Shown here: positions 1 through 64,000 of the stretch, one piece after another
How positions within the stretch are numbered: position 1 is the first letter of the stretch
Layout: each line of letters begins with the position of its first letter
Assembly (NCBI RefSeq): GCF_026250525.1
Contig: NZ_CP111043.1
Location: 1,289,421 to 1,353,420 of the forward strand
Reading direction: 5' to 3'
Length of the DNA: 64,000 nucleotides
Origin: Chondrinema litorale
Lineage (GTDB): Bacteria; Bacteroidota; Bacteroidia; Cytophagales; Flammeovirgaceae
Position numbers and translations under genes: made by a program
The notes under the pieces: model-generated
Database searches by the model: none
What the model was told of the DNA's origin: nothing
What the model saw: only the letters and a program-made list of their open reading frames with translations

Positions 1-108
1 CCCAACTAGAAAATATTGCATAAAAAAAGCGGGATGAGTTAGGGTTCATTCCGCTTTTTAGAAATCTTAATTATAGTACTTTTGCCTTGATGCAAAAGTA
101 CCAAAAAC

Positions 109-237
109 TCAAGACTGTGGACAAATTCGCTAAATTTTCTCCATGATCACTAAAAAATCTGAAACTCACTTCGTTCAAACACCAGATTTTTTTTACGTAA
201 TCATTTCAAAAATTCTTGACGCAATTTGACCAAGGTC
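109..237. repeat. Copy A of a ~130-nt repeated element (copy B at 13796..13938)
   Basis: Near-identical stretch TCAAGACTGTGGACAAATTCGCTAAATTTTCTCCATGATCACTAAAAAATCTGAAAC...TCACTTCGTTCAAACACCAGA...ACGTAATCATTTCAAAAATTCTTGACGCAATTTGACCAAGGTC, read directly in both places. The ends form an imperfect inverted repeat (TGGACAAATTCGC vs RC TGGTCAAATTGCG). Confidence 0.8.
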
Positions 238-298
238 GGTAAAATAATTATAATATTTTCTTAAATAAGAAATATTTTATCTAACCACCTCACGTAAA

Positions 299-1219
299 TC
301 ATTTACAAAAACTATATTCTGGAGGGCTAGCGGCAGCATTTTCTGTTGCATAAATAGTATGTGTTTGAAAGTGAATGCCATTTCTTACTTTTTCTAAAAA
401 CTCATAAACCGGTTCTTGTAACTGAAAAAAGTGTTTGCCGGCAATTTCGTGTTTACCTCCACAATAACTAATCAGATCAACATCTCCATTTAAATCTACA
501 TGTCTTTTGTAAACAGAATAAGAACCAAAAAGCATAAGCCAGCCAGAAGCATTAGTTTCGCAGTAGTGGTGAGCAGCAGTACCATAAGGCACTACCGGAT
601 CGCTATTGCCATGAAAAAACAAACTCGGTATTTGGCTTTCTTCGGTAATCAGGTTAATGTCCATCATAGCACCTGCACCAGAAATTAAACCTGCATATTT
701 AAAATTTTCTGGCAAAGGTTTATCGTACATTTTCATTGTATTATAATCCCAGTAGTTTGCATGGAGCACCGTTTCAGCCCCAGCACTACTACCCGCAATA
801 AATACGTCTTCCGGATTAATTTTATATTTCTCTGCATTATCTAAGAAAAAACCTGTAGCCAACCAAAGCTGGTTAGCTGCAATTTGTATCGCTTTTACTT
901 TCTCTGTGAGAATGCCCCCACAACTAAAGTTTTTGCCCTTCATATATAATGTATAAGTGATTGATGCCACTGCATAACCTTTAGGCGCTAAAAATTTACC
1001 TAAACTGTGGCCACCACCTCTGTTGCCACCAGAAAAACCACCACCATGCACAAAAATTACCAGTGGAATTTTTTCTGCTGTTGAATTTTCTGGGAGAAAT
1101 AAATCGAGTTCGAGTTTGGTGCTATCGTCTTGATAATAGGTAAGTGTTTCGAAAGACTGGGCTTGAGTAATAAGTACAAATAAGTGAATAATAAAACTGG
1201 TAAGAATAACTCTTTTCAT
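299..1219 (-). CDS. alpha/beta-hydrolase fold esterase/lipase (secreted)
   Basis: N-terminal signal peptide, HGGGF oxyanion motif (FVHGGGFSGG) and GxSxG (AGSSAGA), 306 aa. Confidence 0.7.
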   Translation of the reverse strand: MKRVILTSFIIHLFVLITQAQSFETLTYYQDDSTKLELDLFLPENSTAEKIPLVIFVHGGGFSGGNRGGGHSLGKFLAPKGYAVASITYTLYMKGKNFSCGGILTEKVKAIQIAANQLWLATGFFLDNAEKYKINPEDVFIAGSSAGAETVLHANYWDYNTMKMYDKPLPENFKYAGLISGAGAMMDINLITEESQIPSLFFHGNSDPVVPYGTAAHHYCETNASGWLMLFGSYSVYKRHVDLNGDVDLISYCGGKHEIAGKHFFQLQEPVYEFLEKVRNGIHFQTHTIYATENAAASPPEYSFCK

Positions 1220-1339
1220 ATTTATAGTTTCTAGCTAATAGTGAAATAGCAATTTAATGGCTAGAAGTCAAAATCGCACAATTTCTTCCCTCAAAGCAGT
1301 ACAGCGTATACCAGAAAAAGCTTTAAAAGCTTCAAAAAA

Positions 1340-1717
1340 TTAGTTGATACGCCAAGGCGGATTTTTTCTATTATCGCCACCATAAAAAAGAATAATCTGA
1401 TTTTTATCTGGATCTTTTAGCCTTGCCTCTCTCCATAACCATCTCTGGTCAGTTGGTAAGCTCTCAAATTCAATACCTTGGGCTTTTAGCTTGTCTACTG
1501 TCTCATCTAGGTTTTCGCATTCAAAATAAACATAAATGCCCTCGCCTTGTGGCAATTTTTCTACCTGATGAATAGAGAATGTAGCCTCACCATCCAGACA
1601 CTCAAATCGGGCGTAATGCGGGAGTGCTTCTACTATCAGTTTTAAACCCAGCTTCTCGTAAAAAGGCACAGAAACCGTTAAATCTAGCGATGGTACAGTA
1701 ATTTGGTTGAGGTTCAT
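1340..1717 (-). CDS. VOC/glyoxalase-bleomycin resistance family protein
   Basis: 125 aa. Sequence is typical of the glyoxalase-fold small proteins (LGLKLIVE..., paired beta-alpha-beta-beta-beta modules). Confidence 0.55.
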   Translation of the reverse strand: MNLNQITVPSLDLTVSVPFYEKLGLKLIVEALPHYARFECLDGEATFSIHQVEKLPQGEGIYVYFECENLDETVDKLKAQGIEFESLPTDQRWLWREARLKDPDKNQIILFYGGDNRKNPPWRIN

Positions 1718-1843
1718 ACTAATAAATTTTATACCTTAAAAGGGTAAAGTTATTAACCGACTTATAAAATTTTTACTATTAATTCTAAGTTTATTGATAA
1801 AAGACTAAAGCATCTATCTTTAAAATAAACAACAAAAATTAAA

Positions 1844-3322
1844 ATGGCATTCGGCGTTTCACCTAAACATATAGAAGAATTTAATTTAAAAGGATTACCA
1901 ATACATCACTTTTTGGTTCTCGCAACTGAAACAGCCAAGAACCTTGAATGGGATATTAGCCATATAAGTGAAAAAGGTTTTATAGCTTATACAAGTAATT
2001 CTCTTAGCTCTTGGGAAGAAGAAATCGCAATAAAGATAGAAGATGAAGCAATAAAGATTAAGAGCGAATGTACTGGTAATCAGTTTACAGATTGGGGCAG
2101 AAACAAAAAAAATATAGAAGATTTTTTTGCAGCTTTTGAAGAAATAGAATTAAACTTTACAGAAGAAGAATTTGAAGAAAGATACCTAGAACTAAGCCAA
2201 AACTTTGCAACAACAGAAGAAGATCTTCTTAGAGAATCTCCTTTGAGTAATAAAGAAAAGGTATCTGGTTTCATTTCCATTTTTAAACCCACCGAAGGTT
2301 ATTACGTCACGCCAATTTTAATAATCCTCAATGTATCAATTTTCATTCTGATGCTACTTGCAGGCGTTCACATATTAACGCCTGAAAGCCAAGATTTAAT
2401 TAACTGGGGAGCTAACTTTAAGCCATATACACTAGATGGAGGTTGGTTAAGATTACTTACCTCATGTTTTTTACATGCAGGTATACTTCACCTTTTATTA
2501 AATATGTATGCACTATTATATATAGGAGTCCTTTTAGAACCTCTATTGGGGAAAAGTAGGTTTTTATCTGCTTATCTCATTTCTGGTATTGCAGCAAGTT
2601 TGGCAAGTCTATGGTGGAATGATTTAACAGTAAGCGTAGGAGCATCAGGGGCAATTTTTGGCATGTATGGAGTTTTGCTCGCTTTATTATTAAATAATAT
2701 TATTGGCAGCGCCGTAAAAAAAGCCATGCTAACTAGTATTTCTTTTTTTATAGGCTACAACATCCTTTATGGAATAAGAACAGACAGTGGGATAGATAAT
2801 GCAGCTCACATTGGTGGACTCTTAAGCGGAGTAGTTATTGGATATGCTTTAATTCCAAGTCTAAAAAATTATAACAATACCTCTTATAAATATTCGACTA
2901 TTGGTGGATTGTCTGCCTTGCTACTAGGCATTTCATTTGTTATGTATAGTACTCTGCCCAACGACATTGGTAAATACAACAAAGAAATGCAAAGATTCGC
3001 TTCAATGGAAGCAATGGCTATTGAAGTACTTCAACTACCTCAAAATATAGCAAAAGAAGAAGCTTTAAAAGAAATAAAAGACAAAGGCATTTACTACTGG
3101 AACGAGAACCTCAAACTTATAAACAACCTCATAGAATTAGATTTGCCTGAAGTAATTCAAGAACGAAACAAGATTCTGAGAGAGTATTGTGAAATTAGAA
3201 TCAAGAGCTATCAATTAATTTATAAAGGCCTTGAAGAAGAAACAGATATTTATCAGAATGAAATTTTACAGTATAATGCTCAAATTGAAAATATCATAAA
3301 CAGTCTAAATAGCCCACAATAG
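1844..3322 (+). CDS. rhomboid family intramembrane serine protease with N-terminal soluble domain and C-terminal helical extension
   Basis: Multiple TM helices. Rhomboid catalytic GASGAIFG serine motif and downstream AHIGGLLSG histidine motif. Confidence 0.75.
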   Translation: MAFGVSPKHIEEFNLKGLPIHHFLVLATETAKNLEWDISHISEKGFIAYTSNSLSSWEEEIAIKIEDEAIKIKSECTGNQFTDWGRNKKNIEDFFAAFEEIELNFTEEEFEERYLELSQNFATTEEDLLRESPLSNKEKVSGFISIFKPTEGYYVTPILIILNVSIFILMLLAGVHILTPESQDLINWGANFKPYTLDGGWLRLLTSCFLHAGILHLLLNMYALLYIGVLLEPLLGKSRFLSAYLISGIAASLASLWWNDLTVSVGASGAIFGMYGVLLALLLNNIIGSAVKKAMLTSISFFIGYNILYGIRTDSGIDNAAHIGGLLSGVVIGYALIPSLKNYNNTSYKYSTIGGLSALLLGISFVMYSTLPNDIGKYNKEMQRFASMEAMAIEVLQLPQNIAKEEALKEIKDKGIYYWNENLKLINNLIELDLPEVIQERNKILREYCEIRIKSYQLIYKGLEEETDIYQNEILQYNAQIENIINSLNSPQ

Positions 3323-3791
3323 AATATCTGCATTCTTTCTAATCAAAACAAACTTACAATACTAAATATAAGATCATATGGATAATTTTATGATTGCATT
3401 TGTGGCAATGTTAGCCACTGTGTTTTTCTCTAGACTAATAAATGAAAAGGCAAATAAAAAGCTCGATCCGGATAAAAAACTTCTTCTAATCGACTTATTT
3501 TCAGATAGTAGAAGCTGGTCTAAGGTGCAATTTTCGCAATTGTAATACTCTTTTTTTTAAGCTTAAAATTTAAGCTCTTACCTAATGTTTGGATTAACAT
3601 CATCTATTTCACATCATTATTAATTTACTTCGTGATTATGACCAGACATACTCACAAAAAACTTAAGCGAAATGACTTCCCTGATGATTATATAAAGTCA
3701 TATATCTTTTCGATTTCTGTGCGACTAATTGGACTCGTTATCTTTGTTTCTCGAATCAATTTTTAAGTTGTTAATACTATCAACATAACCA

Positions 3792-4247
3792 ATGAAAACA
3801 CAAAAATTCGGACAAGATAGAATAAATGATGTTCGTAAGAGACTCTCAACTTTGAGTGATGAAGATTACGATTATGAGATTTTTGATTTCTTAAGTGACA
3901 AAGAAAATCTTGATGAAAAGTTGAGTGTACTACAATTGGAAATAATGGCTACCTACATACTTGAATATGAAGTTAACAATGGAGGTTTCGATCAGTTTTT
4001 TCTAAACAATGAAGATAAATATATTGATGCTGCTATAAATGGTTTGAAGAAAATTGAAGCTGTTGAATTTACTAGCCTTGCAGAAAAAGCTAAGGAAATA
4101 TATCTAAGTAATATTAATCAAGCTATAATTGGTAGAAACCATGAATTTGATGTATTAGATGATAGTTTTTACGATTTACCATCTTACCGTACTCAAAGAA
4201 TCGCATTCACTAAAAAGCATTTAGATGAAATTCTGATCGATAATTAG
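3792..4247 (+). CDS. hypothetical protein (DUF4375/DMP19-like NGGFDQF motif)
   Basis: ORF of 151 aa packed tightly with the two downstream ORFs. Family assignment is from memory of the motif only. Confidence 0.35.
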   Translation: MKTQKFGQDRINDVRKRLSTLSDEDYDYEIFDFLSDKENLDEKLSVLQLEIMATYILEYEVNNGGFDQFFLNNEDKYIDAAINGLKKIEAVEFTSLAEKAKEIYLSNINQAIIGRNHEFDVLDDSFYDLPSYRTQRIAFTKKHLDEILIDN

Positions 4248-4249
4248 AC

Positions 4250-5857
4250 TTGCCCTCCTCCCTATTCAAAACTAACTTAGCTGCTGCAAAATTAAAGACC
4301 TATACCAAAACCAGCAGCATGAATTACCAATCGATACTGGCACAAAATATTGAGCTAATCAAGCAAGCAGCTCCTGACCATAAATCGACCAAAGACAAAG
4401 TACATAGAGAATGGGCAAGCATTATCAGAAATGATATTTCTTTTATGGCTTTGACTTATCAATACTTGGTAGCCAATCTGGCAAACTTCGAAAAAAAATC
4501 TACCACTGAGCAAATAGACCTGTACAAGTACTTACTGGTTTTGGCGAGCTTCTCTCCACAATACAACCTGCTTTCTAAAATCGACCATATTCTCAGCCAA
4601 TACAATGAGCCGATTTGTAAGTCTATCGAGCGCTTATTAGATGTGGCTGATTTTCAGATTATTGAAAGCAACAAAATTATTCATACTGGAACACTTGGCG
4701 ATTTTATCTCATTAATCTTCGAGTTGTACTATACACACACTTCGAGTGAAAGTATTTGCAGGGAAAAAATAGCTCCATACATTCTACCTCTTTGTAAAAA
4801 CTTCAATACAAATAATACCTATCTGGCTCATTTACTTCCGTATCATCCAGAAGCTATTTACACGACAACTCAACTTTTACTGCTTTACATTGAGCAAAAA
4901 AATGACAGTATTTTGTTCCAAAGTATTTGCTACGATATGCTGGGAGAATATGCTAAAAGAGAAGATTTTATACATAAAAATGCTCCAAAAATCTTTACTG
5001 AGTTATTTAAGCTTAAACAAGATTGGTCGAGTGAAGACATCAGTTTTTTAATTGATAAAGGTATTTTAGCTGCTTTCGGAATCAACCTTGCCAGTAAAGA
5101 AGCGCAACTCGAAGCACTCACCGAAAGAATTGCAATTCTTAAAGCCAAAGAATTACATAAAGGAGTAAAACACTATAAAGAACAAAAGCAGAAAATTGAA
5201 GCAAACTACGAAGGCATCCAACAAAAAAAATGGAATGGTGCTGTTCGCTCCATTGCTGTAAAAAAGCCAATTACCAAAGCTTTAGAAGTAGCAATTAAAG
5301 CCTTTGCTCAACATCAACAAATAAGTGTTTTAAGTGCATTATTCAATGATAGCATCGAGTTTAAAAACAAGCCAAAACTCTATAGTTTCCATAAAAACCC
5401 AAAAGTTATTTTTAAAGATTTTGCATTTAAACTATGGGTGATAGAAGAGCTGATGTACAAGCAAGAATTACTCAAACCAAAGTTTGATGTGCGGGAGTTT
5501 GCCAAAGAATACGACAAAAGGCAAATAGACGTCGAGCACGATGGTTATAGCATTATTCCAGAGGTACAGAAGTATTTTAAGCAATTAGATATTCCTCTGG
5601 AGTTACTCAACCAAGTGAAAGAACTCGGCATAGATGATGGTATTTTTGGAGGTTCAGATGTATACAATCAGTTATGGCCTTACTACGATCCCGGTTGTGG
5701 TGATGAGCTTTTACCGATCTCCAACAAAGCAGTGGATGATCTTGCATTGTTACCCAATTTAAAAAAGATTATAGGCTTGGAACTATCCAACCCCGGAAAA
5801 AAACTGGTAAAAGTCCTTAAAGAAAAAGGTATTGAACTAGAAGAAGTTGATAAATAG
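4250..5857 (+). CDS. hypothetical protein, 535 aa (true start possibly the Met at 4319)
   Basis: Long ORF, 2 nt after the upstream gene. No recognisable motifs. Confidence 0.4.
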   Translation: MPSSLFKTNLAAAKLKTYTKTSSMNYQSILAQNIELIKQAAPDHKSTKDKVHREWASIIRNDISFMALTYQYLVANLANFEKKSTTEQIDLYKYLLVLASFSPQYNLLSKIDHILSQYNEPICKSIERLLDVADFQIIESNKIIHTGTLGDFISLIFELYYTHTSSESICREKIAPYILPLCKNFNTNNTYLAHLLPYHPEAIYTTTQLLLLYIEQKNDSILFQSICYDMLGEYAKREDFIHKNAPKIFTELFKLKQDWSSEDISFLIDKGILAAFGINLASKEAQLEALTERIAILKAKELHKGVKHYKEQKQKIEANYEGIQQKKWNGAVRSIAVKKPITKALEVAIKAFAQHQQISVLSALFNDSIEFKNKPKLYSFHKNPKVIFKDFAFKLWVIEELMYKQELLKPKFDVREFAKEYDKRQIDVEHDGYSIIPEVQKYFKQLDIPLELLNQVKELGIDDGIFGGSDVYNQLWPYYDPGCGDELLPISNKAVDDLALLPNLKKIIGLELSNPGKKLVKVLKEKGIELEEVDK

Positions 5858-5865
5858 AAATCAAA

Positions 5866-6195
5866 ATGAATAATCAACTCAAAGAAAGGCTTTTTAAGTT
5901 TTTACAAACCTGTGATAACTACAGAGGCAGAAAGATTATTATTAAAGAATTTATTACGACCAATAAAGATAATTACAACAGACATTTTACTACCTTTTCT
6001 GAATTGGAGTTTACGTTGCAAAGTTGTGGTGCGAGAATAAGTGGTGGAAGAGCCATGTTTTTAGGTGATAAATTGTCTTATGAAATCGCCATTGACATAA
6101 TTGTTGATTTAATAGAAATAGATGAGCTCAATTTTGAGTTGGTCGAAAAATATAGCGAATCGGTTTATAGAAAATCTGAACTCAGGTTTGAGTAA
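5866..6195 (+). CDS. hypothetical protein
   Basis: 109-aa ORF 8 nt after the previous gene, same strand, operon-like. Confidence 0.35.
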   Translation: MNNQLKERLFKFLQTCDNYRGRKIIIKEFITTNKDNYNRHFTTFSELEFTLQSCGARISGGRAMFLGDKLSYEIAIDIIVDLIEIDELNFELVEKYSESVYRKSELRFE

Positions 6196-6282
6196 ACATT
6201 AAAAAGCCTAAAAAACAGTAATTTCGAGACATAATAAACTTTACAAAATTCACTTCTGTTAATTATTACACACTTTCGCTAC

Positions 6283-6298
6283 ATTTGAATTTTGCAAA
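6283..6298. promoter_or_regulatory. 16-mer ATTTGAATTTTGCAAA, copy 1 (upstream of or overlapping the AraC start)
   Basis: Identical 16-mer recurs at 7258..7273 between the AraC gene and the SDR gene. Confidence 0.45.
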
Positions 6299-7250
6299 TC
6301 GTATCTCTCTGATGAAAAACATTAAAGTAACCTCACTCGAAGAATTTTACAAAGAAGCTGTCAACTTCACTGGTAAAGATTTAGAACAAATTCTACCTCC
6401 GGGAATCAATAAAGAAATTGGGCACTTTAATATATTCGACATTGCAGAAACCATACAATCTGTAAAGCAAAAGGCAGAGATGCCATACAACCGCAGAGCT
6501 TATTATAAAATCAGTTTGATCAGAGGGAAAAACAGGGCAGAATATGCCGATAAGGTAATGCAAGTGCAAAAAAACGCTTTGCTTTTTGCTACGCCCAAAG
6601 TACCTTACCACTGGGTTGCTGAAGATGAAAACCAAGCTGGCTGCTTTTGTGTATTCACAGAAGAGTTTATGATAAAGAATAAAAGTGGCGTGGTGCTAGA
6701 TGAGTTACCAATCTTTAAATCAGGCAGTTACCCCGTATTTGAGATTAGTAATGAGCTGGCAGAAGAGCTGAATCACATCTTCAAAAAAATAAAAAAAGAG
6801 ATAGCATCTGACTATGAATTTAAATATGATATGCTGCGAAATTATGTAGTAGAACTCATCCATTACGGACAAAAGCTACAGCCAGTTACCGCTGCTCATG
6901 CAAGCCAAAATGCTTCTTCGCGCATCTTATCACTGTTTATAGAATTGCTAGAAAGACAGTTTCCGATAGAATCTCCCGCACAAAAACTAAAACTAAGATC
7001 GGCAAAAGAGTATGCAGAGCGCCTTGCCATCCATGTAAACCATCTGAATAAAGTCTTAAAAGAAAGCACTGGCAAAACCACTACAGAGATTATTACCAGT
7101 AGAATAGTACAAGAAGCTAAAATACTTCTAAGGCAAACCGACTGGAATATCTCAGAGATTGCTTTTAGTCTGGGCTTCGAAGAAGTTGCCCATTTCTCTA
7201 ACTTCTTTAAAAAGCAGACTACTTTTACTCCTATAACATTCCGCGCATAA
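6285..7250 (+). CDS. AraC family transcriptional regulator (start may be 6312)
   Basis: C-terminal AraC-type double HTH (ISEIAFSLGFEEVAHFSNFFKKQTTFTP). N-terminal ligand-binding-like domain. Confidence 0.75.
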   Translation: MNFANRISLMKNIKVTSLEEFYKEAVNFTGKDLEQILPPGINKEIGHFNIFDIAETIQSVKQKAEMPYNRRAYYKISLIRGKNRAEYADKVMQVQKNALLFATPKVPYHWVAEDENQAGCFCVFTEEFMIKNKSGVVLDELPIFKSGSYPVFEISNELAEELNHIFKKIKKEIASDYEFKYDMLRNYVVELIHYGQKLQPVTAAHASQNASSRILSLFIELLERQFPIESPAQKLKLRSAKEYAERLAIHVNHLNKVLKESTGKTTTEIITSRIVQEAKILLRQTDWNISEIAFSLGFEEVAHFSNFFKKQTTFTPITFRA

Positions 7251-7257
7251 GCCACTT

Positions 7258-7273
7258 ATTTGAATTTTGCAAA
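7258..7273. promoter_or_regulatory. 16-mer ATTTGAATTTTGCAAA, copy 2 (upstream of the SDR gene)
   Basis: Exact repeat of 6283..6298. Confidence 0.45.
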
Positions 7274-7356
7274 GCATGGATTGATGTTCGCAAACAGCTA
7301 GGCTAATTTTAGCTCATCTTTGTTGTATCAAATTTTAAAACCAAACAAATTAAAAG

Positions 7357-8124
7357 ATGGCAACAACAGAAAATAAAATAGCTTTAGTAACTGGCGGCAG
7401 TCGTGGTTTAGGTAGAGATATGGCAATTAACCTTGCTAAAAAAGGAATTGACGTAGTGTTGACTTACAACAGCAACCAGCAAAAAGCAGAAGAAGTAGTA
7501 GCAGAAATTAAAGCTTTAAGGCAAAATGCAATTGCATTTCAATTGAACACTGGTGATGTAAAAGCTTTCGATGAGTTTATTAGTAATGTAACTACACACT
7601 TAAAAGAGAATACTGGCAGCCCTAATTTCGATTTCTTGATTAATAATGCGGGTACTGCGCTTTACGCACCTTTTGCAGAAACTACAGAAGAGCAATTAGA
7701 TAACATTGTGAATATCCACTACAAAGGTGTGTTTTTCTTAACACAAAAAGCTTTGCCTTATATGAATGAAGGTGGTAGAATAATCAATATATCTTCTGGT
7801 TTAGCAAGGTTCTCTTTACCGGGTTCATCAGCTTATGGAGCAATGAAAGGCGCTATTGAAGTACTTACCAGATACCTCGCCAAGGAATTAGGTTCACGCG
7901 GAATTGCTGCCAATGTAGTAGCTCCGGGAGCAATCGAAACAGATTTTGGAAACGGAAATATAAGAGATAATAAAGAAGCCAACGCCATGGTAGCTAACAT
8001 GACAGCACTTGGCCGTGCTGGTTTGCCAGAAGATATTGGTGGCGTAGTAGCATTCTTATGTAGCGAAGAAGCCCGCTGGATAAACGGACAAAGAATTGAA
8101 GTTTCTGGTGGAATGAATTTATAA
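7357..8124 (+). CDS. SDR family NAD(P)-dependent oxidoreductase
   Basis: TGGSRGLGR Rossmann motif, NNAG motif, catalytic YxxxK (YGAMK), 255 aa. Confidence 0.85.
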   Translation: MATTENKIALVTGGSRGLGRDMAINLAKKGIDVVLTYNSNQQKAEEVVAEIKALRQNAIAFQLNTGDVKAFDEFISNVTTHLKENTGSPNFDFLINNAGTALYAPFAETTEEQLDNIVNIHYKGVFFLTQKALPYMNEGGRIINISSGLARFSLPGSSAYGAMKGAIEVLTRYLAKELGSRGIAANVVAPGAIETDFGNGNIRDNKEANAMVANMTALGRAGLPEDIGGVVAFLCSEEARWINGQRIEVSGGMNL

Positions 8125-8150
8125 TTATCCACTCAACAAAGATTTACCAT

Positions 8151-8184
8151 AACGGTTTGGGCATTGCTCGAACCGTTTTTTTGT
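8151..8184 (+). terminator. rho-independent terminator after the SDR gene
   Basis: AACGGTT-TGGGCATTGCTCG-AACCGTT hairpin followed by TTTTTTTG. Confidence 0.65.
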
Positions 8185-8305
8185 TTTATTCGAACATGAA
8201 TAACAAACCACCCTACAGCCTTTCCCTAAAGAGAAGTTACATCAACAAACCAAAAGCTAAAAAGTTTATTAACATCTTCATTTTAACATTAAAAAGTGGT
8301 AACTT

Positions 8306-8539
8306 TTGATGAAATTAATTTACCGCTATTTTGACACTATTAACATGAAACATTTGAAGGAAAATATACTCTTAATTTTAACCTCAGGAATACTTTTTAT
8401 TGGATTACTTTTTCTATTTAACAAGTATGTTTTTGATAAAGAACTAACTACAATAGATATGGCATTTCAAGCTGCTTTTTATGCAATAATGTTCCCTATT
8501 GTATTATACTTCTTTACAGATAAGAAAGAAAATGCTTGA
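8306..8539 (+). CDS. small membrane protein
   Basis: 77 aa with two hydrophobic helices. Confidence 0.3.
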   Translation: MMKLIYRYFDTINMKHLKENILLILTSGILFIGLLFLFNKYVFDKELTTIDMAFQAAFYAIMFPIVLYFFTDKKENA

Positions 8540-8563
8540 TTGGTAGGAGCTTTCTACCTCTAG

Positions 8564-9319
8564 CTAATCAATTTGAAAGATTAATCCGCCACCAAGGTAA
8601 GCACCTTGCATATCGCCATTTATTTGAATAAAACCAGTTAATTTTCTTCTGGTATAGTATAAGCATTTGCCTAATACAAAAGTTTTGTCTCTACCTCCAT
8701 AGCTTTCCCAATAACCAATTGCACCATTTTTCAGCTTATATACAACTTCCCACGTCAAACTAAAATTAACATATAGCTTTCTTGGATTGAAATTTATCAC
8801 ATTAAAATCTTCTTTGCTATAGCTAGTTCCATACTTTTTATAAACATCTTTTCTAAAGTAATAATAGTCGCCACCTTCATACATCATACTAAACTTTCCA
8901 CCTATTATCCGCCAATCTACCCTGTTGAATGGAATATTTAAATTAAGCTCTCCTGTTACTCCTCCACCAAAAAAGTTTTTAGATCCACCATTAAACTCAC
9001 CAACCGCATTGGCATCATACACTCCACCATGCACAATTGCACTGTAAGCAGCATTTATATTTTTACCTGTATAACTCTTGATATACGATAACTCTCCCAA
9101 CTGTATACTGCTAAATTCAATAGGATTTACCTCCGTAGGTTCATCTTCTAAAGTATGGTAATAGCTACCTTGCAAATAAGTACCTTTTGCTCTTTCACCT
9201 CGATACACTGGCTTGGGTAATACACTAGACTCTGTCACAAAATTACCCGCTCCATAATAGTAAGTTCTAGTACAACTTACTAAAACTAATAGCATAAAAA
9301 ATGGTATAAGATATTTCAT
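8564..9319 (-). CDS. outer-membrane lipoprotein/beta-barrel-like hypothetical protein
   Basis: Signal peptide with lipobox-like LVSC. Gly/Tyr-rich beta-strand-like composition. Confidence 0.45.
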   Translation of the reverse strand: MKYLIPFFMLLVLVSCTRTYYYGAGNFVTESSVLPKPVYRGERAKGTYLQGSYYHTLEDEPTEVNPIEFSSIQLGELSYIKSYTGKNINAAYSAIVHGGVYDANAVGEFNGGSKNFFGGGVTGELNLNIPFNRVDWRIIGGKFSMMYEGGDYYYFRKDVYKKYGTSYSKEDFNVINFNPRKLYVNFSLTWEVVYKLKNGAIGYWESYGGRDKTFVLGKCLYYTRRKLTGFIQINGDMQGAYLGGGLIFQID

Positions 9320-9349
9320 AGCTGATAATTAAATATTCATCCTACTGCA

Positions 9350-10303
9350 TTAGGTTTTAATTAGCGCTACTTCACCTGTTCGATTGTTAAATACCATTTG
9401 CTGCACGGTAATACCCATTTTTATATTCTCATCACTTAAAACCTGAATGCATTCTCTAAAACTCAGGTCCTGCTCACTGCTTAGTAGCAAAGTAGCTCTA
9501 TCGAACCTACCACAAGAAGTACTTTGCAGAATACTATCGTCTGTTTCGTTGTTTTGCAGCTTTTTATAATCGTTGGTAACTACTATATAGCCTTTGCCCG
9601 ACTCAGGTACTCTGGTTGCAAACCGGCTTGGCGTTCTTTCGATTACTGCCATTTCTCCTACATTAACTCCAGAAAGTAAGAGCAGACAGTCACTCACAAT
9701 TATGGTTGCTTCTAGCTGCCTTTTTGCTTCATTAAAAGACTCAGCACTATCTAAAACATCTCGCAGTAAAAATGAGATTGGCATTGCTACTTCTGGTGAA
9801 TCGTTGCTCAATACCGCATTTAATGTTACCGAAAACTTACCGGGTTTTGTACCAGACAGAGCACCTACAAAGCCTGCCCAGCCTACCGTCTTGTAAACTG
9901 TTTTACCACCTCGCTGAAAGTTAAAAATTTTAGAATGGGTAGATAATAAATTGTTTTCGGTATGCCAGTCTAAATTTCTAGCATGCACAACCGTATCTGC
10001 ATTGTTAAAAGCAAAAGCGGTACAGCCAAAATAAAACTTAAGTACATCGTAATACAAATTGGCAATTAGTATCTGGTCTGCGGAGTATTTAGAAATTGAA
10101 GCAATAAAATCAATTTCTTCTAGGTAAGATGTGGGGATTAATTGCTGTTTGTACAAACCGATAATGTCGAAAATGCTTGTTTCACCAGCAAGATCACTCA
10201 AATAACATTCGATTAGCTCATCAATCTCAGCGGCGTGATTCTTTAAAAAAGCCCATCTTTCGCTAGCAGGTAAATCGAGATTTACAATATATTCTTTTTC
10301 CAT
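9350..10303 (-). CDS. Ntn-hydrolase of the acid ceramidase/NAAA/choloylglycine hydrolase family
   Basis: Cys-Thr nucleophile context (FGCTAFAF), RNLDW motif, about 317 aa, no signal peptide. Confidence 0.55.
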   Translation of the reverse strand: MEKEYIVNLDLPASERWAFLKNHAAEIDELIECYLSDLAGETSIFDIIGLYKQQLIPTSYLEEIDFIASISKYSADQILIANLYYDVLKFYFGCTAFAFNNADTVVHARNLDWHTENNLLSTHSKIFNFQRGGKTVYKTVGWAGFVGALSGTKPGKFSVTLNAVLSNDSPEVAMPISFLLRDVLDSAESFNEAKRQLEATIIVSDCLLLLSGVNVGEMAVIERTPSRFATRVPESGKGYIVVTNDYKKLQNNETDDSILQSTSCGRFDRATLLLSSEQDLSFRECIQVLSDENIKMGITVQQMVFNNRTGEVALIKT

Positions 10304-10473
10304 ATTCGATAGCTGATTAATGTATCAAGAGTTTTATGAAATAAATTCCACAAACCCTTAAACACCCTAAATATGGTTAAAAATAAGCTTTTTTGATAAT
10401 TTTATAACCTTCTATTTCCTGATTTAATAAGTGAAATCTGCGATTAAAGCTTTTAAAAGGCATTTTATTAACC

Positions 10474-11298
10474 TCAGCTCTTTTTATGCTTATCCATTAA
10501 GTTGATATTATGCATCACACCCAACCATAAAACATTATAGCTATTGTAGTTTGATACATTACTTGTACTCACCAACTGATGCATATAAGTAAAATACACC
10601 GATAGATTTTTAGAAAAACTCATAGATGGCCCCACTATAATTCTATTCTTATCAAACACATTGGTTACCACTTCTTTGCCTGCATTGAGAAAAATCTCGT
10701 CTCCGATCTTAAGCGAAAGCCTTTTACTAGGATTATCCTCAGAAAAATTTACCAAGGGAATTTTAAACATAATTCTGTATCGGAAGCGGAAATTAAAACT
10801 GGTTTCATCATCTAACAACTCTGTTTGATTCACCAACTTTCGAAAGCGATGCTCTAACCTAAACCGATGGACTGTTCCTACTTTGCCATAAGCAATTTTA
10901 GCACTCACTTCTTGATATGGCCGCAATTCAATTTTATTCATGCACTCAGAATTATAGAAACCCAAATTGGCTACACCTAAAACAAATTTCACCTGTGGAT
11001 TAAGGTTATAACCGATACCTGTTCTGAGAATATACATGGATTTTGATTGCAGGCGATCTTCTAAAAACAAACCACCATCTGACAACCAACTCCATCTTTC
11101 TGAAAACCTGATATTGTTAAAATATTGGAACCACTGCTGATGATAAGTTTCTATAGTTTTAACCTGAGCCAAACTAGAAAAGCTAAGAAACAGCAACATA
11201 AAAGCTATAGGTAGTTTTATGTAAGCCTGATGTTTCGGTGTATTTTCTGGTGGTAAATTGATGAGTGTCATTGTCATAATTTTGGAGCTGAGTTGCAT
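10474..11298 (-). CDS. outer membrane protein (DUF2490-like)
   Basis: Signal peptide. Alternating aromatic beta-strand pattern ending in aromatic residues. Confidence 0.4.
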   Translation of the reverse strand: MQLSSKIMTMTLINLPPENTPKHQAYIKLPIAFMLLFLSFSSLAQVKTIETYHQQWFQYFNNIRFSERWSWLSDGGLFLEDRLQSKSMYILRTGIGYNLNPQVKFVLGVANLGFYNSECMNKIELRPYQEVSAKIAYGKVGTVHRFRLEHRFRKLVNQTELLDDETSFNFRFRYRIMFKIPLVNFSEDNPSKRLSLKIGDEIFLNAGKEVVTNVFDKNRIIVGPSMSFSKNLSVYFTYMHQLVSTSNVSNYNSYNVLWLGVMHNINLMDKHKKS

Positions 11299-11583
11299 CG
11301 ATTAACCAAATCGCATCATTATGACGAAAAATAGAATACACCTATTCTTTTATAGATAGTCTGGGGTAATTGAGGTGAGTTAATTCTACTCAAAGATTTT
11401 TTAAAGAAATGCCCACCTTTAACAAGCAGGCATTTCCATATTAATAGTATATTCTTTTTCCAAATGTGATAGCTGATTTGATATGGAAAAAGTAACTGTG
11501 GAAATAAGATTTTTAAATGATTTATGATGTTAAAATAACTGTTTAATATCAGGTTTTGAAAACATCACTATCATTAAATCTCA

Positions 11584-12741
11584 TCAAAAATGTTGGTTTT
11601 CATCTGGTCCTGGATCGGCGTACGCAGGGTCTATTGCCCGAATGTAAATTTCTCCATTTTCCAGCACCTTCACATCAAGCGGCACTATGGTAGTTCCTCT
11701 TTGGTTAATGGTTTGAGCAGTTTCAGATAAATCTTTGCTTTCTACTCCATCCCTATCCACAGGAGGAATATCGCCATTAAAAAATGCTGTACACCACCAT
11801 TTACCATCACGTGTTTGGAATGGCGTTCCATGTCCCAAGAAGCGACCAACAAATTTTCTTGGTCCATATTTACCTGTAATTTCATCAGCCACACAATAGT
11901 ACAAATTGTAAGAACCTTTGCGCATTTTATCTGTAGACCAAGCGGTTCCAAATGAAACATACTTGCCACCTATTTTGCGCATAGTTGCTCCTTCGTGACC
12001 AATTCGGGTAATGGTTTCTCCTTGCTTTTGCGGGTTTTGTCTTTCGCTAGCAGGCTCGATATAGTAAGGCTCTGTAGCCAATCCACTAAAATCGTCTTTA
12101 ATCTTAGCAATATAGGTATTGCCCCAAAGTGCATACCAAGTGCCATCGTCGTCTTTAAACAAAGAAGGATCGTGTTTTTCGTCGAAAGCCTCGCCCATAG
12201 GGTGTTTCCAAGGGCCTTTTACTTTAGCTCCTTTTGTAAAAGCCAAACTGCTCACCGCTGCCGGGCAATGTACCAAAGCCCATTTGTCTTTTACCCAGTG
12301 AATTTCGGGAGCCCAAATCACCTCTTCTTTAATCTCGTTCTTATCTTTTTTGTACTGATAAGAATCTTTTATTGTGAATGGCGTGCCCAGATATTCCCAA
12401 TCGATTAAGTCTTTGCTTCGCCAAAGCTGAACTTTTGAACCAACGATGCTTCCTTTAAAAAGCCCTTTGTTGTAAGGATCAGTTTTTTCTTTTGGATCAC
12501 CGGGGTTGGGTGTGGTACCAGTTAAATAGTAATAATCATCTGGCCCTAAGATAATGTAAGGGTCTCGTATCCAATGATCTTTAAGAAACAGTGCCTTGTC
12601 GTGAGACTTGAGACCTGCTTCAATTTCGGCTCGGGTGTTTACCGAAGCCACCGCTGCAAAAGCAACTTTTGCGGTTTGTTCTTGTGCATACGCTCCCTGT
12701 AAACACAAGGCAATAAGCACAGTGAAAATAATTGTTTTCAT
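11584..12741 (-). CDS. glycoside hydrolase family 43 (five-bladed beta-propeller), secreted
   Basis: Signal peptide, RDPYII Asp-base motif, WAPE motif, HEGA acid motif. Confidence 0.7.
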   Translation of the reverse strand: MKTIIFTVLIALCLQGAYAQEQTAKVAFAAVASVNTRAEIEAGLKSHDKALFLKDHWIRDPYIILGPDDYYYLTGTTPNPGDPKEKTDPYNKGLFKGSIVGSKVQLWRSKDLIDWEYLGTPFTIKDSYQYKKDKNEIKEEVIWAPEIHWVKDKWALVHCPAAVSSLAFTKGAKVKGPWKHPMGEAFDEKHDPSLFKDDDGTWYALWGNTYIAKIKDDFSGLATEPYYIEPASERQNPQKQGETITRIGHEGATMRKIGGKYVSFGTAWSTDKMRKGSYNLYYCVADEITGKYGPRKFVGRFLGHGTPFQTRDGKWWCTAFFNGDIPPVDRDGVESKDLSETAQTINQRGTTIVPLDVKVLENGEIYIRAIDPAYADPGPDENQHF

Positions 12742-12863
12742 TTTTCTAGTAAATTAAGCTGTTAAAAATTTGTCTATTCAGACTGCGATTAAGTTAGCAA
12801 AATTTCGAACTTTTTAAAAATGTAGCCACTTTACACCAAATTCGTACAGCTCAATTACTAGCA

Positions 12864-13655
12864 TCAGTTTTTTACTGGTAAACCCAATAAGTACAATTTT
12901 TTAGACTTGCCTTTTATTACACCTTTTTCCCAAGTATAGTCCTCAGAATGAAGCCCTTCTAGCAAAACATCCATATCTTCTAATGTGTAAGTGCGACTGT
13001 TAGAAACAGCTCCATCCCAAGCAATAAAAATAGGCAGAAGTGGAATGAGGTAGGTAAAAACGATTTGCTTCCAATTCATCGGGCGAACCATGGGAGTTAT
13101 AAACAAAGTAGTAATAATATTTATCGGGATGGGTAACCACCACAGCCAAACCGGCGGAAAACTATTGTCGCTAATCTCAAACACACATATTGGTTGTCGG
13201 GCATCTTTGGCATCTTTTAAAATGCTTTTTGCCAGATCGGGTTTCATATGGTGCATGCTACAAATCATGGTTCTAATACCTTTATATTTTTCAGGTAAGT
13301 TTGTAGCATCGATGGGTTCTGTGAGGTAGGTAATGTCACTATCTCTTTGGCTGTTTATTTCTGTTGCAACATCTGTATTGGGGTACAAATCACTCAAATT
13401 CAGGCTAAGATCAGTTACTCCATGTTTCTCTTTTAGAATTTGAACTACCTCAGGCATTGGCCCGCCACCGCCAGAACACATATCTATTATTTTAGGAGAT
13501 TCACTATAGGGCAGTGTTTTGGCAATAAGTGAAGCCAATTCATCTGCCGAACCTAAAAGTTTATGAATGGCTACAATGTAGCGGGTCATGAGCATTCTGA
13601 GCCAATTGGGGAACCAAGACTGATCTTCAAATTCAAAAAGGTGTATTCTTTTCAT
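12864..13655 (-). CDS. putative SAM-dependent methyltransferase with C-terminal membrane segment
   Basis: Gly-rich motif I-like DMCSGGGGP. Hydrophobic C-terminus. Assignment is weak. Confidence 0.35.
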   Translation of the reverse strand: MKRIHLFEFEDQSWFPNWLRMLMTRYIVAIHKLLGSADELASLIAKTLPYSESPKIIDMCSGGGGPMPEVVQILKEKHGVTDLSLNLSDLYPNTDVATEINSQRDSDITYLTEPIDATNLPEKYKGIRTMICSMHHMKPDLAKSILKDAKDARQPICVFEISDNSFPPVWLWWLPIPINIITTLFITPMVRPMNWKQIVFTYLIPLLPIFIAWDGAVSNSRTYTLEDMDVLLEGLHSEDYTWEKGVIKGKSKKLYLLGLPVKN

Positions 13656-13795
13656 TTCCAGAGAGGTAAAAAAATATATTAGCTAATGAGAGGTTTGATA
13701 CAATCAATAAAAAACACTTTCTAGTAAGAATCTGATTTCTTAGAAATTGAAGTATTCTTTTTGTCCTTTTGACTTGATTCAAAAGAACGAAAAAA

Positions 13796-13938
13796 TCAAG
13801 ACTGTGGACAAATTCGCTAAATTTCCTCCATGATCACTAAAAAATCTGAAACAGCAGCGGCTGACGCTCACTTCGTTCAAACACCAGAATTTTTCACGTA
13901 ATCATTTCAAAAATTCTTAACGCAATTTGACCAAGGTC
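13796..13938. repeat. Copy B of the ~130-nt repeated element (copy A at 109..237), with a 15-16 nt insertion (AGCAGCGGCTGACGC)
   Basis: Direct alignment with 109..237. Degenerate similarity extends about 35 nt further left in both copies. Confidence 0.8.
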
Positions 13939-14019
13939 ACCCATTTAAGAAAATCATTTAGTGATATCAATTTATATCTAAAACATCACACTAAATATAA
14001 AAAATCCGGAAGTTTAATT

Positions 14020-14934
14020 TTAGAATTTTGACTTTATCTTAATTAACTCTCCTAACATTTTTGTGCGTGTTACATGCGATTGTAAGCCTAGTTTTTCTGC
14101 AATGCTCACAATTGCTAGATTTAAAGAATCAATCTCTGTTTCGCGATGATTGTTGATGTCTTGTAAGGTAGAAATTAACTGACCATCAGAACTTTTACTG
14201 ATAAATAACAAGCGTTCTTCTATTTTTTCTTGCGACAAGTTTATATTAGATGCTTTGGCTATTTGCAGACACTCTACTATAACTTCTTTAGCCAGCTGCA
14301 AAACATCATTATCTCGCTGAAAAATACCATTATCCACATTTAACAATGGACATATAGAATTAAAAACACAGTTAATAATTGTTTTTTGCCATGCTATTTT
14401 TTGAATGTTATCTACATCAGTAAAAGCAAAATTAGTTGTAGAAATCGCCTGTACAAGTTGTTGTAAATCTGTTTTTTTACTTTTTACACTACCTACTGTA
14501 GAAGCTGCTACTGGTTTATAACTGATTTCTGTTTCACTCAAACTCTCACTGGTAGCAAACAAAACACATCGATACAATTCTGGAAAGTCAGCATCAATAA
14601 AAGCTGCTTCAACCCCTAAGCCATTTTGCAAAATTACAAGTGGCGAACTACCAGTTTTGCCTTTTAATTTTTGAGCCATTGCCTCATTGCCATAGGCTTT
14701 TGTAGCCACTAAAATAATTCCGTCTAGCGCATCTACAAGGCTTAATGAGATAGACTTCACTTTTACTGGAGGAAGTTCTTCGCCTTTATAGCGGCAATTT
14801 ATAAGCGTGGTGGTTTCCGGAATATCGTCTTGGCTTGCTCTAAGCAAAACCACGTTTTTTTCTGCTAAAATGAGATTTACTGCAAGAGCCTTCCCGATTG
14901 CTCCAGCACCAAGAATGTAAATTGGGGTATTCAT
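14020..14934 (-). CDS. panE: 2-dehydropantoate 2-reductase (ketopantoate reductase, ApbA/PanE family)
   Basis: N-terminal Rossmann motif YILGAGAIGKALA. Size is about 304 aa and two-domain architecture is typical of PanE. Confidence 0.7.
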   Translation of the reverse strand: MNTPIYILGAGAIGKALAVNLILAEKNVVLLRASQDDIPETTTLINCRYKGEELPPVKVKSISLSLVDALDGIILVATKAYGNEAMAQKLKGKTGSSPLVILQNGLGVEAAFIDADFPELYRCVLFATSESLSETEISYKPVAASTVGSVKSKKTDLQQLVQAISTTNFAFTDVDNIQKIAWQKTIINCVFNSICPLLNVDNGIFQRDNDVLQLAKEVIVECLQIAKASNINLSQEKIEERLLFISKSSDGQLISTLQDINNHRETEIDSLNLAIVSIAEKLGLQSHVTRTKMLGELIKIKSKF

Positions 14935-15133
14935 GCCGGTAAGTAGTTAAATTTATCTTAAAAAATGATAGTCGAAATAGTCACTATATTAATGACACGC
15001 TATAGGAAGTTTTGGTTCGGTAGTTTTAAAATGAAGTCATTAATGAATTAAACATCCTAATTTTAAGCATAAAAAAGTTGACTTTATGTAAATTATACTT
15101 TACATTTAGTATTGTATACTTAACTTTTTTAAC

Positions 15134-15529
15134 ATGAAATATCAATTCCCCCTTACTTGGTTTAGAGGAAGCTTCTATTTAGGAATAGTTTTCTCAGTTT
15201 TTGCAATTTCTGCTATGATCTACGAATATTTTAATAATGATGAATGGAATATTCAAAGCCTTAATGGTCATCTAGCTTATGGTTTGCTATTTATATATTT
15301 TTCGGGTAAACCCATGGTAGATGAGCGTATCCGTTATTTAAAATTTAAAGGACTCACTACCGGATTTGTGATCTCATTTATTCTGGTAAATATCTTTAAC
15401 TACTTATATACCTACCCTGATGGTAACCAGCAAAATGCTATTTCTTCCTATCTTTTTGCCTTAATTTGCCTCATTATCTCATTTGTGTGTTTTTATGTAT
15501 TGAAACTGAAGGATGAAAAACCTGATTAA
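15134..15529 (+). CDS. membrane protein paired with an XRE regulator
   Basis: Four hydrophobic helices. Overlaps the downstream HTH gene by 17 nt. Confidence 0.5.
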   Translation: MKYQFPLTWFRGSFYLGIVFSVFAISAMIYEYFNNDEWNIQSLNGHLAYGLLFIYFSGKPMVDERIRYLKFKGLTTGFVISFILVNIFNYLYTYPDGNQQNAISSYLFALICLIISFVCFYVLKLKDEKPD

Positions 15530-15719
15530 AGTAGAGAGAGCTAGAAATAATTTATCACAAGCAAGTCTTGCCGAAAAAGTAAACGTAACACGACAAACAA
15601 TTCACGCTATTGAAAAAGGTAGATTTGTCCCTTCAACCATGCTAGCATTAAAAATATCAGTAGTCTTAAATATTAAAGTAGATGAACTTTTCGAGTTAGA
15701 AGAGTCTGATTGGGAATGA
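15513..15719 (+). CDS. XRE-family helix-turn-helix transcriptional regulator
   Basis: LSQASLAEKVNVTRQTIHAIEKG HTH_3 motif, 68 aa. Confidence 0.8.
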   Translation: MKNLIKVERARNNLSQASLAEKVNVTRQTIHAIEKGRFVPSTMLALKISVVLNIKVDELFELEESDWE

Positions 15720-15741
15720 GTACTTTCAATAAAAGTTAGAG

Positions 15742-16260
15742 TTAATATTCCAATTCCTCATCAGTAAGCTTAATCCCTAGAAAGTATTTCTTGAGCCATT
15801 CTTTCTCGCTGCCAAGGTAAAAGTTTTCTTCGTCGTTGTATATTGCTATAAAACCACCAGAGTTCATACTAAAATCGTAAGACTTGCCGCTCTTCATTTC
15901 TAGCTCGCCTTTAATATCACATGGGTAGTAATCGAATCGGTAGTGTATGTCTGAGGGATGTTGCCACTTCATGGCATCTAACACTTTGGAGAAGGTAAGT
16001 TCATCGGGATAATGCCAATCTATACAACCAGTAAAACCCTCATTATCAAATATGTAATCGTCTACATCTACATCTGTAACTGAGTCGGCAAGAAAATCTA
16101 TTGCCCAGAGGCTGTCTTGGCTAACGTATACTTCTTCTGGTATAGAATCGGACTGAGTGCCATTTAGATTCTCCAAATCGGCAAAATTGTCTGGAGATTT
16201 TTTGATTTCTGAACAAGCAAAAGCTGCAATTAGTAAAAAGGGGAAAATAAATTTATTCAT
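15742..16260 (-). CDS. lipoprotein, hypothetical
   Basis: Signal peptide with Cys lipobox (FACSE). Confidence 0.45.
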   Translation of the reverse strand: MNKFIFPFLLIAAFACSEIKKSPDNFADLENLNGTQSDSIPEEVYVSQDSLWAIDFLADSVTDVDVDDYIFDNEGFTGCIDWHYPDELTFSKVLDAMKWQHPSDIHYRFDYYPCDIKGELEMKSGKSYDFSMNSGGFIAIYNDEENFYLGSEKEWLKKYFLGIKLTDEELEY

Positions 16261-16274
16261 TTGTCTGGTAATAA

Positions 16275-16751
16275 CTAAGCTGGTATTTCTGCATCTGATT
16301 TTTTCAACTTAGGCCATAATTGGATAGTTCCAATGAGGTAAAGTGAACCAAATACGATGCAAATTAAAGAGCTAACGATCATAAATACCATTTTATCTGC
16401 CAGTTCCTGAAAGTATACATGGTCTGCAAAGAGCACAAGGGGGATTCCAGCCAAACCACGCAAAAGGTAAATAGCCGAAATTGTGAGCAAACCGACCTTT
16501 AATAGTGGTAAAGGTTTTATTAAACCTGCTCCAGAAAAACCATACATTGCCCAAATGGCAAATACTATTGTAATAAATGAGGTAACTATTACCGGATACC
16601 ATGCATTTTGCTCAGAAAGTTGCGCCATCTCCTCACCTGCCCCAAAAAATCGATACCAGTCTGCACCACCAATAATAATGGCAATATGCATAATTGAAAC
16701 AAGCGCACTACAAACTCCTCCTAAAAACAAAAAGCTATCTCTAATCTTCAT
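16275..16751 (-). CDS. integral membrane protein, hypothetical
   Basis: Four or five TM helices. Ends 10 nt inside the upstream HxlR gene. Confidence 0.45.
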   Translation of the reverse strand: MKIRDSFLFLGGVCSALVSIMHIAIIIGGADWYRFFGAGEEMAQLSEQNAWYPVIVTSFITIVFAIWAMYGFSGAGLIKPLPLLKVGLLTISAIYLLRGLAGIPLVLFADHVYFQELADKMVFMIVSSLICIVFGSLYLIGTIQLWPKLKKSDAEIPA

Positions 16752-17124
16752 AACTGTTTACTTTTCCCATAACAACTTGCCGGTGTGATTTACCCCATTC
16801 GGCTAACTCTCCAATCACTTTTTCAATCGTTTTGCCATGTTCGGTGATGTTGTATTCTACAGTTGGAGGAAAAGTATCTTTTACTGTTCGCTTAATCAAC
16901 TTATTTTCTTCGAGCTGTTTGAGCTCTTTAGAGAGAATTTTGTCGGTTATGGTCTGTAAGTCTCTGGATATTTGTTTAAACCGCTTTGTTTCGTTTAGAA
17001 GTGATATTAGAATTAATATTTTCCACTTGCCACTCAATACCTCTAAGGCATCGCGTACAGGCATTAAAACCACTTGGCAAGTTGCAAAATTACGCTCTTT
17101 GGGAAAATCTTTTTGTTCACACAT
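16741..17124 (-). CDS. HxlR-family winged-helix transcriptional regulator
   Basis: CPV...LEVLSGKWKILIL signature. Divergent from a DoxX gene. Confidence 0.75.
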   Translation of the reverse strand: MCEQKDFPKERNFATCQVVLMPVRDALEVLSGKWKILILISLLNETKRFKQISRDLQTITDKILSKELKQLEENKLIKRTVKDTFPPTVEYNITEHGKTIEKVIGELAEWGKSHRQVVMGKVNSYED

Positions 17125-17235
17125 AATGAATTCGCTTGTATACTTTCCTAAAGGATAGCACTATCCTTTAGGATATTAATATCTTTTGAATAGTAAATAT
17201 GCATAGGTTTGCATTGAATAAAAAATGATTCTGAC

Positions 17236-17604
17236 ATGAACGCAAAAAAAATTACCTACTGGATAAGTACCGGCATAGTAACACTAATGATGCTTTTTAG
17301 TGCATTTATGTACTTAAGCAGTGAAGAGATGGTAGCGAACTTTCAACACCTTGGTTTTCCACAATATTTTAGAGTAGAGCTGGCAATTGCCAAGTTTATT
17401 GGTGCTGCCATACTTATAATCCCGATGATTCCAGCAAAGTTTAAAGAATGGGCTTATGCAGGTTTCGCAATCGTTTTTATCTCAGCAGCTACAGCGCATA
17501 TTGCTAGCGGAGATGGCATTGCCGGAGGAATTGCACCAATTATTTTTCTAATAATACTAATTGTTTCTTATTCTACTAAACAAGAGGCTGTATCAGCTAG
17601 TTAA
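17236..17604 (+). CDS. DoxX family membrane protein
   Basis: 122 aa with four TM helices. Classic HxlR-DoxX divergent pair. Confidence 0.65.
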   Translation: MNAKKITYWISTGIVTLMMLFSAFMYLSSEEMVANFQHLGFPQYFRVELAIAKFIGAAILIIPMIPAKFKEWAYAGFAIVFISAATAHIASGDGIAGGIAPIIFLIILIVSYSTKQEAVSAS

Positions 17605-17682
17605 TATTATATTGGGGTGGCATTGTTTTAATAGATATTGTACTCTATCACAATTAGTCCCGGACAGTGTTGCCCTAATTTT

Positions 17683-18207
17683 TTATTTTTTCTGTTGATA
17701 CTCCTCCAAAGTAATCTCATAGTAAGCCTGTATACATCCGTATTGGAAACAATGGTGAATGTAGGTCATCCCGATTTTTTCCATTACTCTGCGAGAAGCC
17801 ATGTTTTCTGGATGCGCCGATGAAACCAGTTTTTTTAATCCCATAATTTCAAACCCGTATTTCAATAAACCAAAAGAAGCTTCGGTAGCATAACCTTTAT
17901 TCCAATGCTCTTTTAGCATTCGGTAGCCTATTTCTATCTCGGGAGTATCGTCGTAATAAACCAGACCACTGGCACCAATAAAAGTATTCGTTTCTTTGAG
18001 TACAGTTGCCCAAATACCCAAACCGGGTTTTCTGGTATAGTGAGAAATTAGCATTTCCAGTTCTTGTTTCATTTGCTCCTTGTTTCTCACTGAGCCATCT
18101 CCCACGTATTTCATAATTTCTGGGTCACTGTTCATTCTGAAAAGGTCATCAAAATCAGCAGGTACAATATGGCGAAGCTGTAATCTATCGGTTTCTAACA
18201 CTAGCAT
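17683..18207 (-). CDS. GNAT family N-acetyltransferase (RimJ/RimL-like)
   Basis: GNAT motif A region (IGYRMLKEHWNKGYATEA). Confidence 0.75.
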   Translation of the reverse strand: MLVLETDRLQLRHIVPADFDDLFRMNSDPEIMKYVGDGSVRNKEQMKQELEMLISHYTRKPGLGIWATVLKETNTFIGASGLVYYDDTPEIEIGYRMLKEHWNKGYATEASFGLLKYGFEIMGLKKLVSSAHPENMASRRVMEKIGMTYIHHCFQYGCIQAYYEITLEEYQQKK

Positions 18208-18279
18208 AATTACTCTATTTCTATTCTCAACTAAGCTAGTAAACTTGCCAAAAAACCACTATTAATCCATTAGTAAAAA

Positions 18280-19005
18280 TTAAATTTTCTCTGCAATTAC
18301 TGTCTGAAATCTACTTACAGGCTCGTTATAGCTAATTTTAAAGCCATGTTTTTGTAGCAAAGCAGCAACTTCTGTAGGAACAATTTTCACTTTTTGGTAG
18401 GTACTTACTTTTTGCTGCCAACCTTCTGGTGTTTTTTCGTAAAGTAAATCTGTTACTTGTACTTTATCTGGCAAATACTCCAAAATACAAGTGAGAATTC
18501 TATGCGCATCACTTTTTACTGGAATAAACCTTTGCACACCTTGCAGCTCAAAAGTATAATCTCTAAAAGAAAGTAAGAGTTTTCCTCCACTAGCTAATAT
18601 TTTTGCACAATCTGCTATCAAGGTTTCAATTTCGCTTTTATTAGCTAAATGCATAAGAGTATCTCCCCAGCATACAATGAGTGCGGGTTGTAAATCGGCA
18701 AAATTATTTACTGCTTTTATATCTCCTTCAACAATGTTTACTGGTAATTCTTTGGTGTGTTCTTTAAGCTCTTTCAGCAACTGGCTGTTAAAGTCTATAG
18801 CTGTTACCTTGTAACCTAGCTTTGCCAGTGCCACTGTTTGTATTCCATGCCCTGCACCCAAATCAATTGCTTTGTTATTTTGGCTTGGCAACAATGTATG
18901 GGCTTTAAGAAACTCTTTAAAAGCTTCCTTTTGTGCATTAAAATCGCCAGCCATCCACGAATAAAAATTTCCCAGATGTTTATCGTAATGTTCTTTTGCT
19001 GTCAT
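18280..19005 (-). CDS. class I SAM-dependent methyltransferase
   Basis: Motif I DLGAGHGIQTVALAKLGYKVTAIDFN. Confidence 0.75.
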   Translation of the reverse strand: MTAKEHYDKHLGNFYSWMAGDFNAQKEAFKEFLKAHTLLPSQNNKAIDLGAGHGIQTVALAKLGYKVTAIDFNSQLLKELKEHTKELPVNIVEGDIKAVNNFADLQPALIVCWGDTLMHLANKSEIETLIADCAKILASGGKLLLSFRDYTFELQGVQRFIPVKSDAHRILTCILEYLPDKVQVTDLLYEKTPEGWQQKVSTYQKVKIVPTEVAALLQKHGFKISYNEPVSRFQTVIAEKI

Positions 19006-19074
19006 AAAAATGAAATATTAAAAAATCATATTCTTAATATACAGTAATTCACAACAGTAAAAATATAAATCTTT

Positions 19075-19536
19075 TCAATTGCAGATTTCCTTTTCTATTC
19101 TTCTGGCCTCGAGCTCTAAAGGCCCATAGGGATAGCCAACTTCTATGCATTCTTTTAAATAGTATTTTAGAAAGCGCATTACATTTCCATAGCGCTCATA
19201 TTGCATGGTATGGGTAAGCTCATGCACTACCAAATTTCTTCTAAGCCAAAAATCTGACCTAATGTAAATACCATACCTAAAGGTAACTCCAATAGTATTG
19301 GGAGTTAGTAAACCTGTAGCGCTTACAGCTTCTCTTAATACAGGTATATTGGGTGTCGGAATTGTGTCTACTTCTAGCAGCCTTACTTTTTCTATTTGAT
19401 CAACTCCAATGAGATAAGCATCTATTTTAAGGTCGTCGGTAAGTGGTATACCATTTTGGATAATAAAGTCTTCTTGATTTCTTGCCCACTCGCTAGCCAT
19501 GGGCAAAAGACTGTCTAGTTCTTTTTTAGAGATCAT
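19075..19536 (-). CDS. small zincin-like protein with HExxH motif
   Basis: VVHELTHTMQYE motif. No signal peptide. Confidence 0.4.
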   Translation of the reverse strand: MISKKELDSLLPMASEWARNQEDFIIQNGIPLTDDLKIDAYLIGVDQIEKVRLLEVDTIPTPNIPVLREAVSATGLLTPNTIGVTFRYGIYIRSDFWLRRNLVVHELTHTMQYERYGNVMRFLKYYLKECIEVGYPYGPLELEARRIEKEICN

Positions 19537-20003
19537 GCCTTTTCTGTGCTAAAAAAATTAAGTTTCAGTTATGTTACTCTTCTAGGTAACACGATTATTT
19601 GGAGGTAGGTGTTGAAGGCAAGGTATTGATGAGTGTAGTTGTTGTTAGAAAAAAAATTCTATGTCTTTAACTGGATTTTTTGCAAACTTGTTTTCAGAGT
19701 TCTTTCAATTAAGAGAAGGGCTGCGAGGTAGCTTGTTCCTGTATTAATAATTAAGTTTTTAACCAGATTGCACCTATATTTCAGGTTGCGCACTCGCTTT
19801 TTCCCCTGCAAATGCAAGGTGAGTAATTTATCTTCTTCAGGCATTGTATGAAGTTTTGAAAGTTGAAATTGTGAATTTGCATATAATTTAAAATTCAAAA
19901 AGCAATGAAACAAATTTAGCCCTACTCAAAAAGTAAAAATTAATGCACATTTCGAAAAATTCACTAATTAGAAATAATTATCTCCAATAACAAAGCAAAT
20001 ACA

Positions 20004-20666
20004 TCAATTAAATGCTTCAAGTTCTGTTTGTAAAACCTTTTTAGTTTCTTCACAATCTTCTATTCCTTTTTCGGCTGTTTTCATTGCAATTAAATAAGTG
20101 CCATACAAACTCTGGATAATATTTTTTAGCATCAACTTATCCATAAAGTCGTAATTACCATTTCGTATTTGCCGAGTGTCTACTTCATATATTAAAAAAT
20201 CGCTAAAGTATTTTTCCATAATATTATGCTGCCTGTAATAGTCTTGTTTAATTAACTCGTGTTGAGCGTAGTGTTTCTCTAGCATGAGTTTGAAATCGAA
20301 ATCATCAAACAGTTTTAGGTCTCCCGAATTAATTAAAGCTTTGTAAGTAGCATCATGAGGTCTAAAATTTACTATAAGCGCCATGTTAAATACTTTTCTC
20401 ATAATTGTATCTCGCCCAACTTTCTTACCATCTAAAAAGGGTGAAATTACATGGATGGTGTTCATCTTTCTATCAAAGTAATCTATATTATCGTGTAAGC
20501 CCTCAATCTCACTATCTAAATCCACGATTAGGCTTTGCAAATACTGTTTTTTCACTTTGTTATTTTTACTGTTTTCTGCCCACTGGTTTATGGCAAAAGC
20601 GATGGTAATACCAATAGTTACAATAATAATTTCTCCAACAGCATATTTCCAGTTAATCTTTTTCAT
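20004..20666 (-). CDS. membrane-anchored hypothetical protein
   Basis: Single N-terminal TM segment. 220 aa. Confidence 0.4.
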   Translation of the reverse strand: MKKINWKYAVGEIIIVTIGITIAFAINQWAENSKNNKVKKQYLQSLIVDLDSEIEGLHDNIDYFDRKMNTIHVISPFLDGKKVGRDTIMRKVFNMALIVNFRPHDATYKALINSGDLKLFDDFDFKLMLEKHYAQHELIKQDYYRQHNIMEKYFSDFLIYEVDTRQIRNGNYDFMDKLMLKNIIQSLYGTYLIAMKTAEKGIEDCEETKKVLQTELEAFN

Positions 20667-20957
20667 GCTTTCAGTTTTATTATTTGTAGACCTGCATATT
20701 GAATACTTACAAAAAGTAAATACTTATTTTAATAAATTTTGGAAACATTTTCCTCTTCAGGTGTGTATTGTTATGGGCTTTGGCATTTAGCCTCTCACAG
20801 GAAGAAATAGTACAGGTTTCCTTATTTATTTTCTTTCCCCAAAATTCTTTTCTGGAAATACTGAAAGATCAATACTTTCCCAGAAAGTTTTCATGGTATA
20901 ATGCTACTTTATATTAATAAAATTTTATTTTTAAAAGGACTAAAATAACATAAACTT

Positions 20958-22001
20958 ATGCGTATAGAGAGTGATTTAAAACTTGGTTTTAAAGATGTGA
21001 TGATAAGACCCAAGCGATCTACGCTAAAAAGTAGAAAACAAGTTTCTTTAGAAAGAGAATTTAAATTTCTACATAGTGGGCAAATTTGGAAGGGCATTCC
21101 TATTATAGCTGCTAATATGGATACTGTTGGCACTTTTGAAATGGCAAAAGCACTTGCCGAAAAAAAGCTTTTTACAGCTATACATAAGCATTATGAATTA
21201 AATGAATGGGAAAGTTTTTTTAAGGAAACTGTAAATGAAACAAGCAATTTTATAGCTGCAAGTATTGGCACCGTACAAAGAGACTCCGAAAAACTAGCCG
21301 CAATTGTAAAACTCAACCCAGCACTAAAGTTTATTTGTATTGATGTTGCCAACGGATACTCAGAACATTTTGTAGAATTTGTAAAGAAAACCAGAGAGCA
21401 ATATCCAGATAAGGTAATAATTGCAGGCAATGTAGTAACTGGCGAAATGGTAGAAGAGCTTTTACTCGCTGGAGCAGATATTATAAAAGTAGGTATTGGC
21501 CCGGGTTCGGTCTGTACTACCAGAGTAAAAACAGGTGTAGGTTACCCGCAACTTTCTGCCATTATCGAATGTGCCGATGCAGCACATGGTTTAGGCGGAC
21601 AAATTATTAGCGATGGTGGCTGTACTACTCCCGGAGATATTGCCAAAGCTTTTGGGGCCGGAGCCGATTTTGTAATGATTGGCGGTATGCTTGCCGGACA
21701 CACCGAAAGTGGTGGAGAGTTAATTGAAGAAGATGGCAAAAAATATAAGCAATTTTACGGGATGAGTTCTTCAACAGCTATGGAGAAACATTTTGGGGGT
21801 GTAGCTGAGTATCGTGCTAGTGAAGGCAAAACTGTAAAAGTGCCTTTTAAAGGAGATGTTGAGTATACCTTGCAAGATATTTTAGGTGGTATTCGCAGTA
21901 CTTGTACTTATGTTGGTGCTCCTCGCCTAAAAGAGCTTACCAAACGTACTACTTTTATAAGAGTGGTGGAGCAAGAAAACCGAGTATATAACAATAAGTA
22001 A
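20958..22001 (+). CDS. guaC: GMP reductase (IMPDH/GMPR family, no CBS insert)
   Basis: 347 aa. Catalytic loop [14 protein letters not shown]-barrel family signature. The length fits GMP reductase rather than IMPDH. Confidence 0.75.
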
Positions 22002-22008
22002 TTTTATA

Positions 22009-22040
22009 AGCACTGAGTTATTCAGTGCTTTTCTTTTTCT
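22009..22040. terminator. bidirectional hairpin terminator between convergent guaC and the SRPBCC gene
   Basis: AGCACTGA-gttat-TCAGTGCT hairpin followed by TTTCTTTTT. Confidence 0.55.
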
Positions 22041-22462
22041 TCTAACAATGTTTTGAGGTTATTGAGAATCTTATTCCAAACCTGTTCTGTATAACCTTTA
22101 TCTTCTAAGTCTTGATTGTTATCTTCTTTCACATTTACCAAAATTCCGTTTAGCTCTTTAGTAAGCTCAATGGTAATTGTTTTAAAGTTATCTGAGGTAT
22201 CATTAGGTTTAGAAGAGAGACTATAGCGATTATACTGCAACATGTTTTCAGGAATCATTAAAAGTATCAATCCGTTTTCTTCAAAAGGTTTTCCGTCTAA
22301 CTCACCTACCCATTCTATTTTGCTACCTTCTTTCCAATTAGAGGTAATCTCAGTACCAAACATATATTTCTTAATTATTTTCGGGTTTATTAGAGCATCC
22401 CAAATTACTTCTACTGGTACATTTATTATTTTATTAATTTCTGCAATATGTTCTTTGTACAT
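22022..22462 (-). CDS. SRPBCC superfamily (AHSA1/Aha1-like) protein
   Basis: 146 aa. Sequence is typical of the activator-of-Hsp90-ATPase-homolog domain family. Confidence 0.5.
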   Translation of the reverse strand: MYKEHIAEINKIINVPVEVIWDALINPKIIKKYMFGTEITSNWKEGSKIEWVGELDGKPFEENGLILLMIPENMLQYNRYSLSSKPNDTSDNFKTITIELTKELNGILVNVKEDNNQDLEDKGYTEQVWNKILNNLKTLLEEKEKH

Positions 22463-22776
22463 GATAGTTGGTTCGATTTAGCTACAGCCTGAGTTAATAT
22501 ATTCTATGTTTTGAAAAACCAGATACAACAGCTTTTGTTCTGTACACTCTTATGGTTATCTAAAAAATCTTATTTTTTTTCTAAAATTTTAGATTTACAG
22601 CATAAATACGAATAAAAACCTCCAATTTTGAGCCTGATTCAGACATAATCGATTTATTAGATCATAATGCGAACTATTAAAATAATGCAATTATATTCTA
22701 AAAAACATTACATTATTCAATTCACTCGTTAAGTTCACAGAGCCATATTTAGGTATAACCTATCACCATACATGCT

Positions 22777-23157
22777 ATGAAACTATTTGTATTGTTTTTA
22801 CTGATTTCACTTTTCAACCTCCAAACAGAACCAGTTTGTACAGATATAAAAACAGGAACTTTCAAAATTAGCAATCAAGAAACGGGTACCCACATTATTA
22901 CAAGAACTAAGAATAAACAAGTTGAAGAACATCTAGAACGAAATGTAAAAGTGCGCTATAAAGTAAATTGGTTAGATAACTGTACTTATCAACTTTACGA
23001 CCGCAAAGTGCTTAAAGGGGATAAATATGGAGATAGTAAAAATGATACATTAACCGTGAACATCACAAACATTACTACTGAATTCTACGAAGTATTTATC
23101 TCGTCTAACTTCAGCGATTTTACAGTTAAAGCAAGGCTGGATATTGTGGAGCTTTAG
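22777..23157 (+). CDS. secreted hypothetical protein
   Basis: Signal peptide. 126 aa. Confidence 0.35.
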   Translation: MKLFVLFLLISLFNLQTEPVCTDIKTGTFKISNQETGTHIITRTKNKQVEEHLERNVKVRYKVNWLDNCTYQLYDRKVLKGDKYGDSKNDTLTVNITNITTEFYEVFISSNFSDFTVKARLDIVEL

Positions 23158-23206
23158 CATAAATGAGCATGTAACCAATACGAAATTACAGAACTCATAT
23201 TCCTCC

Positions 23207-23968
23207 TTAAACTGGTTCTAATATCCCTTTTATAAATTCACTGTAGGCATCACCCATTGGTAATTGATCATCCACTTTAATCTCTTTCCTAAAAGTGGTT
23301 TCCTCCTGCTGTTTTACTGGATTCCAACCTGGTTTTTCTACCGAATGCCAATAAAGCCCTATGCCTCTTTTTTGCCAAAGTGGAAGATTGTTAAAGTTAA
23401 TTCCATTTTGAAAAAGTAATTCATTTTTAAATGCAGTGGATTTGCCTTCTATGGTTTTGGTAGCTTCCTTCACAGATTTACCCTGCTCTCTCAACAACCA
23501 ATAGCAGTGTGCATTTAATGCATTTCTATGTGCATCTTCATTTCTCCATCTAAAATAATCGACAACTAATTTATCGCTAGGCAATTGAGAAAGTCGGCAA
23601 TCAAACACGCCCATATCATTTAGCAACAAAGAAAACTTAGCACTTGCCTCACCCGCCAAAATCGAATTTATTTTTCTGGTTTTACGGGCAAAAGCAGTTT
23701 CGTTAAGATCGAATAAGAGAGAAATCTCATCGCTTTGTGTGTATCCATAAATTACTTTAAAGCCACAATTCATTAAATGGCTAACAGTCTCCACCATTAT
23801 ATCTCTAAATCGCTCGTCGAATGGACGCTTAAAATTATGTTTCTCTTTAGTAAGGTGCGTAAAACCTCTTCCATCAATTCTTGCCACAATATACATATTC
23901 GGTGGCACACAAAAATCGTGGGCAGTTTCGTAAATGCGTAATTGCTTATCAAGCTCGTTAAACTTCAT
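23207..23968 (-). CDS. Thg1-like protein (tRNA-His guanylyltransferase family, 3'-5' nucleotidyltransferase)
   Basis: Aligns over its full length with remembered eukaryotic Thg1. Matches are VARIDGRGFTHL...KHNFKRPFD (Thg1 VVRLDGRNFHRF...KHNFAKPND), YGYTQSDEISLLF (YGQSDEYSFVF) and AFKNELLFQNGINFNNLPLWQKRGIGL ([28 protein letters not shown]). Confidence 0.8.
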   Translation of the reverse strand: MKFNELDKQLRIYETAHDFCVPPNMYIVARIDGRGFTHLTKEKHNFKRPFDERFRDIMVETVSHLMNCGFKVIYGYTQSDEISLLFDLNETAFARKTRKINSILAGEASAKFSLLLNDMGVFDCRLSQLPSDKLVVDYFRWRNEDAHRNALNAHCYWLLREQGKSVKEATKTIEGKSTAFKNELLFQNGINFNNLPLWQKRGIGLYWHSVEKPGWNPVKQQEETTFRKEIKVDDQLPMGDAYSEFIKGILEPV

Positions 23969-24404
23969 TTTGCCAGTTGCTAATTATAAATTTATTGTCT
24001 TTAATTTCTACAGAATACAGTTCATCAAAGCCTTCTTGGTAGGTGGGTAAAACTATTTTTTTATAGCAAGCTTTAACACCCACTTCCGGAATTCTTTGTT
24101 TTCCTGTACGCTGGTTATTTCTTTCTAGCGCATCATCTAAAGTACTCTTAAAATAATAACCTATTATTTTATACTTGCGAGCCCGAGCCTGATCGATAAA
24201 AAGCTTGCGATCTTCAATGGTTGGGCTAGTATTATCCACCACAAATTTTGAATGCGTCGCAAAACAGGTTTCTAAGAATAGATTTTGCTTATTGCGGGTA
24301 TTTAGCAAGTCGAGACTAATGCGAATATGAGTATTAAAGAAATACTCTTTGTAAAAGGTTGATTTGCCGCTTCCTTGAATTCCTGTGAAAATAATCGCTT
24401 CCAA
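23958..24404 (-). CDS. P-loop polynucleotide-kinase-like kinase (PNK/Clp1-type)
   Basis: Walker A GIQGSGKST. VVDNTSP motif resembles the PNKP kinase VIDNTNP. 148 aa. 11-nt overlap with the downstream Thg1-like gene. Confidence 0.6.
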   Translation of the reverse strand: MEAIIFTGIQGSGKSTFYKEYFFNTHIRISLDLLNTRNKQNLFLETCFATHSKFVVDNTSPTIEDRKLFIDQARARKYKIIGYYFKSTLDDALERNNQRTGKQRIPEVGVKACYKKIVLPTYQEGFDELYSVEIKDNKFIISNWQNEV

Positions 24405-24524
24405 TACTTAAATATTTACTTTTTTCTACTGCAACCAAATATAATTTTTAAGTGGCTATAATAAATAGAAGAAGTGCAGGTATAATAATTATTCACAAGT
24501 TTTTATTTAAAACAAATTGCACAT

Positions 24525-25232
24525 ATGAAAATATCTGTATCTCTCATCGCTTTATTGCTAGTGAGTTTGTATTCGCAGGCTCAATTTTTTGTTCAACAAT
24601 TACCACAAGACCAGATCTTAAATAACGATAAGGCCTATGTAGTTACCAATCAAGGTGACACAGTGAAAGGGGTAATTATTAATGGCTCTATTCTTAGAGA
24701 CTCTGTAAATGGCGATCTTCTTGAGGCTTTTACAATTAAAACAGATCAAGGAAAAATTAAATACAAGATGTTAGAAATTCAAACACTGGGTGTTATACCG
24801 GGTGTAGGAGCCAAACATAAAGACATGCCTCTATTAACTACTTTAAAAAAAGCTTCTGATACTACTTTTTTAAAAGCGGTAGAAACAGAATGGGTAATTT
24901 TTGAGCGTATATTATTACCAGGAAAAAGAGAAGTATACGACTTGGCTCAATTAGTGAACCCAGGATTCGACTCTAAAATTAAGGTATACACACGCCGTGA
25001 AGCTAACGACTCAGGAAATTTAAGTTTCGCTTCTATTAGCTTAACTGGTGGTGAAGACCTATCACACCTTGTATCTATAAATAATGAAAGACCTATACTA
25101 GTTACAAAAAGAAAATACCAGAAAGATGGTTATAATATGGTTTTTAAAGACTGCGACATGCTTAGCCAAGGCAAGTTAATGTGGAAAGAGTTTGCTAAGC
25201 ATATTTATGTATATGATACAAAATGTGAGTAG
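24525..25232 (+). CDS. secreted hypothetical protein
   Basis: Signal peptide. 235 aa. Confidence 0.4.
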   Translation: MKISVSLIALLLVSLYSQAQFFVQQLPQDQILNNDKAYVVTNQGDTVKGVIINGSILRDSVNGDLLEAFTIKTDQGKIKYKMLEIQTLGVIPGVGAKHKDMPLLTTLKKASDTTFLKAVETEWVIFERILLPGKREVYDLAQLVNPGFDSKIKVYTRREANDSGNLSFASISLTGGEDLSHLVSINNERPILVTKRKYQKDGYNMVFKDCDMLSQGKLMWKEFAKHIYVYDTKCE

Positions 25233-25234
25233 GC

Positions 25235-25870
25235 TTAGTCTTTTTTATTCTTGAGATAAGTATTAGCTAATCCACACAGCGCAGTAACTATTTTGCCATC
25301 TTCCCATTTGTGGAGATTAGAGCCTTGCCTAAATCCACATTGGGTTGTTTTTATATCTTCCAACCCATCTATTTCCATAAATACAATACCTTGCTTGCCC
25401 ATTGATCCATAAGTCATACAGCCATACTTACTACCATCACACATTTCTATACTTTTGATTTTTCCACTTCGCAAGTAGTTTTCTATAAAATCTCTCACAC
25501 AAGCAGCATCAACAATATCCAATTTATATCGCTGTTCAAGATTGTTGATAATAAATAAAGGACTATACGAATTTACATTTGTCAAAGTAGAAGAATATAA
25601 CATCACATCATCCGGATTAAACTTTACAGTATCTCTATAAAGATCTTTTATAAGTGTCTCTATTTTTTCTTCTAATGGTAGTTGATTAAAAAGCGCTGCT
25701 GCTTCAGCTCGGGCATCAATGGGTTTTGCGCTAGTAGAATCTGTATCTGCGTATTGTGCATAAGCAGATTGTAAAAAGATTAGATACGAAATGCTTAAAG
25801 TTAGTAAGATGCTAAAAAATGCCTTTTTCATTATTTCACAGTTAATTGGTAGAAAACCACAATTTAGCAT
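25235..25870 (-). CDS. secreted hypothetical protein
   Basis: Signal peptide (ISYLIFLQSAYAQ). 211 aa. Confidence 0.4.
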   Translation of the reverse strand: MLNCGFLPINCEIMKKAFFSILLTLSISYLIFLQSAYAQYADTDSTSAKPIDARAEAAALFNQLPLEEKIETLIKDLYRDTVKFNPDDVMLYSSTLTNVNSYSPLFIINNLEQRYKLDIVDAACVRDFIENYLRSGKIKSIEMCDGSKYGCMTYGSMGKQGIVFMEIDGLEDIKTTQCGFRQGSNLHKWEDGKIVTALCGLANTYLKNKKD

Positions 25871-25934
25871 CTAAAACAAAAAAAGCAAGAACAAATAAAA
25901 TGTTCTTGCCTTTAAACTTTTATACGTATTCAAT

Positions 25935-28900
25935 TTATTTCTTTTCTATTGCTTCTTTTATGCCTTTGAGGTTTTCTGTAAAGTATTCGAGTTGTTCCAA
26001 CAAAGCAGCCATTTGATTATTGCTACCATAGCCTTTTTGTTTCTGGTTTTTCATGAATACTTTTTTGATCTCTTCCCAACGGTTATGGGCAACTTCATCT
26101 AGCCAGTTCATCATGCCTTTAAATATTAGCATGTTGGCTTCTGCTCCAGAGGTAAGCGTTTGAGACTCATTTTCGTAATGAGAAAGCACCAATGTTTGCA
26201 ATTCTTTTTCATTCATTACCGGCATTACTTTCTCAGCCAATTTGTTCATGTTACGGTAAGAACCTTGCAATTTAAAGGCTGGCTCAGTACGGTATTCATC
26301 CGCCTGTGCTGCCGACTCAATGTATTTCAAGTTTACTTTAAGAATTGCATCACGTATTTTCAACAATTTAGAAAGTACGCTCACATACTCGTTGAGTTCG
26401 TCAGAGTCCATATTGGCTTCAAAGTCGAGACCTTCTCTATTGCCCGTTTCCGCATAGCGAATAACCGTGTGAATATCTTTACGGCTTCTTACTGCTAGTT
26501 TGGTTAATACCGGATTAGAAGTAAGCGCATTCTCGATATAACTCAATCTGAATTGCGATTCTGTATCGCCAATAATATCACCTAGATTGTAAGTATCGGC
26601 TCTGTTTGCCAACATATCTGGAATTCTAAACTTCTCGCCACTTTCTGTATAAGGGTTACCTGCCATTACCACACACACCCTTTTTCCTCTTAGATCATAA
26701 GTTTGCGGGACGCCTTTGTACACACCTTCAATCTTTCTTTGACCATCGCAAAGTGAGATAAATTTTTGTAAAAACTCTGGGTTACAGTGCTGTATATCAT
26801 CTAGATACACCATTACATTGTCGCCCATCTCAAATGCAAGGTTGAGCTTTTTTAGTTCTTCTCTGGCACTGGCATTTCCAGCATCGTCGGGATCGAGAGA
26901 AGTTACTTGGTGCCCAATTGCAGGCCCGTTTATCTTCATAAAAATCAAACCGATTCTGTTGGCGATGTACTCCATGAGTGTAGTTTTACCATAACCCGGA
27001 GGCGAAATTAAGAGCAACATACCCATTAAATCTGTCCGTTTGTTATGTCCCACTACACCAATTTGTTTGGCAAGGTTATCACCGATTAAAGGCAAATACA
27101 CTTGGTCTACCAACTGGTTTCTCACAAAAGAGCTCAACACCCTTGGCTTAAACTCATCTAACCTAATCTGCTGGCGGAATTTATCCACCATCGATTTTTT
27201 TAGCTCTTGAAATTTTGTATAAGCAGGCACAACTTTATTCTCGAACTTGCTGAGCCTTTGCATAAAGTTGTGGTAGTTAAGTGTATAACTTCCCTTCTCT
27301 ATAGAATTATGCTCACCACTTAAACCTTCAATTGCCTGTTCTACTTCCACATTCAAAACATTCGCATTATCGAATGAATTGGTGAAGAGTAACACTGCAG
27401 CTTCATTAATACTTGTAGCTACATTACTAATACCATCAAAAGTTTGGCCTTGCAACCAAGCTTTCAGCCAATCACAAATGAGTGTAAAGGCATCTTCTGG
27501 AATATCTTTTAATGAGGCAACAGAATGCTTATAAGTAGCCTCAGCATCTTTATCCTTTAGGTCTTTAGTGAAACCTTCACAAATAAATGCAGCTTCTCTA
27601 CTGATAGTAAATATATCATTTTCAGCTAGTTCTAAAGTAAGATAACTTGCTGCTTGTTTAGCAATACTAGCAGTAAACAATCCTGAACTTTCTACAAATG
27701 CAGTGATTTCAGTTGCTAAATCATCAATCAATTGTTGCTGATCTTCGCTATTCGGGAAAAGCTTTCTAATAACCGCTTGCCCACGAATTCGATGCAGAAG
27801 TAAAGCTTTGCTGTTATCGCCTTCTTTTAAATCTTCTGCAAACATCTGCCACCATAATGCAGCGCAAGCACGTACATCGGGCATAAACCTCAACAAATCA
27901 ATTCTACTTTCCAGATCGATGAGCTTTTGCAGTAAAATGGCTGCGTCGGCATCATGTACACCTTTTTGGTAACCCTCTTGATAGCGAGGTGCCATATAGG
28001 TTTGAATCTTTGAAGCCAGTTCTTTTACTGGTAAACCTGCTTGCTCGCTTAGTGCTTTATCTCGCTTAATTTGTTTTAAGTATTGATAAGCCAAGTACTC
28101 AGCCCTATACACATCACTGTTCTCAGAAACAATATCTTGAACCATAATAGCTGGCTGGAAATGGTTTCCAGACAAATCTGCTTTTTCAAAGAAATTAGTT
28201 CCCGAAAGATGGTAATACAAATCGCCATCGCGTTGTACCAAACTCACATCCAGCGACTGCACATTTACAGAGAATTTGTGTTTACCCAAGGTGATCACAT
28301 TTTCTCCATCAGCAAATAAATCTTGCCTATCTTTTAACTGTCTTACCGCCTCTTCTTTGGTTGAATTCAGTTTGCTTTGCAGGTCATCTGCCTTCACGTT
28401 ATCATCCAAAGATTGCAACTGCGTAATCATTTCTTGCACTTTGTGCACCATGATATCAGCCGCGAAATAGGCATTAATCTCGCTTACTTCTTTAAAAGAC
28501 TTTACCTTATGCTCAATGCTTTTGAGTATTCTATCAGCAGCACTTTGCAGTGAGGTTGCCTTCTTATTTCTCTGCTCAGTAAGACTCAGTTTTTTGCTTT
28601 CAAAAGCTTGATAAACTTCGTCTCGCTTGTCTGCAAGTTGTGGAATAAACTCATCGAAATCGGCAAATTTGCCTTCCAGTTCTTCGAGCTGTACCATCAA
28701 CCTAGTCATGTATTCTTCGCAGCGCTGAGGAGTGTCGCTTACATCCAGATAGTTAACTACCGATTGACTAATTAAACGCAATTGCGCAGCAAATTCGGCT
28801 TTTGCCTCAGTGCCTAACAGGTTTTTACGTACCTGTTTTAACTTGGCTTTTACTTGGTTAAGCGAAGCATAAATATCTGAAATATTATCGATGATGGCTG

Positions 28901-30854
28901 TTGTTTGTGTGGCATCATCAATCTTAAGATTACTTACAATCTCGATCAACATCTCTAACTCCTGCCCAATCTGATCGTTTTCTTGTTGTACTTGATCAGC
29001 TTCCGCCACTTTGCTTACTGCATCAATCTTATCTTTTTGCCCAGCAACTTTTTGCTCGTAAGGCAACAAGGAGTTTTCTTCTAAGAGAAAAGCCACACAC
29101 TTTTGCGAAACCTCTTCGTTTCTCTCTGCTAGCTGTTTTTCTAGCTCTTCTATAGCCGGAATATCTGCATAGCGAAGCTCTTTGAGAGAAATCGTTTCAC
29201 CACGAATGCTACGAATATTGGCAAGGGTTTCAACAAAATCGTTGATCTCTTTGTATTGCCTTCTTCTTACTTTATCTACTAACTCTTTGGCTTCTTTAGA
29301 AACCTTGCCAACTGCTTCGAGTGTAGCTTTCTTAATCCTTCTTACCTTCTCAAACTCCTCAATTGCTACCACCGAGTTTTGGTGGATTTCCTGCAAAACA
29401 GTATCTATCTGGAAAGCCTCTTCGTGGCCAATCCAGTAATAACTGTCTCCAATCTCACTTGATTTCTTCGCTACATCTTGATAAAGCGTTGTATAAGCCT
29501 CCTCCTTCTGAATGAGCTTTAGCAACTCGTTACACTCTGCCATTGCCCGCACAATATCTTTGTTACCTACTTTGTATAGATAACTTTCATTTTGAGTAGG
29601 CACCTCATAATCTGGATGCACATAAGGAGTTTGCCAAAGTTGGAGCGCATGGTGCTTTTTAGGCTCATGATCTGCCTTAAAATACACCAACTCACCATTT
29701 CTAAAAAAAGAATAACCGCTACATATTACCGGACTTTCTACTGTTTGTTCTATCCTGTTATAAGAAAGCAATACATAATCGCCCTCAGCAGGATTGTAGA
29801 ACACATATTGAAAATCTTCTCCATTGGGAGAAATATTCTTTTTCTCGAAGCGCATTCCAGTTAGGCTCTCATCGTAAATTTTAAGCTCACCGGTTTGCAA
29901 ATAATATCCTTGCGAATAAATAATACCTTGCTCATCTGGTAAAAGCACACAAGCATCTTTAATACTATCGATTCTGTGTACCTCGCCCAGTTTATAATTG
30001 AATACGAAAAAGCGAAAATGCTCTTCCATATAAGGTTTAATCTTGAGCAGAATTAGGTTGCCTAAATCTGCAAAGTAAATCTCTGCATCATCCAGTGTTT
30101 GTTCTGGTTGGCTTACTTCTTCTGCATAAATCCCTTCTCCTGAATCTGTATTATCTTCAATTTTGATGGTAAGATCACCACCAATGGTTTCCACAAACAC
30201 TTTATCCATAATGGAAATGTGTGGGTGTTGCCCTTCTCTATGGTGATCGCGGCTTGCTCTCTTCCACTCAAACTCATGCTGTGCCGGATATTTTATTTCG
30301 TGATCGCTGCGATTATCAAGGTATGTGAGCTTTTCTCCTTCAACCAAAAACTTAAAAGCTTTTACACTGCTTGTGTCTTTGGATGTTTGAAATTTGAGGA
30401 AAAGGTGCGGCCCAATAACCACAAACTTAGAAAAAGTTGTATGCTTGTAATATTTGTAAAGTTGACGGAAATCCTCAGCAAAACGCTCATCTGAAAGCAA
30501 TGAAAGGTCTTTTGCATGAAAGCTGTCATCGTCTGATCTGAACTGATAAACACTGAAAACATCAGATATTTCCACCTCAGACTTTAAACCTATATGCACA
30601 TTGTAACCAAAAATAAAATGGTCGCCTACCGCTATCATGTCGCGGGGAACACAATTATTCTCTGTGCTAATTCGCTCGGTTTTTAACAAGGTAGTCGGAA
30701 TATTACCAAAGGTATCTTTCCTTACCTCGTTTAGCTGGTTTAATTTTTCTTGTAGTGTATTGCCACTTTGCTTCAGCCTCTGCTTTAATATCTCATAGGT
30801 ACCAGCATCTATTTGCGGTGATTCTGTAGCTTGTGGTGTTGTATTTTGTTCCAT
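25935..30854 (-). CDS. giant (1639 aa) protein with C-terminal MoxR/midasin-class AAA+ ATPase module. N-terminal beta-rich region and central coiled coil
   Basis: Walker A LISPPGYGKTT, Walker B VMVYLDDIQH, sensor-1 VVMAGNP (compare ATxNP of MoxR/dynein), Arg-finger region MLANRADTY. A long heptad-like central region. No TM segments. Confidence 0.6.
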   Translation of the reverse strand: MEQNTTPQATESPQIDAGTYEILKQRLKQSGNTLQEKLNQLNEVRKDTFGNIPTTLLKTERISTENNCVPRDMIAVGDHFIFGYNVHIGLKSEVEISDVFSVYQFRSDDDSFHAKDLSLLSDERFAEDFRQLYKYYKHTTFSKFVVIGPHLFLKFQTSKDTSSVKAFKFLVEGEKLTYLDNRSDHEIKYPAQHEFEWKRASRDHHREGQHPHISIMDKVFVETIGGDLTIKIEDNTDSGEGIYAEEVSQPEQTLDDAEIYFADLGNLILLKIKPYMEEHFRFFVFNYKLGEVHRIDSIKDACVLLPDEQGIIYSQGYYLQTGELKIYDESLTGMRFEKKNISPNGEDFQYVFYNPAEGDYVLLSYNRIEQTVESPVICSGYSFFRNGELVYFKADHEPKKHHALQLWQTPYVHPDYEVPTQNESYLYKVGNKDIVRAMAECNELLKLIQKEEAYTTLYQDVAKKSSEIGDSYYWIGHEEAFQIDTVLQEIHQNSVVAIEEFEKVRRIKKATLEAVGKVSKEAKELVDKVRRRQYKEINDFVETLANIRSIRGETISLKELRYADIPAIEELEKQLAERNEEVSQKCVAFLLEENSLLPYEQKVAGQKDKIDAVSKVAEADQVQQENDQIGQELEMLIEIVSNLKIDDATQTTAIIDNISDIYASLNQVKAKLKQVRKNLLGTEAKAEFAAQLRLISQSVVNYLDVSDTPQRCEEYMTRLMVQLEELEGKFADFDEFIPQLADKRDEVYQAFESKKLSLTEQRNKKATSLQSAADRILKSIEHKVKSFKEVSEINAYFAADIMVHKVQEMITQLQSLDDNVKADDLQSKLNSTKEEAVRQLKDRQDLFADGENVITLGKHKFSVNVQSLDVSLVQRDGDLYYHLSGTNFFEKADLSGNHFQPAIMVQDIVSENSDVYRAEYLAYQYLKQIKRDKALSEQAGLPVKELASKIQTYMAPRYQEGYQKGVHDADAAILLQKLIDLESRIDLLRFMPDVRACAALWWQMFAEDLKEGDNSKALLLHRIRGQAVIRKLFPNSEDQQQLIDDLATEITAFVESSGLFTASIAKQAASYLTLELAENDIFTISREAAFICEGFTKDLKDKDAEATYKHSVASLKDIPEDAFTLICDWLKAWLQGQTFDGISNVATSINEAAVLLFTNSFDNANVLNVEVEQAIEGLSGEHNSIEKGSYTLNYHNFMQRLSKFENKVVPAYTKFQELKKSMVDKFRQQIRLDEFKPRVLSSFVRNQLVDQVYLPLIGDNLAKQIGVVGHNKRTDLMGMLLLISPPGYGKTTLMEYIANRIGLIFMKINGPAIGHQVTSLDPDDAGNASAREELKKLNLAFEMGDNVMVYLDDIQHCNPEFLQKFISLCDGQRKIEGVYKGVPQTYDLRGKRVCVVMAGNPYTESGEKFRIPDMLANRADTYNLGDIIGDTESQFRLSYIENALTSNPVLTKLAVRSRKDIHTVIRYAETGNREGLDFEANMDSDELNEYVSVLSKLLKIRDAILKVNLKYIESAAQADEYRTEPAFKLQGSYRNMNKLAEKVMPVMNEKELQTLVLSHYENESQTLTSGAEANMLIFKGMMNWLDEVAHNRWEEIKKVFMKNQKQKGYGSNNQMAALLEQLEYFTENLKGIKEAIEKK

Positions 30855-30971
30855 TTTTTTCAGTTAACAGGTGGTTACAGTTAGCAGTATTTCATTTACT
30901 GTTACTAGAGAGCAATTATCAGTCATCGTATTCTGACAACTGATAACTGTTGACTGTTCTCTGAATATTGA

Positions 30972-33029
30972 TTACAAACCAAGTGCTTTCACTGGCATTT
31001 CGGCAATGCCTGATTTTCTGGCGTGGTCTATCAAACTACTGATAAAGCTCTGCTCTTTCGAGTCGTTGCTGTAGCTTGAAAGTTTGAACAACAAGGCTGA
31101 TACACTCAAGTTTTTGATATCTTCTGTGGTTAATCCGAATCTGGAAATCATGTCTCTTACTTTCTCAATCATGTTACCATTTTCAGAATCAAGCAAGTTG
31201 CTTTTGATCTCCTGTATAGTACTACTGCTTTCTACAAAGCGGTCTACTGATTTACCAGTGGTAATAGACTGAATAATTTTCTCGAAGAACATGCTGTCTC
31301 CACCTACGATATCAATCTTAGCAGATTTTAATCCATCACTCATTACTTGAGCTTGTGCCATTGCAATGTCTTTTTGCACATTTACACGCGCCATTTCAAT
31401 ATCCTTCTCAATCTGCAATTTCAAGCGGAATTCTTCCAAACCTCTACCAGCTTCGTCTAACAATTTGTTAGCCTCAGCTTCTGCTCTAATTCTCTGTGCT
31501 TCTACCAATGCTTTCTCATTAGCTACTTTAGCCTCAGCCATACCTTGTTTCTCAATGGCAATTGCCTTCGCTTCCATACCTTTTGCCTCTGCTTTGGCTG
31601 TTTCTTCGATAGTTTTAGCATCTGCAGCAGCTTGCAACTCTTGAGCTTGCGCTTTAAATTCAATTACTTTCGCTTCTGCAATACCTCTAGCAGCTTCGTC
31701 TTCTATTTTCGCTTTAGCCAACACTTTGGTAGCTTCTGCATCTTTTTCTGCGATCATAAATTCAGTATCTGCATCAATGCGTTTTTGTTTCGCTCTAATT
31801 TCAGCAGCCTGTCTTTGTGCTTCAGCAGCTTTTACTTCTTTCAATAATTGCTCTTCTGCATCTTGCTCAGCTTTGGTAATCGATACTTTTTTCAAACGAT
31901 CAGCCTCTGCATAAGCCTGAGTATCTTTAATCTTCTCTTGCTCTTCTACCACAGATTTTTCAAGAATGATACGCTCTTTAATTACATCTTGAATATCGCG
32001 TTTCTCTTGCTCAAGGGCTTTTTCTTTAGCAATATTTGCCAACGAAACAATTTTCTCTCTTTCTGTAGCTTCTAGCATTCTTTCTTTTTCTAGGCGCTCT
32101 GTCTCTACTGCATCTACTTTCTCTTTGTTTTTCTGAGCAATAATTACTTGTCTCTCTTTATTTTGAGTAGCAATCTCCAATTCTTCATCTACACGGATGC
32201 GTGCATTTTCTGCTTTCAATCTTTCTTCGTGCTCTACCATTGAGGCAGCAGCTTCTTCTCTTGAGCGAATTGTTGAAATTTCTCTGCGTTGTTTTTCTTC
32301 TGCTTCAGCTTGTTGTTTTTCAAGCTCAAGAACTGCTTCTTGTCTTTCAACATCTTGCTTTTTGATGGTTTTCTCTTCGTCGTTTCTAATCTTGTTAGCA
32401 AGTATCTTTTGAGCAGCAGTTTTCTCAGTAATTTTCTTGATACCTTCAGAATCTAAGATATTATCTGGATCGAGTGAAGCAAGTGGTGTTTGCTCTAAGT
32501 AGTCAATCGCACAGTCTTCTAGTATATAACCATTAAGGTCTGTACCAATCGCCTTTCTTACCATGTTGTTCAACTCATCTCTCGAATTGTATAAATCGAT
32601 AAAGTCGAATTGCTTACCTACGGTTTTTAAAGCTTCTGAGAATTTTGCTTCAAACAAAGCAACAAGCAAACTCGTATCCGATGCTCTATCGCAACCAATC
32701 GCTTGAGCAACATCCATCACACTATCGCGATTCACTCTCACAAAGAATGCAACCCTAATATCAGCACGAAGGTTATCCTTACAAATCAATCCATTTTTAC
32801 CTTCTCTGCTAATTTCGAAGCTCTGAACAGAAATATCCATAATATCCATTCTTTGCAAAACAGGTATTACCGTACCTCCATTAAAGAACACTTTTGCACC
32901 TCCAATGCCTGTTCTTACTATTACTTTACCTTGTTGTATTTTTTTAAAAAAGCTGGCAATTATAGCAACTGTACCAAAAACGATCACGGCAGTAGCTACC
33001 AGAAAAATTATCACTGTTTGTCCAATCAT
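30972..33029 (-). CDS. flotillin family SPFH-domain protein (YqiK/FloT-like)
   Basis: N-terminal TM helix, SPFH domain, then a very long E/A/K/Q-rich coiled coil and flotillin C-terminal region. 685 aa. Confidence 0.85.
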   Translation of the reverse strand: MIGQTVIIFLVATAVIVFGTVAIIASFFKKIQQGKVIVRTGIGGAKVFFNGGTVIPVLQRMDIMDISVQSFEISREGKNGLICKDNLRADIRVAFFVRVNRDSVMDVAQAIGCDRASDTSLLVALFEAKFSEALKTVGKQFDFIDLYNSRDELNNMVRKAIGTDLNGYILEDCAIDYLEQTPLASLDPDNILDSEGIKKITEKTAAQKILANKIRNDEEKTIKKQDVERQEAVLELEKQQAEAEEKQRREISTIRSREEAAASMVEHEERLKAENARIRVDEELEIATQNKERQVIIAQKNKEKVDAVETERLEKERMLEATEREKIVSLANIAKEKALEQEKRDIQDVIKERIILEKSVVEEQEKIKDTQAYAEADRLKKVSITKAEQDAEEQLLKEVKAAEAQRQAAEIRAKQKRIDADTEFMIAEKDAEATKVLAKAKIEDEAARGIAEAKVIEFKAQAQELQAAADAKTIEETAKAEAKGMEAKAIAIEKQGMAEAKVANEKALVEAQRIRAEAEANKLLDEAGRGLEEFRLKLQIEKDIEMARVNVQKDIAMAQAQVMSDGLKSAKIDIVGGDSMFFEKIIQSITTGKSVDRFVESSSTIQEIKSNLLDSENGNMIEKVRDMISRFGLTTEDIKNLSVSALLFKLSSYSNDSKEQSFISSLIDHARKSGIAEMPVKALGL

Positions 33030-33081
33030 ATCTTTTAGAAATTAAATTGTAATTCAGTTTTATATAAATGTGTTTTTAAAT

Positions 33082-33735
33082 TCAATTTGATGTGTGATAG
33101 GCTTCTACCACATAGCAGTTTTTATCTTCTTTGCGCATCAGTACCAATGCCTGATCACCTTTATTAAGCGGAGTACCGTCGTGTGTTACCACATAAACTG
33201 TTTGGGCTATGCCATCTAGTTTTACTTCTGCCAATCCCATATTTTCACCATCAGCCGTACTTCTCAAAGTACAAACTTTGCCAACTACCTTTACATCATC
33301 TGGTTTGTTGATGTGCTTAAACATTTGCACAAAAGGCATACAAGCAACTTTGGTTAACAACAAACTCACTATAATGAGTGGGATAAATAATATTGCAGCT
33401 ACGCCCCAAGAGCTGTTTGCTAGGTAATAATTACTTAAAACAGAACCTACCCAAAGAAACAGTGCAAAAAAGCTTATCAGAATCATGATAGGGATTTCAC
33501 CTATATTGAAAAAGTAAAGCAGATTGTTGACTGCACTTCCTCCTTCTGCTGATACATCTGCGTCTGTGTCTACGTCTGCATCCATATCTATATCGGCATC
33601 CAAGTCTACGTCAACATCAAAACTGCTTAGATCAAGTACACCTACAAATGTGCCCAACCAGTAAAATGAAACCAATATCATTAAAAATGTATAAGGCAAG
33701 TTTACAGGCTCCAAAGCATAACTTAGAAATTCCAT
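33082..33735 (-). CDS. NfeD/YqiJ-like membrane protein (flotillin operon partner)
   Basis: TM helices, an acidic DVDVDLDADIDMDADVDTDADV linker, more TM helices, and a C-terminal OB-fold-like beta segment. 217 aa. Directly upstream of the flotillin gene. Confidence 0.6.
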   Translation of the reverse strand: MEFLSYALEPVNLPYTFLMILVSFYWLGTFVGVLDLSSFDVDVDLDADIDMDADVDTDADVSAEGGSAVNNLLYFFNIGEIPIMILISFFALFLWVGSVLSNYYLANSSWGVAAILFIPLIIVSLLLTKVACMPFVQMFKHINKPDDVKVVGKVCTLRSTADGENMGLAEVKLDGIAQTVYVVTHDGTPLNKGDQALVLMRKEDKNCYVVEAYHTSN

Positions 33736-34799
33736 AGTAGTATAGTTTAAAGTCTTAGCAGCTTTGGCAAAGCGATGCCAACAGAGAAATAAAATTGTAT
33801 TTCTCCTGCTTTATGTAAGACGAATTGTGATTTAAGATTTTTAATAGTTTGGTGTGAATCTGATTCCTACGCTACTTTATCAATCTCTTATTTTTCAGAA
33901 AATTTATTAGTACAAAAAACTCCTCCATTATTTACATTTAGTTAAAATTTTCTAACGTAATAAACCAAATATTTTGGTATATTTTGATAGTATTTTCTTC
34001 CTCTTTTTTGATAATTAGACAAAGTAATTCCTGCTGAGCTTTTTAAACCCAGATGCTTAAATGTTCGAAAATTACAATGAATTATTGCTCGATAAGGAAA
34101 AAGCCTTTCCAGCCAATTCTCTGATTTGCTTATTTTTTCTTGTAACAGATTAGTAGCAAGCAAAAGATTTTTATTACAAAATTTTATTAAAAAGAATTAA
34201 AATAATTCTGTTAATTAATACTCAGGCAAGAGAGCTTATCAGAGGAGAAGTGGATATGTATTTGCCTGTAGTACTTTCATTTTTTTGTAACTTAATTGAT
34301 AATATATTTTACTAAAAATTGAATATCAAGGTTACATAAAAATATAAATATTTACAGATTTAACATTCTGTTAATTTTTATATATCTCCAGCGATTCCAG
34401 AAGAGGCATACTTTATATATTTAAATATAAATTAGCCATATAACTCATATACCTATACAAAAAGATATATAATACAAAATTATAAGCCAGCGTATATACT
34501 TTGATTAAAATTGAATTATATGGGTATTGAGTAGATAAAAAACATCTGATCTAAGAAAATACTCAATATAAATTCATGTTAAAATAGCCTCCAACTTTCA
34601 TTTACCAATACCTGGTTTATTCGTGTAAGAATTTAGTAACAAAAAAACAATACAAATTCACCTAAAAAGGTTATTCATGTATACTTTTACGCAAATATTT
34701 TAAGGGTATCGTAACATGAGTTTTTTCATTTAATAAGTAAAAAATTATCATAAACACCCCTAGCAATTTTTTAAGACCATATGATATAATTACCAGCTA

Positions 34800-35549
34800 A
34801 TGTTTAAAAATAATTACCAATTAAATAAAGTACTATTCAAATCTTTTCCTACAAATAGTTTACACCTTTTACTTTTCATAAGCTTCTTTACTCTAACTCA
34901 TTGTAGTTTTGCACAAGAAAATAGTGAGCAGAAATTCTGGAATCGGTTCTATATTTCACCAACTATATCTTACATCTTTAGCAGTGCAGAATCTGGAAAC
35001 GAATTGATAGGAACTAATGGACTCTTTAAAGGTATAGCTTCGGGACTCAATTTTAATTATCAAATTAATCAGACATTTGGGTTTAGACTTTCTACAAATT
35101 ATCTCAAAGGACAAGAACAAGTAGCCAATAAAGTCTCTTTTCCCATTTATGAGGTTAGAGCTTGGGGCAGAGGAGTTTTCATATCACCTTCAGTAGTATT
35201 TCTTTCTAATAAAAGCTTTTTTAATGTAACACCATTCTTAACATTTGGAGCTCTTACAGGCTTTCCAGAAGTAGTTTATACTTACCAAAATGAAAAAGCC
35301 ATTTTTACTGGAAATACATTTATAGGTATAAATAGTGCCTTAGGAGGAAAAATTAAATTGAACAAATCATTGTCTTTTAATATAGAAGTTCAAGCTCAAA
35401 AAGCTAATTATACACCTAGTAGAGTCGTCTACCAAAGTAATGATTCTGTTATTATTGATGAGTCTGAAGATGAGCTAAATACTTCATTTAAACTCGACAA
35501 TTTTAATCTCTCATTAAGTCTTAGTTATAAATTCAAAAACAGCAAATAA
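34800..35549 (+). CDS. outer-membrane beta-barrel protein, hypothetical
   Basis: Signal peptide. Alternating beta-strand pattern. C-terminal aromatic residue. Confidence 0.45.
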   Translation: MFKNNYQLNKVLFKSFPTNSLHLLLFISFFTLTHCSFAQENSEQKFWNRFYISPTISYIFSSAESGNELIGTNGLFKGIASGLNFNYQINQTFGFRLSTNYLKGQEQVANKVSFPIYEVRAWGRGVFISPSVVFLSNKSFFNVTPFLTFGALTGFPEVVYTYQNEKAIFTGNTFIGINSALGGKIKLNKSLSFNIEVQAQKANYTPSRVVYQSNDSVIIDESEDELNTSFKLDNFNLSLSLSYKFKNSK

Positions 35550-36160
35550 TGCGTCTCAAAAATATACTTATAGTAGCATTACTATTGGGCGTATTACAAG
35601 CAAAAGCCCAACAGCACCTTTTCGATTTAAGTCTTGCTCCGCGTTTACATCTGGAAGAAAAACCAGAGTATATAGACCATAAAGTAAGAGCTATTTCAAA
35701 TTTATCAATAGGATATTGTTACCTCCCAGATTCTTTAAACTTGGGTATTGGCCTAACTTATGAATATTTTTCTGAACCTTATAAAGCTAGTAACTATTTT
35801 GGTTATAAGATCAGATATCATGCAGTTAAAGTACCTATACTTTTAAAAACTCCTTTAAGTGAAAAGATTAATTTAATGCTTAAATCTGGGCCTTCTTTCT
35901 ACTTTCCATTTATTCATGACACAGATATAAGCACATTATATAACCCTACTCTAAAGGGAGGGCTTAAAATCGGTTATTATAATAGCCTATCTTTTATTAT
36001 GCATACAAAAGGAATGGTACAATATGGAATCTCTGTTTTTTCAAATTCCATTATTTCAGAATTTAATATGATTAATTCTGATGAAGATATTTTGGCAAAT
36101 CAGGATAGCTACTCTCATGTGGGACTTTCTTTTTCTTTAATGATAAACTTTACCAAATAA
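35549..36160 (+). CDS. outer-membrane beta-barrel protein, hypothetical
   Basis: Signal peptide. Start overlaps the stop of the previous gene. Confidence 0.45.
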   Translation: MRLKNILIVALLLGVLQAKAQQHLFDLSLAPRLHLEEKPEYIDHKVRAISNLSIGYCYLPDSLNLGIGLTYEYFSEPYKASNYFGYKIRYHAVKVPILLKTPLSEKINLMLKSGPSFYFPFIHDTDISTLYNPTLKGGLKIGYYNSLSFIMHTKGMVQYGISVFSNSIISEFNMINSDEDILANQDSYSHVGLSFSLMINFTK

Positions 36161-36162
36161 CC

Positions 36163-36696
36163 ATGCGCACTTATCAGTACATATACATTTTTATTTCATG
36201 TTTATTTTTGACTAGTTGTTACGAAGAAAATATAACCGAAGAGAATCCTGCACCATTTATTGAATTACTTGGCTTCTCACCCAACGAATCCATAACAAAT
36301 GCCTTTAACGAAGAACAACAAGCATTTAGCTTTTTAATTAAATTTTCTGATGAGCAAGGTGATATTGGAATAATCTATGAAAACATAAACGAAACAGAAA
36401 GAAATTTAATAATTGAAATGTATGACCAAAATGGTAAAATAGACGAATCAGATGGAGGTAATTATAGCATGATTTTCTTCGATGAAGCTACTACTCCAAA
36501 TAGTCTTAATAGTGAAGGAGGTTATCAGCTTTACAAATTCAGCCCTTTTAGTGGCGAAATTGCGGCTATCTTTCAATTTCCATATAATGGCTATAAAAAC
36601 TATGTTTCCCCATATTACTTCCAAATCTATCTCCTTGATAGAGAAAACAATAAAAGTAATGTAATAACAACCCCTTCATTTGAGATAACCGAATAG
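36163..36696 (+). CDS. lipoprotein, hypothetical
   Basis: Signal peptide with lipobox LTSC. Confidence 0.4.
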   Translation: MRTYQYIYIFISCLFLTSCYEENITEENPAPFIELLGFSPNESITNAFNEEQQAFSFLIKFSDEQGDIGIIYENINETERNLIIEMYDQNGKIDESDGGNYSMIFFDEATTPNSLNSEGGYQLYKFSPFSGEIAAIFQFPYNGYKNYVSPYYFQIYLLDRENNKSNVITTPSFEITE

Positions 36697-36954
36697 CACT
36701 TATTCAAATAAAAAAATAATCCAGAACTTGTTAAATAAACAATGTATTAATTCTTATTTAATATCTCTCAACAATTCGGTAATTTAAGTAGTTGAAATGC
36801 TGATTAAGACCAATTAAATTCTTTCTTGGTCTTTATTTCGGGCATAACTGTGCATTTACTTTTCTACTTGTGACTATCTGTGTGTATATTCAGGATGCAT
36901 TAATTTACTATCTACCAGAAAATACCACCTTAATAAGTAAACACAAAAAGCTAA

Positions 36955-37560
36955 ATGGTTGACAAAAAACAACACATAATCGACGATAAAGAGCTAATAA
37001 ACGGACTTAGCCGAGACGATTATGCCAGTTTTGAATGTATTTATAATAAATACTATCAACCTCTGTATAACTACTCTTGCCAGTTTAGTGGAATTAAAGC
37101 CTACAACCACGATTGCATTCAAGACTTATTTATAGACCTCTGGAATAACCGTAGTAAAACCACCATTACTTACTCTTTGCAAGCTTATCTTTATAAGAGT
37201 TTGCGGTATAAAATCCAGCATCAGATAAGAAAAGACCAAACAAGAGCTAAGAACATACAAGGCTATTTTGAAGATTCGTTTGAGATATTTTTTCATGAGC
37301 AAGAATACTTGGAGAAGATTGAGTTAGAAAAACACCATATCTCAAAACTAAAGGATAGCATACAACAACTTGCCCCCAAACAGAGAGAGTTAATCTACCT
37401 CATCTATTTTAATAACCTCTCTTATGATGATGTTTCTCAGATTATGGGCATCAGTAAAAAAACGGCATACAATCAGGTGCATAGTGCGATTAAAAATCTG
37501 AGAACTTCTCTAGGCGATTTAATATTTACCCTACTTTTTATATACCCGAATTTACCTTAA
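36955..37560 (+). CDS. ECF-type RNA polymerase sigma-70 factor
   Basis: Region 2 and region 4 HTH (LSYDDVSQIMGISKKTAYNQVHSAIKNLR). Followed by a FecR-like gene and SusC. Confidence 0.75.
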   Translation: MVDKKQHIIDDKELINGLSRDDYASFECIYNKYYQPLYNYSCQFSGIKAYNHDCIQDLFIDLWNNRSKTTITYSLQAYLYKSLRYKIQHQIRKDQTRAKNIQGYFEDSFEIFFHEQEYLEKIELEKHHISKLKDSIQQLAPKQRELIYLIYFNNLSYDDVSQIMGISKKTAYNQVHSAIKNLRTSLGDLIFTLLFIYPNLP

Positions 37561-37731
37561 CCAAGAGTTTATACACGAAACTCGCAACAAAAAAGCCAAT
37601 TACTTGCCATGCCACATCTAAACAAGTCATTTATTTACGATTATCATAAAATTGAAAAATATTTAAAATCTGACTAGGAAAAAGTTTGGGTACTTACACA
37701 TATAAGAAAAGCTCTCTTATCAAGTACAAAT

Positions 37732-38736
37732 ATGAACCAGACTGAAGCATTTTTAAACGATCCAAAATTTTGGCTATGGGTTAAATCACCAGATAAAGAA
37801 CTCGACGATTACTGGCAATCTTGGTGCGAGCAACATCCTGATAAGATAAAAGAACTACAAGAAGCAAGAGCATTTTTAAGCACCATCGAGTTTAAACAAT
37901 TCACCGCCAGCGAAACTGAGAAGCAAAGCGATTGGGCAAAGATTAAAGCTGGCACTCAGAGCCAAACAACAACATTCTATCGCTTTACAAATTTCTATCG
38001 TATTGCGGCCATCATCACTCTAATTTTAATCTCTATTGTATCAGCCTACTTATTCTTCGAGCAACTTAATGTTGAAAAAGCACCAGTGGTTACCATGGAA
38101 CAACGAGCTACTAATGCTGGACAAAAAATCTCACTTAAATTGACCGATGGCACTTATATAAAACTGAACTCAGGCAGTAAACTCATTTATCCGTCACAAT
38201 TTTCAGATACAGCCAGAATAGTAAAACTTATTGGAGAGGCATATTTCGAAGTAGCCAAAGACGCTAAAAGACCTTTTTTAGTGGAAGCCGGAAATATTAC
38301 TACCAAAGTACTTGGCACCCGATTTAATGTGAATGGTTACAGCGAAAACGTATCAGTTTCTTTGATTGAAGGCTCAGTAGAAGTAAGTAATGAAACCGAT
38401 GGAAAGACTACTCGACAGTTGATTGTTCCTGGTGAAAAAGCCCGATGGACTAACAATGAGTTTACCATAGAAAAACTAAATAAACTGGAAATCGGCTGGA
38501 AAGATAACATCCTGTACTTCCAAAAAAGCAGCATTTCCGAAATTAAAAATGTATTGGAAAAGTGGTACGGAGTTACCATTCATATAGATCAACCAGAAAA
38601 GATAATGAAATCCTTTAATGGTGAATTTCAAGACGAAAGCCTCGACAATGTGCTGGAAAGTATGGGCTTCGCCATGAAGTTTAACTACCGAATAGAAGAT
38701 AAACATGTATACATAAACCCTAACGAAAATGAATAA
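37732..38736 (+). CDS. FecR-family anti-sigma factor
   Basis: N-terminal cytoplasmic region, single TM segment, periplasmic FecR domain. Position between the ECF sigma and SusC. Confidence 0.75.
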   Translation: MNQTEAFLNDPKFWLWVKSPDKELDDYWQSWCEQHPDKIKELQEARAFLSTIEFKQFTASETEKQSDWAKIKAGTQSQTTTFYRFTNFYRIAAIITLILISIVSAYLFFEQLNVEKAPVVTMEQRATNAGQKISLKLTDGTYIKLNSGSKLIYPSQFSDTARIVKLIGEAYFEVAKDAKRPFLVEAGNITTKVLGTRFNVNGYSENVSVSLIEGSVEVSNETDGKTTRQLIVPGEKARWTNNEFTIEKLNKLEIGWKDNILYFQKSSISEIKNVLEKWYGVTIHIDQPEKIMKSFNGEFQDESLDNVLESMGFAMKFNYRIEDKHVYINPNENE

Positions 38737-38886
38737 TTCGAGCTAAAAAAAACCAGTACATCTCCATCTACCGAAGATATACTGGCTAAAATTCTGCAAC
38801 TCTGCCAACATTACTCAAGCGACCAAACCATACATAATGTACAGGCAGAGCCACTAACTATTTATTAATTTTAATTATCTAAAAAT

Positions 38887-41800
38887 ATGAAAAATGAAAT
38901 ATTATACCTAACGAAAATGCTATCTAAACTTTTTTTGTATGGCTTGCTACTTCAGACAGTTTTTTACTCTGTAATACTGGCTTCTGAAGGCACCGCTCAG
39001 GTAAAAAATGTGAAAGAGGTAGATGTAATTGTAAATGCAGATATCTCCACACTTAATGCTTTTTTTAAAGATATAGAGCGACAAACACTTTACAAGTTTG
39101 CTTATTCTGATCAAAATCTACGACACGATAAGATTAAAGGAAAGCTACAAAGCGGTGAAAGAAACTTTTACGAAGTACTGCGCGAGCTTTCTAAAATCAA
39201 TAAACTAAAATTTAAACAGGTAAATAATTCTATTTCGGTAGATGCAGAAAAACCTGATGAAAAGGAAGATGATTTTTATGAACTGTTACAAGAGATTGAT
39301 ATCAGCGGCACCATTACCTCTAGCGAAGATGGAGAAGGGTTACCCGGTGTAAATGTGATTTTAAAAGGAACTTCGCAAGGCGCAGTAAGTGACATTAATG
39401 GCAATTATAAAATAAAAGTACCTTCTACTAACAGTGTATTGGTTTTCAGTTTTGTTGGATTCAATTCGCAAGAAATTACTGTTGGTAACCAATCTGTAAT
39501 TGATGTTGCACTTTCGCCAGATATTCGATCGCTAGAAGAAATTGTGGTGGTTGGTTATGGTGTACAAGACAAATCTGACTTAACAGGCTCTGTCGCTTCT
39601 ATTAACTCAGAAGATTTTGAACAACAACCTTTAATTCGTACCGAAAATGCATTAAAAGGCAGAACGGCCGGAGTTACTGTCCAAACGCCAAGTGGTGCTC
39701 CGGGTGCAAGCATGAAAATAAGAATTAGAGGTTTTAACTCTATTAATGGTAATAATAATCCTCTTTATGTAATAGACGGATTTATTGGAGCAGATATTTC
39801 TACGCTTAACCCTAATGATATTGCTTCGATGGATGTGTTGAAAGATGCTTCTGCCACAGCGATTTATGGTTCTAGAGGTTCTAATGGTGTAGTAATTATC
39901 ACAACTAAATCGGGTAAAAAAGGACAGCTTAAGATAGACTTTGACGCTTTTTATAGTGCTGATAAAATTAGCCGTAAACTAGATTTACTCAATGCAGAAG
40001 AATACATGAATGTGGTAAATGCAAGAAACCGAGATTTAAACCTCAACGATGTTTTTACTCAAAGTGAAATTGATTCTGTTGCCAGTACTGGTGGTACCAA
40101 TTGGCTCGACGAAATTTTAAGAACTGGAGCCACTCAAAATTACCAGCTTGCACTTAGTGGCGGTACCGATAAAACCAGATTCTATATTTCAGGTTCAATG
40201 TCAGATCAAGAAGGCATTATCAAAAATTCGTACTATAAAAGATATGGCATAAGAGCTAACCTTAGTTCAGAACTTACTAAAAAAATTGATGTAGATTTTA
40301 ACATCTATGCAAACCACACTTTTGCCAGAAACAACTATACGTACGATGGTAGAGGTACAGCATTAGGTGCAGCTCATGTTTTTCCGCCAAACATCGCAGT
40401 AATAGACGAAGCAACACAAGGCTATACGGTCTCACCCGGTTCTTATGGGCCAATAGCCGGCAACCCAGTGTATCAGGTTACAGAAAGGTTGTTTGACGAA
40501 AAAAAATGGAATACTTGGTCTAAACTTCAATTAAATTATGAAATTATTGAAGGTTTAAAATTCTCTGTAATGGGTGGTGTAAATGGCGTTTTTACGCATA
40601 GCCCAACCTTTAAGCGTTTCCAACCCGGCGCAGATGAATCTACCAGCGAGGCCATCCAGACAGATAATTTTTATTACAGGTTGCAAAATACCAACATCTT
40701 AAATTATGCAAAAAAACTGGGTAGCAATCACAAGTTTGATATTTCGGCTATTTACGAACAACAGATCACCAAATCGGAAGGCAATTATGCTTATGCTACT
40801 GGTTTAACCACCAATGCATTAACCTATTACCGATTGCAATTAGGTGCGAATCAGCAAGTATCTTCAGGTTATTCTGATGAAACCCTACAATCATTTCTTG
40901 GTCGGGTAAATTATACTTTTAAAGATAGATACCTTTTTACGGCTTCTTTTAGGGCTGATGGTTCTTCTAAATTTGGTGAAGGCAACAAATACGGATATTT
41001 CCCTTCTGCCGCCCTTGCTTGGCGACTTTCAGATGAGCCATTTTTAAATACAGTTGATTTTATCAGCGATTTAAAAATAAGAACCAGTGTTGGTAAAGTA
41101 GGTAGTCAGGCGATTTCACCATATCAAACACTTACCACATTAGCACTCAACCAGAATTATCCATTTAACAACACTTCTATGAGTGTGGGTGTTGGTCCGG
41201 GAACTCCTTCTAACCCCGATTTAAAGTGGGAAACTACCACGCAATACAATGTAGGTATTGACTATGGAATTTTAGGTGGAAAAGTAAATGGTACTATAGA
41301 TTATTACCACAAAGAAACCAACGATCTGTTGCTAAATGTACCAGTTCCAAGATATGCAGGTGGTGGAAGTGTGCTTAAAAATATAGGCTCTGTTGAGAAT
41401 AAAGGATTTGAGTTTTTGGTAAACTGGTCTACCATCGATCATGCTAATTTCAAATTAAACACTTCTTTCAACCTCAGTATTAACCGAAATAAAATTCTTT
41501 CACTAGGAGAAGATAGTGTGCTATACATTGGCAACTTTATACTAAAACCGGGTGAGCCAATTTCTCAGTTTTACGGACTCACTTACGAAGGAACTTGGAA
41601 AGAAAACGAAGCTGATGAAGCCGCAGAGTTTTATCAAGTTCCGGGCGATCCGCGATACAGAGATGTAAATGGAGATAAAGTAATTGGTAATGAAGACATG
41701 AGTATTTTGGGAAGCCCACTTCCAGATTTTAACTGGGGATGGAATACCAGCATCGAATACAAAAACTTCGATTTAAATGTACTCATCAATGGCACACAAG

Positions 41801-42216
41801 GAAATCAGGTTTGGAACCATACTCGATTCTTAATTCTTGGCAGTGGTGATGCCATTCCTACATCTAAGGAAATACTCAACCGATGGACGCCAGAGAATAA
41901 CCAGTCAGACATTCCGGGCTTTAGTGCAACGAGTAACTCAAGAGCCAACTCAAATCAATGGATAGAAGATGGTAGTTTTATCAGAATTGCCAATGTTACT
42001 TTAGGCTATACCATTCCTGAAACGGTATTAAAAAACACGTTGAATAGAGCTAGGTTTTACATCAGTGTTCAAAACTTAGGTTTAATTACCAATTATTCTA
42101 GTTACGACCCAGAGCTTTCTACTACGCCACTTGGTTCAGACACGCAACAAGGTATTGACAACAGCACTTACCCAGCAGTTAGAACCTTTACTGTAGGCAC
42201 TAAAATCTCTCTTTAA
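38887..42216 (+). CDS. susC: SusC/RagA-family TonB-dependent outer membrane transporter with N-terminal STN signalling domain
   Basis: 1109 aa. CarbopepD-like region (GTITSSEDGEGLPGVNVILKGT), TonB box (EEIVVVGYGVQDK), C-terminal beta-barrel ending in Leu. Adjacent SusD. Confidence 0.9.
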   Translation: MKNEILYLTKMLSKLFLYGLLLQTVFYSVILASEGTAQVKNVKEVDVIVNADISTLNAFFKDIERQTLYKFAYSDQNLRHDKIKGKLQSGERNFYEVLRELSKINKLKFKQVNNSISVDAEKPDEKEDDFYELLQEIDISGTITSSEDGEGLPGVNVILKGTSQGAVSDINGNYKIKVPSTNSVLVFSFVGFNSQEITVGNQSVIDVALSPDIRSLEEIVVVGYGVQDKSDLTGSVASINSEDFEQQPLIRTENALKGRTAGVTVQTPSGAPGASMKIRIRGFNSINGNNNPLYVIDGFIGADISTLNPNDIASMDVLKDASATAIYGSRGSNGVVIITTKSGKKGQLKIDFDAFYSADKISRKLDLLNAEEYMNVVNARNRDLNLNDVFTQSEIDSVASTGGTNWLDEILRTGATQNYQLALSGGTDKTRFYISGSMSDQEGIIKNSYYKRYGIRANLSSELTKKIDVDFNIYANHTFARNNYTYDGRGTALGAAHVFPPNIAVIDEATQGYTVSPGSYGPIAGNPVYQVTERLFDEKKWNTWSKLQLNYEIIEGLKFSVMGGVNGVFTHSPTFKRFQPGADESTSEAIQTDNFYYRLQNTNILNYAKKLGSNHKFDISAIYEQQITKSEGNYAYATGLTTNALTYYRLQLGANQQVSSGYSDETLQSFLGRVNYTFKDRYLFTASFRADGSSKFGEGNKYGYFPSAALAWRLSDEPFLNTVDFISDLKIRTSVGKVGSQAISPYQTLTTLALNQNYPFNNTSMSVGVGPGTPSNPDLKWETTTQYNVGIDYGILGGKVNGTIDYYHKETNDLLLNVPVPRYAGGGSVLKNIGSVENKGFEFLVNWSTIDHANFKLNTSFNLSINRNKILSLGEDSVLYIGNFILKPGEPISQFYGLTYEGTWKENEADEAAEFYQVPGDPRYRDVNGDKVIGNEDMSILGSPLPDFNWGWNTSIEYKNFDLNVLINGTQGNQVWNHTRFLILGSGDAIPTSKEILNRWTPENNQSDIPGFSATSNSRANSNQWIEDGSFIRIANVTLGYTIPETVLKNTLNRARFYISVQNLGLITNYSSYDPELSTTPLGSDTQQGIDNSTYPAVRTFTVGTKISL

Positions 42217-42236
42217 ATGATTTAACCGAAATTATC

Positions 42237-43742
42237 ATGCTTTATAAAAATATGAAAATAACTTCCATTACAACGATTTTGCTCATTCTGGCAATGGTTT
42301 TTTCTTGTCAAGATTTGGAAGAAGAGGCCAAAGGAACATTAATTAGCGATTCATTTTTTTCATCCTTATCCGATTTAGATGCAGGTGTAACCGCCACTTA
42401 CTCCGAAGTAATCTCTGGAGCATGGGGAGGTATTGCATCCAGAGATATTTGGGCACCATTAATGGGTGCTGATGATCTTACCACTTTACCCACGCAATCT
42501 GGTTGGTCGCAATACGATCGATTTGCAGTAGAACCACTCAGTGGTATTGTTTCCATTTTCTGGGGGCAACATTATAAGGTTATCTACTCAGCCAACAATG
42601 TAATTGAAAACTATGAGAAAGTAGTTGCCGAAGAAGATGCCATTCTATCTAGAGTTGCTCAGGTGAGGTTTTTACGAGCATTTTCTTACTTCTGGTTGGT
42701 AAGACTTTTTGGCGATGTACCCATCACAACCACCACATTAGATATGGAAATTACCAGAGCGCCCAAAGAAGAAGTTTATGCTTTAATAGAAGAAGACCTT
42801 TTGTTTGCCGAACAACATTTACCAGAAGCATGGCCCGGCGAGCCCGGTCGTGTTACAGTTTGGGCAGCAAAATCTTTACTTTCTCAAGTGTATTTAACGA
42901 TGGCAGGCTGGCCACTAAAAGATGAATCTAAATATGCATTGGCAGCTCAAAAAGCAGAAGAAGTAATAAACAATTCTTCGCATTATCTACTACCCAACTT
43001 CGAAGATGTATGGCTTATGTCTAATGAATTGAATGATGAGATTGTTTGGGGGCTACAGTTTTGTCGTCTGGTAGATTGTGGCACCAATGCCAGAACTAGT
43101 ATCACCGCCACCACTATGGGCCCAAGTGAAGAAGGTGGTTGGGATCAAATCTTTTTCGAAGTTGGGTTCTTTAACGATTTTCCTGAAGGACCAAGAAAAG
43201 ATGTTACTTTCCACACCACATTTACAGATGGTACCGAATGGCAAAACAGCAATGCCAAACATCCTTTTGTGGGCAAATTTAGAGATGGGTCTGTACCAAG
43301 AGAAGACAACTATGAAAGTATGTACCTAACTGGTAGAAACTTGCAAATATTGAGATATTCAGAAGTATTGCTCACTTATGCTGAGGCAGCGGCCATGTCT
43401 TCTGGACCTAGTGAAAAAGCTTATGAGGCCGTAAACATGGTAAAAAGAAGGGCGAAAGGTTTGCCTATTGACACACCAGACCCATCTGTTGACTTGGAGC
43501 CGGGCTTGTCTAACACTGAGTTTAGAGATGCCGTATTGCAAGAAAAAGCTTGGGAGCTAGCTGCTGAATACACCAGATGGTTTGATCTTGTAAGAACCGA
43601 AAAAGTAAAAGAAGCTAACCAGAATAAAGCCAATGGCGATCTAGCACCACTTGGCGATATTACCGAAGAAGATTATCTAATGCCGATTCCAGCTGTGGAG
43701 TTACAACTCAACCCCAATTTGACACAAAATATCGGTTATTAG
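42237..43742 (+). CDS. susD: SusD/RagB-family nutrient-binding outer membrane lipoprotein
   Basis: Lipoprotein signal (VFSCQD). TPR-like SusD signature. 501 aa. Directly after SusC. Confidence 0.85.
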   Translation: MLYKNMKITSITTILLILAMVFSCQDLEEEAKGTLISDSFFSSLSDLDAGVTATYSEVISGAWGGIASRDIWAPLMGADDLTTLPTQSGWSQYDRFAVEPLSGIVSIFWGQHYKVIYSANNVIENYEKVVAEEDAILSRVAQVRFLRAFSYFWLVRLFGDVPITTTTLDMEITRAPKEEVYALIEEDLLFAEQHLPEAWPGEPGRVTVWAAKSLLSQVYLTMAGWPLKDESKYALAAQKAEEVINNSSHYLLPNFEDVWLMSNELNDEIVWGLQFCRLVDCGTNARTSITATTMGPSEEGGWDQIFFEVGFFNDFPEGPRKDVTFHTTFTDGTEWQNSNAKHPFVGKFRDGSVPREDNYESMYLTGRNLQILRYSEVLLTYAEAAAMSSGPSEKAYEAVNMVKRRAKGLPIDTPDPSVDLEPGLSNTEFRDAVLQEKAWELAAEYTRWFDLVRTEKVKEANQNKANGDLAPLGDITEEDYLMPIPAVELQLNPNLTQNIGY

Positions 43743-43750
43743 TTGCTCAA

Positions 43751-43779
43751 TGGGGCAGGTAAACGCTTGCCCCAATTTT
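43751..43779 (+). terminator. possible hairpin terminator after SusD
   Basis: TGGGGCA...TGCCCCA stem followed by ATTTT. Modest T-run. Confidence 0.4.
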
Positions 43780-43938
43780 CAAACTTTCGGTTATGTTTTC
43801 ATCACAGTCCATCACAGAAAGTAGCATAACATTTCATAAATTGATATAGCCATACTTGCATTTTTTTAAAAGTGCATCGCGCTAATTTTTTCTAAAGCTT
43901 AAAAATCATTCAATATAATTTTTTGATAAACTATACTC

Positions 43939-45078
43939 ATGCGACTCAGATTAATTTTCGTTTTCAGCCTTATCCTTAGTTCAGCATCACTTTATGCCCA
44001 AGAGTTTAATGGTTTAAATGTGAATATGAATAACCTTTACCAACTGTCAGATGCTAAAACTAGATCGATTAGCCCAGAAAACTTTACTGGTGAAAAAGGC
44101 GGTGGAGGCAGAACAACCGTAGAAGATGGAAGTGCCGGAGCGGCTGCCAGAGATTTAGGTCTTGGTTGGAAAACAAATCCTTTTATTGTCATTCCTGCTG
44201 ATTCAGTTTTTGAACTGGCAAATATTGATGGCTCCGGAGCTATTCAACACATCTGGATGACTCCAACAGGTAACTGGCGATATTCGGTAATTAGAATCTA
44301 TTGGGATGATGAAAAAGAACCGTCTGTAGAAGTACCTGTAGGTGATTTTTTTGCAGCCGCTTACGAATACAAACAGATTAATTCTCTAGCAGTTTGTGTA
44401 AATCCCGGTAGTGCTTTTAATAGTTATTGGGTGATGCCTTTCAGAAAAAAGTGTCGCATTACAATGGAAAACATCGATACCAAACCCATGCGTTTGTATT
44501 ACCAAATCGATTATACCTTAACCGAAGTGCCAGAAGATGCCGCCTATTTCCACGCACAGTTCAGAAGAGTAAATCCTGTTAAATACAAAGATGTCTACAC
44601 CATTGTGGATAACATAAAAGGCAAAGGGCAGTATGTGGGAACTTACATGGCTTGGCAAAGCAACAACAATGGCTGGTGGGGCGAAGGTGAAATTAAATTT
44701 TTTATGGATGGTGATAAGCAATTCCCGACCATTTGCGGCACTGGTACCGAAGATTATTTTTGTGGCTCCTACGGATTTGCCATAAAAGGAAAATACATAG
44801 ATTATACAACTCCTTATGCCGGCTTCCATGTAATTAGACCTGAGGGAGATTTTACCTATAAATCGCAAACCAGATTTGGCATGTATCGCTGGCATGTAAC
44901 CGACCCTATCCGTTTTAACAAAGACCTAAAAGTAACCATGCAAGCATTGGGTTGGAGAAGCGATGGAAGATATTTGCCTTTAAAAGACGACATTGCTTCT
45001 GTGGCTTTTTGGTATCAGGCAGAGCCACATAATGCTTTCCCAGATTTTCCATCGAAAGATGAGCTAGAAATTAACTAG
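43939..45078 (+). CDS. DUF2961-family protein (glycoside hydrolase family 172-like), secreted
   Basis: Signal peptide. 379 aa. Family assignment is from memory of DUF2961 proteins commonly found in PULs. Confidence 0.45.
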   Translation: MRLRLIFVFSLILSSASLYAQEFNGLNVNMNNLYQLSDAKTRSISPENFTGEKGGGGRTTVEDGSAGAAARDLGLGWKTNPFIVIPADSVFELANIDGSGAIQHIWMTPTGNWRYSVIRIYWDDEKEPSVEVPVGDFFAAAYEYKQINSLAVCVNPGSAFNSYWVMPFRKKCRITMENIDTKPMRLYYQIDYTLTEVPEDAAYFHAQFRRVNPVKYKDVYTIVDNIKGKGQYVGTYMAWQSNNNGWWGEGEIKFFMDGDKQFPTICGTGTEDYFCGSYGFAIKGKYIDYTTPYAGFHVIRPEGDFTYKSQTRFGMYRWHVTDPIRFNKDLKVTMQALGWRSDGRYLPLKDDIASVAFWYQAEPHNAFPDFPSKDELEIN

Positions 45079-45162
45079 TAAAAATTTAAGCAATTTTTCG
45101 AAGAGAATTTTTAAGGAGTGAGAGGCAATTAACACCTCATTTCTTCTTAACTGAGATTCTTT

Positions 45163-47205
45163 TTGCCTTTACATTCTAATCAAATGAAAAAAAAGCATCA
45201 ATCAGTGATAAAAACGATATTTAAATCAACCTTTCTATTATTCCTTTTTGCCCTTAATAGCTGCAAAGAACAAACAGCTAGCATTATTCCAATCACCAAA
45301 GACATGGTGATTAACGAAACTGGTTATGGAAAACACATGGCTTGGTTTGACGAGCAAGAAGCAAATGAAACCCCTACTACCCGATGGGAAACTTATGGGG
45401 TAAAAACTTACTGGCCTGCCGGAATTATTATCGACTTTGGCAGCAAATATAAAATTAGAGAGATATTAATTTTTGATGGAGAAAAAGAGAGAAATATAAG
45501 TGGAGGTGAACTGCAAGTTTCTACTGGAGCTCCATTTAATTGGCAAGATTCTATAAAAGTACAGATGGATAATGCCAACTCATGGATAACATTAAACTGC
45601 AACTACGAAACCCGATATCTGCACTTAGAAAAACTAGCAACCAATTTCTATAATCAATCGGCAGAGTTTCCAGAAAACTGCGATTTGGCTATAAAAGAGG
45701 TAATTATTAAAGGATATCCATTGGAAGACACTTCACCAAAAGTCACTCAAACTACACCTGAAAATTTTGGAATTACAATGGATGAATTTATTGGGATGAA
45801 CTCTTATATCACCATTCCTGATAAACTACACGAAGCTATCGGACTGGTTAGAGAATACAGGCCTTGGGGATGGAATGGTGTAACCGATTTAGAAACGCCA
45901 ATTAATTGGGGAGACTTAAACGAAGTTGCCGGAAAAGAAAAATACCCTCAAGCAGATATGAATAACAGTGATTTGTATTATCAAAAAATGAAAGATATGG
46001 GAATTGAAGCTGTTCCTTGTATTCATCGACATGTAGATCAAGCAAATGAACATGAAAATATACCCAACTTTGGAGGCAACCCTAACGATCCGCTTTCATA
46101 TAAAATCATGGCTGATTATTCTTTCCAATACGTGGCTAGATATGGAAATCAAAAAGTATCAGAAAACCTACTTCGAACTACTGAAGCGAGCCCAAAGAAA
46201 AGCGGAATGGGATTCATCAATTATTTCGAAAACTGGAATGAGCCAAACAGATGGTGGGGAGATCCTGCCGGACATTTTACACCTTATCAGTTTGCAGCAT
46301 TTTGCAGTGCTTCTTACGATGGACACCTCAACCAAATGGGAGATGGTTTTGGAGTAAAAAATGCAGACCCAAATACCAAATATGTTTTTGGTGGATTGGC
46401 TGAACTTTCACTCAGCTATGTACAAGCGATGAAATTATGGGCAGATCATCATCGAGATGGCTCCTTCCCTGCTGATGTAATTAACCTACATCATTACTGC
46501 AATACAAGAGGCAAGCAACATTCTGGTGAAGAAGCACATGGCATAAGCCCAGAAGCAGATGGACTAAAAGAAAAACTCGAAAAGATAGTAGCATGGCGAG
46601 ATAAACACTTACCAGATAAAGAACTCTGGTTAAGCGAATTTGGCTGGGATACAGACGAAGGCAGCTATCAATCAGCAGCTTTTGGCCATGCACTTTACCC
46701 AGATAAAATCAGCATGTTTGAGATACAAGGGCAATGGTTAGTAAGAGAATATTTGATTGGTGCCGGTGCGGGAATTGATAGAATGATGATGTACCTCGCC
46801 AATGATCTAAAAAATTACCAACACGATGTTTTTGGTGAATGTGGCTTTGTTACAGTAGATGATGAACTCAAGCCTTCTTGGTATTATGTAAAAACATTAA
46901 AAGACGCGCTAAGTGGAATGACTTTTCAAGCTGAACAAAACTCAGACAATGAAAATGTATGGATTTATAAGTTTAGTAATCCTGAAACAAAAGAAGGAGC
47001 TTATGTGCTTTGGTGTCCAACTTCTGATGGAACAACTGTGAATAACTTTTCTCTTCCACTTAGTGATACAAGCCAAACAGCCACTGAGATCAAACTGGAA
47101 CATCAACAAGAAGCAGGTATCTCCACCGAATTAAACATTGAAAATAATACTGTAACAGTGAATGTAACTGAAAGACCTTTAATAATTTTAGTAGATCAAC
47201 TTTAA
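45163..47205 (+). CDS. lipoprotein with N-terminal discoidin (F5/8 type C)-like domain and clan GH-A TIM-barrel glycoside hydrolase domain
   Basis: Lipobox (ALNSCKE). ENWNEPN acid/base motif. SEFGWDTDEG nucleophile-like motif. 680 aa. Confidence 0.5.
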   Translation: MPLHSNQMKKKHQSVIKTIFKSTFLLFLFALNSCKEQTASIIPITKDMVINETGYGKHMAWFDEQEANETPTTRWETYGVKTYWPAGIIIDFGSKYKIREILIFDGEKERNISGGELQVSTGAPFNWQDSIKVQMDNANSWITLNCNYETRYLHLEKLATNFYNQSAEFPENCDLAIKEVIIKGYPLEDTSPKVTQTTPENFGITMDEFIGMNSYITIPDKLHEAIGLVREYRPWGWNGVTDLETPINWGDLNEVAGKEKYPQADMNNSDLYYQKMKDMGIEAVPCIHRHVDQANEHENIPNFGGNPNDPLSYKIMADYSFQYVARYGNQKVSENLLRTTEASPKKSGMGFINYFENWNEPNRWWGDPAGHFTPYQFAAFCSASYDGHLNQMGDGFGVKNADPNTKYVFGGLAELSLSYVQAMKLWADHHRDGSFPADVINLHHYCNTRGKQHSGEEAHGISPEADGLKEKLEKIVAWRDKHLPDKELWLSEFGWDTDEGSYQSAAFGHALYPDKISMFEIQGQWLVREYLIGAGAGIDRMMMYLANDLKNYQHDVFGECGFVTVDDELKPSWYYVKTLKDALSGMTFQAEQNSDNENVWIYKFSNPETKEGAYVLWCPTSDGTTVNNFSLPLSDTSQTATEIKLEHQQEAGISTELNIENNTVTVNVTERPLIILVDQL

Positions 47206-47214
47206 TCGTAAAAT

Positions 47215-48651
47215 ATGAAATATGGAAAATTAATCTTGCTATTTATCTCTGCTTGGTTAGCAGCCTGTTCGCCTCAGAGAGAGAAAATACCACAACCCAA
47301 TATTTTGTTTATCGCGGTGGATGATTTGAGGCCGGAACTGGGTTGCTATGGACAAAGTCACATTATTTCGCCCAATATCGACAAATTGGCCAACTCAGGA
47401 ATGGCATTTACAAATGCCTATTGCAACATTCCTGTATGTGGTGCTTCAAGGGCAAGTTTACTAACTGGGATTCGCCCCACAGCAAACCGCTTTGTAGATT
47501 ACAATACTTGGGCTAACGAAGATGTTCCCGGAGCGATTAGTTTGCCGGCACTTTTCAAGCAAAATGGTTATCACACAATTTCCAACGGAAAGGTATTTCA
47601 TCATAAAGATGATTTAAAAGACAGTTGGACAGAGGCACCTTGGAATCCGGCAGAAACGAGTAGTTATATGAACTACCAGACACAGCTTAACCAAGATATT
47701 TTTAGTGATGGCACACAAAGAGGTTTTCCTTACGAAGCAGGTGATGTGGCTGACACAGCCTATTTTGACGGAAAAATTGCATCAAAAACCATTGCTGATC
47801 TTAAAAGACTCAAAGAAGAAGGCAAGCCATTTTTTGTGGCTACGGGTTTCTTAAAACCACATTTGCCATTTAATGCTCCTAAAAAATATTGGGATTTATA
47901 TCCTGAGGAGAATATTCAATTACCAGACAATTATTATCCGCCACAAAATGCACCTAAAGCGGCTATTCATAATTTTGGGGAATTGAGATCGTATTACAGC
48001 ATTCCTAAAAAGGGACCTGTGGCAGATAGTACAGCATTAAACTTAATTAGGGGTTATTATGCTTGTGTGAGTTATGTGGATGTTCAAATTGGTCTCGTGT
48101 TGGATGCTTTAGATGAATTAGGCTTAGCCGAAAATACCATTGTGGTACTTTGGGGCGACCACGGTTGGCAATTGGGCGAACATAGTATTTGGTGTAAACA
48201 TGCCAATTTTAAAACCTCACTCAATGCACCTTTAATAATAAGAGCACCTGGTTATAATGATGAACACAGATCAAAAGCTTTGGTGGAGTTTATAGACATT
48301 TACCCAACTTTATGTGAACTATCTGGACTTGAAAAGCCTACACAGCTACATGGTAAAAGTTTTGTGCCATTGCTCGAAAATCCAGATCAAGCATGGAAAG
48401 AGAAAGTGTATTCCAGATTTATAAAAGGTGAATCTATTATTACAGATAGGTATTTGTATACAGAATGGATTAACCAGCAAGATTCTATTTATGCGAGTAT
48501 GTTGTATGATCACCAAACTGACCCAGATGAAAACAAGAATATTGTTGGTGCTGATGGCATAAAAGACACTGTACAAAGCTTGCATAATCAATTACACCAA
48601 CACATCGAAACTGATAGAACCTATATAAATGAAAGCCAGCAAGGTGGTTAG
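47215..48651 (+). CDS. sulfatase (S1 formylglycine-dependent family), lipoprotein
   Basis: Lipobox (LAACSP). Sulfatase signature CGASRASLLTG, with Ala in place of the usual Pro. Metal-binding Asp residues. GDHGW motif. Confidence 0.85.
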   Translation: MKYGKLILLFISAWLAACSPQREKIPQPNILFIAVDDLRPELGCYGQSHIISPNIDKLANSGMAFTNAYCNIPVCGASRASLLTGIRPTANRFVDYNTWANEDVPGAISLPALFKQNGYHTISNGKVFHHKDDLKDSWTEAPWNPAETSSYMNYQTQLNQDIFSDGTQRGFPYEAGDVADTAYFDGKIASKTIADLKRLKEEGKPFFVATGFLKPHLPFNAPKKYWDLYPEENIQLPDNYYPPQNAPKAAIHNFGELRSYYSIPKKGPVADSTALNLIRGYYACVSYVDVQIGLVLDALDELGLAENTIVVLWGDHGWQLGEHSIWCKHANFKTSLNAPLIIRAPGYNDEHRSKALVEFIDIYPTLCELSGLEKPTQLHGKSFVPLLENPDQAWKEKVYSRFIKGESIITDRYLYTEWINQQDSIYASMLYDHQTDPDENKNIVGADGIKDTVQSLHNQLHQHIETDRTYINESQQGG

Positions 48652-48714
48652 GATTTAAGCACTTTGCATATATTCCCCCAAGCTGTAATGAGTGATTTAT
48701 GGTTTGGGGTTTGT

Positions 48715-49191
48715 CTAACACGCATTTATCACAATACCATCTTTAAACCTCTTTGCTGTTTGAAATGCAGCTTTTAATTTATTTATGTAAAGAAGAAAAT
48801 AATTTTTCCAGAGATCATCATTTAATTCACTACTCTTCATTTTCGAAATATTATAAGCTTCCCTTAAATCTTCTTCTACAATTAATTGTAAAGCATCGCA
48901 TATTTCAGCCGCTAATTCTGATTTTATGTAGAAGGGATCATCAAAATACCTAAAGCTTATTCCATTTATCTCTTTTACTATATTATTTTCAGAATTATCA
49001 CATTTTATCAATAATGGAATAATTTCATCCCAAGATTTATCTAAATAAAAATGTCTTTCTGGGTTATCATGATATTTACCACCCATAAAACAATAATTAT
49101 TATCAAAGTAATCGCTAGCTTCTTCAGGATTCTGAACAAAATAATCGATCATCTTATCTTCTACTCTATAATACTCTTTTACGATACCCAT
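48715..49191 (-). CDS. hypothetical protein
   Basis: 158-aa ORF with no recognisable motif. Confidence 0.35.
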   Translation of the reverse strand: MGIVKEYYRVEDKMIDYFVQNPEEASDYFDNNYCFMGGKYHDNPERHFYLDKSWDEIIPLLIKCDNSENNIVKEINGISFRYFDDPFYIKSELAAEICDALQLIVEEDLREAYNISKMKSSELNDDLWKNYFLLYINKLKAAFQTAKRFKDGIVINAC

Positions 49192-49207
49192 AATTATCCC
49201 ATCTAAT

Positions 49208-49756
49208 TTACATCTTTCTCTCCTCGTATTCTTTTCTGGTAAGTCTGTATTGCACCACGGTTAGGTATTTTTCATCTTTTCTAAAATGCTCTACTAACTC
49301 GGCTTCTTTAATCATTCCATTTTTTTTCATCACTTTGCCTGATGCAGGGTTATCTATTAAATGTGTTGCAAAGATTTTATTCAAGTTTAACACTTCAAAC
49401 CCAAAACTTAACACTGCTCCGGCGGCTTCTGTGGCATAGCCATTACCCCAATATGGTTCACCAATCCAATAACCTAGTTCGGCTTTGTTAAATCGGTTAT
49501 CTATTTTGAGCCCCATACCTCCAATAAACTTGTTGCTTTCTTTTATTGCGACTCTAAAAGTAAATTGAGTTCTTCTTTTAAAACCTTCGTTTGCTGAGTT
49601 AATCCAGTATATGGCATCTTCCTCTTTATAAGGATGTGGGATATTCATAGTCATGTCTGCAACTTTCTTATTACTAGCATATGATACTATGTTAGGAATG
49701 TCTGCTGCTTGCAACTGACTTAACCTTAGCCTTTCAGTTTTTATATCAGAAAACAT
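49208..49756 (-). CDS. GNAT family N-acetyltransferase (RimJ/RimL-like)
   Basis: GNAT motif A (LGYWIGEPYWGNGYATEAA). Confidence 0.7.
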   Translation of the reverse strand: MFSDIKTERLRLSQLQAADIPNIVSYASNKKVADMTMNIPHPYKEEDAIYWINSANEGFKRRTQFTFRVAIKESNKFIGGMGLKIDNRFNKAELGYWIGEPYWGNGYATEAAGAVLSFGFEVLNLNKIFATHLIDNPASGKVMKKNGMIKEAELVEHFRKDEKYLTVVQYRLTRKEYEERKM

Positions 49757-49947
49757 AATTTATTTTTTAAACTTCTAATATATCAGGTTTTGTAATTTAT
49801 TTAATAAATACGAACAAAAGCATTTCTGAGCACCGAAGAAGCCTCACCCTAAAATATGTTATAAAAAATTAACATTATACCTCAAAAAAGTGAAATTTCG
49901 TGTATTTCATAAGCATTTTCTTCGTTACTATGCCAGATTAGATAAAC

Positions 49948-50505
49948 TTGATTAACCTAAATTTCATTGACAAAATGCAAAAAACTACCATTAAAACATT
50001 AGGAATTAAACTGTGCTTTATTGCAGCTTCTACATGGCTATTATTTTCATGCTCTGAAGAAGACGAAGTAACTCCTGTAACTAATCTTTCTTTGGAGGCT
50101 ACAGCTTCAGCGAGTTCTACATACTATGGTTATTCGGCAGATAATATAAACGATGGCGATACTAATACAGAAGTAGGTCCGAAAAGCAGTTGGACCAATT
50201 CTAACAGTAGTACTGATAGTGGAAAACTACCTCAATGGGTGATGTTGGATTTTGGAACAGAGAAATCATTTTCAAGGATAGAATTATATACTTCAGAAGA
50301 TTACTTAATTCAAGATTACCAGTTACAGTATTTTGATGGAGTGGCTTGGCAAACAATTGAGGATGTAACCGACAATACTTTTCTTATTCGATCTCACACT
50401 TTTGACAAAATAATAAGCTCAAAAGTAAGACTATACGGCACCAAAGGACCAGACAACCAGAGTGTTTATGTAAGAGTAAATGAGCTGGAAGTTTGGACTG
50501 AGTAG
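49948..50505 (+). CDS. F5/8 type C (discoidin/galactose-binding-like) domain lipoprotein
   Basis: Lipobox (LFSCSEE). Single discoidin-like domain. 185 aa. Confidence 0.5.
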   Translation: MINLNFIDKMQKTTIKTLGIKLCFIAASTWLLFSCSEEDEVTPVTNLSLEATASASSTYYGYSADNINDGDTNTEVGPKSSWTNSNSSTDSGKLPQWVMLDFGTEKSFSRIELYTSEDYLIQDYQLQYFDGVAWQTIEDVTDNTFLIRSHTFDKIISSKVRLYGTKGPDNQSVYVRVNELEVWTE

Positions 50506-50537
50506 GTAATTCAACCATAATTGTAATTGATGTGCTA

Positions 50538-50578
50538 ACCGAAGCGGGCTACCTGCTTCGGTTTTTGATTTTTTTTAC
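50538..50578. terminator. bidirectional rho-independent terminator between convergent genes
   Basis: ACCGAAGC-GGGCTACCT-GCTTCGGT hairpin followed by TTTTTGATTTTTTTT. Confidence 0.7.
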
Positions 50579-51462
50579 TCCATCCGTTCTCTTTTCTCCA
50601 TATTGTATTTATCACCTTCTTTAAGGAAGTAAAAAAGCTGATTTCTTTCGGGCAGATTTTTTAGGGCGAATCCTTCGCGAGACCAAAAAGTAGTATCGTA
50701 AATCAATACATAGCTTTTACCTATCACCTCAAACTCATTTCCCTGCACCACAACCGCTGTGCTCTCGTCAATACCGATGCCTAATAGCTCAGGCTTGTTC
50801 TTTAAAATATCGAACATATCAAACTGCCTGTTGCGCACCAACACGTGCTGATCTATGGCAATGTTTTTCACAAAACCAAAACCCTCTTCATGGTCACCCA
50901 TCATAATCTGATTGTTTTTTGTGTCGCCTCTCGCCAAATAAGAACCTTGTATGGTCGCTCCTGCCGAAGAGCCACCAATTACGCCTCCTTTATCCAGAAT
51001 TTGCCAAAACATGCCCTCTGTTTTAGTGTCTTTGTAAGCATCTACCAGTCGCCATTGCCTACCTCCACCAAACCAAACTGCTTTGGCATTTTTTAATGGT
51101 TCAATAAAAGCATCAGTATCGGCTGTTTCTCTATCATACGTATGTAGTAAAGTTACATTTGTGGCACCAGCTTCTTTTAATGCAGGTATGGCACTATAAG
51201 TCTCATCATAACTTTCTCCACCTCCTGCTGTTGGAATCACAACAATAGGGGCATCTTTTCCTCCAGCTAATTCTATAAAACGTTTCCAGATTTCGTTGCC
51301 AACTTTACCACCTCCTACAATTACCAAAGAGCCCTTTTGGGGTCCAGTAGTTACAAGTTCTTCTGGTTCACTTTGAGAAAAAGCTATAGTAAAAGTGAAT
51401 AATAAATTTAATAAAAGGAAAGCTGATTTTTTCATGAAATACTTTGTTACGTTTAGGCCCAA
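50575..51462 (-). CDS. peptidase S51 family (cyanophycinase/dipeptidase E-like), secreted
   Basis: Signal peptide. GGSAGA serine nucleophile motif. Class I glutamine-amidotransferase-like fold family. Confidence 0.55.
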   Translation of the reverse strand: MGLNVTKYFMKKSAFLLLNLLFTFTIAFSQSEPEELVTTGPQKGSLVIVGGGKVGNEIWKRFIELAGGKDAPIVVIPTAGGGESYDETYSAIPALKEAGATNVTLLHTYDRETADTDAFIEPLKNAKAVWFGGGRQWRLVDAYKDTKTEGMFWQILDKGGVIGGSSAGATIQGSYLARGDTKNNQIMMGDHEEGFGFVKNIAIDQHVLVRNRQFDMFDILKNKPELLGIGIDESTAVVVQGNEFEVIGKSYVLIYDTTFWSREGFALKNLPERNQLFYFLKEGDKYNMEKRERME

Positions 51463-51760
51463 GACTTAATATTTACAAAATCCACATTGTGTCTTTTTAA
51501 TATTTTCGCTTTTGGTAATACATTTATGTAAAAACTAAAATTAGTAAATTGAAACTGATTTAATTAAGAGGTGAGACGATTAAGCAAAAAAATAAATTCC
51601 CAAAAAAAGCTAGACTTCTTCTATATCAATCTCGTCTAATAAAATGTAATGGACTTAAAACTCTAATAAAGTGCAGTAAATAAAAATTGAGCTTATAAAT
51701 TAGCCGGTAAATACTCGAAAGGGCTTAAGCCTTAACAACAAGTTTAACTAACAAAGAATC

Positions 51761-52246
51761 ATGCGTTTCAACTTCATTTTGCTATTCATTCTACTAACTT
51801 TCAATTTAAAAGCGCAATCTGGCTTTGACTCCAACAACCTTGAGAGTTATTTAAGGCTAGAAAACTACCTTACAAAATCTGATGATATCGATAACACGAT
51901 TAATTATACCTGTGCAGTTTTTATTTCTCCTTCTGAAATTAAAATCAATGAAATAAAGAATGAATGTACACAGGAAGACGATTTTTTTGTAATAGCAGAT
52001 GATAATATCTATTATGCATATAATGCCTCGGAGTTAGTCAATTCTTTAAAAATAAAAACTGTAGATCTAACTTCTGGAACGGTAAAGTTCACCAACCCAA
52101 AAAACAAAGAAAGCTGGATTCTTAATACAGAAAAAGCCGGTGCACCTGGCTGGAACATTATCCTCTATAAGCCAGGTAGAAAACCTGCTTTTAAATCTTC
52201 TATTGACCTAAGCGAAGCAGAAATTAAAACTTATTTTGGTTTGTAA
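51761..52246 (+). CDS. secreted hypothetical protein
   Basis: Signal peptide. 161 aa. Confidence 0.35.
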   Translation: MRFNFILLFILLTFNLKAQSGFDSNNLESYLRLENYLTKSDDIDNTINYTCAVFISPSEIKINEIKNECTQEDDFFVIADDNIYYAYNASELVNSLKIKTVDLTSGTVKFTNPKNKESWILNTEKAGAPGWNIILYKPGRKPAFKSSIDLSEAEIKTYFGL

Positions 52247-52265
52247 GTAAGATAAATCACATACT

Positions 52266-52994
52266 TTGGATCAAACGAACCTCGCCACATACCTCAGTAT
52301 AGCATTACCCATTTTGGTTATGCTACTCGTTTCCATTATTCAAAAACCAATAAGGTTTAAACTAGTTATCCCCTTTGTAATAATAGTAGTTGCTTGGTTT
52401 TTCGGAATAAGAGTATTAAATAAATTTATTGAGTTTTTAATTCTGTATTCCTCAATAACAATTGTTTTAGTCTATTTGATTAAGCGACCTGTAGATAGCC
52501 ATAAAATAGCTAAACTGTCTACAGTTTTAGTAATGTGGGCGATAGTAATTATAGTATTTTTAGGGATATTTAGTATCAAACCCATCCGGCTTATTATAGT
52601 TGTACTAGCCTACCCCGGATTTATAGGAGCTCTTATTTTTTTCTATAAAAGAATTCCAAAATTAAAAAATGCCATCATTGCGATAGTTATTCTTGCTCAT
52701 ACATCCCTCTCAATCTTTATAGGAATTGGCAGTTGGAGCGGATACTTTTCTGAACAAACAATAAAGCCGTTAAGCAAAAATAACTTTATCATTTTTAAGA
52801 CAAATGGCGCATTTCTCCACTCTTATCTAAGCTGTACATTGGCTAAGAATTTTTTCGGTAAGTATATCTATTTTGAAGTTGATACAATTGCATTTAATAG
52901 TGGCAAAATTGAAGATGCGATAATTAAAGAAGATGATGAAAACCAACAGATACGAGTAACAGTAGATGAAAAAACAGAAGTGCTTCAATGGTAG
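52266..52994 (+). CDS. integral membrane hypothetical protein
   Basis: Six predicted TM helices. Confidence 0.4.
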   Translation: MDQTNLATYLSIALPILVMLLVSIIQKPIRFKLVIPFVIIVVAWFFGIRVLNKFIEFLILYSSITIVLVYLIKRPVDSHKIAKLSTVLVMWAIVIIVFLGIFSIKPIRLIIVVLAYPGFIGALIFFYKRIPKLKNAIIAIVILAHTSLSIFIGIGSWSGYFSEQTIKPLSKNNFIIFKTNGAFLHSYLSCTLAKNFFGKYIYFEVDTIAFNSGKIEDAIIKEDDENQQIRVTVDEKTEVLQW

Positions 52995-53014
52995 ATTTAT
53001 TGAGTATAGATAAA

Positions 53015-53581
53015 TCACTTCCTCTTTTTTCTTTTCTTTTGAGCGCTTAATTGTTTCTTTAATTTTGGAGACTTTATCCAACTTTCGCCAAATCGATGAT
53101 TTAGCCCAAATTCAATATCATTTATCATTTGTGAGTCAGATTGTTTCTCAATTTCTTCATTAAGGTAAGCTCTAACTTCTATCACTAATTCTTCATCCCA
53201 ATTTACCATACCACTGGCTTTTGCGCTATCAAAACTACACCTAGAATAATGAAGATACTCTAACACATATGTTGTTTTACTCTTCTCGATTAATGCTTGA
53301 CCGATTTCACCTAAATATCTATAACACCCAAAAGCTTTAACAGAAGTTTCGCAATGAGCAACAAATAAGTCCCTTAGTAATTCAACTGAAACTTCATATT
53401 TTAGGTGTCTTATTTTTTTACTGACATCGGTTCTAAATACATCATTAAGATCATAATATCCTCCCTGCTCATCCTCAAAACAGTTAAAGCGAATTTGATC
53501 TAAATCTACTTTAGAAATATAGTTTAATATAAAATTTTCAAGCTCTTGAGACATCGATGAACTGTGGGTTAATTTTAACAT
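53015..53581 (-). CDS. hypothetical protein with basic C-terminal tail
   Basis: 188-aa ORF ending in KKRKKRK. Confidence 0.35.
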   Translation of the reverse strand: MLKLTHSSSMSQELENFILNYISKVDLDQIRFNCFEDEQGGYYDLNDVFRTDVSKKIRHLKYEVSVELLRDLFVAHCETSVKAFGCYRYLGEIGQALIEKSKTTYVLEYLHYSRCSFDSAKASGMVNWDEELVIEVRAYLNEEIEKQSDSQMINDIEFGLNHRFGESWIKSPKLKKQLSAQKKRKKRK

Positions 53582-53901
53582 AAAAAGGTTAAAAACCTTT
53601 AAATTTTAGTAAAATCGAAGTATTACAACCTATATTTAGGCATAAAAAAAGTATTAGCAATCTGATTTTCAAATCTATATTTTGAATATCTATTTCAACC
53701 TTCAGCATGGAAAATAAAAATTACTTCTTGATAAAATCGAGCTTGTACTCCCTTTCATTTATTTTTTATTACTCTCAATCTCACTTCCAACTTCTAACAT
53801 AAAACACAAAATTAAAGTGCTTCATTATCTACAAATGCAAGCTATAATAGTGCTACCTACTATAACTAATAGTAATTAAAAGTAATACTTTATATAACCT
53901 A

Positions 53902-54600
53902 GTGAATAATATTTTCAATCTTATAAATTTTCATAAAAACATGAAATACCTTTATAGCACATTATTATTAATTATCATTTCTTTCTCTGCCAATGCACAA
54001 CTCAGCAAAGGGCTAAAACAAATTGGAGGATCGATTAATGCATCTCATTCAAAAACAAACTCAGAAAACCCTGGATATATATCATCCGATATTTATGATG
54101 ATAGCAGGACTAGCTTTAGTTTTTCACCTTCTTTTGGGTTCTTCATAAAAGATAATATTAGTTTAAGTGCAGGATTGGGCTATAATTATTTAAAAAATAT
54201 ATCAGAATACCCTGATGATGAAGGAACAACTAAGGAAACTTTCAAAAACAAAAGTTTTACGTTCACAATCAATAGCCGCTTTCACAAATCAGTTACAGAC
54301 AACTTTTATCTTTTTTTGCAACCATCTGCAAGCGTAAGTATCGGTAACAGACAATACGAACAACATGAAGATGAAGGCACAAAATACTACACATTTTCAT
54401 TAGGAATTAGTCCAGGTTTGCTATTTATGATTAATGAAAAATTTGGCATTGAAAGCACTTTTGGTTTTTTAGGTTATACCAAATCTAAAAATAAGCCTTA
54501 TGATGATTCTCAAACCCTCCCAAATTCAGAAAATAATAATCTAAATTTTAACTTATCTCCAAGTACATTACAGTTTGGCTTTCGATATTATTTCGAGTAA
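53902..54600 (+). CDS. outer-membrane beta-barrel (porin-family) protein, paralog 1
   Basis: Signal peptide ending ANAQL, then KGLKQIGGS. C-terminal YYFE. Clearly paralogous to the next gene. Confidence 0.5.
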   Translation: MNNIFNLINFHKNMKYLYSTLLLIIISFSANAQLSKGLKQIGGSINASHSKTNSENPGYISSDIYDDSRTSFSFSPSFGFFIKDNISLSAGLGYNYLKNISEYPDDEGTTKETFKNKSFTFTINSRFHKSVTDNFYLFLQPSASVSIGNRQYEQHEDEGTKYYTFSLGISPGLLFMINEKFGIESTFGFLGYTKSKNKPYDDSQTLPNSENNNLNFNLSPSTLQFGFRYYFE

Positions 54601-54661
54601 GACCTTAATTATCTAAGCATAATTAATTTAAAACAGCTCCTACCATAAATAATCGAATACC

Positions 54662-55309
54662 ATGAAATACATATATAGTACATTTTTACTAATCATCATC
54701 TCCATATCAGCACATGCACAATTAGATAAGGGATTGAAACAAATTGGTAGTTCATTCTCATTCAATTCAAGAGATTTTACCAATGAAAATGTGAACACCG
54801 CTTACGACGACAATGATTTTACATTAAATATATCTCCTAGATTCGGGTATTTCATAAATGATAATGTGAGTATAGGTTTTGGATTAGGATATACCAGTAT
54901 TAATAACAAAACTGAGGTTCTAAGAAACAACTCCTCTATACCCATAAATTACAAGACAACAACAAACACTTTTGATTTTTCAATTTTTAGTAGATTTCAT
55001 AAACCTATTACAGATAAGTTTTATGTTTTTTTACAACCATTTGCCTCAGCAAGTTTCGGTAAAACGCATAGTGATGAATATACTGATAATCAACAGGTAA
55101 GAAGCTTAGACATTGGTATGTCGCCAGGCCTATTATATATGATCAATAAAAACTTTGGACTTGAAAGCACTTTTGGATTTATTGGTTATAACCACTATAG
55201 TACAAAAGCTGTAGACAATCCTAGAACAGCTACAGAAACCTCACGGAATAACATTGGCTTAGATTTATCTACCTACACTTTAGAGTTAGGGTTGTATTAT
55301 TATTTTTAA
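54662..55309 (+). CDS. outer-membrane beta-barrel (porin-family) protein, paralog 2
   Basis: MKYIYSTFLLIIISISAHAQLDKGLKQIGSS. Conserved blocks shared with paralog 1 (RFHK.ITD.FY.FLQP, ESTFGF.GY). Confidence 0.5.
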   Translation: MKYIYSTFLLIIISISAHAQLDKGLKQIGSSFSFNSRDFTNENVNTAYDDNDFTLNISPRFGYFINDNVSIGFGLGYTSINNKTEVLRNNSSIPINYKTTTNTFDFSIFSRFHKPITDKFYVFLQPFASASFGKTHSDEYTDNQQVRSLDIGMSPGLLYMINKNFGLESTFGFIGYNHYSTKAVDNPRTATETSRNNIGLDLSTYTLELGLYYYF

Positions 55310-55403
55310 GAAATGATTTTAGCTAAAAAGCTGTTGAATCATCTAGCTTCAACAGCTTTTTTATTGCAAAATTCGTAATACACAAAATAATATGTGGCCC
55401 CGA

Positions 55404-55450
55404 CAGGATTCAAACCTATGAGGTCACATGTTTGATTACCAGAACGTTAC
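55404..55450 (-). other. 3' fragment of a tRNA gene (T-arm plus acceptor 3' strand), probable att site at the boundary of an integrated island
   Basis: Minus-strand reading ...CATAGGTTTGAATCCTGTCGGGGCCA gives a T-stem/loop (GGTTTGAATCC) plus a 7-nt acceptor strand and discriminator. No matching 5' acceptor strand or D-arm can be found upstream, so it is not a complete tRNA. Confidence 0.45.
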
Positions 55451-55511
55451 ATTACTTTGTAACATTGGTGTACACAAAGTAGAAACAATTTTTTTCATGC
55501 TTTTACCCTGG

Positions 55512-55919
55512 TTATGCATACACCCTAATCTTTCCCAACTGAATACTTGCCATACTCTTAACCTCTTGAAAACCTGCTATTATAGCTGTTACCTGCTTTT
55601 CAAGAACAGTAATCTTTTTCTGGAGTATTTTATTTTCTTTTTCACTTGTCTCTATATTGGGTTTTGTAACTTTTTTACTTGAAGAAATCGACACTTCATC
55701 TAAAAATGGATCACCTTGGTCTGCTATAAACCAATTTAGATTGATGTTAGGATGTAGCTCTTTCATTTTAATTACAAAATCCATTGGTACTTCATGTTTT
55801 CCATCCCAATATCTTTTGAGCATATTAGTAGTTTTTTGAAAATGGTTAACTAGCTGATATTTATCAACCTCCTTCCATTCACCAAAAATTAAACTAAGTT
55901 TATCTGATTGGTTTTTCAT
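55512..55919 (-). CDS. hypothetical protein (first gene inside the putative island)
   Basis: 135-aa ORF. Confidence 0.35.
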   Translation of the reverse strand: MKNQSDKLSLIFGEWKEVDKYQLVNHFQKTTNMLKRYWDGKHEVPMDFVIKMKELHPNINLNWFIADQGDPFLDEVSISSSKKVTKPNIETSEKENKILQKKITVLEKQVTAIIAGFQEVKSMASIQLGKIRVYA

Positions 55920-56665
55920 GAAAATTTACTTTTATTTAGGAAATAAATTTGGAAAATATATTTTGCATAAATACTTTTGAAAAACAAATTTACGAAATGA
56001 TTATACAAAATTCATTTACAAAATAACGTAAATTATTTTTAAATGATTACTTTTTATGTAAAAAAGTACCAACCAAAACTCAATTATCTATGTTTAAAAC
56101 GATTTATAAAGCTTTAAATGAGAATAGAGTTGATGATGCAAAAAGAATATGTATTCAACAACTTCATTTACAGAATAAAAGAGTTAAAAAGTCGAACGAA
56201 AAAAGATTATTGAAGGTAAATAAATAAAAAAAGCCAAGTGCTACCAACACCTGGCTTCAAGTTCAACTGTGAAATCAAACTTTTTTATAGACATGACAAA
56301 TAACGTAAAAAAAGATGAAAATTCTATCTGGCAACACAGAAGAAATTTCAACAAGCAGTGTGAAATCGAGAATCGGCAGAAGAATCGAGTAAAAAAGCGA
56401 GATACAGAAAAGCCTTTGATTCTTAAATATTTATAATTTTTCACACTCAAGAAATTCAAATAATGTTAACAACAGCTTATATAATATTAGGGATAGTTAT
56501 CCCCTGCTTGCTCATTTTACAGTATGTTATCTCCAGAAAGATTAAAAGGGAGAATGATGAACTTTTTGATAATGGGTGAAGCTTTGACTTGCCAAAGGTT
56601 AAGCCTTCACTCAATTAAGGGCTAAAAACTTGATTAAGTTTTCTAGTCTTTCCTTATAAAAGATA

Positions 56666-56694
56666 CCATGAAAGCTTAATAAGCTTTCATGGTG
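56666..56694. promoter_or_regulatory. perfect 13-bp inverted repeat ACCATGAAAGCTT-aat-AAGCTTTCATGGT
   Basis: Read directly, about 75 nt upstream of the 56770 gene. Confidence 0.5.
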
Positions 56695-56769
56695 TTCACC
56701 AAAAGTCAAGGGCAGCCAATCCCAACCACAGTCCCGGCTACCCTAATGAAATAGAAACTGCCTAAAATT

Positions 56770-58074
56770 ATGGAAAATATTAAGGATATTAATGTTTTGA
56801 AAAACTTTTTTTTGAAAATATTTACCCGAAATTACGTAGAAAAAAAGGACTATTATAGTAGGTTCTTTGGTGTATTTGCCGTTTTTACTCTTATCAGTAT
56901 TGCAGCGCAATGTTATTCTGGTTATTCAGAATTAAGCTTTTTTGAAGCTAATTTGGCATTTTTAAAGCTCCCTCATCCTTTTTACTTTGCTCTACTAACT
57001 ACAGTTCTATTTGAAATATTCAAGTCCATAGTAACCTTAAAGTTTTTTCACGAATTTTTGGGATATCCTAAATCATTTAATCTCTTTTTTTTATTATTAT
57101 CTATTACATGTATAGGTGGCTCTATCTGGTTTAGTATGCATGGTATTGAAAGAAAAACAGTAAAGAATTTCTCTCCTCCCCCAATAGATGAAAAAACGAA
57201 CAATACAGATCAAATATTCAAAAACAATTTAGCTCAAATTGATAATACCATTAAAGATATTCAATCCCGCTACACCTATCAAGGAACAGTTTATATACCA
57301 AAGTCTGGCAATAAATGGCATTCAACTGATCAAGTATCTATTGATCGAGAAAAACTAAATAAACTGGAAACTCAAAAGTCAGAACTCATTAGTGAACATA
57401 CCAAACAAAGAGCTACTCTTATAAAAGAGTTTGAATCCAGTTTAAACTCTTATAATAATAAGCTTTTAGGAGCTTTACAAGAAAACAGATATAATGTGAT
57501 ATTCTCGGAAAGTATCTACATCATATGTATGATATTTAATTGTATTTTTTCCTTTAAATCAGCATTGGAATATAGTAGTCAATCAAGTAACAACAATCAA
57601 GCACCACCTCCCAATCTTAAAGAAAAAACAAAGCAAAAAGGAGTTAATCTCAATCAAAACACCCTTGAAAAACATCAAATGAATGGCAGTCCATTCAATG
57701 ATAGCAATCTAAAGATTTTTAGGAATGAGGTTGAAAGCCAAAACAATGAAAATATGCCTTTAGGTAATGTTACTGAGACAGTAACACAGTTCGAGAAATA
57801 TACAGAATTAGGACTTACTAAAGCCCCAGAAGGATACGAACCACGAAAATGTAAATGTTGTGGTCAACCTTTTTTTGCCAATGTAGTTAATGAATCCTCT
57901 AATAAAAAAATATACTGTTCAAAAGAATGTGCAGACAAGAAAAGAAAGGAACATACCTATAAAAAAAGAGAGGAAAGAAAATTGGATAAATTAAAGCTTG
58001 TGGAAAGCAGTTTAGACTCTGCTCAGCAATGTATTTTATGGAAAAAAACTGGCACTGACAATGAAGAAAATTAA
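56770..58074 (+). CDS. membrane protein with four TM helices, coiled coil and C-terminal CxxC...CxxxC zinc-ribbon
   Basis: Hydrophobic segments. C-terminal PRKCKCCGQPF...CSKECADKKRKEH. Confidence 0.4.
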   Translation: MENIKDINVLKNFFLKIFTRNYVEKKDYYSRFFGVFAVFTLISIAAQCYSGYSELSFFEANLAFLKLPHPFYFALLTTVLFEIFKSIVTLKFFHEFLGYPKSFNLFFLLLSITCIGGSIWFSMHGIERKTVKNFSPPPIDEKTNNTDQIFKNNLAQIDNTIKDIQSRYTYQGTVYIPKSGNKWHSTDQVSIDREKLNKLETQKSELISEHTKQRATLIKEFESSLNSYNNKLLGALQENRYNVIFSESIYIICMIFNCIFSFKSALEYSSQSSNNNQAPPPNLKEKTKQKGVNLNQNTLEKHQMNGSPFNDSNLKIFRNEVESQNNENMPLGNVTETVTQFEKYTELGLTKAPEGYEPRKCKCCGQPFFANVVNESSNKKIYCSKECADKKRKEHTYKKREERKLDKLKLVESSLDSAQQCILWKKTGTDNEEN

Positions 58075-58102
58075 ACCAAATAGCAACTAGACAATTACCA
58101 TT

Positions 58103-58537
58103 ATGGAAAAAGTAATACATAAAGTCATTGAGTCTGAAAAACCGATAAGGCTCTTACATAAGCATATTAAAGCCTACAATAAAGATAAGTCACTTGGTCT
58201 TCAAATTAGAGAACAACACACAAAAACTGCTGAGACTATTTTTAAAATTGCCATCAAGAAAAATGTGAACTTTTCTAACCCATTACACACCAGTTTAGTG
58301 GAACTGGGGCAGGAAAGATATGTATGTGGGTATTTTAAAGACAATGGTGCATCTATCGCTTCACAATTAAATATCCATGTAAAAAGCTTAGATAGTCATA
58401 TAGAACGGCTTGCAATAGCAGGTATATTAACCGCTTATAAAGTAACTCTAAACGGTGGAAATATCAGAAGAAAAGGGAATCATAAAGAAACCCTTTTTGC
58501 CATCAACAGTCAATTTTTTAACCTAAGCAATCAATAG
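58103..58537 (+). CDS. hypothetical protein
   Basis: 144-aa ORF. Confidence 0.35.
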   Translation: MEKVIHKVIESEKPIRLLHKHIKAYNKDKSLGLQIREQHTKTAETIFKIAIKKNVNFSNPLHTSLVELGQERYVCGYFKDNGASIASQLNIHVKSLDSHIERLAIAGILTAYKVTLNGGNIRRKGNHKETLFAINSQFFNLSNQ

Positions 58538-58738
58538 AATGATATCTGAATTTCATAATCTGCCACCACCGTAAATTAATCTTTCATATTCGAGAAAGTG
58601 AAAAATTGTGCGCACAATTTAGAGACTTTAAATAATGTCTATAACAACGTAAAAACAGGCAAGTGAAATTTCTTTGCCTTTACTTTCCGAAGTACTTGGA
58701 ATACTTTTCCACCTTCTGGAAGTAAGGCCTTACTGTGT

Positions 58739-58806
58739 CAGAAAGACTTACCTAAAAACTTTCTGAAATTACTTACAGAAAATACTTTCAGAAAGCTTTC
58801 AGAAAG
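58739..58806. repeat. array of four CTTTC(A/T)GAAAG palindromic iterons (two perfect tandem copies at 58785..58806)
   Basis: Read directly: TCAGAAAGA, CTTTCTGAAA, CTTTCAGAAAG and CTTTCAGAAAG within 70 nt. Confidence 0.6.
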
Positions 58807-58807
58807 T

Positions 58808-59089
58808 GTGAGAAGTAGGAAGAGTTTTGAGCATAAAAGAAAAATTTCAAAAATGATGAATGGTTCAAATTTGATGAATAGTGCAGAAAAAGAGCGAAAG
58901 TACAGGTGCATTGTAAAAGTATCAGGTGAAAAGTTTGTAAAATATAATACCAGTAACCTGCTTGATTTTACTGATTTTTTAGATAAAAAGTATCCAAATT
59001 GGCGCTGGTTCAATGTCTACAACAAAAAAAACAGAAAGCAAATAGGCAGTTTTACAAAAAAGCGAAGACCTAATCAAAAAAATATTTAA
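58808..59089 (+). CDS. small basic protein, hypothetical
   Basis: 93-aa Lys/Arg-rich ORF starting immediately after the iteron array. Confidence 0.25.
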   Translation: MRSRKSFEHKRKISKMMNGSNLMNSAEKERKYRCIVKVSGEKFVKYNTSNLLDFTDFLDKKYPNWRWFNVYNKKNRKQIGSFTKKRRPNQKNI

Positions 59090-59214
59090 GACGCAGGAAA
59101 AGAGTATCATAACTCTTTATTGCTTGGCAACTGCAACTAAAAATAAGTTGCAACAATTCAAAAGGGGGGACATTTATTAGTCCTCCCATCATTTAAACCA
59201 ATTCAGTAATTACC

Positions 59215-59805
59215 ATGCAATTAAAATACACAAATAGAGAAGTATCAGAAATGAGTATTTCTGATTTAATGAAAGTTATTAATAACCCATCAGTGGTTGA
59301 AATCTCTAGAAAGAATGCTAGAGATAGTTTGGATGCATTGATCAAAGAGCACTATATCAAACAAAATGCTTTTTCACCAATAAATACTCTTTCGAAGTGT
59401 CAAAAGAACTCTTTGATAAAACTGTGGGTAGTATTTAAAAATTCAAAAAAAACTGAGGGTTGGGTAGAAAGGTATTACAGCATAGATTATCCTCATGAAA
59501 GAGAGCTATTTAAAGACCAAGAACTCATTGAAACCCGACTAAAAAATGAAAACATTCATTTTGTAAAAAACTTCTATGGTTATAATAAACCTCTTACTGG
59601 CTATAAAAAGTTATATGATTTAGCAATGAATTACTACAGACAAGGCAGAGTTTTGCACATGAAATTCTACTTAAATACAGTGTATGAACAACAGGAAAAT
59701 GGAGAGTTCATGCCTAAAGAATTATATGGTTGGTCGATTGACAATTCATATAAACAGTATAATCAAAATAATGACTCAACTGGAAAAATTATTACAATGA
59801 TTTAA
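59215..59805 (+). CDS. hypothetical protein
   Basis: 196-aa ORF. Confidence 0.35.
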   Translation: MQLKYTNREVSEMSISDLMKVINNPSVVEISRKNARDSLDALIKEHYIKQNAFSPINTLSKCQKNSLIKLWVVFKNSKKTEGWVERYYSIDYPHERELFKDQELIETRLKNENIHFVKNFYGYNKPLTGYKKLYDLAMNYYRQGRVLHMKFYLNTVYEQQENGEFMPKELYGWSIDNSYKQYNQNNDSTGKIITMI

Positions 59806-59970
59806 TTATGATTTTATAAAACTTATTCTTTTCACTCAGAATAAACACCTTAAATTAGGCATCTATATATCATTTACTTGATATTATAATTGAATGATCT
59901 TAATATATTCGAATTGCAAATTATGTATTTTTAATTTAATGATTTTATCTACAATTATTTGTATAATTGA

Positions 59971-60444
59971 GTGTTGATTTTAAAAAAAAAGAAGCTGAAA
60001 ATGAAGTTAGATAACTTTAAGCGATATCAAAATGGACTAACTTTAGATACTTTATTTCCAAAATTAATGGGTGTTTGCGCATGTGGTTGTGCAAATAAAC
60101 TAGAAGGAAGGCGAAAAAAATGGTATAGTGATGAATGTAGAAAAAAAGCACTTTTTGAATTTTATATTATAAAAGGAGATCCTACTTTTATAAGAAAACT
60201 ACTTTTTGAAATTGATAAAGGATTTTGTAGAAGTTGTGGCTCTTCCGATGAAGAATGGGAAGCAGATCATATTATACCAGTAACATTGGGAGGTGGAGCC
60301 TGTGGACTAGACAACTACCAAACATTGTGTAAACATTGCCATATTGAAAAATCAAAATTAGATACTATCCCAAATAGCTCTTATGTTTTTACATCCAGAT
60401 TTAATATCATTTGTAATTCTTATTATCGAATTAGGGCAGATTGA
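59971..60444 (+). CDS. HNH endonuclease domain protein
   Basis: CRSCGSSDEEWEADHIIPVTLGGGACGLDNYQTLCKHCHIEKSKLD HNH motif with paired Cys ligands. The C-terminal tail probably over-extends into the convergent gene. Confidence 0.65.
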   Translation: MLILKKKKLKMKLDNFKRYQNGLTLDTLFPKLMGVCACGCANKLEGRRKKWYSDECRKKALFEFYIIKGDPTFIRKLLFEIDKGFCRSCGSSDEEWEADHIIPVTLGGGACGLDNYQTLCKHCHIEKSKLDTIPNSSYVFTSRFNIICNSYYRIRAD

Positions 60445-61041
60445 AGTAAAATCTCTAAAAACATCATAAGATATACAAAGCTTGTTATCTAGCTGTTCAT
60501 TATCAAATACAATATTTTCAATTGCATACATGTATAGAATTGCAGAAATATATTTAGATGTATCTTCTGGTAATTCTGTACTTTGACTAATATGAACTTT
60601 ACCTATTCCGAATTTATTTATTCCTTTATTGTTTACTTTCCTTATTATGATATCTGGATTAACACTTACATCAACTCCTTCAATTATTATATTCTTTTTA
60701 TGAATATCTAAAGCAGAATAAATTAAGTTTTTATTTATTGCATTCGTGTTCAACACAAATTCTAAGGCCTCAATTGAATTCCTTTTTTCATTTTCTAAGA
60801 AATCATTATTAATACCTTTATTTCTTAGATAATCTAAACATTTTAAAATAATCTCAGCATTAAAGTTACTTTGTAGATAAGCATTAATTGCTTTTCTTGC
60901 ATCAGAATAATAAGTATAAGTAAAACGGTTTTCATCTGGATTTTTGAATGTTTCAAGAATTTTACGTTGACGTGTAGAATTGGCCGTCAAAAATTCGCCT
61001 AGCTTATTTATAGAAATTTTTGGTGTGTTCTTATTAGTCAT
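60358..61041 (-). CDS. hypothetical protein
   Basis: 227-aa ORF convergent with the HNH gene. Confidence 0.4.
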   Translation of the reverse strand: MTNKNTPKISINKLGEFLTANSTRQRKILETFKNPDENRFTYTYYSDARKAINAYLQSNFNAEIILKCLDYLRNKGINNDFLENEKRNSIEALEFVLNTNAINKNLIYSALDIHKKNIIIEGVDVSVNPDIIIRKVNNKGINKFGIGKVHISQSTELPEDTSKYISAILYMYAIENIVFDNEQLDNKLCISYDVFRDFTSICPNSIIRITNDIKSGCKNIRAIWDSI

Positions 61042-61261
61042 GATAATAAATTATTATAAATCAGAAAAAACTACTATTATTTGATCAAAGTCATAAATTA
61101 ATCAAATAATAGTAAATATATTAATTATTCAAATAATTGACTCCTAATAAATTATTGATTCAAAACATCAAATATTAGATGATTCTCTTAATAAAATCTA
61201 TAGAAAGTAGTAGGGTAAATTATATATATTTAGTCAACCAATTAAATAACAAACTAATCAG

Positions 61262-61771
61262 ATGAAGGATCTGCTAAATAAGATATCGTCATATAACATT
61301 TTCAATTATCTGTTCCCTGGTGTCTTATATGCAGTCATTATAAGTAAAATAACAAAAATTAATATCTTACAAGAAGATATACTTGTTGGAGCTTTTCTTT
61401 ATTATTTCATAGGTCTTGTCATAAGCCGTATTGGTTCTTTGTTAATTGAACCATTTTTAAAGAAAATCAAATTCATAAAGTTTGCTGAATATTCTGACTT
61501 TATTCAAGCATCTAAAGATGATCCAAAAATTGAGGTTTTATCAGAATCAAATAACACTTATAGAACTCTGACTTCATTATTTTTTTTGATTATTATTTCC
61601 AAAGTCTTTTTATTGTTATCAAATAAATACCAATGGCTTATAGACTATAAATGGTATTTTATCTCCAGTAGCCTTTTAATAATGTTTGCTTTTTCTTATA
61701 GAAAACAGACTATTTATATCACAAAAAGAATTAAAAATTCATTGAAAAGTAAAAACAGAATTATATCATGA
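61262..61771 (+). CDS. integral membrane protein (four TM helices), hypothetical
   Basis: Hydrophobic helices. 4-nt overlap (ATGA) with the downstream MBL gene. Confidence 0.4.
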   Translation: MKDLLNKISSYNIFNYLFPGVLYAVIISKITKINILQEDILVGAFLYYFIGLVISRIGSLLIEPFLKKIKFIKFAEYSDFIQASKDDPKIEVLSESNNTYRTLTSLFFLIIISKVFLLLSNKYQWLIDYKWYFISSSLLIMFAFSYRKQTIYITKRIKNSLKSKNRIIS

Positions 61772-62643
61772 GCAATCATTGTGAAGTTGTCTTTTGGGAT
61801 GTGCAACATGGTCATATGACATATATTAAAACTCCTAATAACAGACATATTGTAATAGATTTGGGAACTGGGGATTATTCAAAAGGAATTGAGAATTTTA
61901 GCCCATTACTTCATCTAAAAAATAAATACAAAGTAAATCAGCTTGATTACGTTATCATTACTCATCCCCACCTAGATCATATTGACGACATTCTCAATTT
62001 TGATGCTTTGAAACCAAGAGTATTACTTAGGCCAAATCATTTAAGTAATGATGAAGTAATGGAGAGAGTACTTGAAAGAGACAGAGCAAAATTTGAAAAA
62101 TATTGTGAAATAAATAATAGATACAACCAACCAATTGATCCAAGTTCAATTGATGATAAATCAAATCCTAGTAATTGGGGTGGGCTTGAAATAAAAACCT
62201 TTATTCCAAAATCTTGTAATCATAACAATTTTAATAATCATAGTATAATAAGTGTTTTTGAATTTGCAAATATAAAAGTTGTAATACCTGGAGATAATGA
62301 AAAATGCTCTTTTGACGAGCTTATGTCTAAAAATGATTTTGTTGAAGCTATATCAAATGCTGATATTTTACTAGCTCCTCATCATGGACGTATGTCAGGA
62401 TTTAATAACGACTTTGTTAAGGCTGTAAATCCTAGAATAACTGTTGTATCAGACTCCAAGTTTTGTGACACAAGTGCTAATGCAAATTATACTGCAAAAA
62501 GTAGAGGATGGACTGTACACAATAAAAGTAATTTCACTTCAAAACAAAGAAAATGTTTAACAACAGCTTCTGATGGAGAAGTGGTAGCACATTTTGGATA
62601 TCAACCAAGTGGCAGGAGTTATCTAAAGGTAATGATTAAATAA
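61768..62643 (+). CDS. metallo-beta-lactamase-fold hydrolase (ComEC C-terminal-domain-like)
   Basis: HPHLDHIDD (HxHxDH) motif. N-terminal VVFWDVQHGHMTYIKTP..IVIDLG resembles the ComEC MBL domain. Downstream His and Asp ligands (LAPHHGR). Confidence 0.55.
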   Translation: MSNHCEVVFWDVQHGHMTYIKTPNNRHIVIDLGTGDYSKGIENFSPLLHLKNKYKVNQLDYVIITHPHLDHIDDILNFDALKPRVLLRPNHLSNDEVMERVLERDRAKFEKYCEINNRYNQPIDPSSIDDKSNPSNWGGLEIKTFIPKSCNHNNFNNHSIISVFEFANIKVVIPGDNEKCSFDELMSKNDFVEAISNADILLAPHHGRMSGFNNDFVKAVNPRITVVSDSKFCDTSANANYTAKSRGWTVHNKSNFTSKQRKCLTTASDGEVVAHFGYQPSGRSYLKVMIK

Positions 62644-62892
62644 GAAAATTGAACTTGCTGTTATATGATAATCATAATTTTTGATTTCCCCTTTTTGTGA
62701 ATGGATCAAAAAGTATTTTTGAAATTCTTTTACATTAAAAAAGTAAATAATGATAATTTCACCAAATTAAATATATCGTTTAATTTTAACAGGGTATTAG
62801 CATTACGTCTATTATATTCATTATTTGAATATTAAGCTATTCTGATGCTTAATAAATTTTTTTCTTTTTTAGATATTTAATAGAAATATATA

Positions 62893-64000
62893 TGCATGTT
62901 AAAAAACTAAAAATAGTAAAGTTATATGGTTATATTGATAAAGTAATTGACTTCAATCATGACTTAACTATACTTGTCGGAATTAATGGGGCAGGAAAGA
63001 CTAGTATATTAAATATTGTTAATTGGATTCTTAGGCCATCTCTACCAAATTTATGTGTGACCGACTTTAAGTCACTCACACTATTTTTTGAATACCAAAA
63101 AGAAAATTACGAAATAAATTGCATCCATTATAAATCAACTTTTCGCTATAAATTGAAGGTAGGGAGCAGTCAAATGCATCCTCTTATAGTGAAATTGAGA
63201 GAACATCCCTCAAATATTGAAAATAATGAAAATCTTAAACAACAAGTACTTCAAAGTTATTTGCATCTAGGTCCAGATGATAAGGAGAAAAAAACTTGGC
63301 AAGTTATTTCTAAATTCCCAAAACCAACAGTTGTAGGTTTAGATAGACATTTATATGCAGAAGAGTCTGAACAAGTATTTGTTGAAGACAGCTTGAAAGG
63401 AGATGTCATTAGAAGAAAACAAAAAGTGTCTATTTCTCCACTTGATCGTGTAAAGGAAATAATAAATAAAGAATATAGAAAACAAAAAAACTCAATTCTT
63501 AACCTTACAAATTCTCTTAAAAATCACTTAATGCTTTCGGCTTTTAATGGAAGTATTACTGAAGAATCCTTTTCAAGTGGAATTAGATACAAACTCACAT
63601 ATCAACAAATAGAAAATGCTGAAAATCGAGTACATGACTATTTTGAGAATTTTGAAGAGACAATCTTTGGAGATTCGGAAAAGGAAACAGTAAAAAAATA
63701 TTTTTCTGATTTAAAAGCTATTACTACAGAATATCAAAATAACCCTGAAAAAGACATTGTAAAACTCCTATACGGATTAAATGCAAACCAATTTATAAAA
63801 GTCAGAAAACTACTTCGTGAATTCGAAAAATTTGAAGAAAAAGTTTCAAAAACAACTGCACAAATTCAAAACTATTTACAAACTTTAAATTATTTTTTTA
63901 AAGATTCTGGTAAGGAAATAGCGTTTAAAGAAGATACTTTTGAATTAACTTTTAATACAATTAATAGAAAAGGAGAGATAGAAATCAAATATAAAGATAT
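62893..64000 (+). CDS. SMC/RecF/OLD-like ABC ATPase, 5' partial (runs off the window)
   Basis: N-terminal KLKIVKLYGYIDKVIDFNHDLTILVGINGAGKTSILN P-loop of the RecF/SMC/OLD ABC class. Long alpha-helical region follows. No stop before the window end. Confidence 0.6.

What the first reader, a model, noticed from the sequence alone, without database searches (positions are those of the whole stretch)
61262..62643. Overlapping membrane protein and ComEC-like MBL hydrolase gene pair inside the island
Seen: a 169-aa four-TM protein and a 291-aa MBL-fold protein (HPHLDHIDD motif and a ComEC-like N-terminal strand) overlap by 4 nt, so they are translationally coupled.

A free-standing ComEC-type nuclease or hydrolase domain, split from a small membrane anchor, is not a standard competence gene arrangement. 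Located in a putative defense island, it could be a membrane-anchored nuclease or phosphodiesterase acting as an effector. One possibility is degrading incoming DNA or cyclic nucleotide signals.
Basis: inference. Interest (0 to 1): 0.55.

Follow-up and report, generated by a model that had tools for sequence, protein, structure and literature searches.

The report
Membrane protein plus ComEC-like nuclease pair
This overlapping gene pair is a small four-helix membrane protein plus a cytoplasmic ComEC-type metal-dependent hydrolase; it belongs to a candidate anti-phage system already catalogued as PADLOC PDC-M48, which is widespread and mobile but for which I found no experimental test.

Summary
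ORF A (61262-61771, 169 aa) and ORF B (61768-62643, 291 aa) overlap in ATGA.

- **B** is a complete MBL-fold enzyme. Its closest solved relative is the ComEC nuclease domain (9IC4), and every catalytic residue shown by mutagenesis in ComEC is conserved.
- **A** is a four-helix membrane protein with a strongly basic cytoplasmic tail.
- **Identity:** both match the PADLOC candidate-system models PDC-M48A and PDC-M48B at full length (E 3e-66 and 1e-153). The pair is therefore already catalogued, although I found no paper naming or testing it.
- **Distribution:** homologues are patchy across more than 10 phyla and occur on plasmids. They have no conserved housekeeping neighbours.
- **Context:** they sit beside or inside type I and type IIG restriction-modification systems, Gabija, SIR2, DRT and toxin-antitoxin genes.
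- **Modularity:** B stays conserved while its partner is swapped among several 4-TM types (some Csx27-like), a patatin lipase and a 2-TM type. Some operons add an E2-E1-JAB protein of the 6A-MBL kind.

Most likely this is a two-gene defence module with a latent DNase held at the inner membrane face by its partner. That mechanism is inferred, not shown. It is a new member of a known candidate kind and of moderate interest.

The parts
61262..61771 (+). ORF A, 169 aa: four-helix inner-membrane protein, PADLOC PDC-M48A family (type T1)
   Evidence: ORF. PDLC04670, E 2.9e-66, residues 1-160 of 164 model positions; 2941 homologues. AF2 pLDDT 83.3. No Pfam or NCBIfam family.
61295..61354 (+). A predicted TM helix 1 (about aa 12-31), with the conserved Y11-N12..N15..P19-G20 motif at its start
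   Evidence: (invariant columns).
61379..61447 (+). A predicted TM helix 2 (about aa 40-62), conserved YYFIGxxxSRxGS
61448..61561 (+). A conserved soluble loop (aa 63-100, E63-P64 ... D87 ... N98-x-Y100-R101-T102), predicted cytoplasmic; candidate docking surface for B
   Evidence: Conservation. Topology is inferred from the positive-inside rule. The docking role is inference only.
61562..61624 (+). A predicted TM helix 3 (about aa 101-121), the most hydrophobic segment
   Evidence: (mean hydropathy 2.5).
61649..61699 (+). A predicted TM helix 4 (about aa 130-146), less hydrophobic, ending in the invariant F142..Y146-R-K148-Q149
61700..61768 (+). A basic C-terminal tail (aa 147-169; 8 K/R, 0 D/E), predicted cytoplasmic
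61768..61771 (+). ATGA: the start codon of B overlaps the stop codon of A
   Evidence: Tight juxtaposition holds in 50 of 54 related loci.
61768..62643 (+). ORF B, 291 aa: cytoplasmic ComEC-type MBL-fold binuclear-metal hydrolase (predicted DNase), PADLOC PDC-M48B
   Evidence: PDLC04675, E 1.4e-153, 1-289 of 291 positions; 100% identical to the NCBI 'ComEC/Rec2 family competence protein [Chondrinema litorale]'. ComEC chains, E 1.8e-16. AF2 pLDDT 90.3, pTM 0.91; 9IC4, E 3.5e-15. The N-terminus has no signal peptide.
61963..61980 (+). MBL motif 2, H66-P-H68-L-D70-H71. It aligns with ComEC H598-P-D600-A-D602-H603.
   Evidence: ComEC mutagenesis of these residues is reported in PMC12455585.
62293..62295 (+). 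D176 (PGDN), the bridging Asp. It aligns with ComEC D700.
62380..62385 (+). H205-H206 (PHHG). H205 aligns with ComEC H725.
62020..62185 (+). Ordered, mostly helical insertion of about 55 residues (aa 85-139) between MBL motifs 2 and 3, which the profile alignment to ComEC chains does not cover
   Evidence: the alignment to ComEC breaks between profile positions 77 and 149; helices 94-98 and 103-118, pLDDT above 90. Its role is unknown.

Best explanation
The pair is a member of the two-gene candidate anti-phage and anti-mobile-element system that PADLOC calls PDC-M48.

B is a cytoplasmic, free-standing homologue of the ComEC nuclease domain. It is a binuclear-metal phosphodiesterase and most probably a DNase. 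A is a four-helix inner-membrane protein made from the same transcript, so the two are probably produced in matched amounts.

Proposed mechanism, all of it inferred:
1. B is held, and kept latent or locally confined, at the cytoplasmic face of the membrane by the conserved cytoplasmic loop and basic tail of A.
2. On infection or DNA entry the complex lets B cut DNA, either the invading DNA at its point of entry or total cellular DNA, which would be abortive infection.
3. The membrane partner supplies localisation, sensing or gating.

The module is portable. The same B enzyme is combined with interchangeable membrane partners. In some genomes it sits under extra regulators, either an E2-E1-JAB protein of the 6A-MBL kind or a type IIG-like methyltransferase-nuclease. 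The window carries the minimal stand-alone form.
For: **Identity (shown)**
- Both proteins match the PDC-M48A and PDC-M48B models at full length.

**B is a ComEC-type enzyme (shown by sequence and model)**
- The PDB profile search puts ComEC chains first, at E 1.8e-16.
- The AF2 model (pLDDT 90.3) matches the ComEC beta-lactamase-like domain 9IC4 best, at E 3.5e-15. Pce and then CPSF-73/RNase J follow.
- B residues H66, H68, D70, H71 and D176 align with the ComEC residues reported as involved in Mn2+ coordination, and H205 aligns with H725, which that paper treats as a putative DNA-binding residue. The paper made alanine mutants of all six and reports that most of the metal-ligand mutants are virtually inactive (PMC12455585; alignment). 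H68, D70, H71, D176 and H205 are invariant in 23 homologues and H66 is conserved in at least 90% of them.

**Related defence MBLs are DNases**
- The MBL nucleases of Hachiman, AVAST, Lamassu and DRT resemble ComEC and are experimentally DNase effectors (10.1101/2025.09.03.673762 and PMC12799240).
- B gives weak hits to the LmuA, RTasMBL and Avs1a MBL models.

**A and B are functionally linked**
- 50 of 54 loci are tightly juxtaposed.
- The order is reversed but adjacency is kept in L028 and L030.
- The T1-type A protein also pairs with a second PDC-M48B clade.

**Mobile and defence-associated**
- 66 loci occur in many phyla, and the pair is on plasmids.
- 150 flanking genes hit 346 PADLOC families at E<=1e-10. 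As a control, 57 other ORFs of this window hit 1 family.
- The pair is embedded in type I restriction-modification operons (L037, L040), fused to type IIG operons (L022, L024, L026), and next to Gabija, SIR2, DRT-UG5, HicAB and HigB.

**Topology**
- The positive-inside rule places the loop and tail of A in the cytoplasm. B has no signal peptide.
Against: - I found no experimental evidence of defence for PDC-M48. No paper in the library contains the name.
- In this window the flanking ORFs are ORFans, and only weak defence hints are present.
- One close homologue (L072, 74% identity) lies among mostly housekeeping genes.
- DNase activity, metal content and an A-B interaction are all untested.
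- ComEC's MBL domain alone binds DNA very weakly and needs an OB fold. B has no recognised DNA-binding domain.
- The partner can be a patatin phospholipase or a CBASS-like 2-TM protein (weak). That pattern is more typical of swapped effectors than of anchors.
- The second-best structural match is a phosphorylcholine esterase, so a non-nucleic-acid substrate is not excluded.
Confidence: 0.5

Rival explanations
1. Abortive-infection module in which the membrane partner is the killing effector, acting as a pore or depolariser as Csx28 and the CBASS TM effectors do, or as a lipase in the patatin variants. The conserved MBL enzyme B would be the upstream sensor or activator, for example by producing or removing a nucleic-acid-derived ligand or by directly gating A.
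For: - B is highly conserved (40-79% identity) while the partner position is filled by at least 7 unrelated-looking or very distant types.
- These include a patatin phospholipase with a TM insert (Pfam Patatin 1e-11).
- They also include a type that weakly hits the PADLOC CBASS '2TM effector' model (E 0.0039).
- Several partner types match the Csx27 model (hhalign 96.7% between types).
- This is the swapping pattern known for effector modules.
Against: - No known signalling enzyme is encoded with the pair.
- MBLs of this ComEC-like clade act as terminal DNase effectors in the defence systems where they have been tested.
- Csx27 itself is reported to down-regulate Cas13b rather than to kill (PMC11662929).
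Confidence: 0.22
2. Membrane-associated DNA uptake or degradation device analogous to a split ComEC. This is how a review (PMC7642515) summarises the idea of Makarova et al. 2019 for the Csx27 family. A would form an ssDNA conduit and B would degrade one strand or the imported DNA, with no dedicated antiviral role.
For: - The catalytic domain is homologous to that of ComEC.
- It is paired with a polytopic membrane protein.
- PMC7642515 summarises Makarova et al. 2019 as finding Csx27-family 4-TM proteins in operons with natural-transformation components and predicting ssDNA channels.
- E2-E1-JAB neighbours occur as I recall that paper describing them.
Against: - The ComEC MBL domain works on the outer face of the membrane. 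B has no signal peptide and is predicted to be cytoplasmic.
- A has only four helices and no similarity to the Competence domain.
- The T1 family to which A belongs is not significantly related to the Csx27-like types (hhalign probability 0.6%; only 85% over the first hairpin against type T3).
- The distribution is that of a mobile accessory gene in defence contexts.
- No other competence genes lie nearby. I found only one CoiA_N neighbour, in L072.
Confidence: 0.1
3. B is not a nuclease. It would be a phosphodiesterase acting on a lipid or cell-envelope phosphodiester (as Pce and NAPE-PLD do) or on a nucleotide second messenger, working on or with membrane components.
For: - The second-best structural and sequence neighbours are the pneumococcal phosphorylcholine esterase Pce/CbpE.
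- B is membrane-associated through A.
- A patatin lipase can be the alternative partner.
- There is a faint Pfam PDEase_II hit (E 0.07).
Against: - ComEC is clearly the best match in both searches.
- ComEC-specific sequence features are shared: the N-terminal DVxxG strand, NN.S and PHHG.
- A tested defence MBL of this kind had DNase activity once activated, whereas tests on beta-lactam, choline-ester and RNA substrates showed no activity for the MBL alone.
- No cyclase or CD-NTase appears among the 25 most frequent neighbour families listed.
Confidence: 0.1
4. Selfish addiction or toxin-antitoxin-like cassette of mobile elements, in which one product neutralises the other, with no benefit against phages.
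For: - The pair occurs on plasmids and in variable islands, often next to toxin-antitoxin pairs.
- It has a tight two-gene operon structure.
Against: - Both genes are large compared with typical type II toxin-antitoxin pairs.
- No DNA-binding antitoxin domain is present.
- Embedding inside restriction-modification and Ub-like defence operons points to defence.
- The distinction from abortive-infection systems is partly semantic.
Confidence: 0.05

Closest known systems
PADLOC-DB v2 candidate system PDC-M48 (PDC-M48A + PDC-M48B)
   Same: Both window proteins match the family HMMs over their full length (E 2.9e-66 and 1.4e-153). They are adjacent and on the same strand. Other clades of the same candidate system were seen in L067 and L068.
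   Different: No difference in architecture. PDC-M48 is only a bioinformatic candidate: no paper in the searchable library mentions it and I found no functional data.
ComEC/Rec2 C-terminal beta-lactamase-like nuclease domain (e.g. Moorella glycerini, PDB 9IC4)
   Same: Same MBL subfamily. It is the best hit by sequence and by fold. The residues H598, D600, D602, H603, D700 and H725 that were mutated in ComEC are conserved in B as H66, H68, D70, H71, D176 and H205. The DVxxG strand and the NN.S and PHHG motifs are shared.
   Different: - B is free-standing, with no OB fold and no Competence channel domain. TIGR00361 scores 48.9 bits against a cut-off of 190.
- B has no signal peptide, so it is cytoplasmic rather than on the outer face.
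- Motif 2 is HxHxDH rather than HxDxDH.
- B carries an ordered insertion of about 55 residues and four invariant Cys.
- Identity is only about 18%.
Csx27-family 4-TM proteins and their operons with ComEC-like, ubiquitin-system and DNA-modification genes (Makarova, Gao, Zhang, Koonin 2019, FEMS Microbiol Lett 366:fnz088; the paper could not be read, so I rely on summaries in PMC7642515 and PMC11662929 and on memory of the abstract)
   Same: - Partners of B in other genomes hit the PADLOC Csx27 model. The L059 type scores E 6e-9 at full length, and it links to type T2 by hhalign (96.7%).
- Those operons carry E2-E1-JAB fusions or type IIG-like methyltransferases. From memory, the abstract of that paper describes both kinds of operon; the summaries I could read cover only the natural-transformation link and the four TM helices.
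- All types share the architecture of two TM helices, a cytoplasmic helical insert, two more TM helices and a basic tail.
   Different: - The window's own A (type T1) does not hit the Csx27 model at E<=1.
- It is not significantly related to the L059 type (hhalign 0.6%).
- The only link is an 85% hhalign match over the first hairpin to type T3 and 17-23 bit HMM scores.
- No cas13b is present in the window.
Protease-activated MBL nucleases of Hachiman, AVAST, Lamassu and DRT (HamM; the 'trypsin-MBL module')
   Same: These are ComEC-like MBL-fold enzymes recruited as DNase effectors by unrelated defence systems. B weakly matches the LmuA, RTasMBL and Avs1a MBL models.
   Different: - No trypsin-like protease is encoded next to the window pair.
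- The partner is a membrane protein instead.
- The insertion in B is predicted to be ordered and helical, not a disordered inhibitory loop.
- The model scores are weak, with E between 1e-8 and 1e-3.
6A-MBL anti-phage system (MBL enzyme + Cap2/Cap3-like E2-E1-JAB fusion; NCBIfam NF058524 and NF058523; attributed to van den Berg et al. 2024 in PMC13276650)
   Same: In L045, L020 and L035 a B-family gene and its partner directly follow an E2-E1-JAB fusion. In L045 and L020 a 6A-MBL-type MBL gene also lies upstream, and in L045 it reaches the NCBIfam cut-off.
   Different: The window has no E2-E1-JAB gene. B itself scores 30 bits against a cut-off of 220 on the 6A-MBL enzyme model, so it is a different MBL from the signature enzyme.

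Membership tests
PADLOC PDC-M48 (candidate defence system) | Protein matching a PDC-M48A HMM | tested here: met
   PDLC04670, E 2.9e-66, 220.7 bits, residues 1-160 of 164 model positions.
PADLOC PDC-M48 (candidate defence system) | Protein matching a PDC-M48B HMM | tested here: met
   PDLC04675, E 1.4e-153, 508 bits, residues 1-289 of 291 model positions.
PADLOC PDC-M48 (candidate defence system) | The two genes adjacent and co-oriented | tested here: met
   4-nt overlap, same strand.
PADLOC PDC-M48 (candidate defence system) | Demonstrated protection against phage or other mobile elements | not testable with these tools
   No paper contains 'PDC-M48'. The term does not occur in the main text of the PADLOC embedded-systems preprint.
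Metallo-beta-lactamase fold superfamily | Conserved metal-binding motifs: Asp (motif 1), HxHxDH (motif 2), His (motif 3), Asp (motif 4) and His (motif 5) | tested here: met
   D31, H66xH68xD70H71, H158 (replaced by F in 2 of 23 sequences), D176 and H205-H206 are invariant or nearly so. Pfam Lactamase_B scores 32.3 bits, above the 22.7 cut-off. The AF2 model has an MBL fold.
ComEC/Rec2 competence protein | MBL nuclease domain with the ComEC catalytic residues | tested here: met
ComEC/Rec2 competence protein | Polytopic Competence channel domain and full-length model score | tested here: not met
   TIGR00361 scores 48.9 bits against a cut-off of 190, covering only model positions 441-635. No Competence domain is found in A or B. 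The current NCBI name 'ComEC/Rec2 family competence protein' therefore overstates what is there.
ComEC/Rec2 competence protein | N-terminal OB fold (DUF4131) | tested here: not met
   No such Pfam hit in A or B.
Csx27 family (type VI-B1 CRISPR accessory 4-TM proteins) | Four predicted transmembrane helices in a protein of about 160-230 aa | tested here: met
Csx27 family (type VI-B1 CRISPR accessory 4-TM proteins) | Significant profile similarity to Csx27 | tested here: inconclusive
   The window's A has no Csx27 hit at E<=1. T1 against the Csx27-like L059 type gives hhalign probability 0.6%. T1 against T3 gives 85% over 58 columns. The T3 HMM scores T1 proteins at 17-23 bits. Other partner types do match Csx27.
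Csx27 family (type VI-B1 CRISPR accessory 4-TM proteins) | Encoded next to cas13b | tested here: not met
   No Cas protein is found among 57 window ORFs at E<=1e-10 or in the immediate neighbours.
Trypsin-MBL (HamM-type) proenzyme modules | [quoted passage not shown] | tested here: not met
   The neighbours are A, a 227-aa ORFan, an HNH gene and an ABC-type ATPase. None has a protease domain.
Trypsin-MBL (HamM-type) proenzyme modules | Inhibitory insertion loops over the active site | tested here: inconclusive
   B has an insertion (aa 85-139) not covered by the profile alignment to ComEC, but it is predicted to be ordered and helical.
6A-MBL anti-phage system | MBL enzyme reaching the NF058524 cut-off | tested here: not met
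   30.1 bits against a cut-off of 220.
6A-MBL anti-phage system | Cap2/Cap3-like E2-E1-JAB fusion in the operon | tested here: not met
   Absent from the window. It is present upstream of B homologues in L020, L035 and L045.

The most novel reading that the evidence does not exclude
The ComEC-like enzyme and its swappable membrane partner form a portable two-component 'membrane plus DNase' cassette with a mode of action not yet described. The partner could gate or release a latent cytoplasmic DNase in response to envelope perturbation or DNA entry. Alternatively, pore or lipase activity and DNA degradation could fire together. Different upstream sensors would plug this cassette in: an E2-E1-JAB protein of the 6A-MBL kind, type IIG-like enzymes, or none, as in this window. 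If the T1 family of the window is a true distant branch of the Csx27 superfamily, working out this pair would also explain what Csx27 does in type VI-B CRISPR systems.
Probability: 0.2. Interest if true: 0.65.

Novelty: new member of a known kind. Interest (0 to 1): 0.4.

Why it matters
PDC-M48 is one of many PADLOC candidate systems for which I found no experimental work. This analysis shows four things about it:
- Its enzyme keeps every catalytic residue validated in the ComEC nuclease.
- The pair is widespread: about 1300 clusters at 90% identity for B and about 2900 for A.
- It moves between phyla and onto plasmids.
- It is wired into restriction-modification systems, ubiquitin-like 6A-MBL operons and Csx27-like membrane proteins.

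A demonstration of function would add a membrane-coupled nuclease to the known defence repertoire. It could also clarify the long-unexplained role of Csx27-type membrane proteins. On the practical side, the current RefSeq name 'ComEC/Rec2 family competence protein' is misleading, because the protein lacks the channel and OB domains.

Tried and rejected
- **Extending the window downstream.** I tried exact-protein look-up of P0001 and P0121. Neither is on record, so the rest of the ATPase gene and the right end of the island remain unseen.
- **Reading Makarova et al. 2019.** I tried the DOI and the PMC id and neither is held. I relied on citing papers and on memory of the abstract, and I flag this wherever it is used.
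- **Searching for 'PDC-M48'.** It gave 0 papers. The PADLOC embedded-systems preprint has no mention of PDC-M or MBL in its main text.
- **Homologue search with the Csx27-like L059 partner.** It returned 26 proteins, none named Csx27, so no authentic Csx27 sequence was available for direct comparison.
- **Promoter, terminator and Bacteroidota -7 motif scans around the pair.** Nothing exceeded chance.
- **tblastn of B against 50,697 phage records.** No match.
- **tRNA scan of the window for an integration site.** None found.
- **Cyclic-nucleotide phosphodiesterase reading.** Rejected as the leading idea because PDEase_II scores only E 0.07, no cyclase appears among the 25 most frequent neighbour families listed, and PDE1 ranks far below ComEC.
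- **Downstream ATPase or upstream 227-aa ORF as a third component.** Rejected, because neither has a tblastn homologue in any of the 66 related loci.
- **True competence gene.** Rejected; see the membership test.
Full report
**Observation**

The window contains ORF A at 61262-61771 (+, 169 aa) and ORF B at 61768-62643 (+, 291 aa). The ATG of B overlaps the TGA of A in the tetranucleotide ATGA. The HPHLDHIDD motif is at residues 66-74 of B.

B is 100% identical to an NCBI protein of Chondrinema litorale (Bacteroidota, Cytophagales, Flammeovirgaceae), so the window is from that chromosome. There the protein is named 'ComEC/Rec2 family competence protein', and A is named 'hypothetical protein'.

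**What B is**

- Pfam sees only the N-terminal half as Lactamase_B (32 bits).
- NCBIfam's ComEC model scores 48.9 bits, far below its cut-off of 190, and covers only the C-terminal MBL part of the model.
- A profile of 23 homologues searched against PDB sequences puts ComEC chains first (30bt E 1.8e-16, 9ic4 E 2.5e-15). The pneumococcal phosphorylcholine esterase Pce/CbpE and CPSF come next.
- An AF2 model is confident (pLDDT 90.3, pTM 0.91). Its best Foldseek match is the crystal structure of the ComEC beta-lactamase-like domain of Moorella glycerini (9IC4, E 3.5e-15, TM 0.64-0.69). Pce, PNGM-1, CPSF-73/INTS11 and RNase J follow.

The paper describing 9IC4 shows that this domain is a Mn2+-dependent endonuclease and 5' exonuclease. 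It names H598, D600, D602, H603 and D700 as residues involved in Mn2+ coordination and H725 as a putative DNA-binding residue, and it tested alanine mutants of all six. It reports that most of the metal-ligand mutants are virtually inactive, with D600A reduced about five-fold (PMC12455585).

Counting along the HMMER alignment, these residues correspond to B residues H66, H68, D70, H71, D176 and H205. H68, D70, H71, D176 and H205 are invariant in the 23-sequence alignment and H66 is conserved in at least 90% of it. The ComEC-type N-terminal strand (DVxxG) and the NN.S and PHHG motifs are shared as well.

So the MBL motifs are complete and of ComEC type. B nevertheless differs from ComEC in several ways:
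- It lacks the OB fold and the Competence channel.
- It has no signal peptide.
- It carries an ordered, helical insertion of about 55 residues between motifs 2 and 3.
- It has four invariant cysteines of unknown role.

**What A is**

A has no Pfam or NCBIfam family. Hydropathy and an AF2 model (pLDDT 83) give helices at 11-31, 40-68, 77-86 plus 89-122, and 130-168.

The C-terminal 23 residues carry 8 K/R and no acidic residue. By the positive-inside rule, both termini and the conserved loop at residues 63-100 face the cytoplasm, which is where B is expected to be.

**Identity of the pair**

Against PADLOC-DB, A matches PDC-M48A (PDLC04670, E 2.9e-66, full length) and B matches PDC-M48B (PDLC04675, E 1.4e-153, full length). 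The pair is therefore an already catalogued candidate defence system.

No paper in the searchable library contains that name. It does not occur in the main text of the PADLOC preprint on embedded systems either. I found no experimental test.

**Distribution and linkage**

B has 1330 cluster-level homologues at E<=1e-3. The best 120 are all about 290 aa long and 61-79% identical. A has 2941.

A scan of one genome per species returned 66 loci. Most are in Bacteroidota. Others are in Alphaproteobacteria, Campylobacterota, Clostridia, Bacillus, Dehalococcoidia, Planctomycetota, Opitutales, Rhodothermales, Longimicrobiales, Terriglobia and Treponema.

Eight plasmids carry the pair, including haloarchaeal ones and a 15.9-kb MobQ plasmid of Methylocystis. 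None of 50,697 phage records does.

In 54 loci with an upstream co-oriented ORF of at least 140 aa, 19 overlap the start of B by 1-17 nt and 31 leave 0-20 nt. In two Campylobacterota loci the order is B then A. The linkage is therefore conserved and not a chance overlap.

**Partner swapping**

The upstream partner is not always the same protein.

| Partner type | Loci | Length |
|---|---|---|
| T1, the window's type | 21, plus 2 in reverse order | 161-191 aa |
| T2, 4-TM | 10 | about 230 aa |
| T3, 4-TM | 10 | about 200 aa |
| Patatin-like phospholipase with a TM insert (Pfam Patatin 1e-11) | 3 | 455-472 aa |
| Smaller groups | a few each | various |

One of the smaller groups weakly hits the PADLOC CBASS '2TM effector' model.

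Links between the types:
- The L059 type matches the PADLOC Csx27 model at full length (E 6e-9). T3 and the L060 type match it weakly.
- The L059 type and T2 are related by hhalign at 96.7%, and T3 and T2 at 84%.
- The window's T1 family is linked only weakly. It scores 85% over the first TM hairpin against T3 and 17-23 bits with the T3 HMM. It shows nothing against the L059 type and has no direct Csx27 hit.

Whether A belongs to the Csx27 superfamily is therefore inconclusive, although the architecture and genomic position are the same. Conversely, T1-type A proteins also pair with a second, only 25%-identical MBL clade (PDLC04673, motif HPDGDH as in ComEC).

**Larger operons**

Immediately upstream of the partner some loci carry one of the following:
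- An E2-E1-JAB fusion (L020, L035, L045). In L020 and L045 it is preceded by a second MBL. In L045 that MBL reaches the NCBIfam cut-off for the 6A-MBL system enzyme.
- A type IIG-like methyltransferase-nuclease of 950-1130 aa that overlaps the partner (L022, L024, L026).
- Subunits of type I restriction-modification systems, HsdS in L040 and the HsdR C-terminus in L037, so that the pair is embedded in the system.

A review summarises Makarova et al. 2019 as finding Csx27-family membrane proteins in operons with components of the natural-transformation machinery (PMC7642515). That paper's further links to ubiquitin-system and DNA-modification genes I know only from its title and from my memory of its abstract, because I could not read the original. 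With that caveat, the three architectures above match what it described. The window holds the minimal two-gene form.

**Defence context**

I took the two nearest genes of at least 100 aa on each side of the pair in loci L001-L051, 150 proteins in all. At E<=1e-10 they hit 346 PADLOC families. These include type I MTase, S and R subunits, type IIG enzymes, mad2 and mad5, E1-E2 and JAB, LmuA, and further PDC-M48B copies.

As a crude control, 57 ORFs from the rest of this window hit one family. The tool does not report how many individual proteins had a hit, so this is a rough contrast and not a statistic.

Individual annotated contexts agree:
- Gabija lies directly upstream, and HEPN-Toprim, an integrase and IS91 lie downstream (L068).
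- SIR2, HigB/HTH and DRT UG5-nitrilase flank the pair in L067.
- HicAB is a neighbour in L073.
- HsdR and SIR2 are neighbours in L074-L077.
- One locus sits among mostly housekeeping genes (L072).

No conserved housekeeping neighbour exists.

In the window itself the evidence is thinner:
- GC falls to 27-30% from about 52-55 kb to the window end.
- The ORFs between 55.4 and 61 kb have no Pfam family.
- An HNH endonuclease lies upstream.
- A truncated ABC/SMC-type ATPase with weak PtuA/AriA/GajA similarity lies downstream.
- Neither the ATPase nor the upstream 227-aa ORF accompanies the pair elsewhere.

**Mechanism**

Shown by computation: B is a complete ComEC-type binuclear-metal hydrolase, and it is genetically locked to a membrane partner in mobile, defence-rich contexts.

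Established elsewhere: ComEC's domain is a DNase. The ComEC-like MBLs attached to Hachiman, AVAST, Lamassu and DRT are latent DNases released by a trypsin-like protease. B weakly matches those MBL models, but no protease is encoded next to the window pair.

Inferred: B is a latent or spatially confined DNase docked on the cytoplasmic loop or tail of A. It is released or activated on infection or DNA entry, and it destroys either invading DNA at the membrane or all cellular DNA.

The main rival reverses the roles. In it the swappable partner (4-TM, 2-TM or patatin) is the membrane-damaging effector and B is the upstream component. The swapping pattern favours this rival.

Other rivals rank lower. 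They are a split-ComEC DNA uptake or degradation device, a non-nucleic-acid phosphodiesterase, and an addiction module. The reasons are given under each rival.

**Verdict**

Its mechanism and the anchor-and-effector roles are untested, and the cyclic-nucleotide idea has no support.

It is a new member of a known, uncharacterised candidate kind. Interest is moderate (0.4). It is raised by the wide distribution, the intact nuclease site, the modular partner exchange and the links to Csx27 and 6A-MBL. It is lowered because the family is already catalogued and nothing here goes beyond inference about function.

Noticed in passing
window 62892-64000 (+), cut by the window end: N-terminal 369 aa of an ABC/SMC-type ATPase with weak similarity to PtuA (Septu), AriA (PARIS) and GajA (Gabija) models (best E 1.4e-9). 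No homologue lies next to any of the 66 related loci. It is probably part of a separate defence system whose remainder lies beyond the window.
   Followed up: partly
window 59971-60444 (+) and 60358-61041 (-): An HNH endonuclease ORF (Pfam HNH 5e-10, GTG start) converges on a 227-aa ORFan with no family and overlaps it by 87 nt. One of the two ends may be mis-called.
   Followed up: no
window about 52000-64000: GC content drops to 27-30% against 33-40% in the first 50 kb. ORFs at 55.4-61 kb (135, 434, 144 and 196 aa) have no Pfam family. This is a compositionally distinct ORFan island. No integrase or tRNA was seen inside the window, and its right border lies beyond it.
   Followed up: partly
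window 25935-30854 (-), with 30972-33029 (-) and 33082-33735 (-): A 1639-aa ORF has a p97/Cdc48-like AAA+ segment at aa 1247-1320. One ORF of the window hits Pfam DUF3686 'ATPase involved in DNA repair' at 3e-187, and one hits PADLOC mad2 at 6.6e-15. This giant ORF is the likely source of both hits, but the aggregated output did not say which ORF matched.
   Followed up: partly
B protein, residues C113, C150, C233, C263 (window 62104-62106, 62215-62217, 62464-62466, 62554-62556): These four cysteines are invariant in all 23 aligned homologues of a cytoplasmic enzyme. They could form a structural Zn or Fe-S site.
   Followed up: no
L045:5577-10846, L020:5755-10852, L035:5804-10867: The operons read [6A-MBL-type MBL] - [E2-E1-JAB fusion] - [patatin-TM or T2 4-TM partner] - [B-family MBL], with overlapping or abutting genes. 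The PDC-M48-like cassette therefore appears as an extension of 6A-MBL-type ubiquitin-like systems. The upstream MBL was tested only in L045 and L020.
   Followed up: partly
L022 and L024 (6143-10879), L026 (1055-5437): A type IIG-like N6-methyltransferase/Eco57I-family protein of 950-1130 aa overlaps a small membrane partner, which is followed by a B-family MBL. This may be a membrane-linked restriction-like variant.
   Followed up: partly
L028:3-1319 and L030:10001-11338: In two Campylobacterota loci (Nitratifractor and Sulfurovaceae) the gene order is reversed, with B first and the T1-type A protein directly downstream.
   Followed up: partly
L067:8001-9385, L068:8001-9381: T1-type A proteins pair with a second MBL clade (PADLOC PDLC04673). 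It is only 25% identical to the window's B and has no precomputed Pfam hit. Its motif 2 reads HPDGDH, which is closer to ComEC's HPDADH.
   Followed up: partly
L069:5971-16337: Several group II intron RT/maturase (GIIM) gene fragments are repeated around a PDC-M48 pair in a metagenomic contig. This suggests a hotspot of intron insertion in that island.
   Followed up: no

What the first reader, a model, noticed from the sequence alone, without database searches (positions are those of the whole stretch)
62893..64000. SMC/OLD-like ABC ATPase truncated at the window end, a possible first gene of a defense system
Seen: the N-terminus is KLKIVKLYGYID..DLTILVGINGAGKTSIL, followed by more than 300 aa of helical sequence without a Walker B yet. 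This matches the long-armed ABC ATPases of the Lamassu LmuB, Gabija GajA, PARIS AriA, OLD and AbiL-like classes.

It sits about 250 nt after the MBL gene. Its partner, likely a nuclease or effector, would lie beyond the window.
Basis: partly seen in the sequence, partly recalled or inferred. Interest (0 to 1): 0.5.

Follow-up and report, generated by a model that had tools for sequence, protein, structure and literature searches.

The report
PARIS anti-phage system, ariA gene
The gene cut off by the window end is the ATPase sensor (AriA) of a two-gene PARIS anti-phage system; its nuclease partner (AriB) lies just beyond the window, so this is an ordinary though very divergent member of a known defence family.

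Summary
An ORF starts at ATG 62892 (not 62893) and runs off the window end. Its 369 codons are identical to the start of a 452-aa Chondrinema litorale "AAA family ATPase" (UZR95309.1). The missing 83 aa carry the ABC signature, Walker B, D-loop and H-loop.

It is not a long-armed SMC, RecF, RecN or SbcC. The full protein's best defence-model hit and best solved-structure hits are AriA of PARIS. This holds by sequence profile (E 1e-22) and by predicted fold (top 14 hits, E about 1e-16).

In all 15 related loci with downstream DNA, a roughly 280-aa DUF4435 gene follows within a few to about 100 nt. The same replicon of C. litorale encodes such a protein (UZR95310.1, the next accession). Its only PADLOC hit is AriB, and its predicted fold matches only AriB chains in the PDB.

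The published detection rule for PARIS is met. The likely mechanism is borrowed from E. coli PARIS: an AriA hexamer holds AriB inactive, a phage protein releases it, and AriB cleaves tRNA.

The locus lies in a low-GC defence islet, directly after a complete PDC-M48 candidate system.

This is a new, divergent member of a known kind, of low interest.

The parts
62892..64000 (+). 5' part of ariA (codons 1-369 of 452): the ABC-ATPase sensor/antitoxin subunit of a PARIS system. It covers the N-terminal ATPase lobe with Walker A (residues 30-37, nt 62979-63002), the helical insertion (about residues 183-339), and the first strands of the C-terminal lobe.
   Evidence: The translation is 100% identical to residues 1-369 of P0001 = UZR95309.1/WP_284685090.1. 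Pfam gives AAA_21 82.6 bits and AAA_15 64.8 bits for the full protein. The best PADLOC hit is AriA at 3.6e-30. The PDB profile search finds AriA at 1.1e-22. The top 14 Foldseek hits are all AriA chains.
62644..62891 (+). A 248-nt AT-rich intergenic region between the PDC-M48B (MBL-fold) gene and ariA; presumably it holds ariA's own promoter.
   Evidence: Gap taken from ORF coordinates. Sigma-70-like matches are not above the shuffle expectation (7 against 4.9 +/- 2.3) and no terminator-like site was found. One Bacteroidota-type TAnnTTTG match lies at 62714-62721, but the motif is not enriched in the window. The promoter assignment is inference only.

Best explanation
The truncated gene is ariA of a two-gene PARIS (phage anti-restriction-induced system) defence module in the chromosome of Chondrinema litorale (Bacteroidota, Cytophagales). 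AriA is a 452-aa ABC ATPase of the AAA_15/AAA_21 group. Its partner AriB is a 284-aa DUF4435/Toprim nuclease encoded immediately downstream, beyond the window. The mechanism is inferred by analogy with the E. coli B185 system. AriA would assemble into a hexameric scaffold that binds AriB monomers and keeps them inactive. ATP-dependent recognition of a phage protein would release AriB. AriB would then dimerise and cleave host tRNA, stopping translation and aborting the infection. What is shown here is the identity of the gene, the ATPase motifs, the existence and family of the partner, the conserved gene pairing, and the fold-level match of both proteins to solved AriA and AriB. What is inferred is adjacency in this genome (from consecutive accessions), complex formation, the trigger, the tRNA target, and anti-phage activity.
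For: (1) The window ORF equals residues 1-369 of P0001, a 452-aa protein with Walker A 30-37, LSSGE 373-377, Walker B IFIIDE 396-401, SLH 405-407 and THSP 432-435.
(2) AriA is the best PADLOC family for the full protein (PDLC04164 3.6e-30, PDLC02980 9.6e-23, and PDLC02979 3.2e-21 over residues 12-438).
(3) A profile of 20 homologues finds AriA chains 8ux9_B and 8v45_A as the best PDB sequences (E 1.1e-22). The next hit is retron PtuA at 1e-13. The aligned block includes the IDEPE-SLHI-WQED segment.
(4) The AF2 model of P0001 has AriA chains as its top 14 Foldseek hits (E 6.5e-17 to 1e-15, TM 0.49-0.65); PtuA follows at 2e-12.
(5) Partner: in L001 and L058 a 284-aa DUF4435 gene starts 2 and 9 nt after the ATPase stop. 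All 15 related loci with a full-length ATPase and downstream DNA carry a DUF4435 ORF directly downstream.
(6) C. litorale encodes P0204 (DUF4435, 284 aa) on a contig of the same length (4,938,441 bp), with the next accession numbers: UZR95309.1 then UZR95310.1, and WP_284685090.1 then WP_284685091.1.
(7) P0204 scores 59.2 bits on DUF4435 (cut-off 27) and its only PADLOC hit is AriB at 2.1e-19.
(8) The AF2 model of P0204 (pLDDT 89.6) has only two significant PDB matches, both AriB chains: 8ux9_A (E 2e-6, TM 0.53) and 8v46_D. The next hit is at E 0.3.
(9) The acidic residues E31, D32, D82, D84 and E107 are invariant in 18 partner homologues. They sit at the ends of the predicted strands 27-30 and 77-81 and after strand 98-100, as expected for a Toprim fold. 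In E. coli AriB the equivalent set is E26, D30, D88, E90 and E122 (PMC11464382).
(10) The published detection rule is met: AAA_15 >=32 or AAA_21 >=27 bits, plus an adjacent DUF4435 >=27 bits (PMC9122126).
(11) Context: a complete PDC-M48 candidate defence pair lies directly upstream and local GC is low.
Against: Divergence from the only characterised PARIS is large. Structure-based identity is 17-19% for AriA and 11-12% for AriB. A sequence profile of the partner family does not detect PDB AriB at all. The PADLOC AriA and AriB models that match have nearly the lengths of the Pfam AAA_15, AAA_21 and DUF4435 models, so they may be generic domain models rather than models specific to PARIS; that reading is mine. 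The downstream DNA of this genome could not be read, so adjacency rests on accession order and on synteny in relatives. Nothing here tests complex formation, trigger, target or defence. The AriA model is only moderately confident (pLDDT 73.9, with residues 151-180 and 218-227 below 50).
Confidence: 0.88

Rival explanations
1. It belongs to a different AAA_15/21 ATPase plus Toprim-like nuclease system of the OLD-like group (AbiL, MADS3-4 type, or an undescribed class). The partner would then cut DNA or another substrate rather than tRNA, and the ATPase would not act as a hexameric sequestering scaffold.
For: The ATPase also matches PtuA (1.7e-22), AbiLi (1.1e-16), Old (1.6e-15) and mad3 (4.5e-15) models. 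The partner is only 11-12% identical to solved AriB and is invisible to a sequence profile search of the PDB. Burman et al. place AbiL and MADS3-4 in the same ATPase+Toprim group (PMC11464382).
Against: AriA is the top hit by PADLOC, by PDB sequence profile and by fold, ahead of PtuA by several orders of magnitude. The partner hits only DUF4435/AriB; no RloB, Toprim_Old, HNH or other family was reported for it at E <= 0.01. The partner's whole-length fold match is to AriB only; GajA and OLD C-terminal regions score E > 0.3.
Confidence: 0.08
2. The ATPase and the upstream MBL-fold pair (PDC-M48A/B) form one larger composite system, so the ATPase is not the first gene of its own module.
For: All the genes are on the same strand, with only a 248-nt gap and no terminator-like site between the MBL gene and the ATPase gene. 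The MBL protein has a weak LmuA-model hit at 5.6e-08.
Against: In the two closest loci examined, the ATPase+DUF4435 pair occurs without any MBL gene upstream. In L001 it sits between a 229-aa ORF whose sequence I read as PAPS-reductase-like (not tested with a family search) and histidine-biosynthesis-like genes. In L058 it follows Pfam-less hypothetical genes. PDC-M48A and B match their own two-gene models at nearly full length.
Confidence: 0.03
3. It is a housekeeping DNA-repair or chromosome-maintenance ABC ATPase (RecF, RecN, SbcC/Rad50 or SMC/MukB).
For: There are weak N-terminal P-loop matches to SMC_N, RecF, Rad50 and MukB models.
Against: All of these scores fall far below the curated cut-offs: RecF 19.5 against 172, Rad50 19.7 against 1087, SMC_N 26.9 against 40. 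The protein is 452 aa with a short helical insert. Its partner is a DUF4435 protein, not Mre11/SbcD or kleisin. Flanking genes differ between genomes, which points to a mobile two-gene cassette.
Confidence: 0.01

Closest known systems
PARIS (AriA/AriB) of E. coli B185 (P4-like satellite); structures 8ux9 and 8v45-8v49
   Same: It is a two-gene cassette with the ATPase first and a DUF4435/Toprim protein second, and the sizes are similar (452 and 284 aa against 464 and about 305 aa). The Walker A Lys (K36 against K39) and Walker B Glu (E401 against E393) correspond, as does the LSSGE signature and the IDEPE-SLHI-WQED block. The partner has the Toprim acidic set. The predicted folds of both proteins match the solved chains best (PMC11464382).
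   Different: Identity is very low: 17-19% for AriA and 11-12% for AriB in structural alignment. The host is a marine Cytophagales chromosome, not an enterobacterial P4 satellite hotspot. The trigger is unknown and need not be Ocr, and the tRNA target is unknown. The helical insertion regions are poorly modelled and may differ.
Septu / retron I-A PtuA-PtuB
   Same: PtuA is an AAA_15/21 ABC ATPase of similar size with a helical insertion. It gives the second-best structural and sequence hits.
   Different: The partner there is an HNH nuclease (PtuB), and in retrons an RT with msDNA. Here the partner is DUF4435, with no HNH gene adjacent in the related loci.
Gabija GajA and class 1 OLD nucleases (P2 Old, Ts OLD 6p74)
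   Same: They share the ABC ATPase plus Toprim logic; PARIS is counted as class 4 of the OLD-like systems (PMC11464382).
   Different: In GajA and OLD the ATPase and Toprim are fused in one polypeptide of about 530-690 aa, and Gabija adds a UvrD-like helicase (GajB). Here the ATPase ends at residue 452, right after the H-loop, and the Toprim-type domain is a separate protein.
AbiL (AbiLi/AbiLii)
   Same: It is a two-gene system with an AAA_15/21 ATPase plus a Toprim-related partner. The AbiLi model hits at 1.1e-16.
   Different: The AbiLii partner is of the RloB type (PF13707). The partner here matches DUF4435 only.

Membership tests
PARIS (AriA/AriB) | ATPase gene matching Pfam AAA_15 (>=32 bits) or AAA_21 (>=27 bits), the detection rule of Rousset et al. 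2022 (PMC9122126) | tested here: met
   The full-length protein P0001 scores 82.6 bits on AAA_21 and 64.8 bits on AAA_15. The window fragment alone falls below both cut-offs (24.9 and 17.7 bits), because the C-terminal lobe is missing.
PARIS (AriA/AriB) | DUF4435 (PF14491) gene of >=27 bits adjacent to the ATPase gene | tested here: met
   P0204 of the same C. litorale contig scores 59.2 bits. Adjacency in this genome is inferred from consecutive accessions (UZR95309.1 and UZR95310.1), because the DNA beyond the window could not be read. Adjacency was seen directly in 15 of 15 related loci.
PARIS (AriA/AriB) | Intact ABC-ATPase catalytic motifs; K39 (Walker A) and E393 (Walker B) are required in E. 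coli AriA | tested here: met
   GINGAGKT 30-37 (K36), IFIIDE 396-401 (E401), LSSGE 373-377, SLH 405-407 and THSP 432-435 are present, and most of these positions are invariant in 20 homologues.
PARIS (AriA/AriB) | Toprim acidic residues in AriB (E26, D30, D88, E90, E122 in E. coli) | tested here: met
   E31, D32, D82, D84 and E107 are invariant in 18 homologues and lie at the ends of the predicted beta strands. The residue-by-residue correspondence to the E. coli set is inferred, not aligned.
PARIS (AriA/AriB) | Folds of both subunits resemble solved AriA and AriB more than any other solved protein | tested here: met
   For AriA, the top 14 PDB hits are AriA chains (E about 1e-16, TM 0.49-0.65). 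For AriB, the only significant hits are 8ux9_A and 8v46_D (E 2e-6 and 6e-6, TM about 0.5).
PARIS (AriA/AriB) | An AriA hexamer sequestering up to three AriB; trigger-induced AriB release; tRNA cleavage; phage defence | not testable with these tools
   This needs biochemistry, cryo-EM and phage assays. It is known only for E. coli B185 (PMC11464382, PMC10802264, PMC12409363).
Gabija GajA / class 1 OLD | ATPase and Toprim domains fused in one polypeptide (plus a GajB helicase for Gabija) | tested here: not met
   The protein ends at residue 452, after the H-loop, with no Toprim domain. The downstream gene is DUF4435, not a UvrD helicase.
Septu PtuA | Adjacent HNH nuclease PtuB | tested here: not met
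   The downstream partner in relatives and in C. litorale is DUF4435. PtuA models score below AriA models.
AbiL | Partner of the RloB/AbiLii type | tested here: not met
   The Pfam and PADLOC scans of the partner give only DUF4435/AriB, with no RloB or AbiLii hit at E <= 0.01.
Lamassu LmuB / SMC proper | Long antiparallel coiled-coil arm with a hinge; LmuA effector (and LmuC) neighbours | tested here: not met
   The protein is 452 aa in all, with a helical insert of about 160 aa. LmuB is not among the best 25 PADLOC families. SMC_N scores 26.9 bits, below its cut-off of 40.
RecF / RecN / SbcC-Rad50 | Scores above the curated NCBIfam equivalog cut-offs, and housekeeping synteny | tested here: not met
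   RecF scores 19.5 bits against a cut-off of 172, and Rad50 at most 19.7 against at least 700; the matches cover the P-loop region only. Flanking genes vary between genomes.

The most novel reading that the evidence does not exclude
This AriA/AriB clade is widespread in Bacteroidota. Homologues at 50-66% identity occur in Flavobacteriales, Chitinophagaceae, Chryseobacterium and Pontibacter. Yet it shares only 11-19% identity with E. coli PARIS. It may therefore be a functionally distinct PARIS lineage that senses phage proteins other than Ocr-type anti-restriction proteins, and whose Toprim effector cuts a different tRNA set or another RNA. Burman et al. note that the trigger-binding pores of AriA are poorly conserved between clades, which leaves this open.
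Probability: 0.4. Interest if true: 0.35.

Novelty: new member of a known kind. Interest (0 to 1): 0.15.

Why it matters
It matters little beyond annotation. The gene deposited as "AAA family ATPase" and its neighbour "DUF4435 domain-containing protein" can be named ariA and ariB. The end of the window can be read as a small defence islet, with PDC-M48 followed by PARIS. The clade is a very distant, Bacteroidota-wide relative of the only characterised PARIS, and both AF2 models are usable. That makes it a reasonable choice for anyone comparing how different PARIS clades recognise triggers and pick tRNA targets. Nothing here challenges current understanding.

Tried and rejected
- Exact look-up of contigs encoding P0001 and P0204 found neither on record. 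The DNA downstream of the window could therefore not be read.
- A sequence-profile search of the partner family against the PDB did not find AriB. It gave only spurious hits to an F5/8 type C domain protein and to GH10. A fold search was needed instead.
- Family scans of the 369-aa window fragment alone were non-discriminating. Pfam scores were all below cut-off, and PtuA and AriA tied at about 1e-9 on the P-loop.
- The sigma-70 promoter and terminator scan of the intergenic region was no better than shuffles. The Bacteroidota -7 motif TAnnTTTG is not enriched in the window (73 found against 101 expected).
- There are no tRNA genes in the window, so no tRNA-linked integration site is visible.
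- A literature search for PDC-M48 found nothing.
- L014 looked like an exception to the pairing, with no tblastn hit. Its downstream ORF proved to be DUF4435 at 66.5 bits.
- Rejected readings: RecF/RecN/SbcC/SMC, Gabija, class 1 OLD, Septu, AbiL and Lamassu (see the membership tests).

Full report
**1. The observation**

The + strand carries an ATG at 62892-62894, one base before the coordinate given. The frame stays open to the last base of the window, giving 369 codons.

- The quoted N-terminus is present: MHVKKLKIVKLYGYIDKVIDFNHDLTILVGINGAGKTSIL, with Walker A GINGAGKT at residues 30-37.
- With the local composition (27% GC), a stop-free run of this length has a chance probability of about 1e-15.
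- The upstream MBL-fold gene ends at 62643, so the gap is 248 nt.

**2. Identity of the gene**

The 369 residues are identical to the first 369 of P0001. This is a 452-aa "AAA family ATPase" of Chondrinema litorale (UZR95309.1 / WP_284685090.1) on a 4.94-Mb contig. C. litorale belongs to Bacteroidota, Cytophagales, Flammeovirgaceae.

Only 83 residues lie beyond the window. They carry the rest of the ABC ATPase:

- the signature LSSGE at 373-377;
- Walker B IFIIDE at 396-401;
- the D-loop SLH at 405-407;
- the H-loop THSP at 432-435.

The full protein passes Pfam AAA_21 (82.6 bits) and AAA_15 (64.8 bits). It is not a long-armed SMC. The AF2 model shows an N-lobe with beta strands, a helical insertion at about residues 183-339, and a C-lobe. 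RecF, Rad50, SMC_N and MukB models touch only the P-loop and score far below their cut-offs.

**3. Which ABC ATPase**

The window fragment alone cannot discriminate. PtuA and AriA models tie at about 1e-9 on the first 50-60 residues. The full-length protein does discriminate.

| Test | AriA result | Next best |
|---|---|---|
| PADLOC models | 3.6e-30, 9.6e-23, 3.2e-21 (the last over residues 12-438) | PtuA 1.7e-22, AbiLi 1.1e-16, Old 1.6e-15 |
| Profile of 20 homologues (A1) against PDB sequences | AriA 8ux9_B / 8v45_A at 1.1e-22 | Retron PtuA at 1e-13 |
| AF2 model (pLDDT 73.9) against PDB folds | Top 14 hits all AriA chains, E 6.5e-17 to 1e-15, TM 0.49-0.65, 16-19% identity | PtuA chains from 2e-12 |

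**4. The partner**

- In the two closest loci read, a 284-aa DUF4435 gene starts 2 nt (L001, 66% identical ATPase) and 9 nt (L058, Niabella beijingensis) after the ATPase stop.
- tblastn over all fetched loci found this partner directly downstream in 14 of the 15 loci that hold a full-length ATPase relative plus downstream DNA.
- The apparent exception, L014, has a 279-aa downstream ORF that is DUF4435 at 66.5 bits. The pairing is therefore 15 of 15.

A database search with the L001 partner returned P0204, "DUF4435 domain-containing protein [Chondrinema litorale]", 284 aa, on a contig of the same length. Its accessions are the immediate successors of the ATPase's: UZR95310.1 after UZR95309.1, and WP_284685091.1 after WP_284685090.1. 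GenBank numbers the proteins of a genome record in order along the record; that is my own knowledge. So this is very probably the next CDS. I could not read the DNA itself.

**5. Is the partner AriB?**

- P0204 scores 59.2 bits on DUF4435 (cut-off 27). Its only PADLOC hit is AriB at 2.1e-19.
- A sequence profile of 18 homologues does not reach the solved AriB, which shows how divergent the clade is.
- The AF2 model (pLDDT 89.6, pTM 0.85) has exactly two significant matches in the PDB, both AriB chains: 8ux9_A (E 2e-6, TM 0.53/0.49) and 8v46_D (E 6e-6), over the full length at 11-12% identity. Everything else, including GajA and the OLD C-terminal region, is at E > 0.3.
- E31, D32, D82, D84 and E107 are invariant in the family. 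They sit at the ends of the predicted strands 27-30 and 77-81 and after strand 98-100, which is the Toprim arrangement.
- The E. coli AriB catalytic set is E26, D30, D88, E90 and E122, and the E26A mutant is inactive (PMC11464382). The one-to-one mapping between the two sets is my inference.

**6. Mechanism**

The mechanism is taken from the E. coli B185 system and is not tested here.

- Six AriA form a propeller-shaped scaffold that holds three AriB.
- ATP-dependent binding of a phage protein (T7 Ocr) releases AriB.
[quoted passage not shown] This blocks translation (PMC11464382, PMC10802264, PMC12409363).

The Walker A Lys and Walker B Glu needed for this in E. coli (K39, E393) have counterparts here (K36, E401). 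Burman et al. report 11 PARIS clades with co-evolving AriA and AriB, and poorly conserved trigger-binding pores. Trigger and target in this clade may therefore differ.

**7. Membership**

The published operational rule for PARIS is met (PMC9122126). It requires AAA_15 >=32 or AAA_21 >=27 bits, plus an adjacent DUF4435 >=27 bits. The one caveat is that adjacency in this genome is inferred. The alternatives each fail a defining feature:

- Gabija and class 1 OLD require a fused Toprim; Gabija also has a helicase.
- Septu requires an HNH partner.
- AbiL requires an RloB-type partner.
- Lamassu and SMC require a long arm and LmuA.
- RecF, RecN and SbcC require scores above cut-off and housekeeping synteny.

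**8. Context**

- The two genes just upstream (61262-61771 and 61768-62643, overlapping by 4 nt) match the PADLOC candidate system PDC-M48 almost end to end: A at 2.9e-66 and B at 1.4e-153.
- An HNH endonuclease ORF lies at 59971-60444.
- GC falls from 0.32-0.39 at 48-53 kb to 0.25-0.28 over the last 5 kb.
- The rest of the window is ordinary Bacteroidota chromosome: a SusC/SusD pair, a sulfatase and a rhomboid.
- In relatives, the AriAB pair sits between unrelated genes. It therefore behaves as an independent mobile two-gene cassette and does not depend on the MBL pair.

**9. Verdict**

The specific answer is PARIS AriA. It is a new and very divergent member of a known kind that standard defence finders should call. 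Interest is low.

Noticed in passing
window 61262-62643 (+): ORFs 61262-61771 and 61768-62643: A complete two-gene candidate defence system, PDC-M48, lies directly upstream of ariA. The 169-aa protein matches PDC-M48A at 2.9e-66, and the 291-aa MBL-fold protein matches PDC-M48B at 1.4e-153 over 289 of 291 model positions. The two genes overlap by 4 nt. A full-text literature search found no paper that mentions PDC-M48.
   Followed up: partly
window 59000-64000: GC content drops to 0.25-0.28 here, against 0.32-0.39 at 48-53 kb. The stretch holds an HNH endonuclease ORF (59971-60444, HNH 5e-10), several ORFs with no Pfam or PADLOC match (59215-59805; 60358-61041 on the - strand), PDC-M48 and ariA. 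It looks like a small, horizontally acquired defence islet. No integrase was seen among the ORFs scanned in 54-64 kb, and no tRNA gene lies anywhere in the window.
   Followed up: partly
window 25935-33735 (-): A 1639-aa protein has an N-terminal DUF3686 domain ('ATPase involved in DNA repair', 3.1e-187), a DUF7902 domain and a C-terminal AAA domain. On the same strand it is preceded by a 685-aa ORF (no Pfam hit) and a 217-aa ORF (not scanned in Pfam). None of the three matches a PADLOC model. This may be an uncharacterised large ATPase operon.
   Followed up: partly
window 56770-58537 (+): A 434-aa ORF with no Pfam or PADLOC hit is followed by a 144-aa ORF with only a sub-threshold DUF4423 match. 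The pair lies at the edge of the low-GC stretch and its function is unknown.
   Followed up: no
window 38887-48651 (+): A polysaccharide-utilisation-type cluster: a SusC-like TonB-dependent receptor (38887-42216), a SusD-like protein (42237-43742), a protein with an F5/8-type-C-like domain (45163-47205) and a sulfatase (47215-48651). This is ordinary Bacteroidota chromosomal content and confirms the chromosomal setting.
   Followed up: no
L014 8917-13359 (Pedobacter sp. Leaf41): In this distant relative, the AriA/AriB pair is followed on the opposite strand by a 375-aa ORF (12232-13359) that I read by eye as resembling a tyrosine recombinase/integrase; no family search was run on it. If correct, it fits carriage of some PARIS cassettes on integrative elements.
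   Followed up: no
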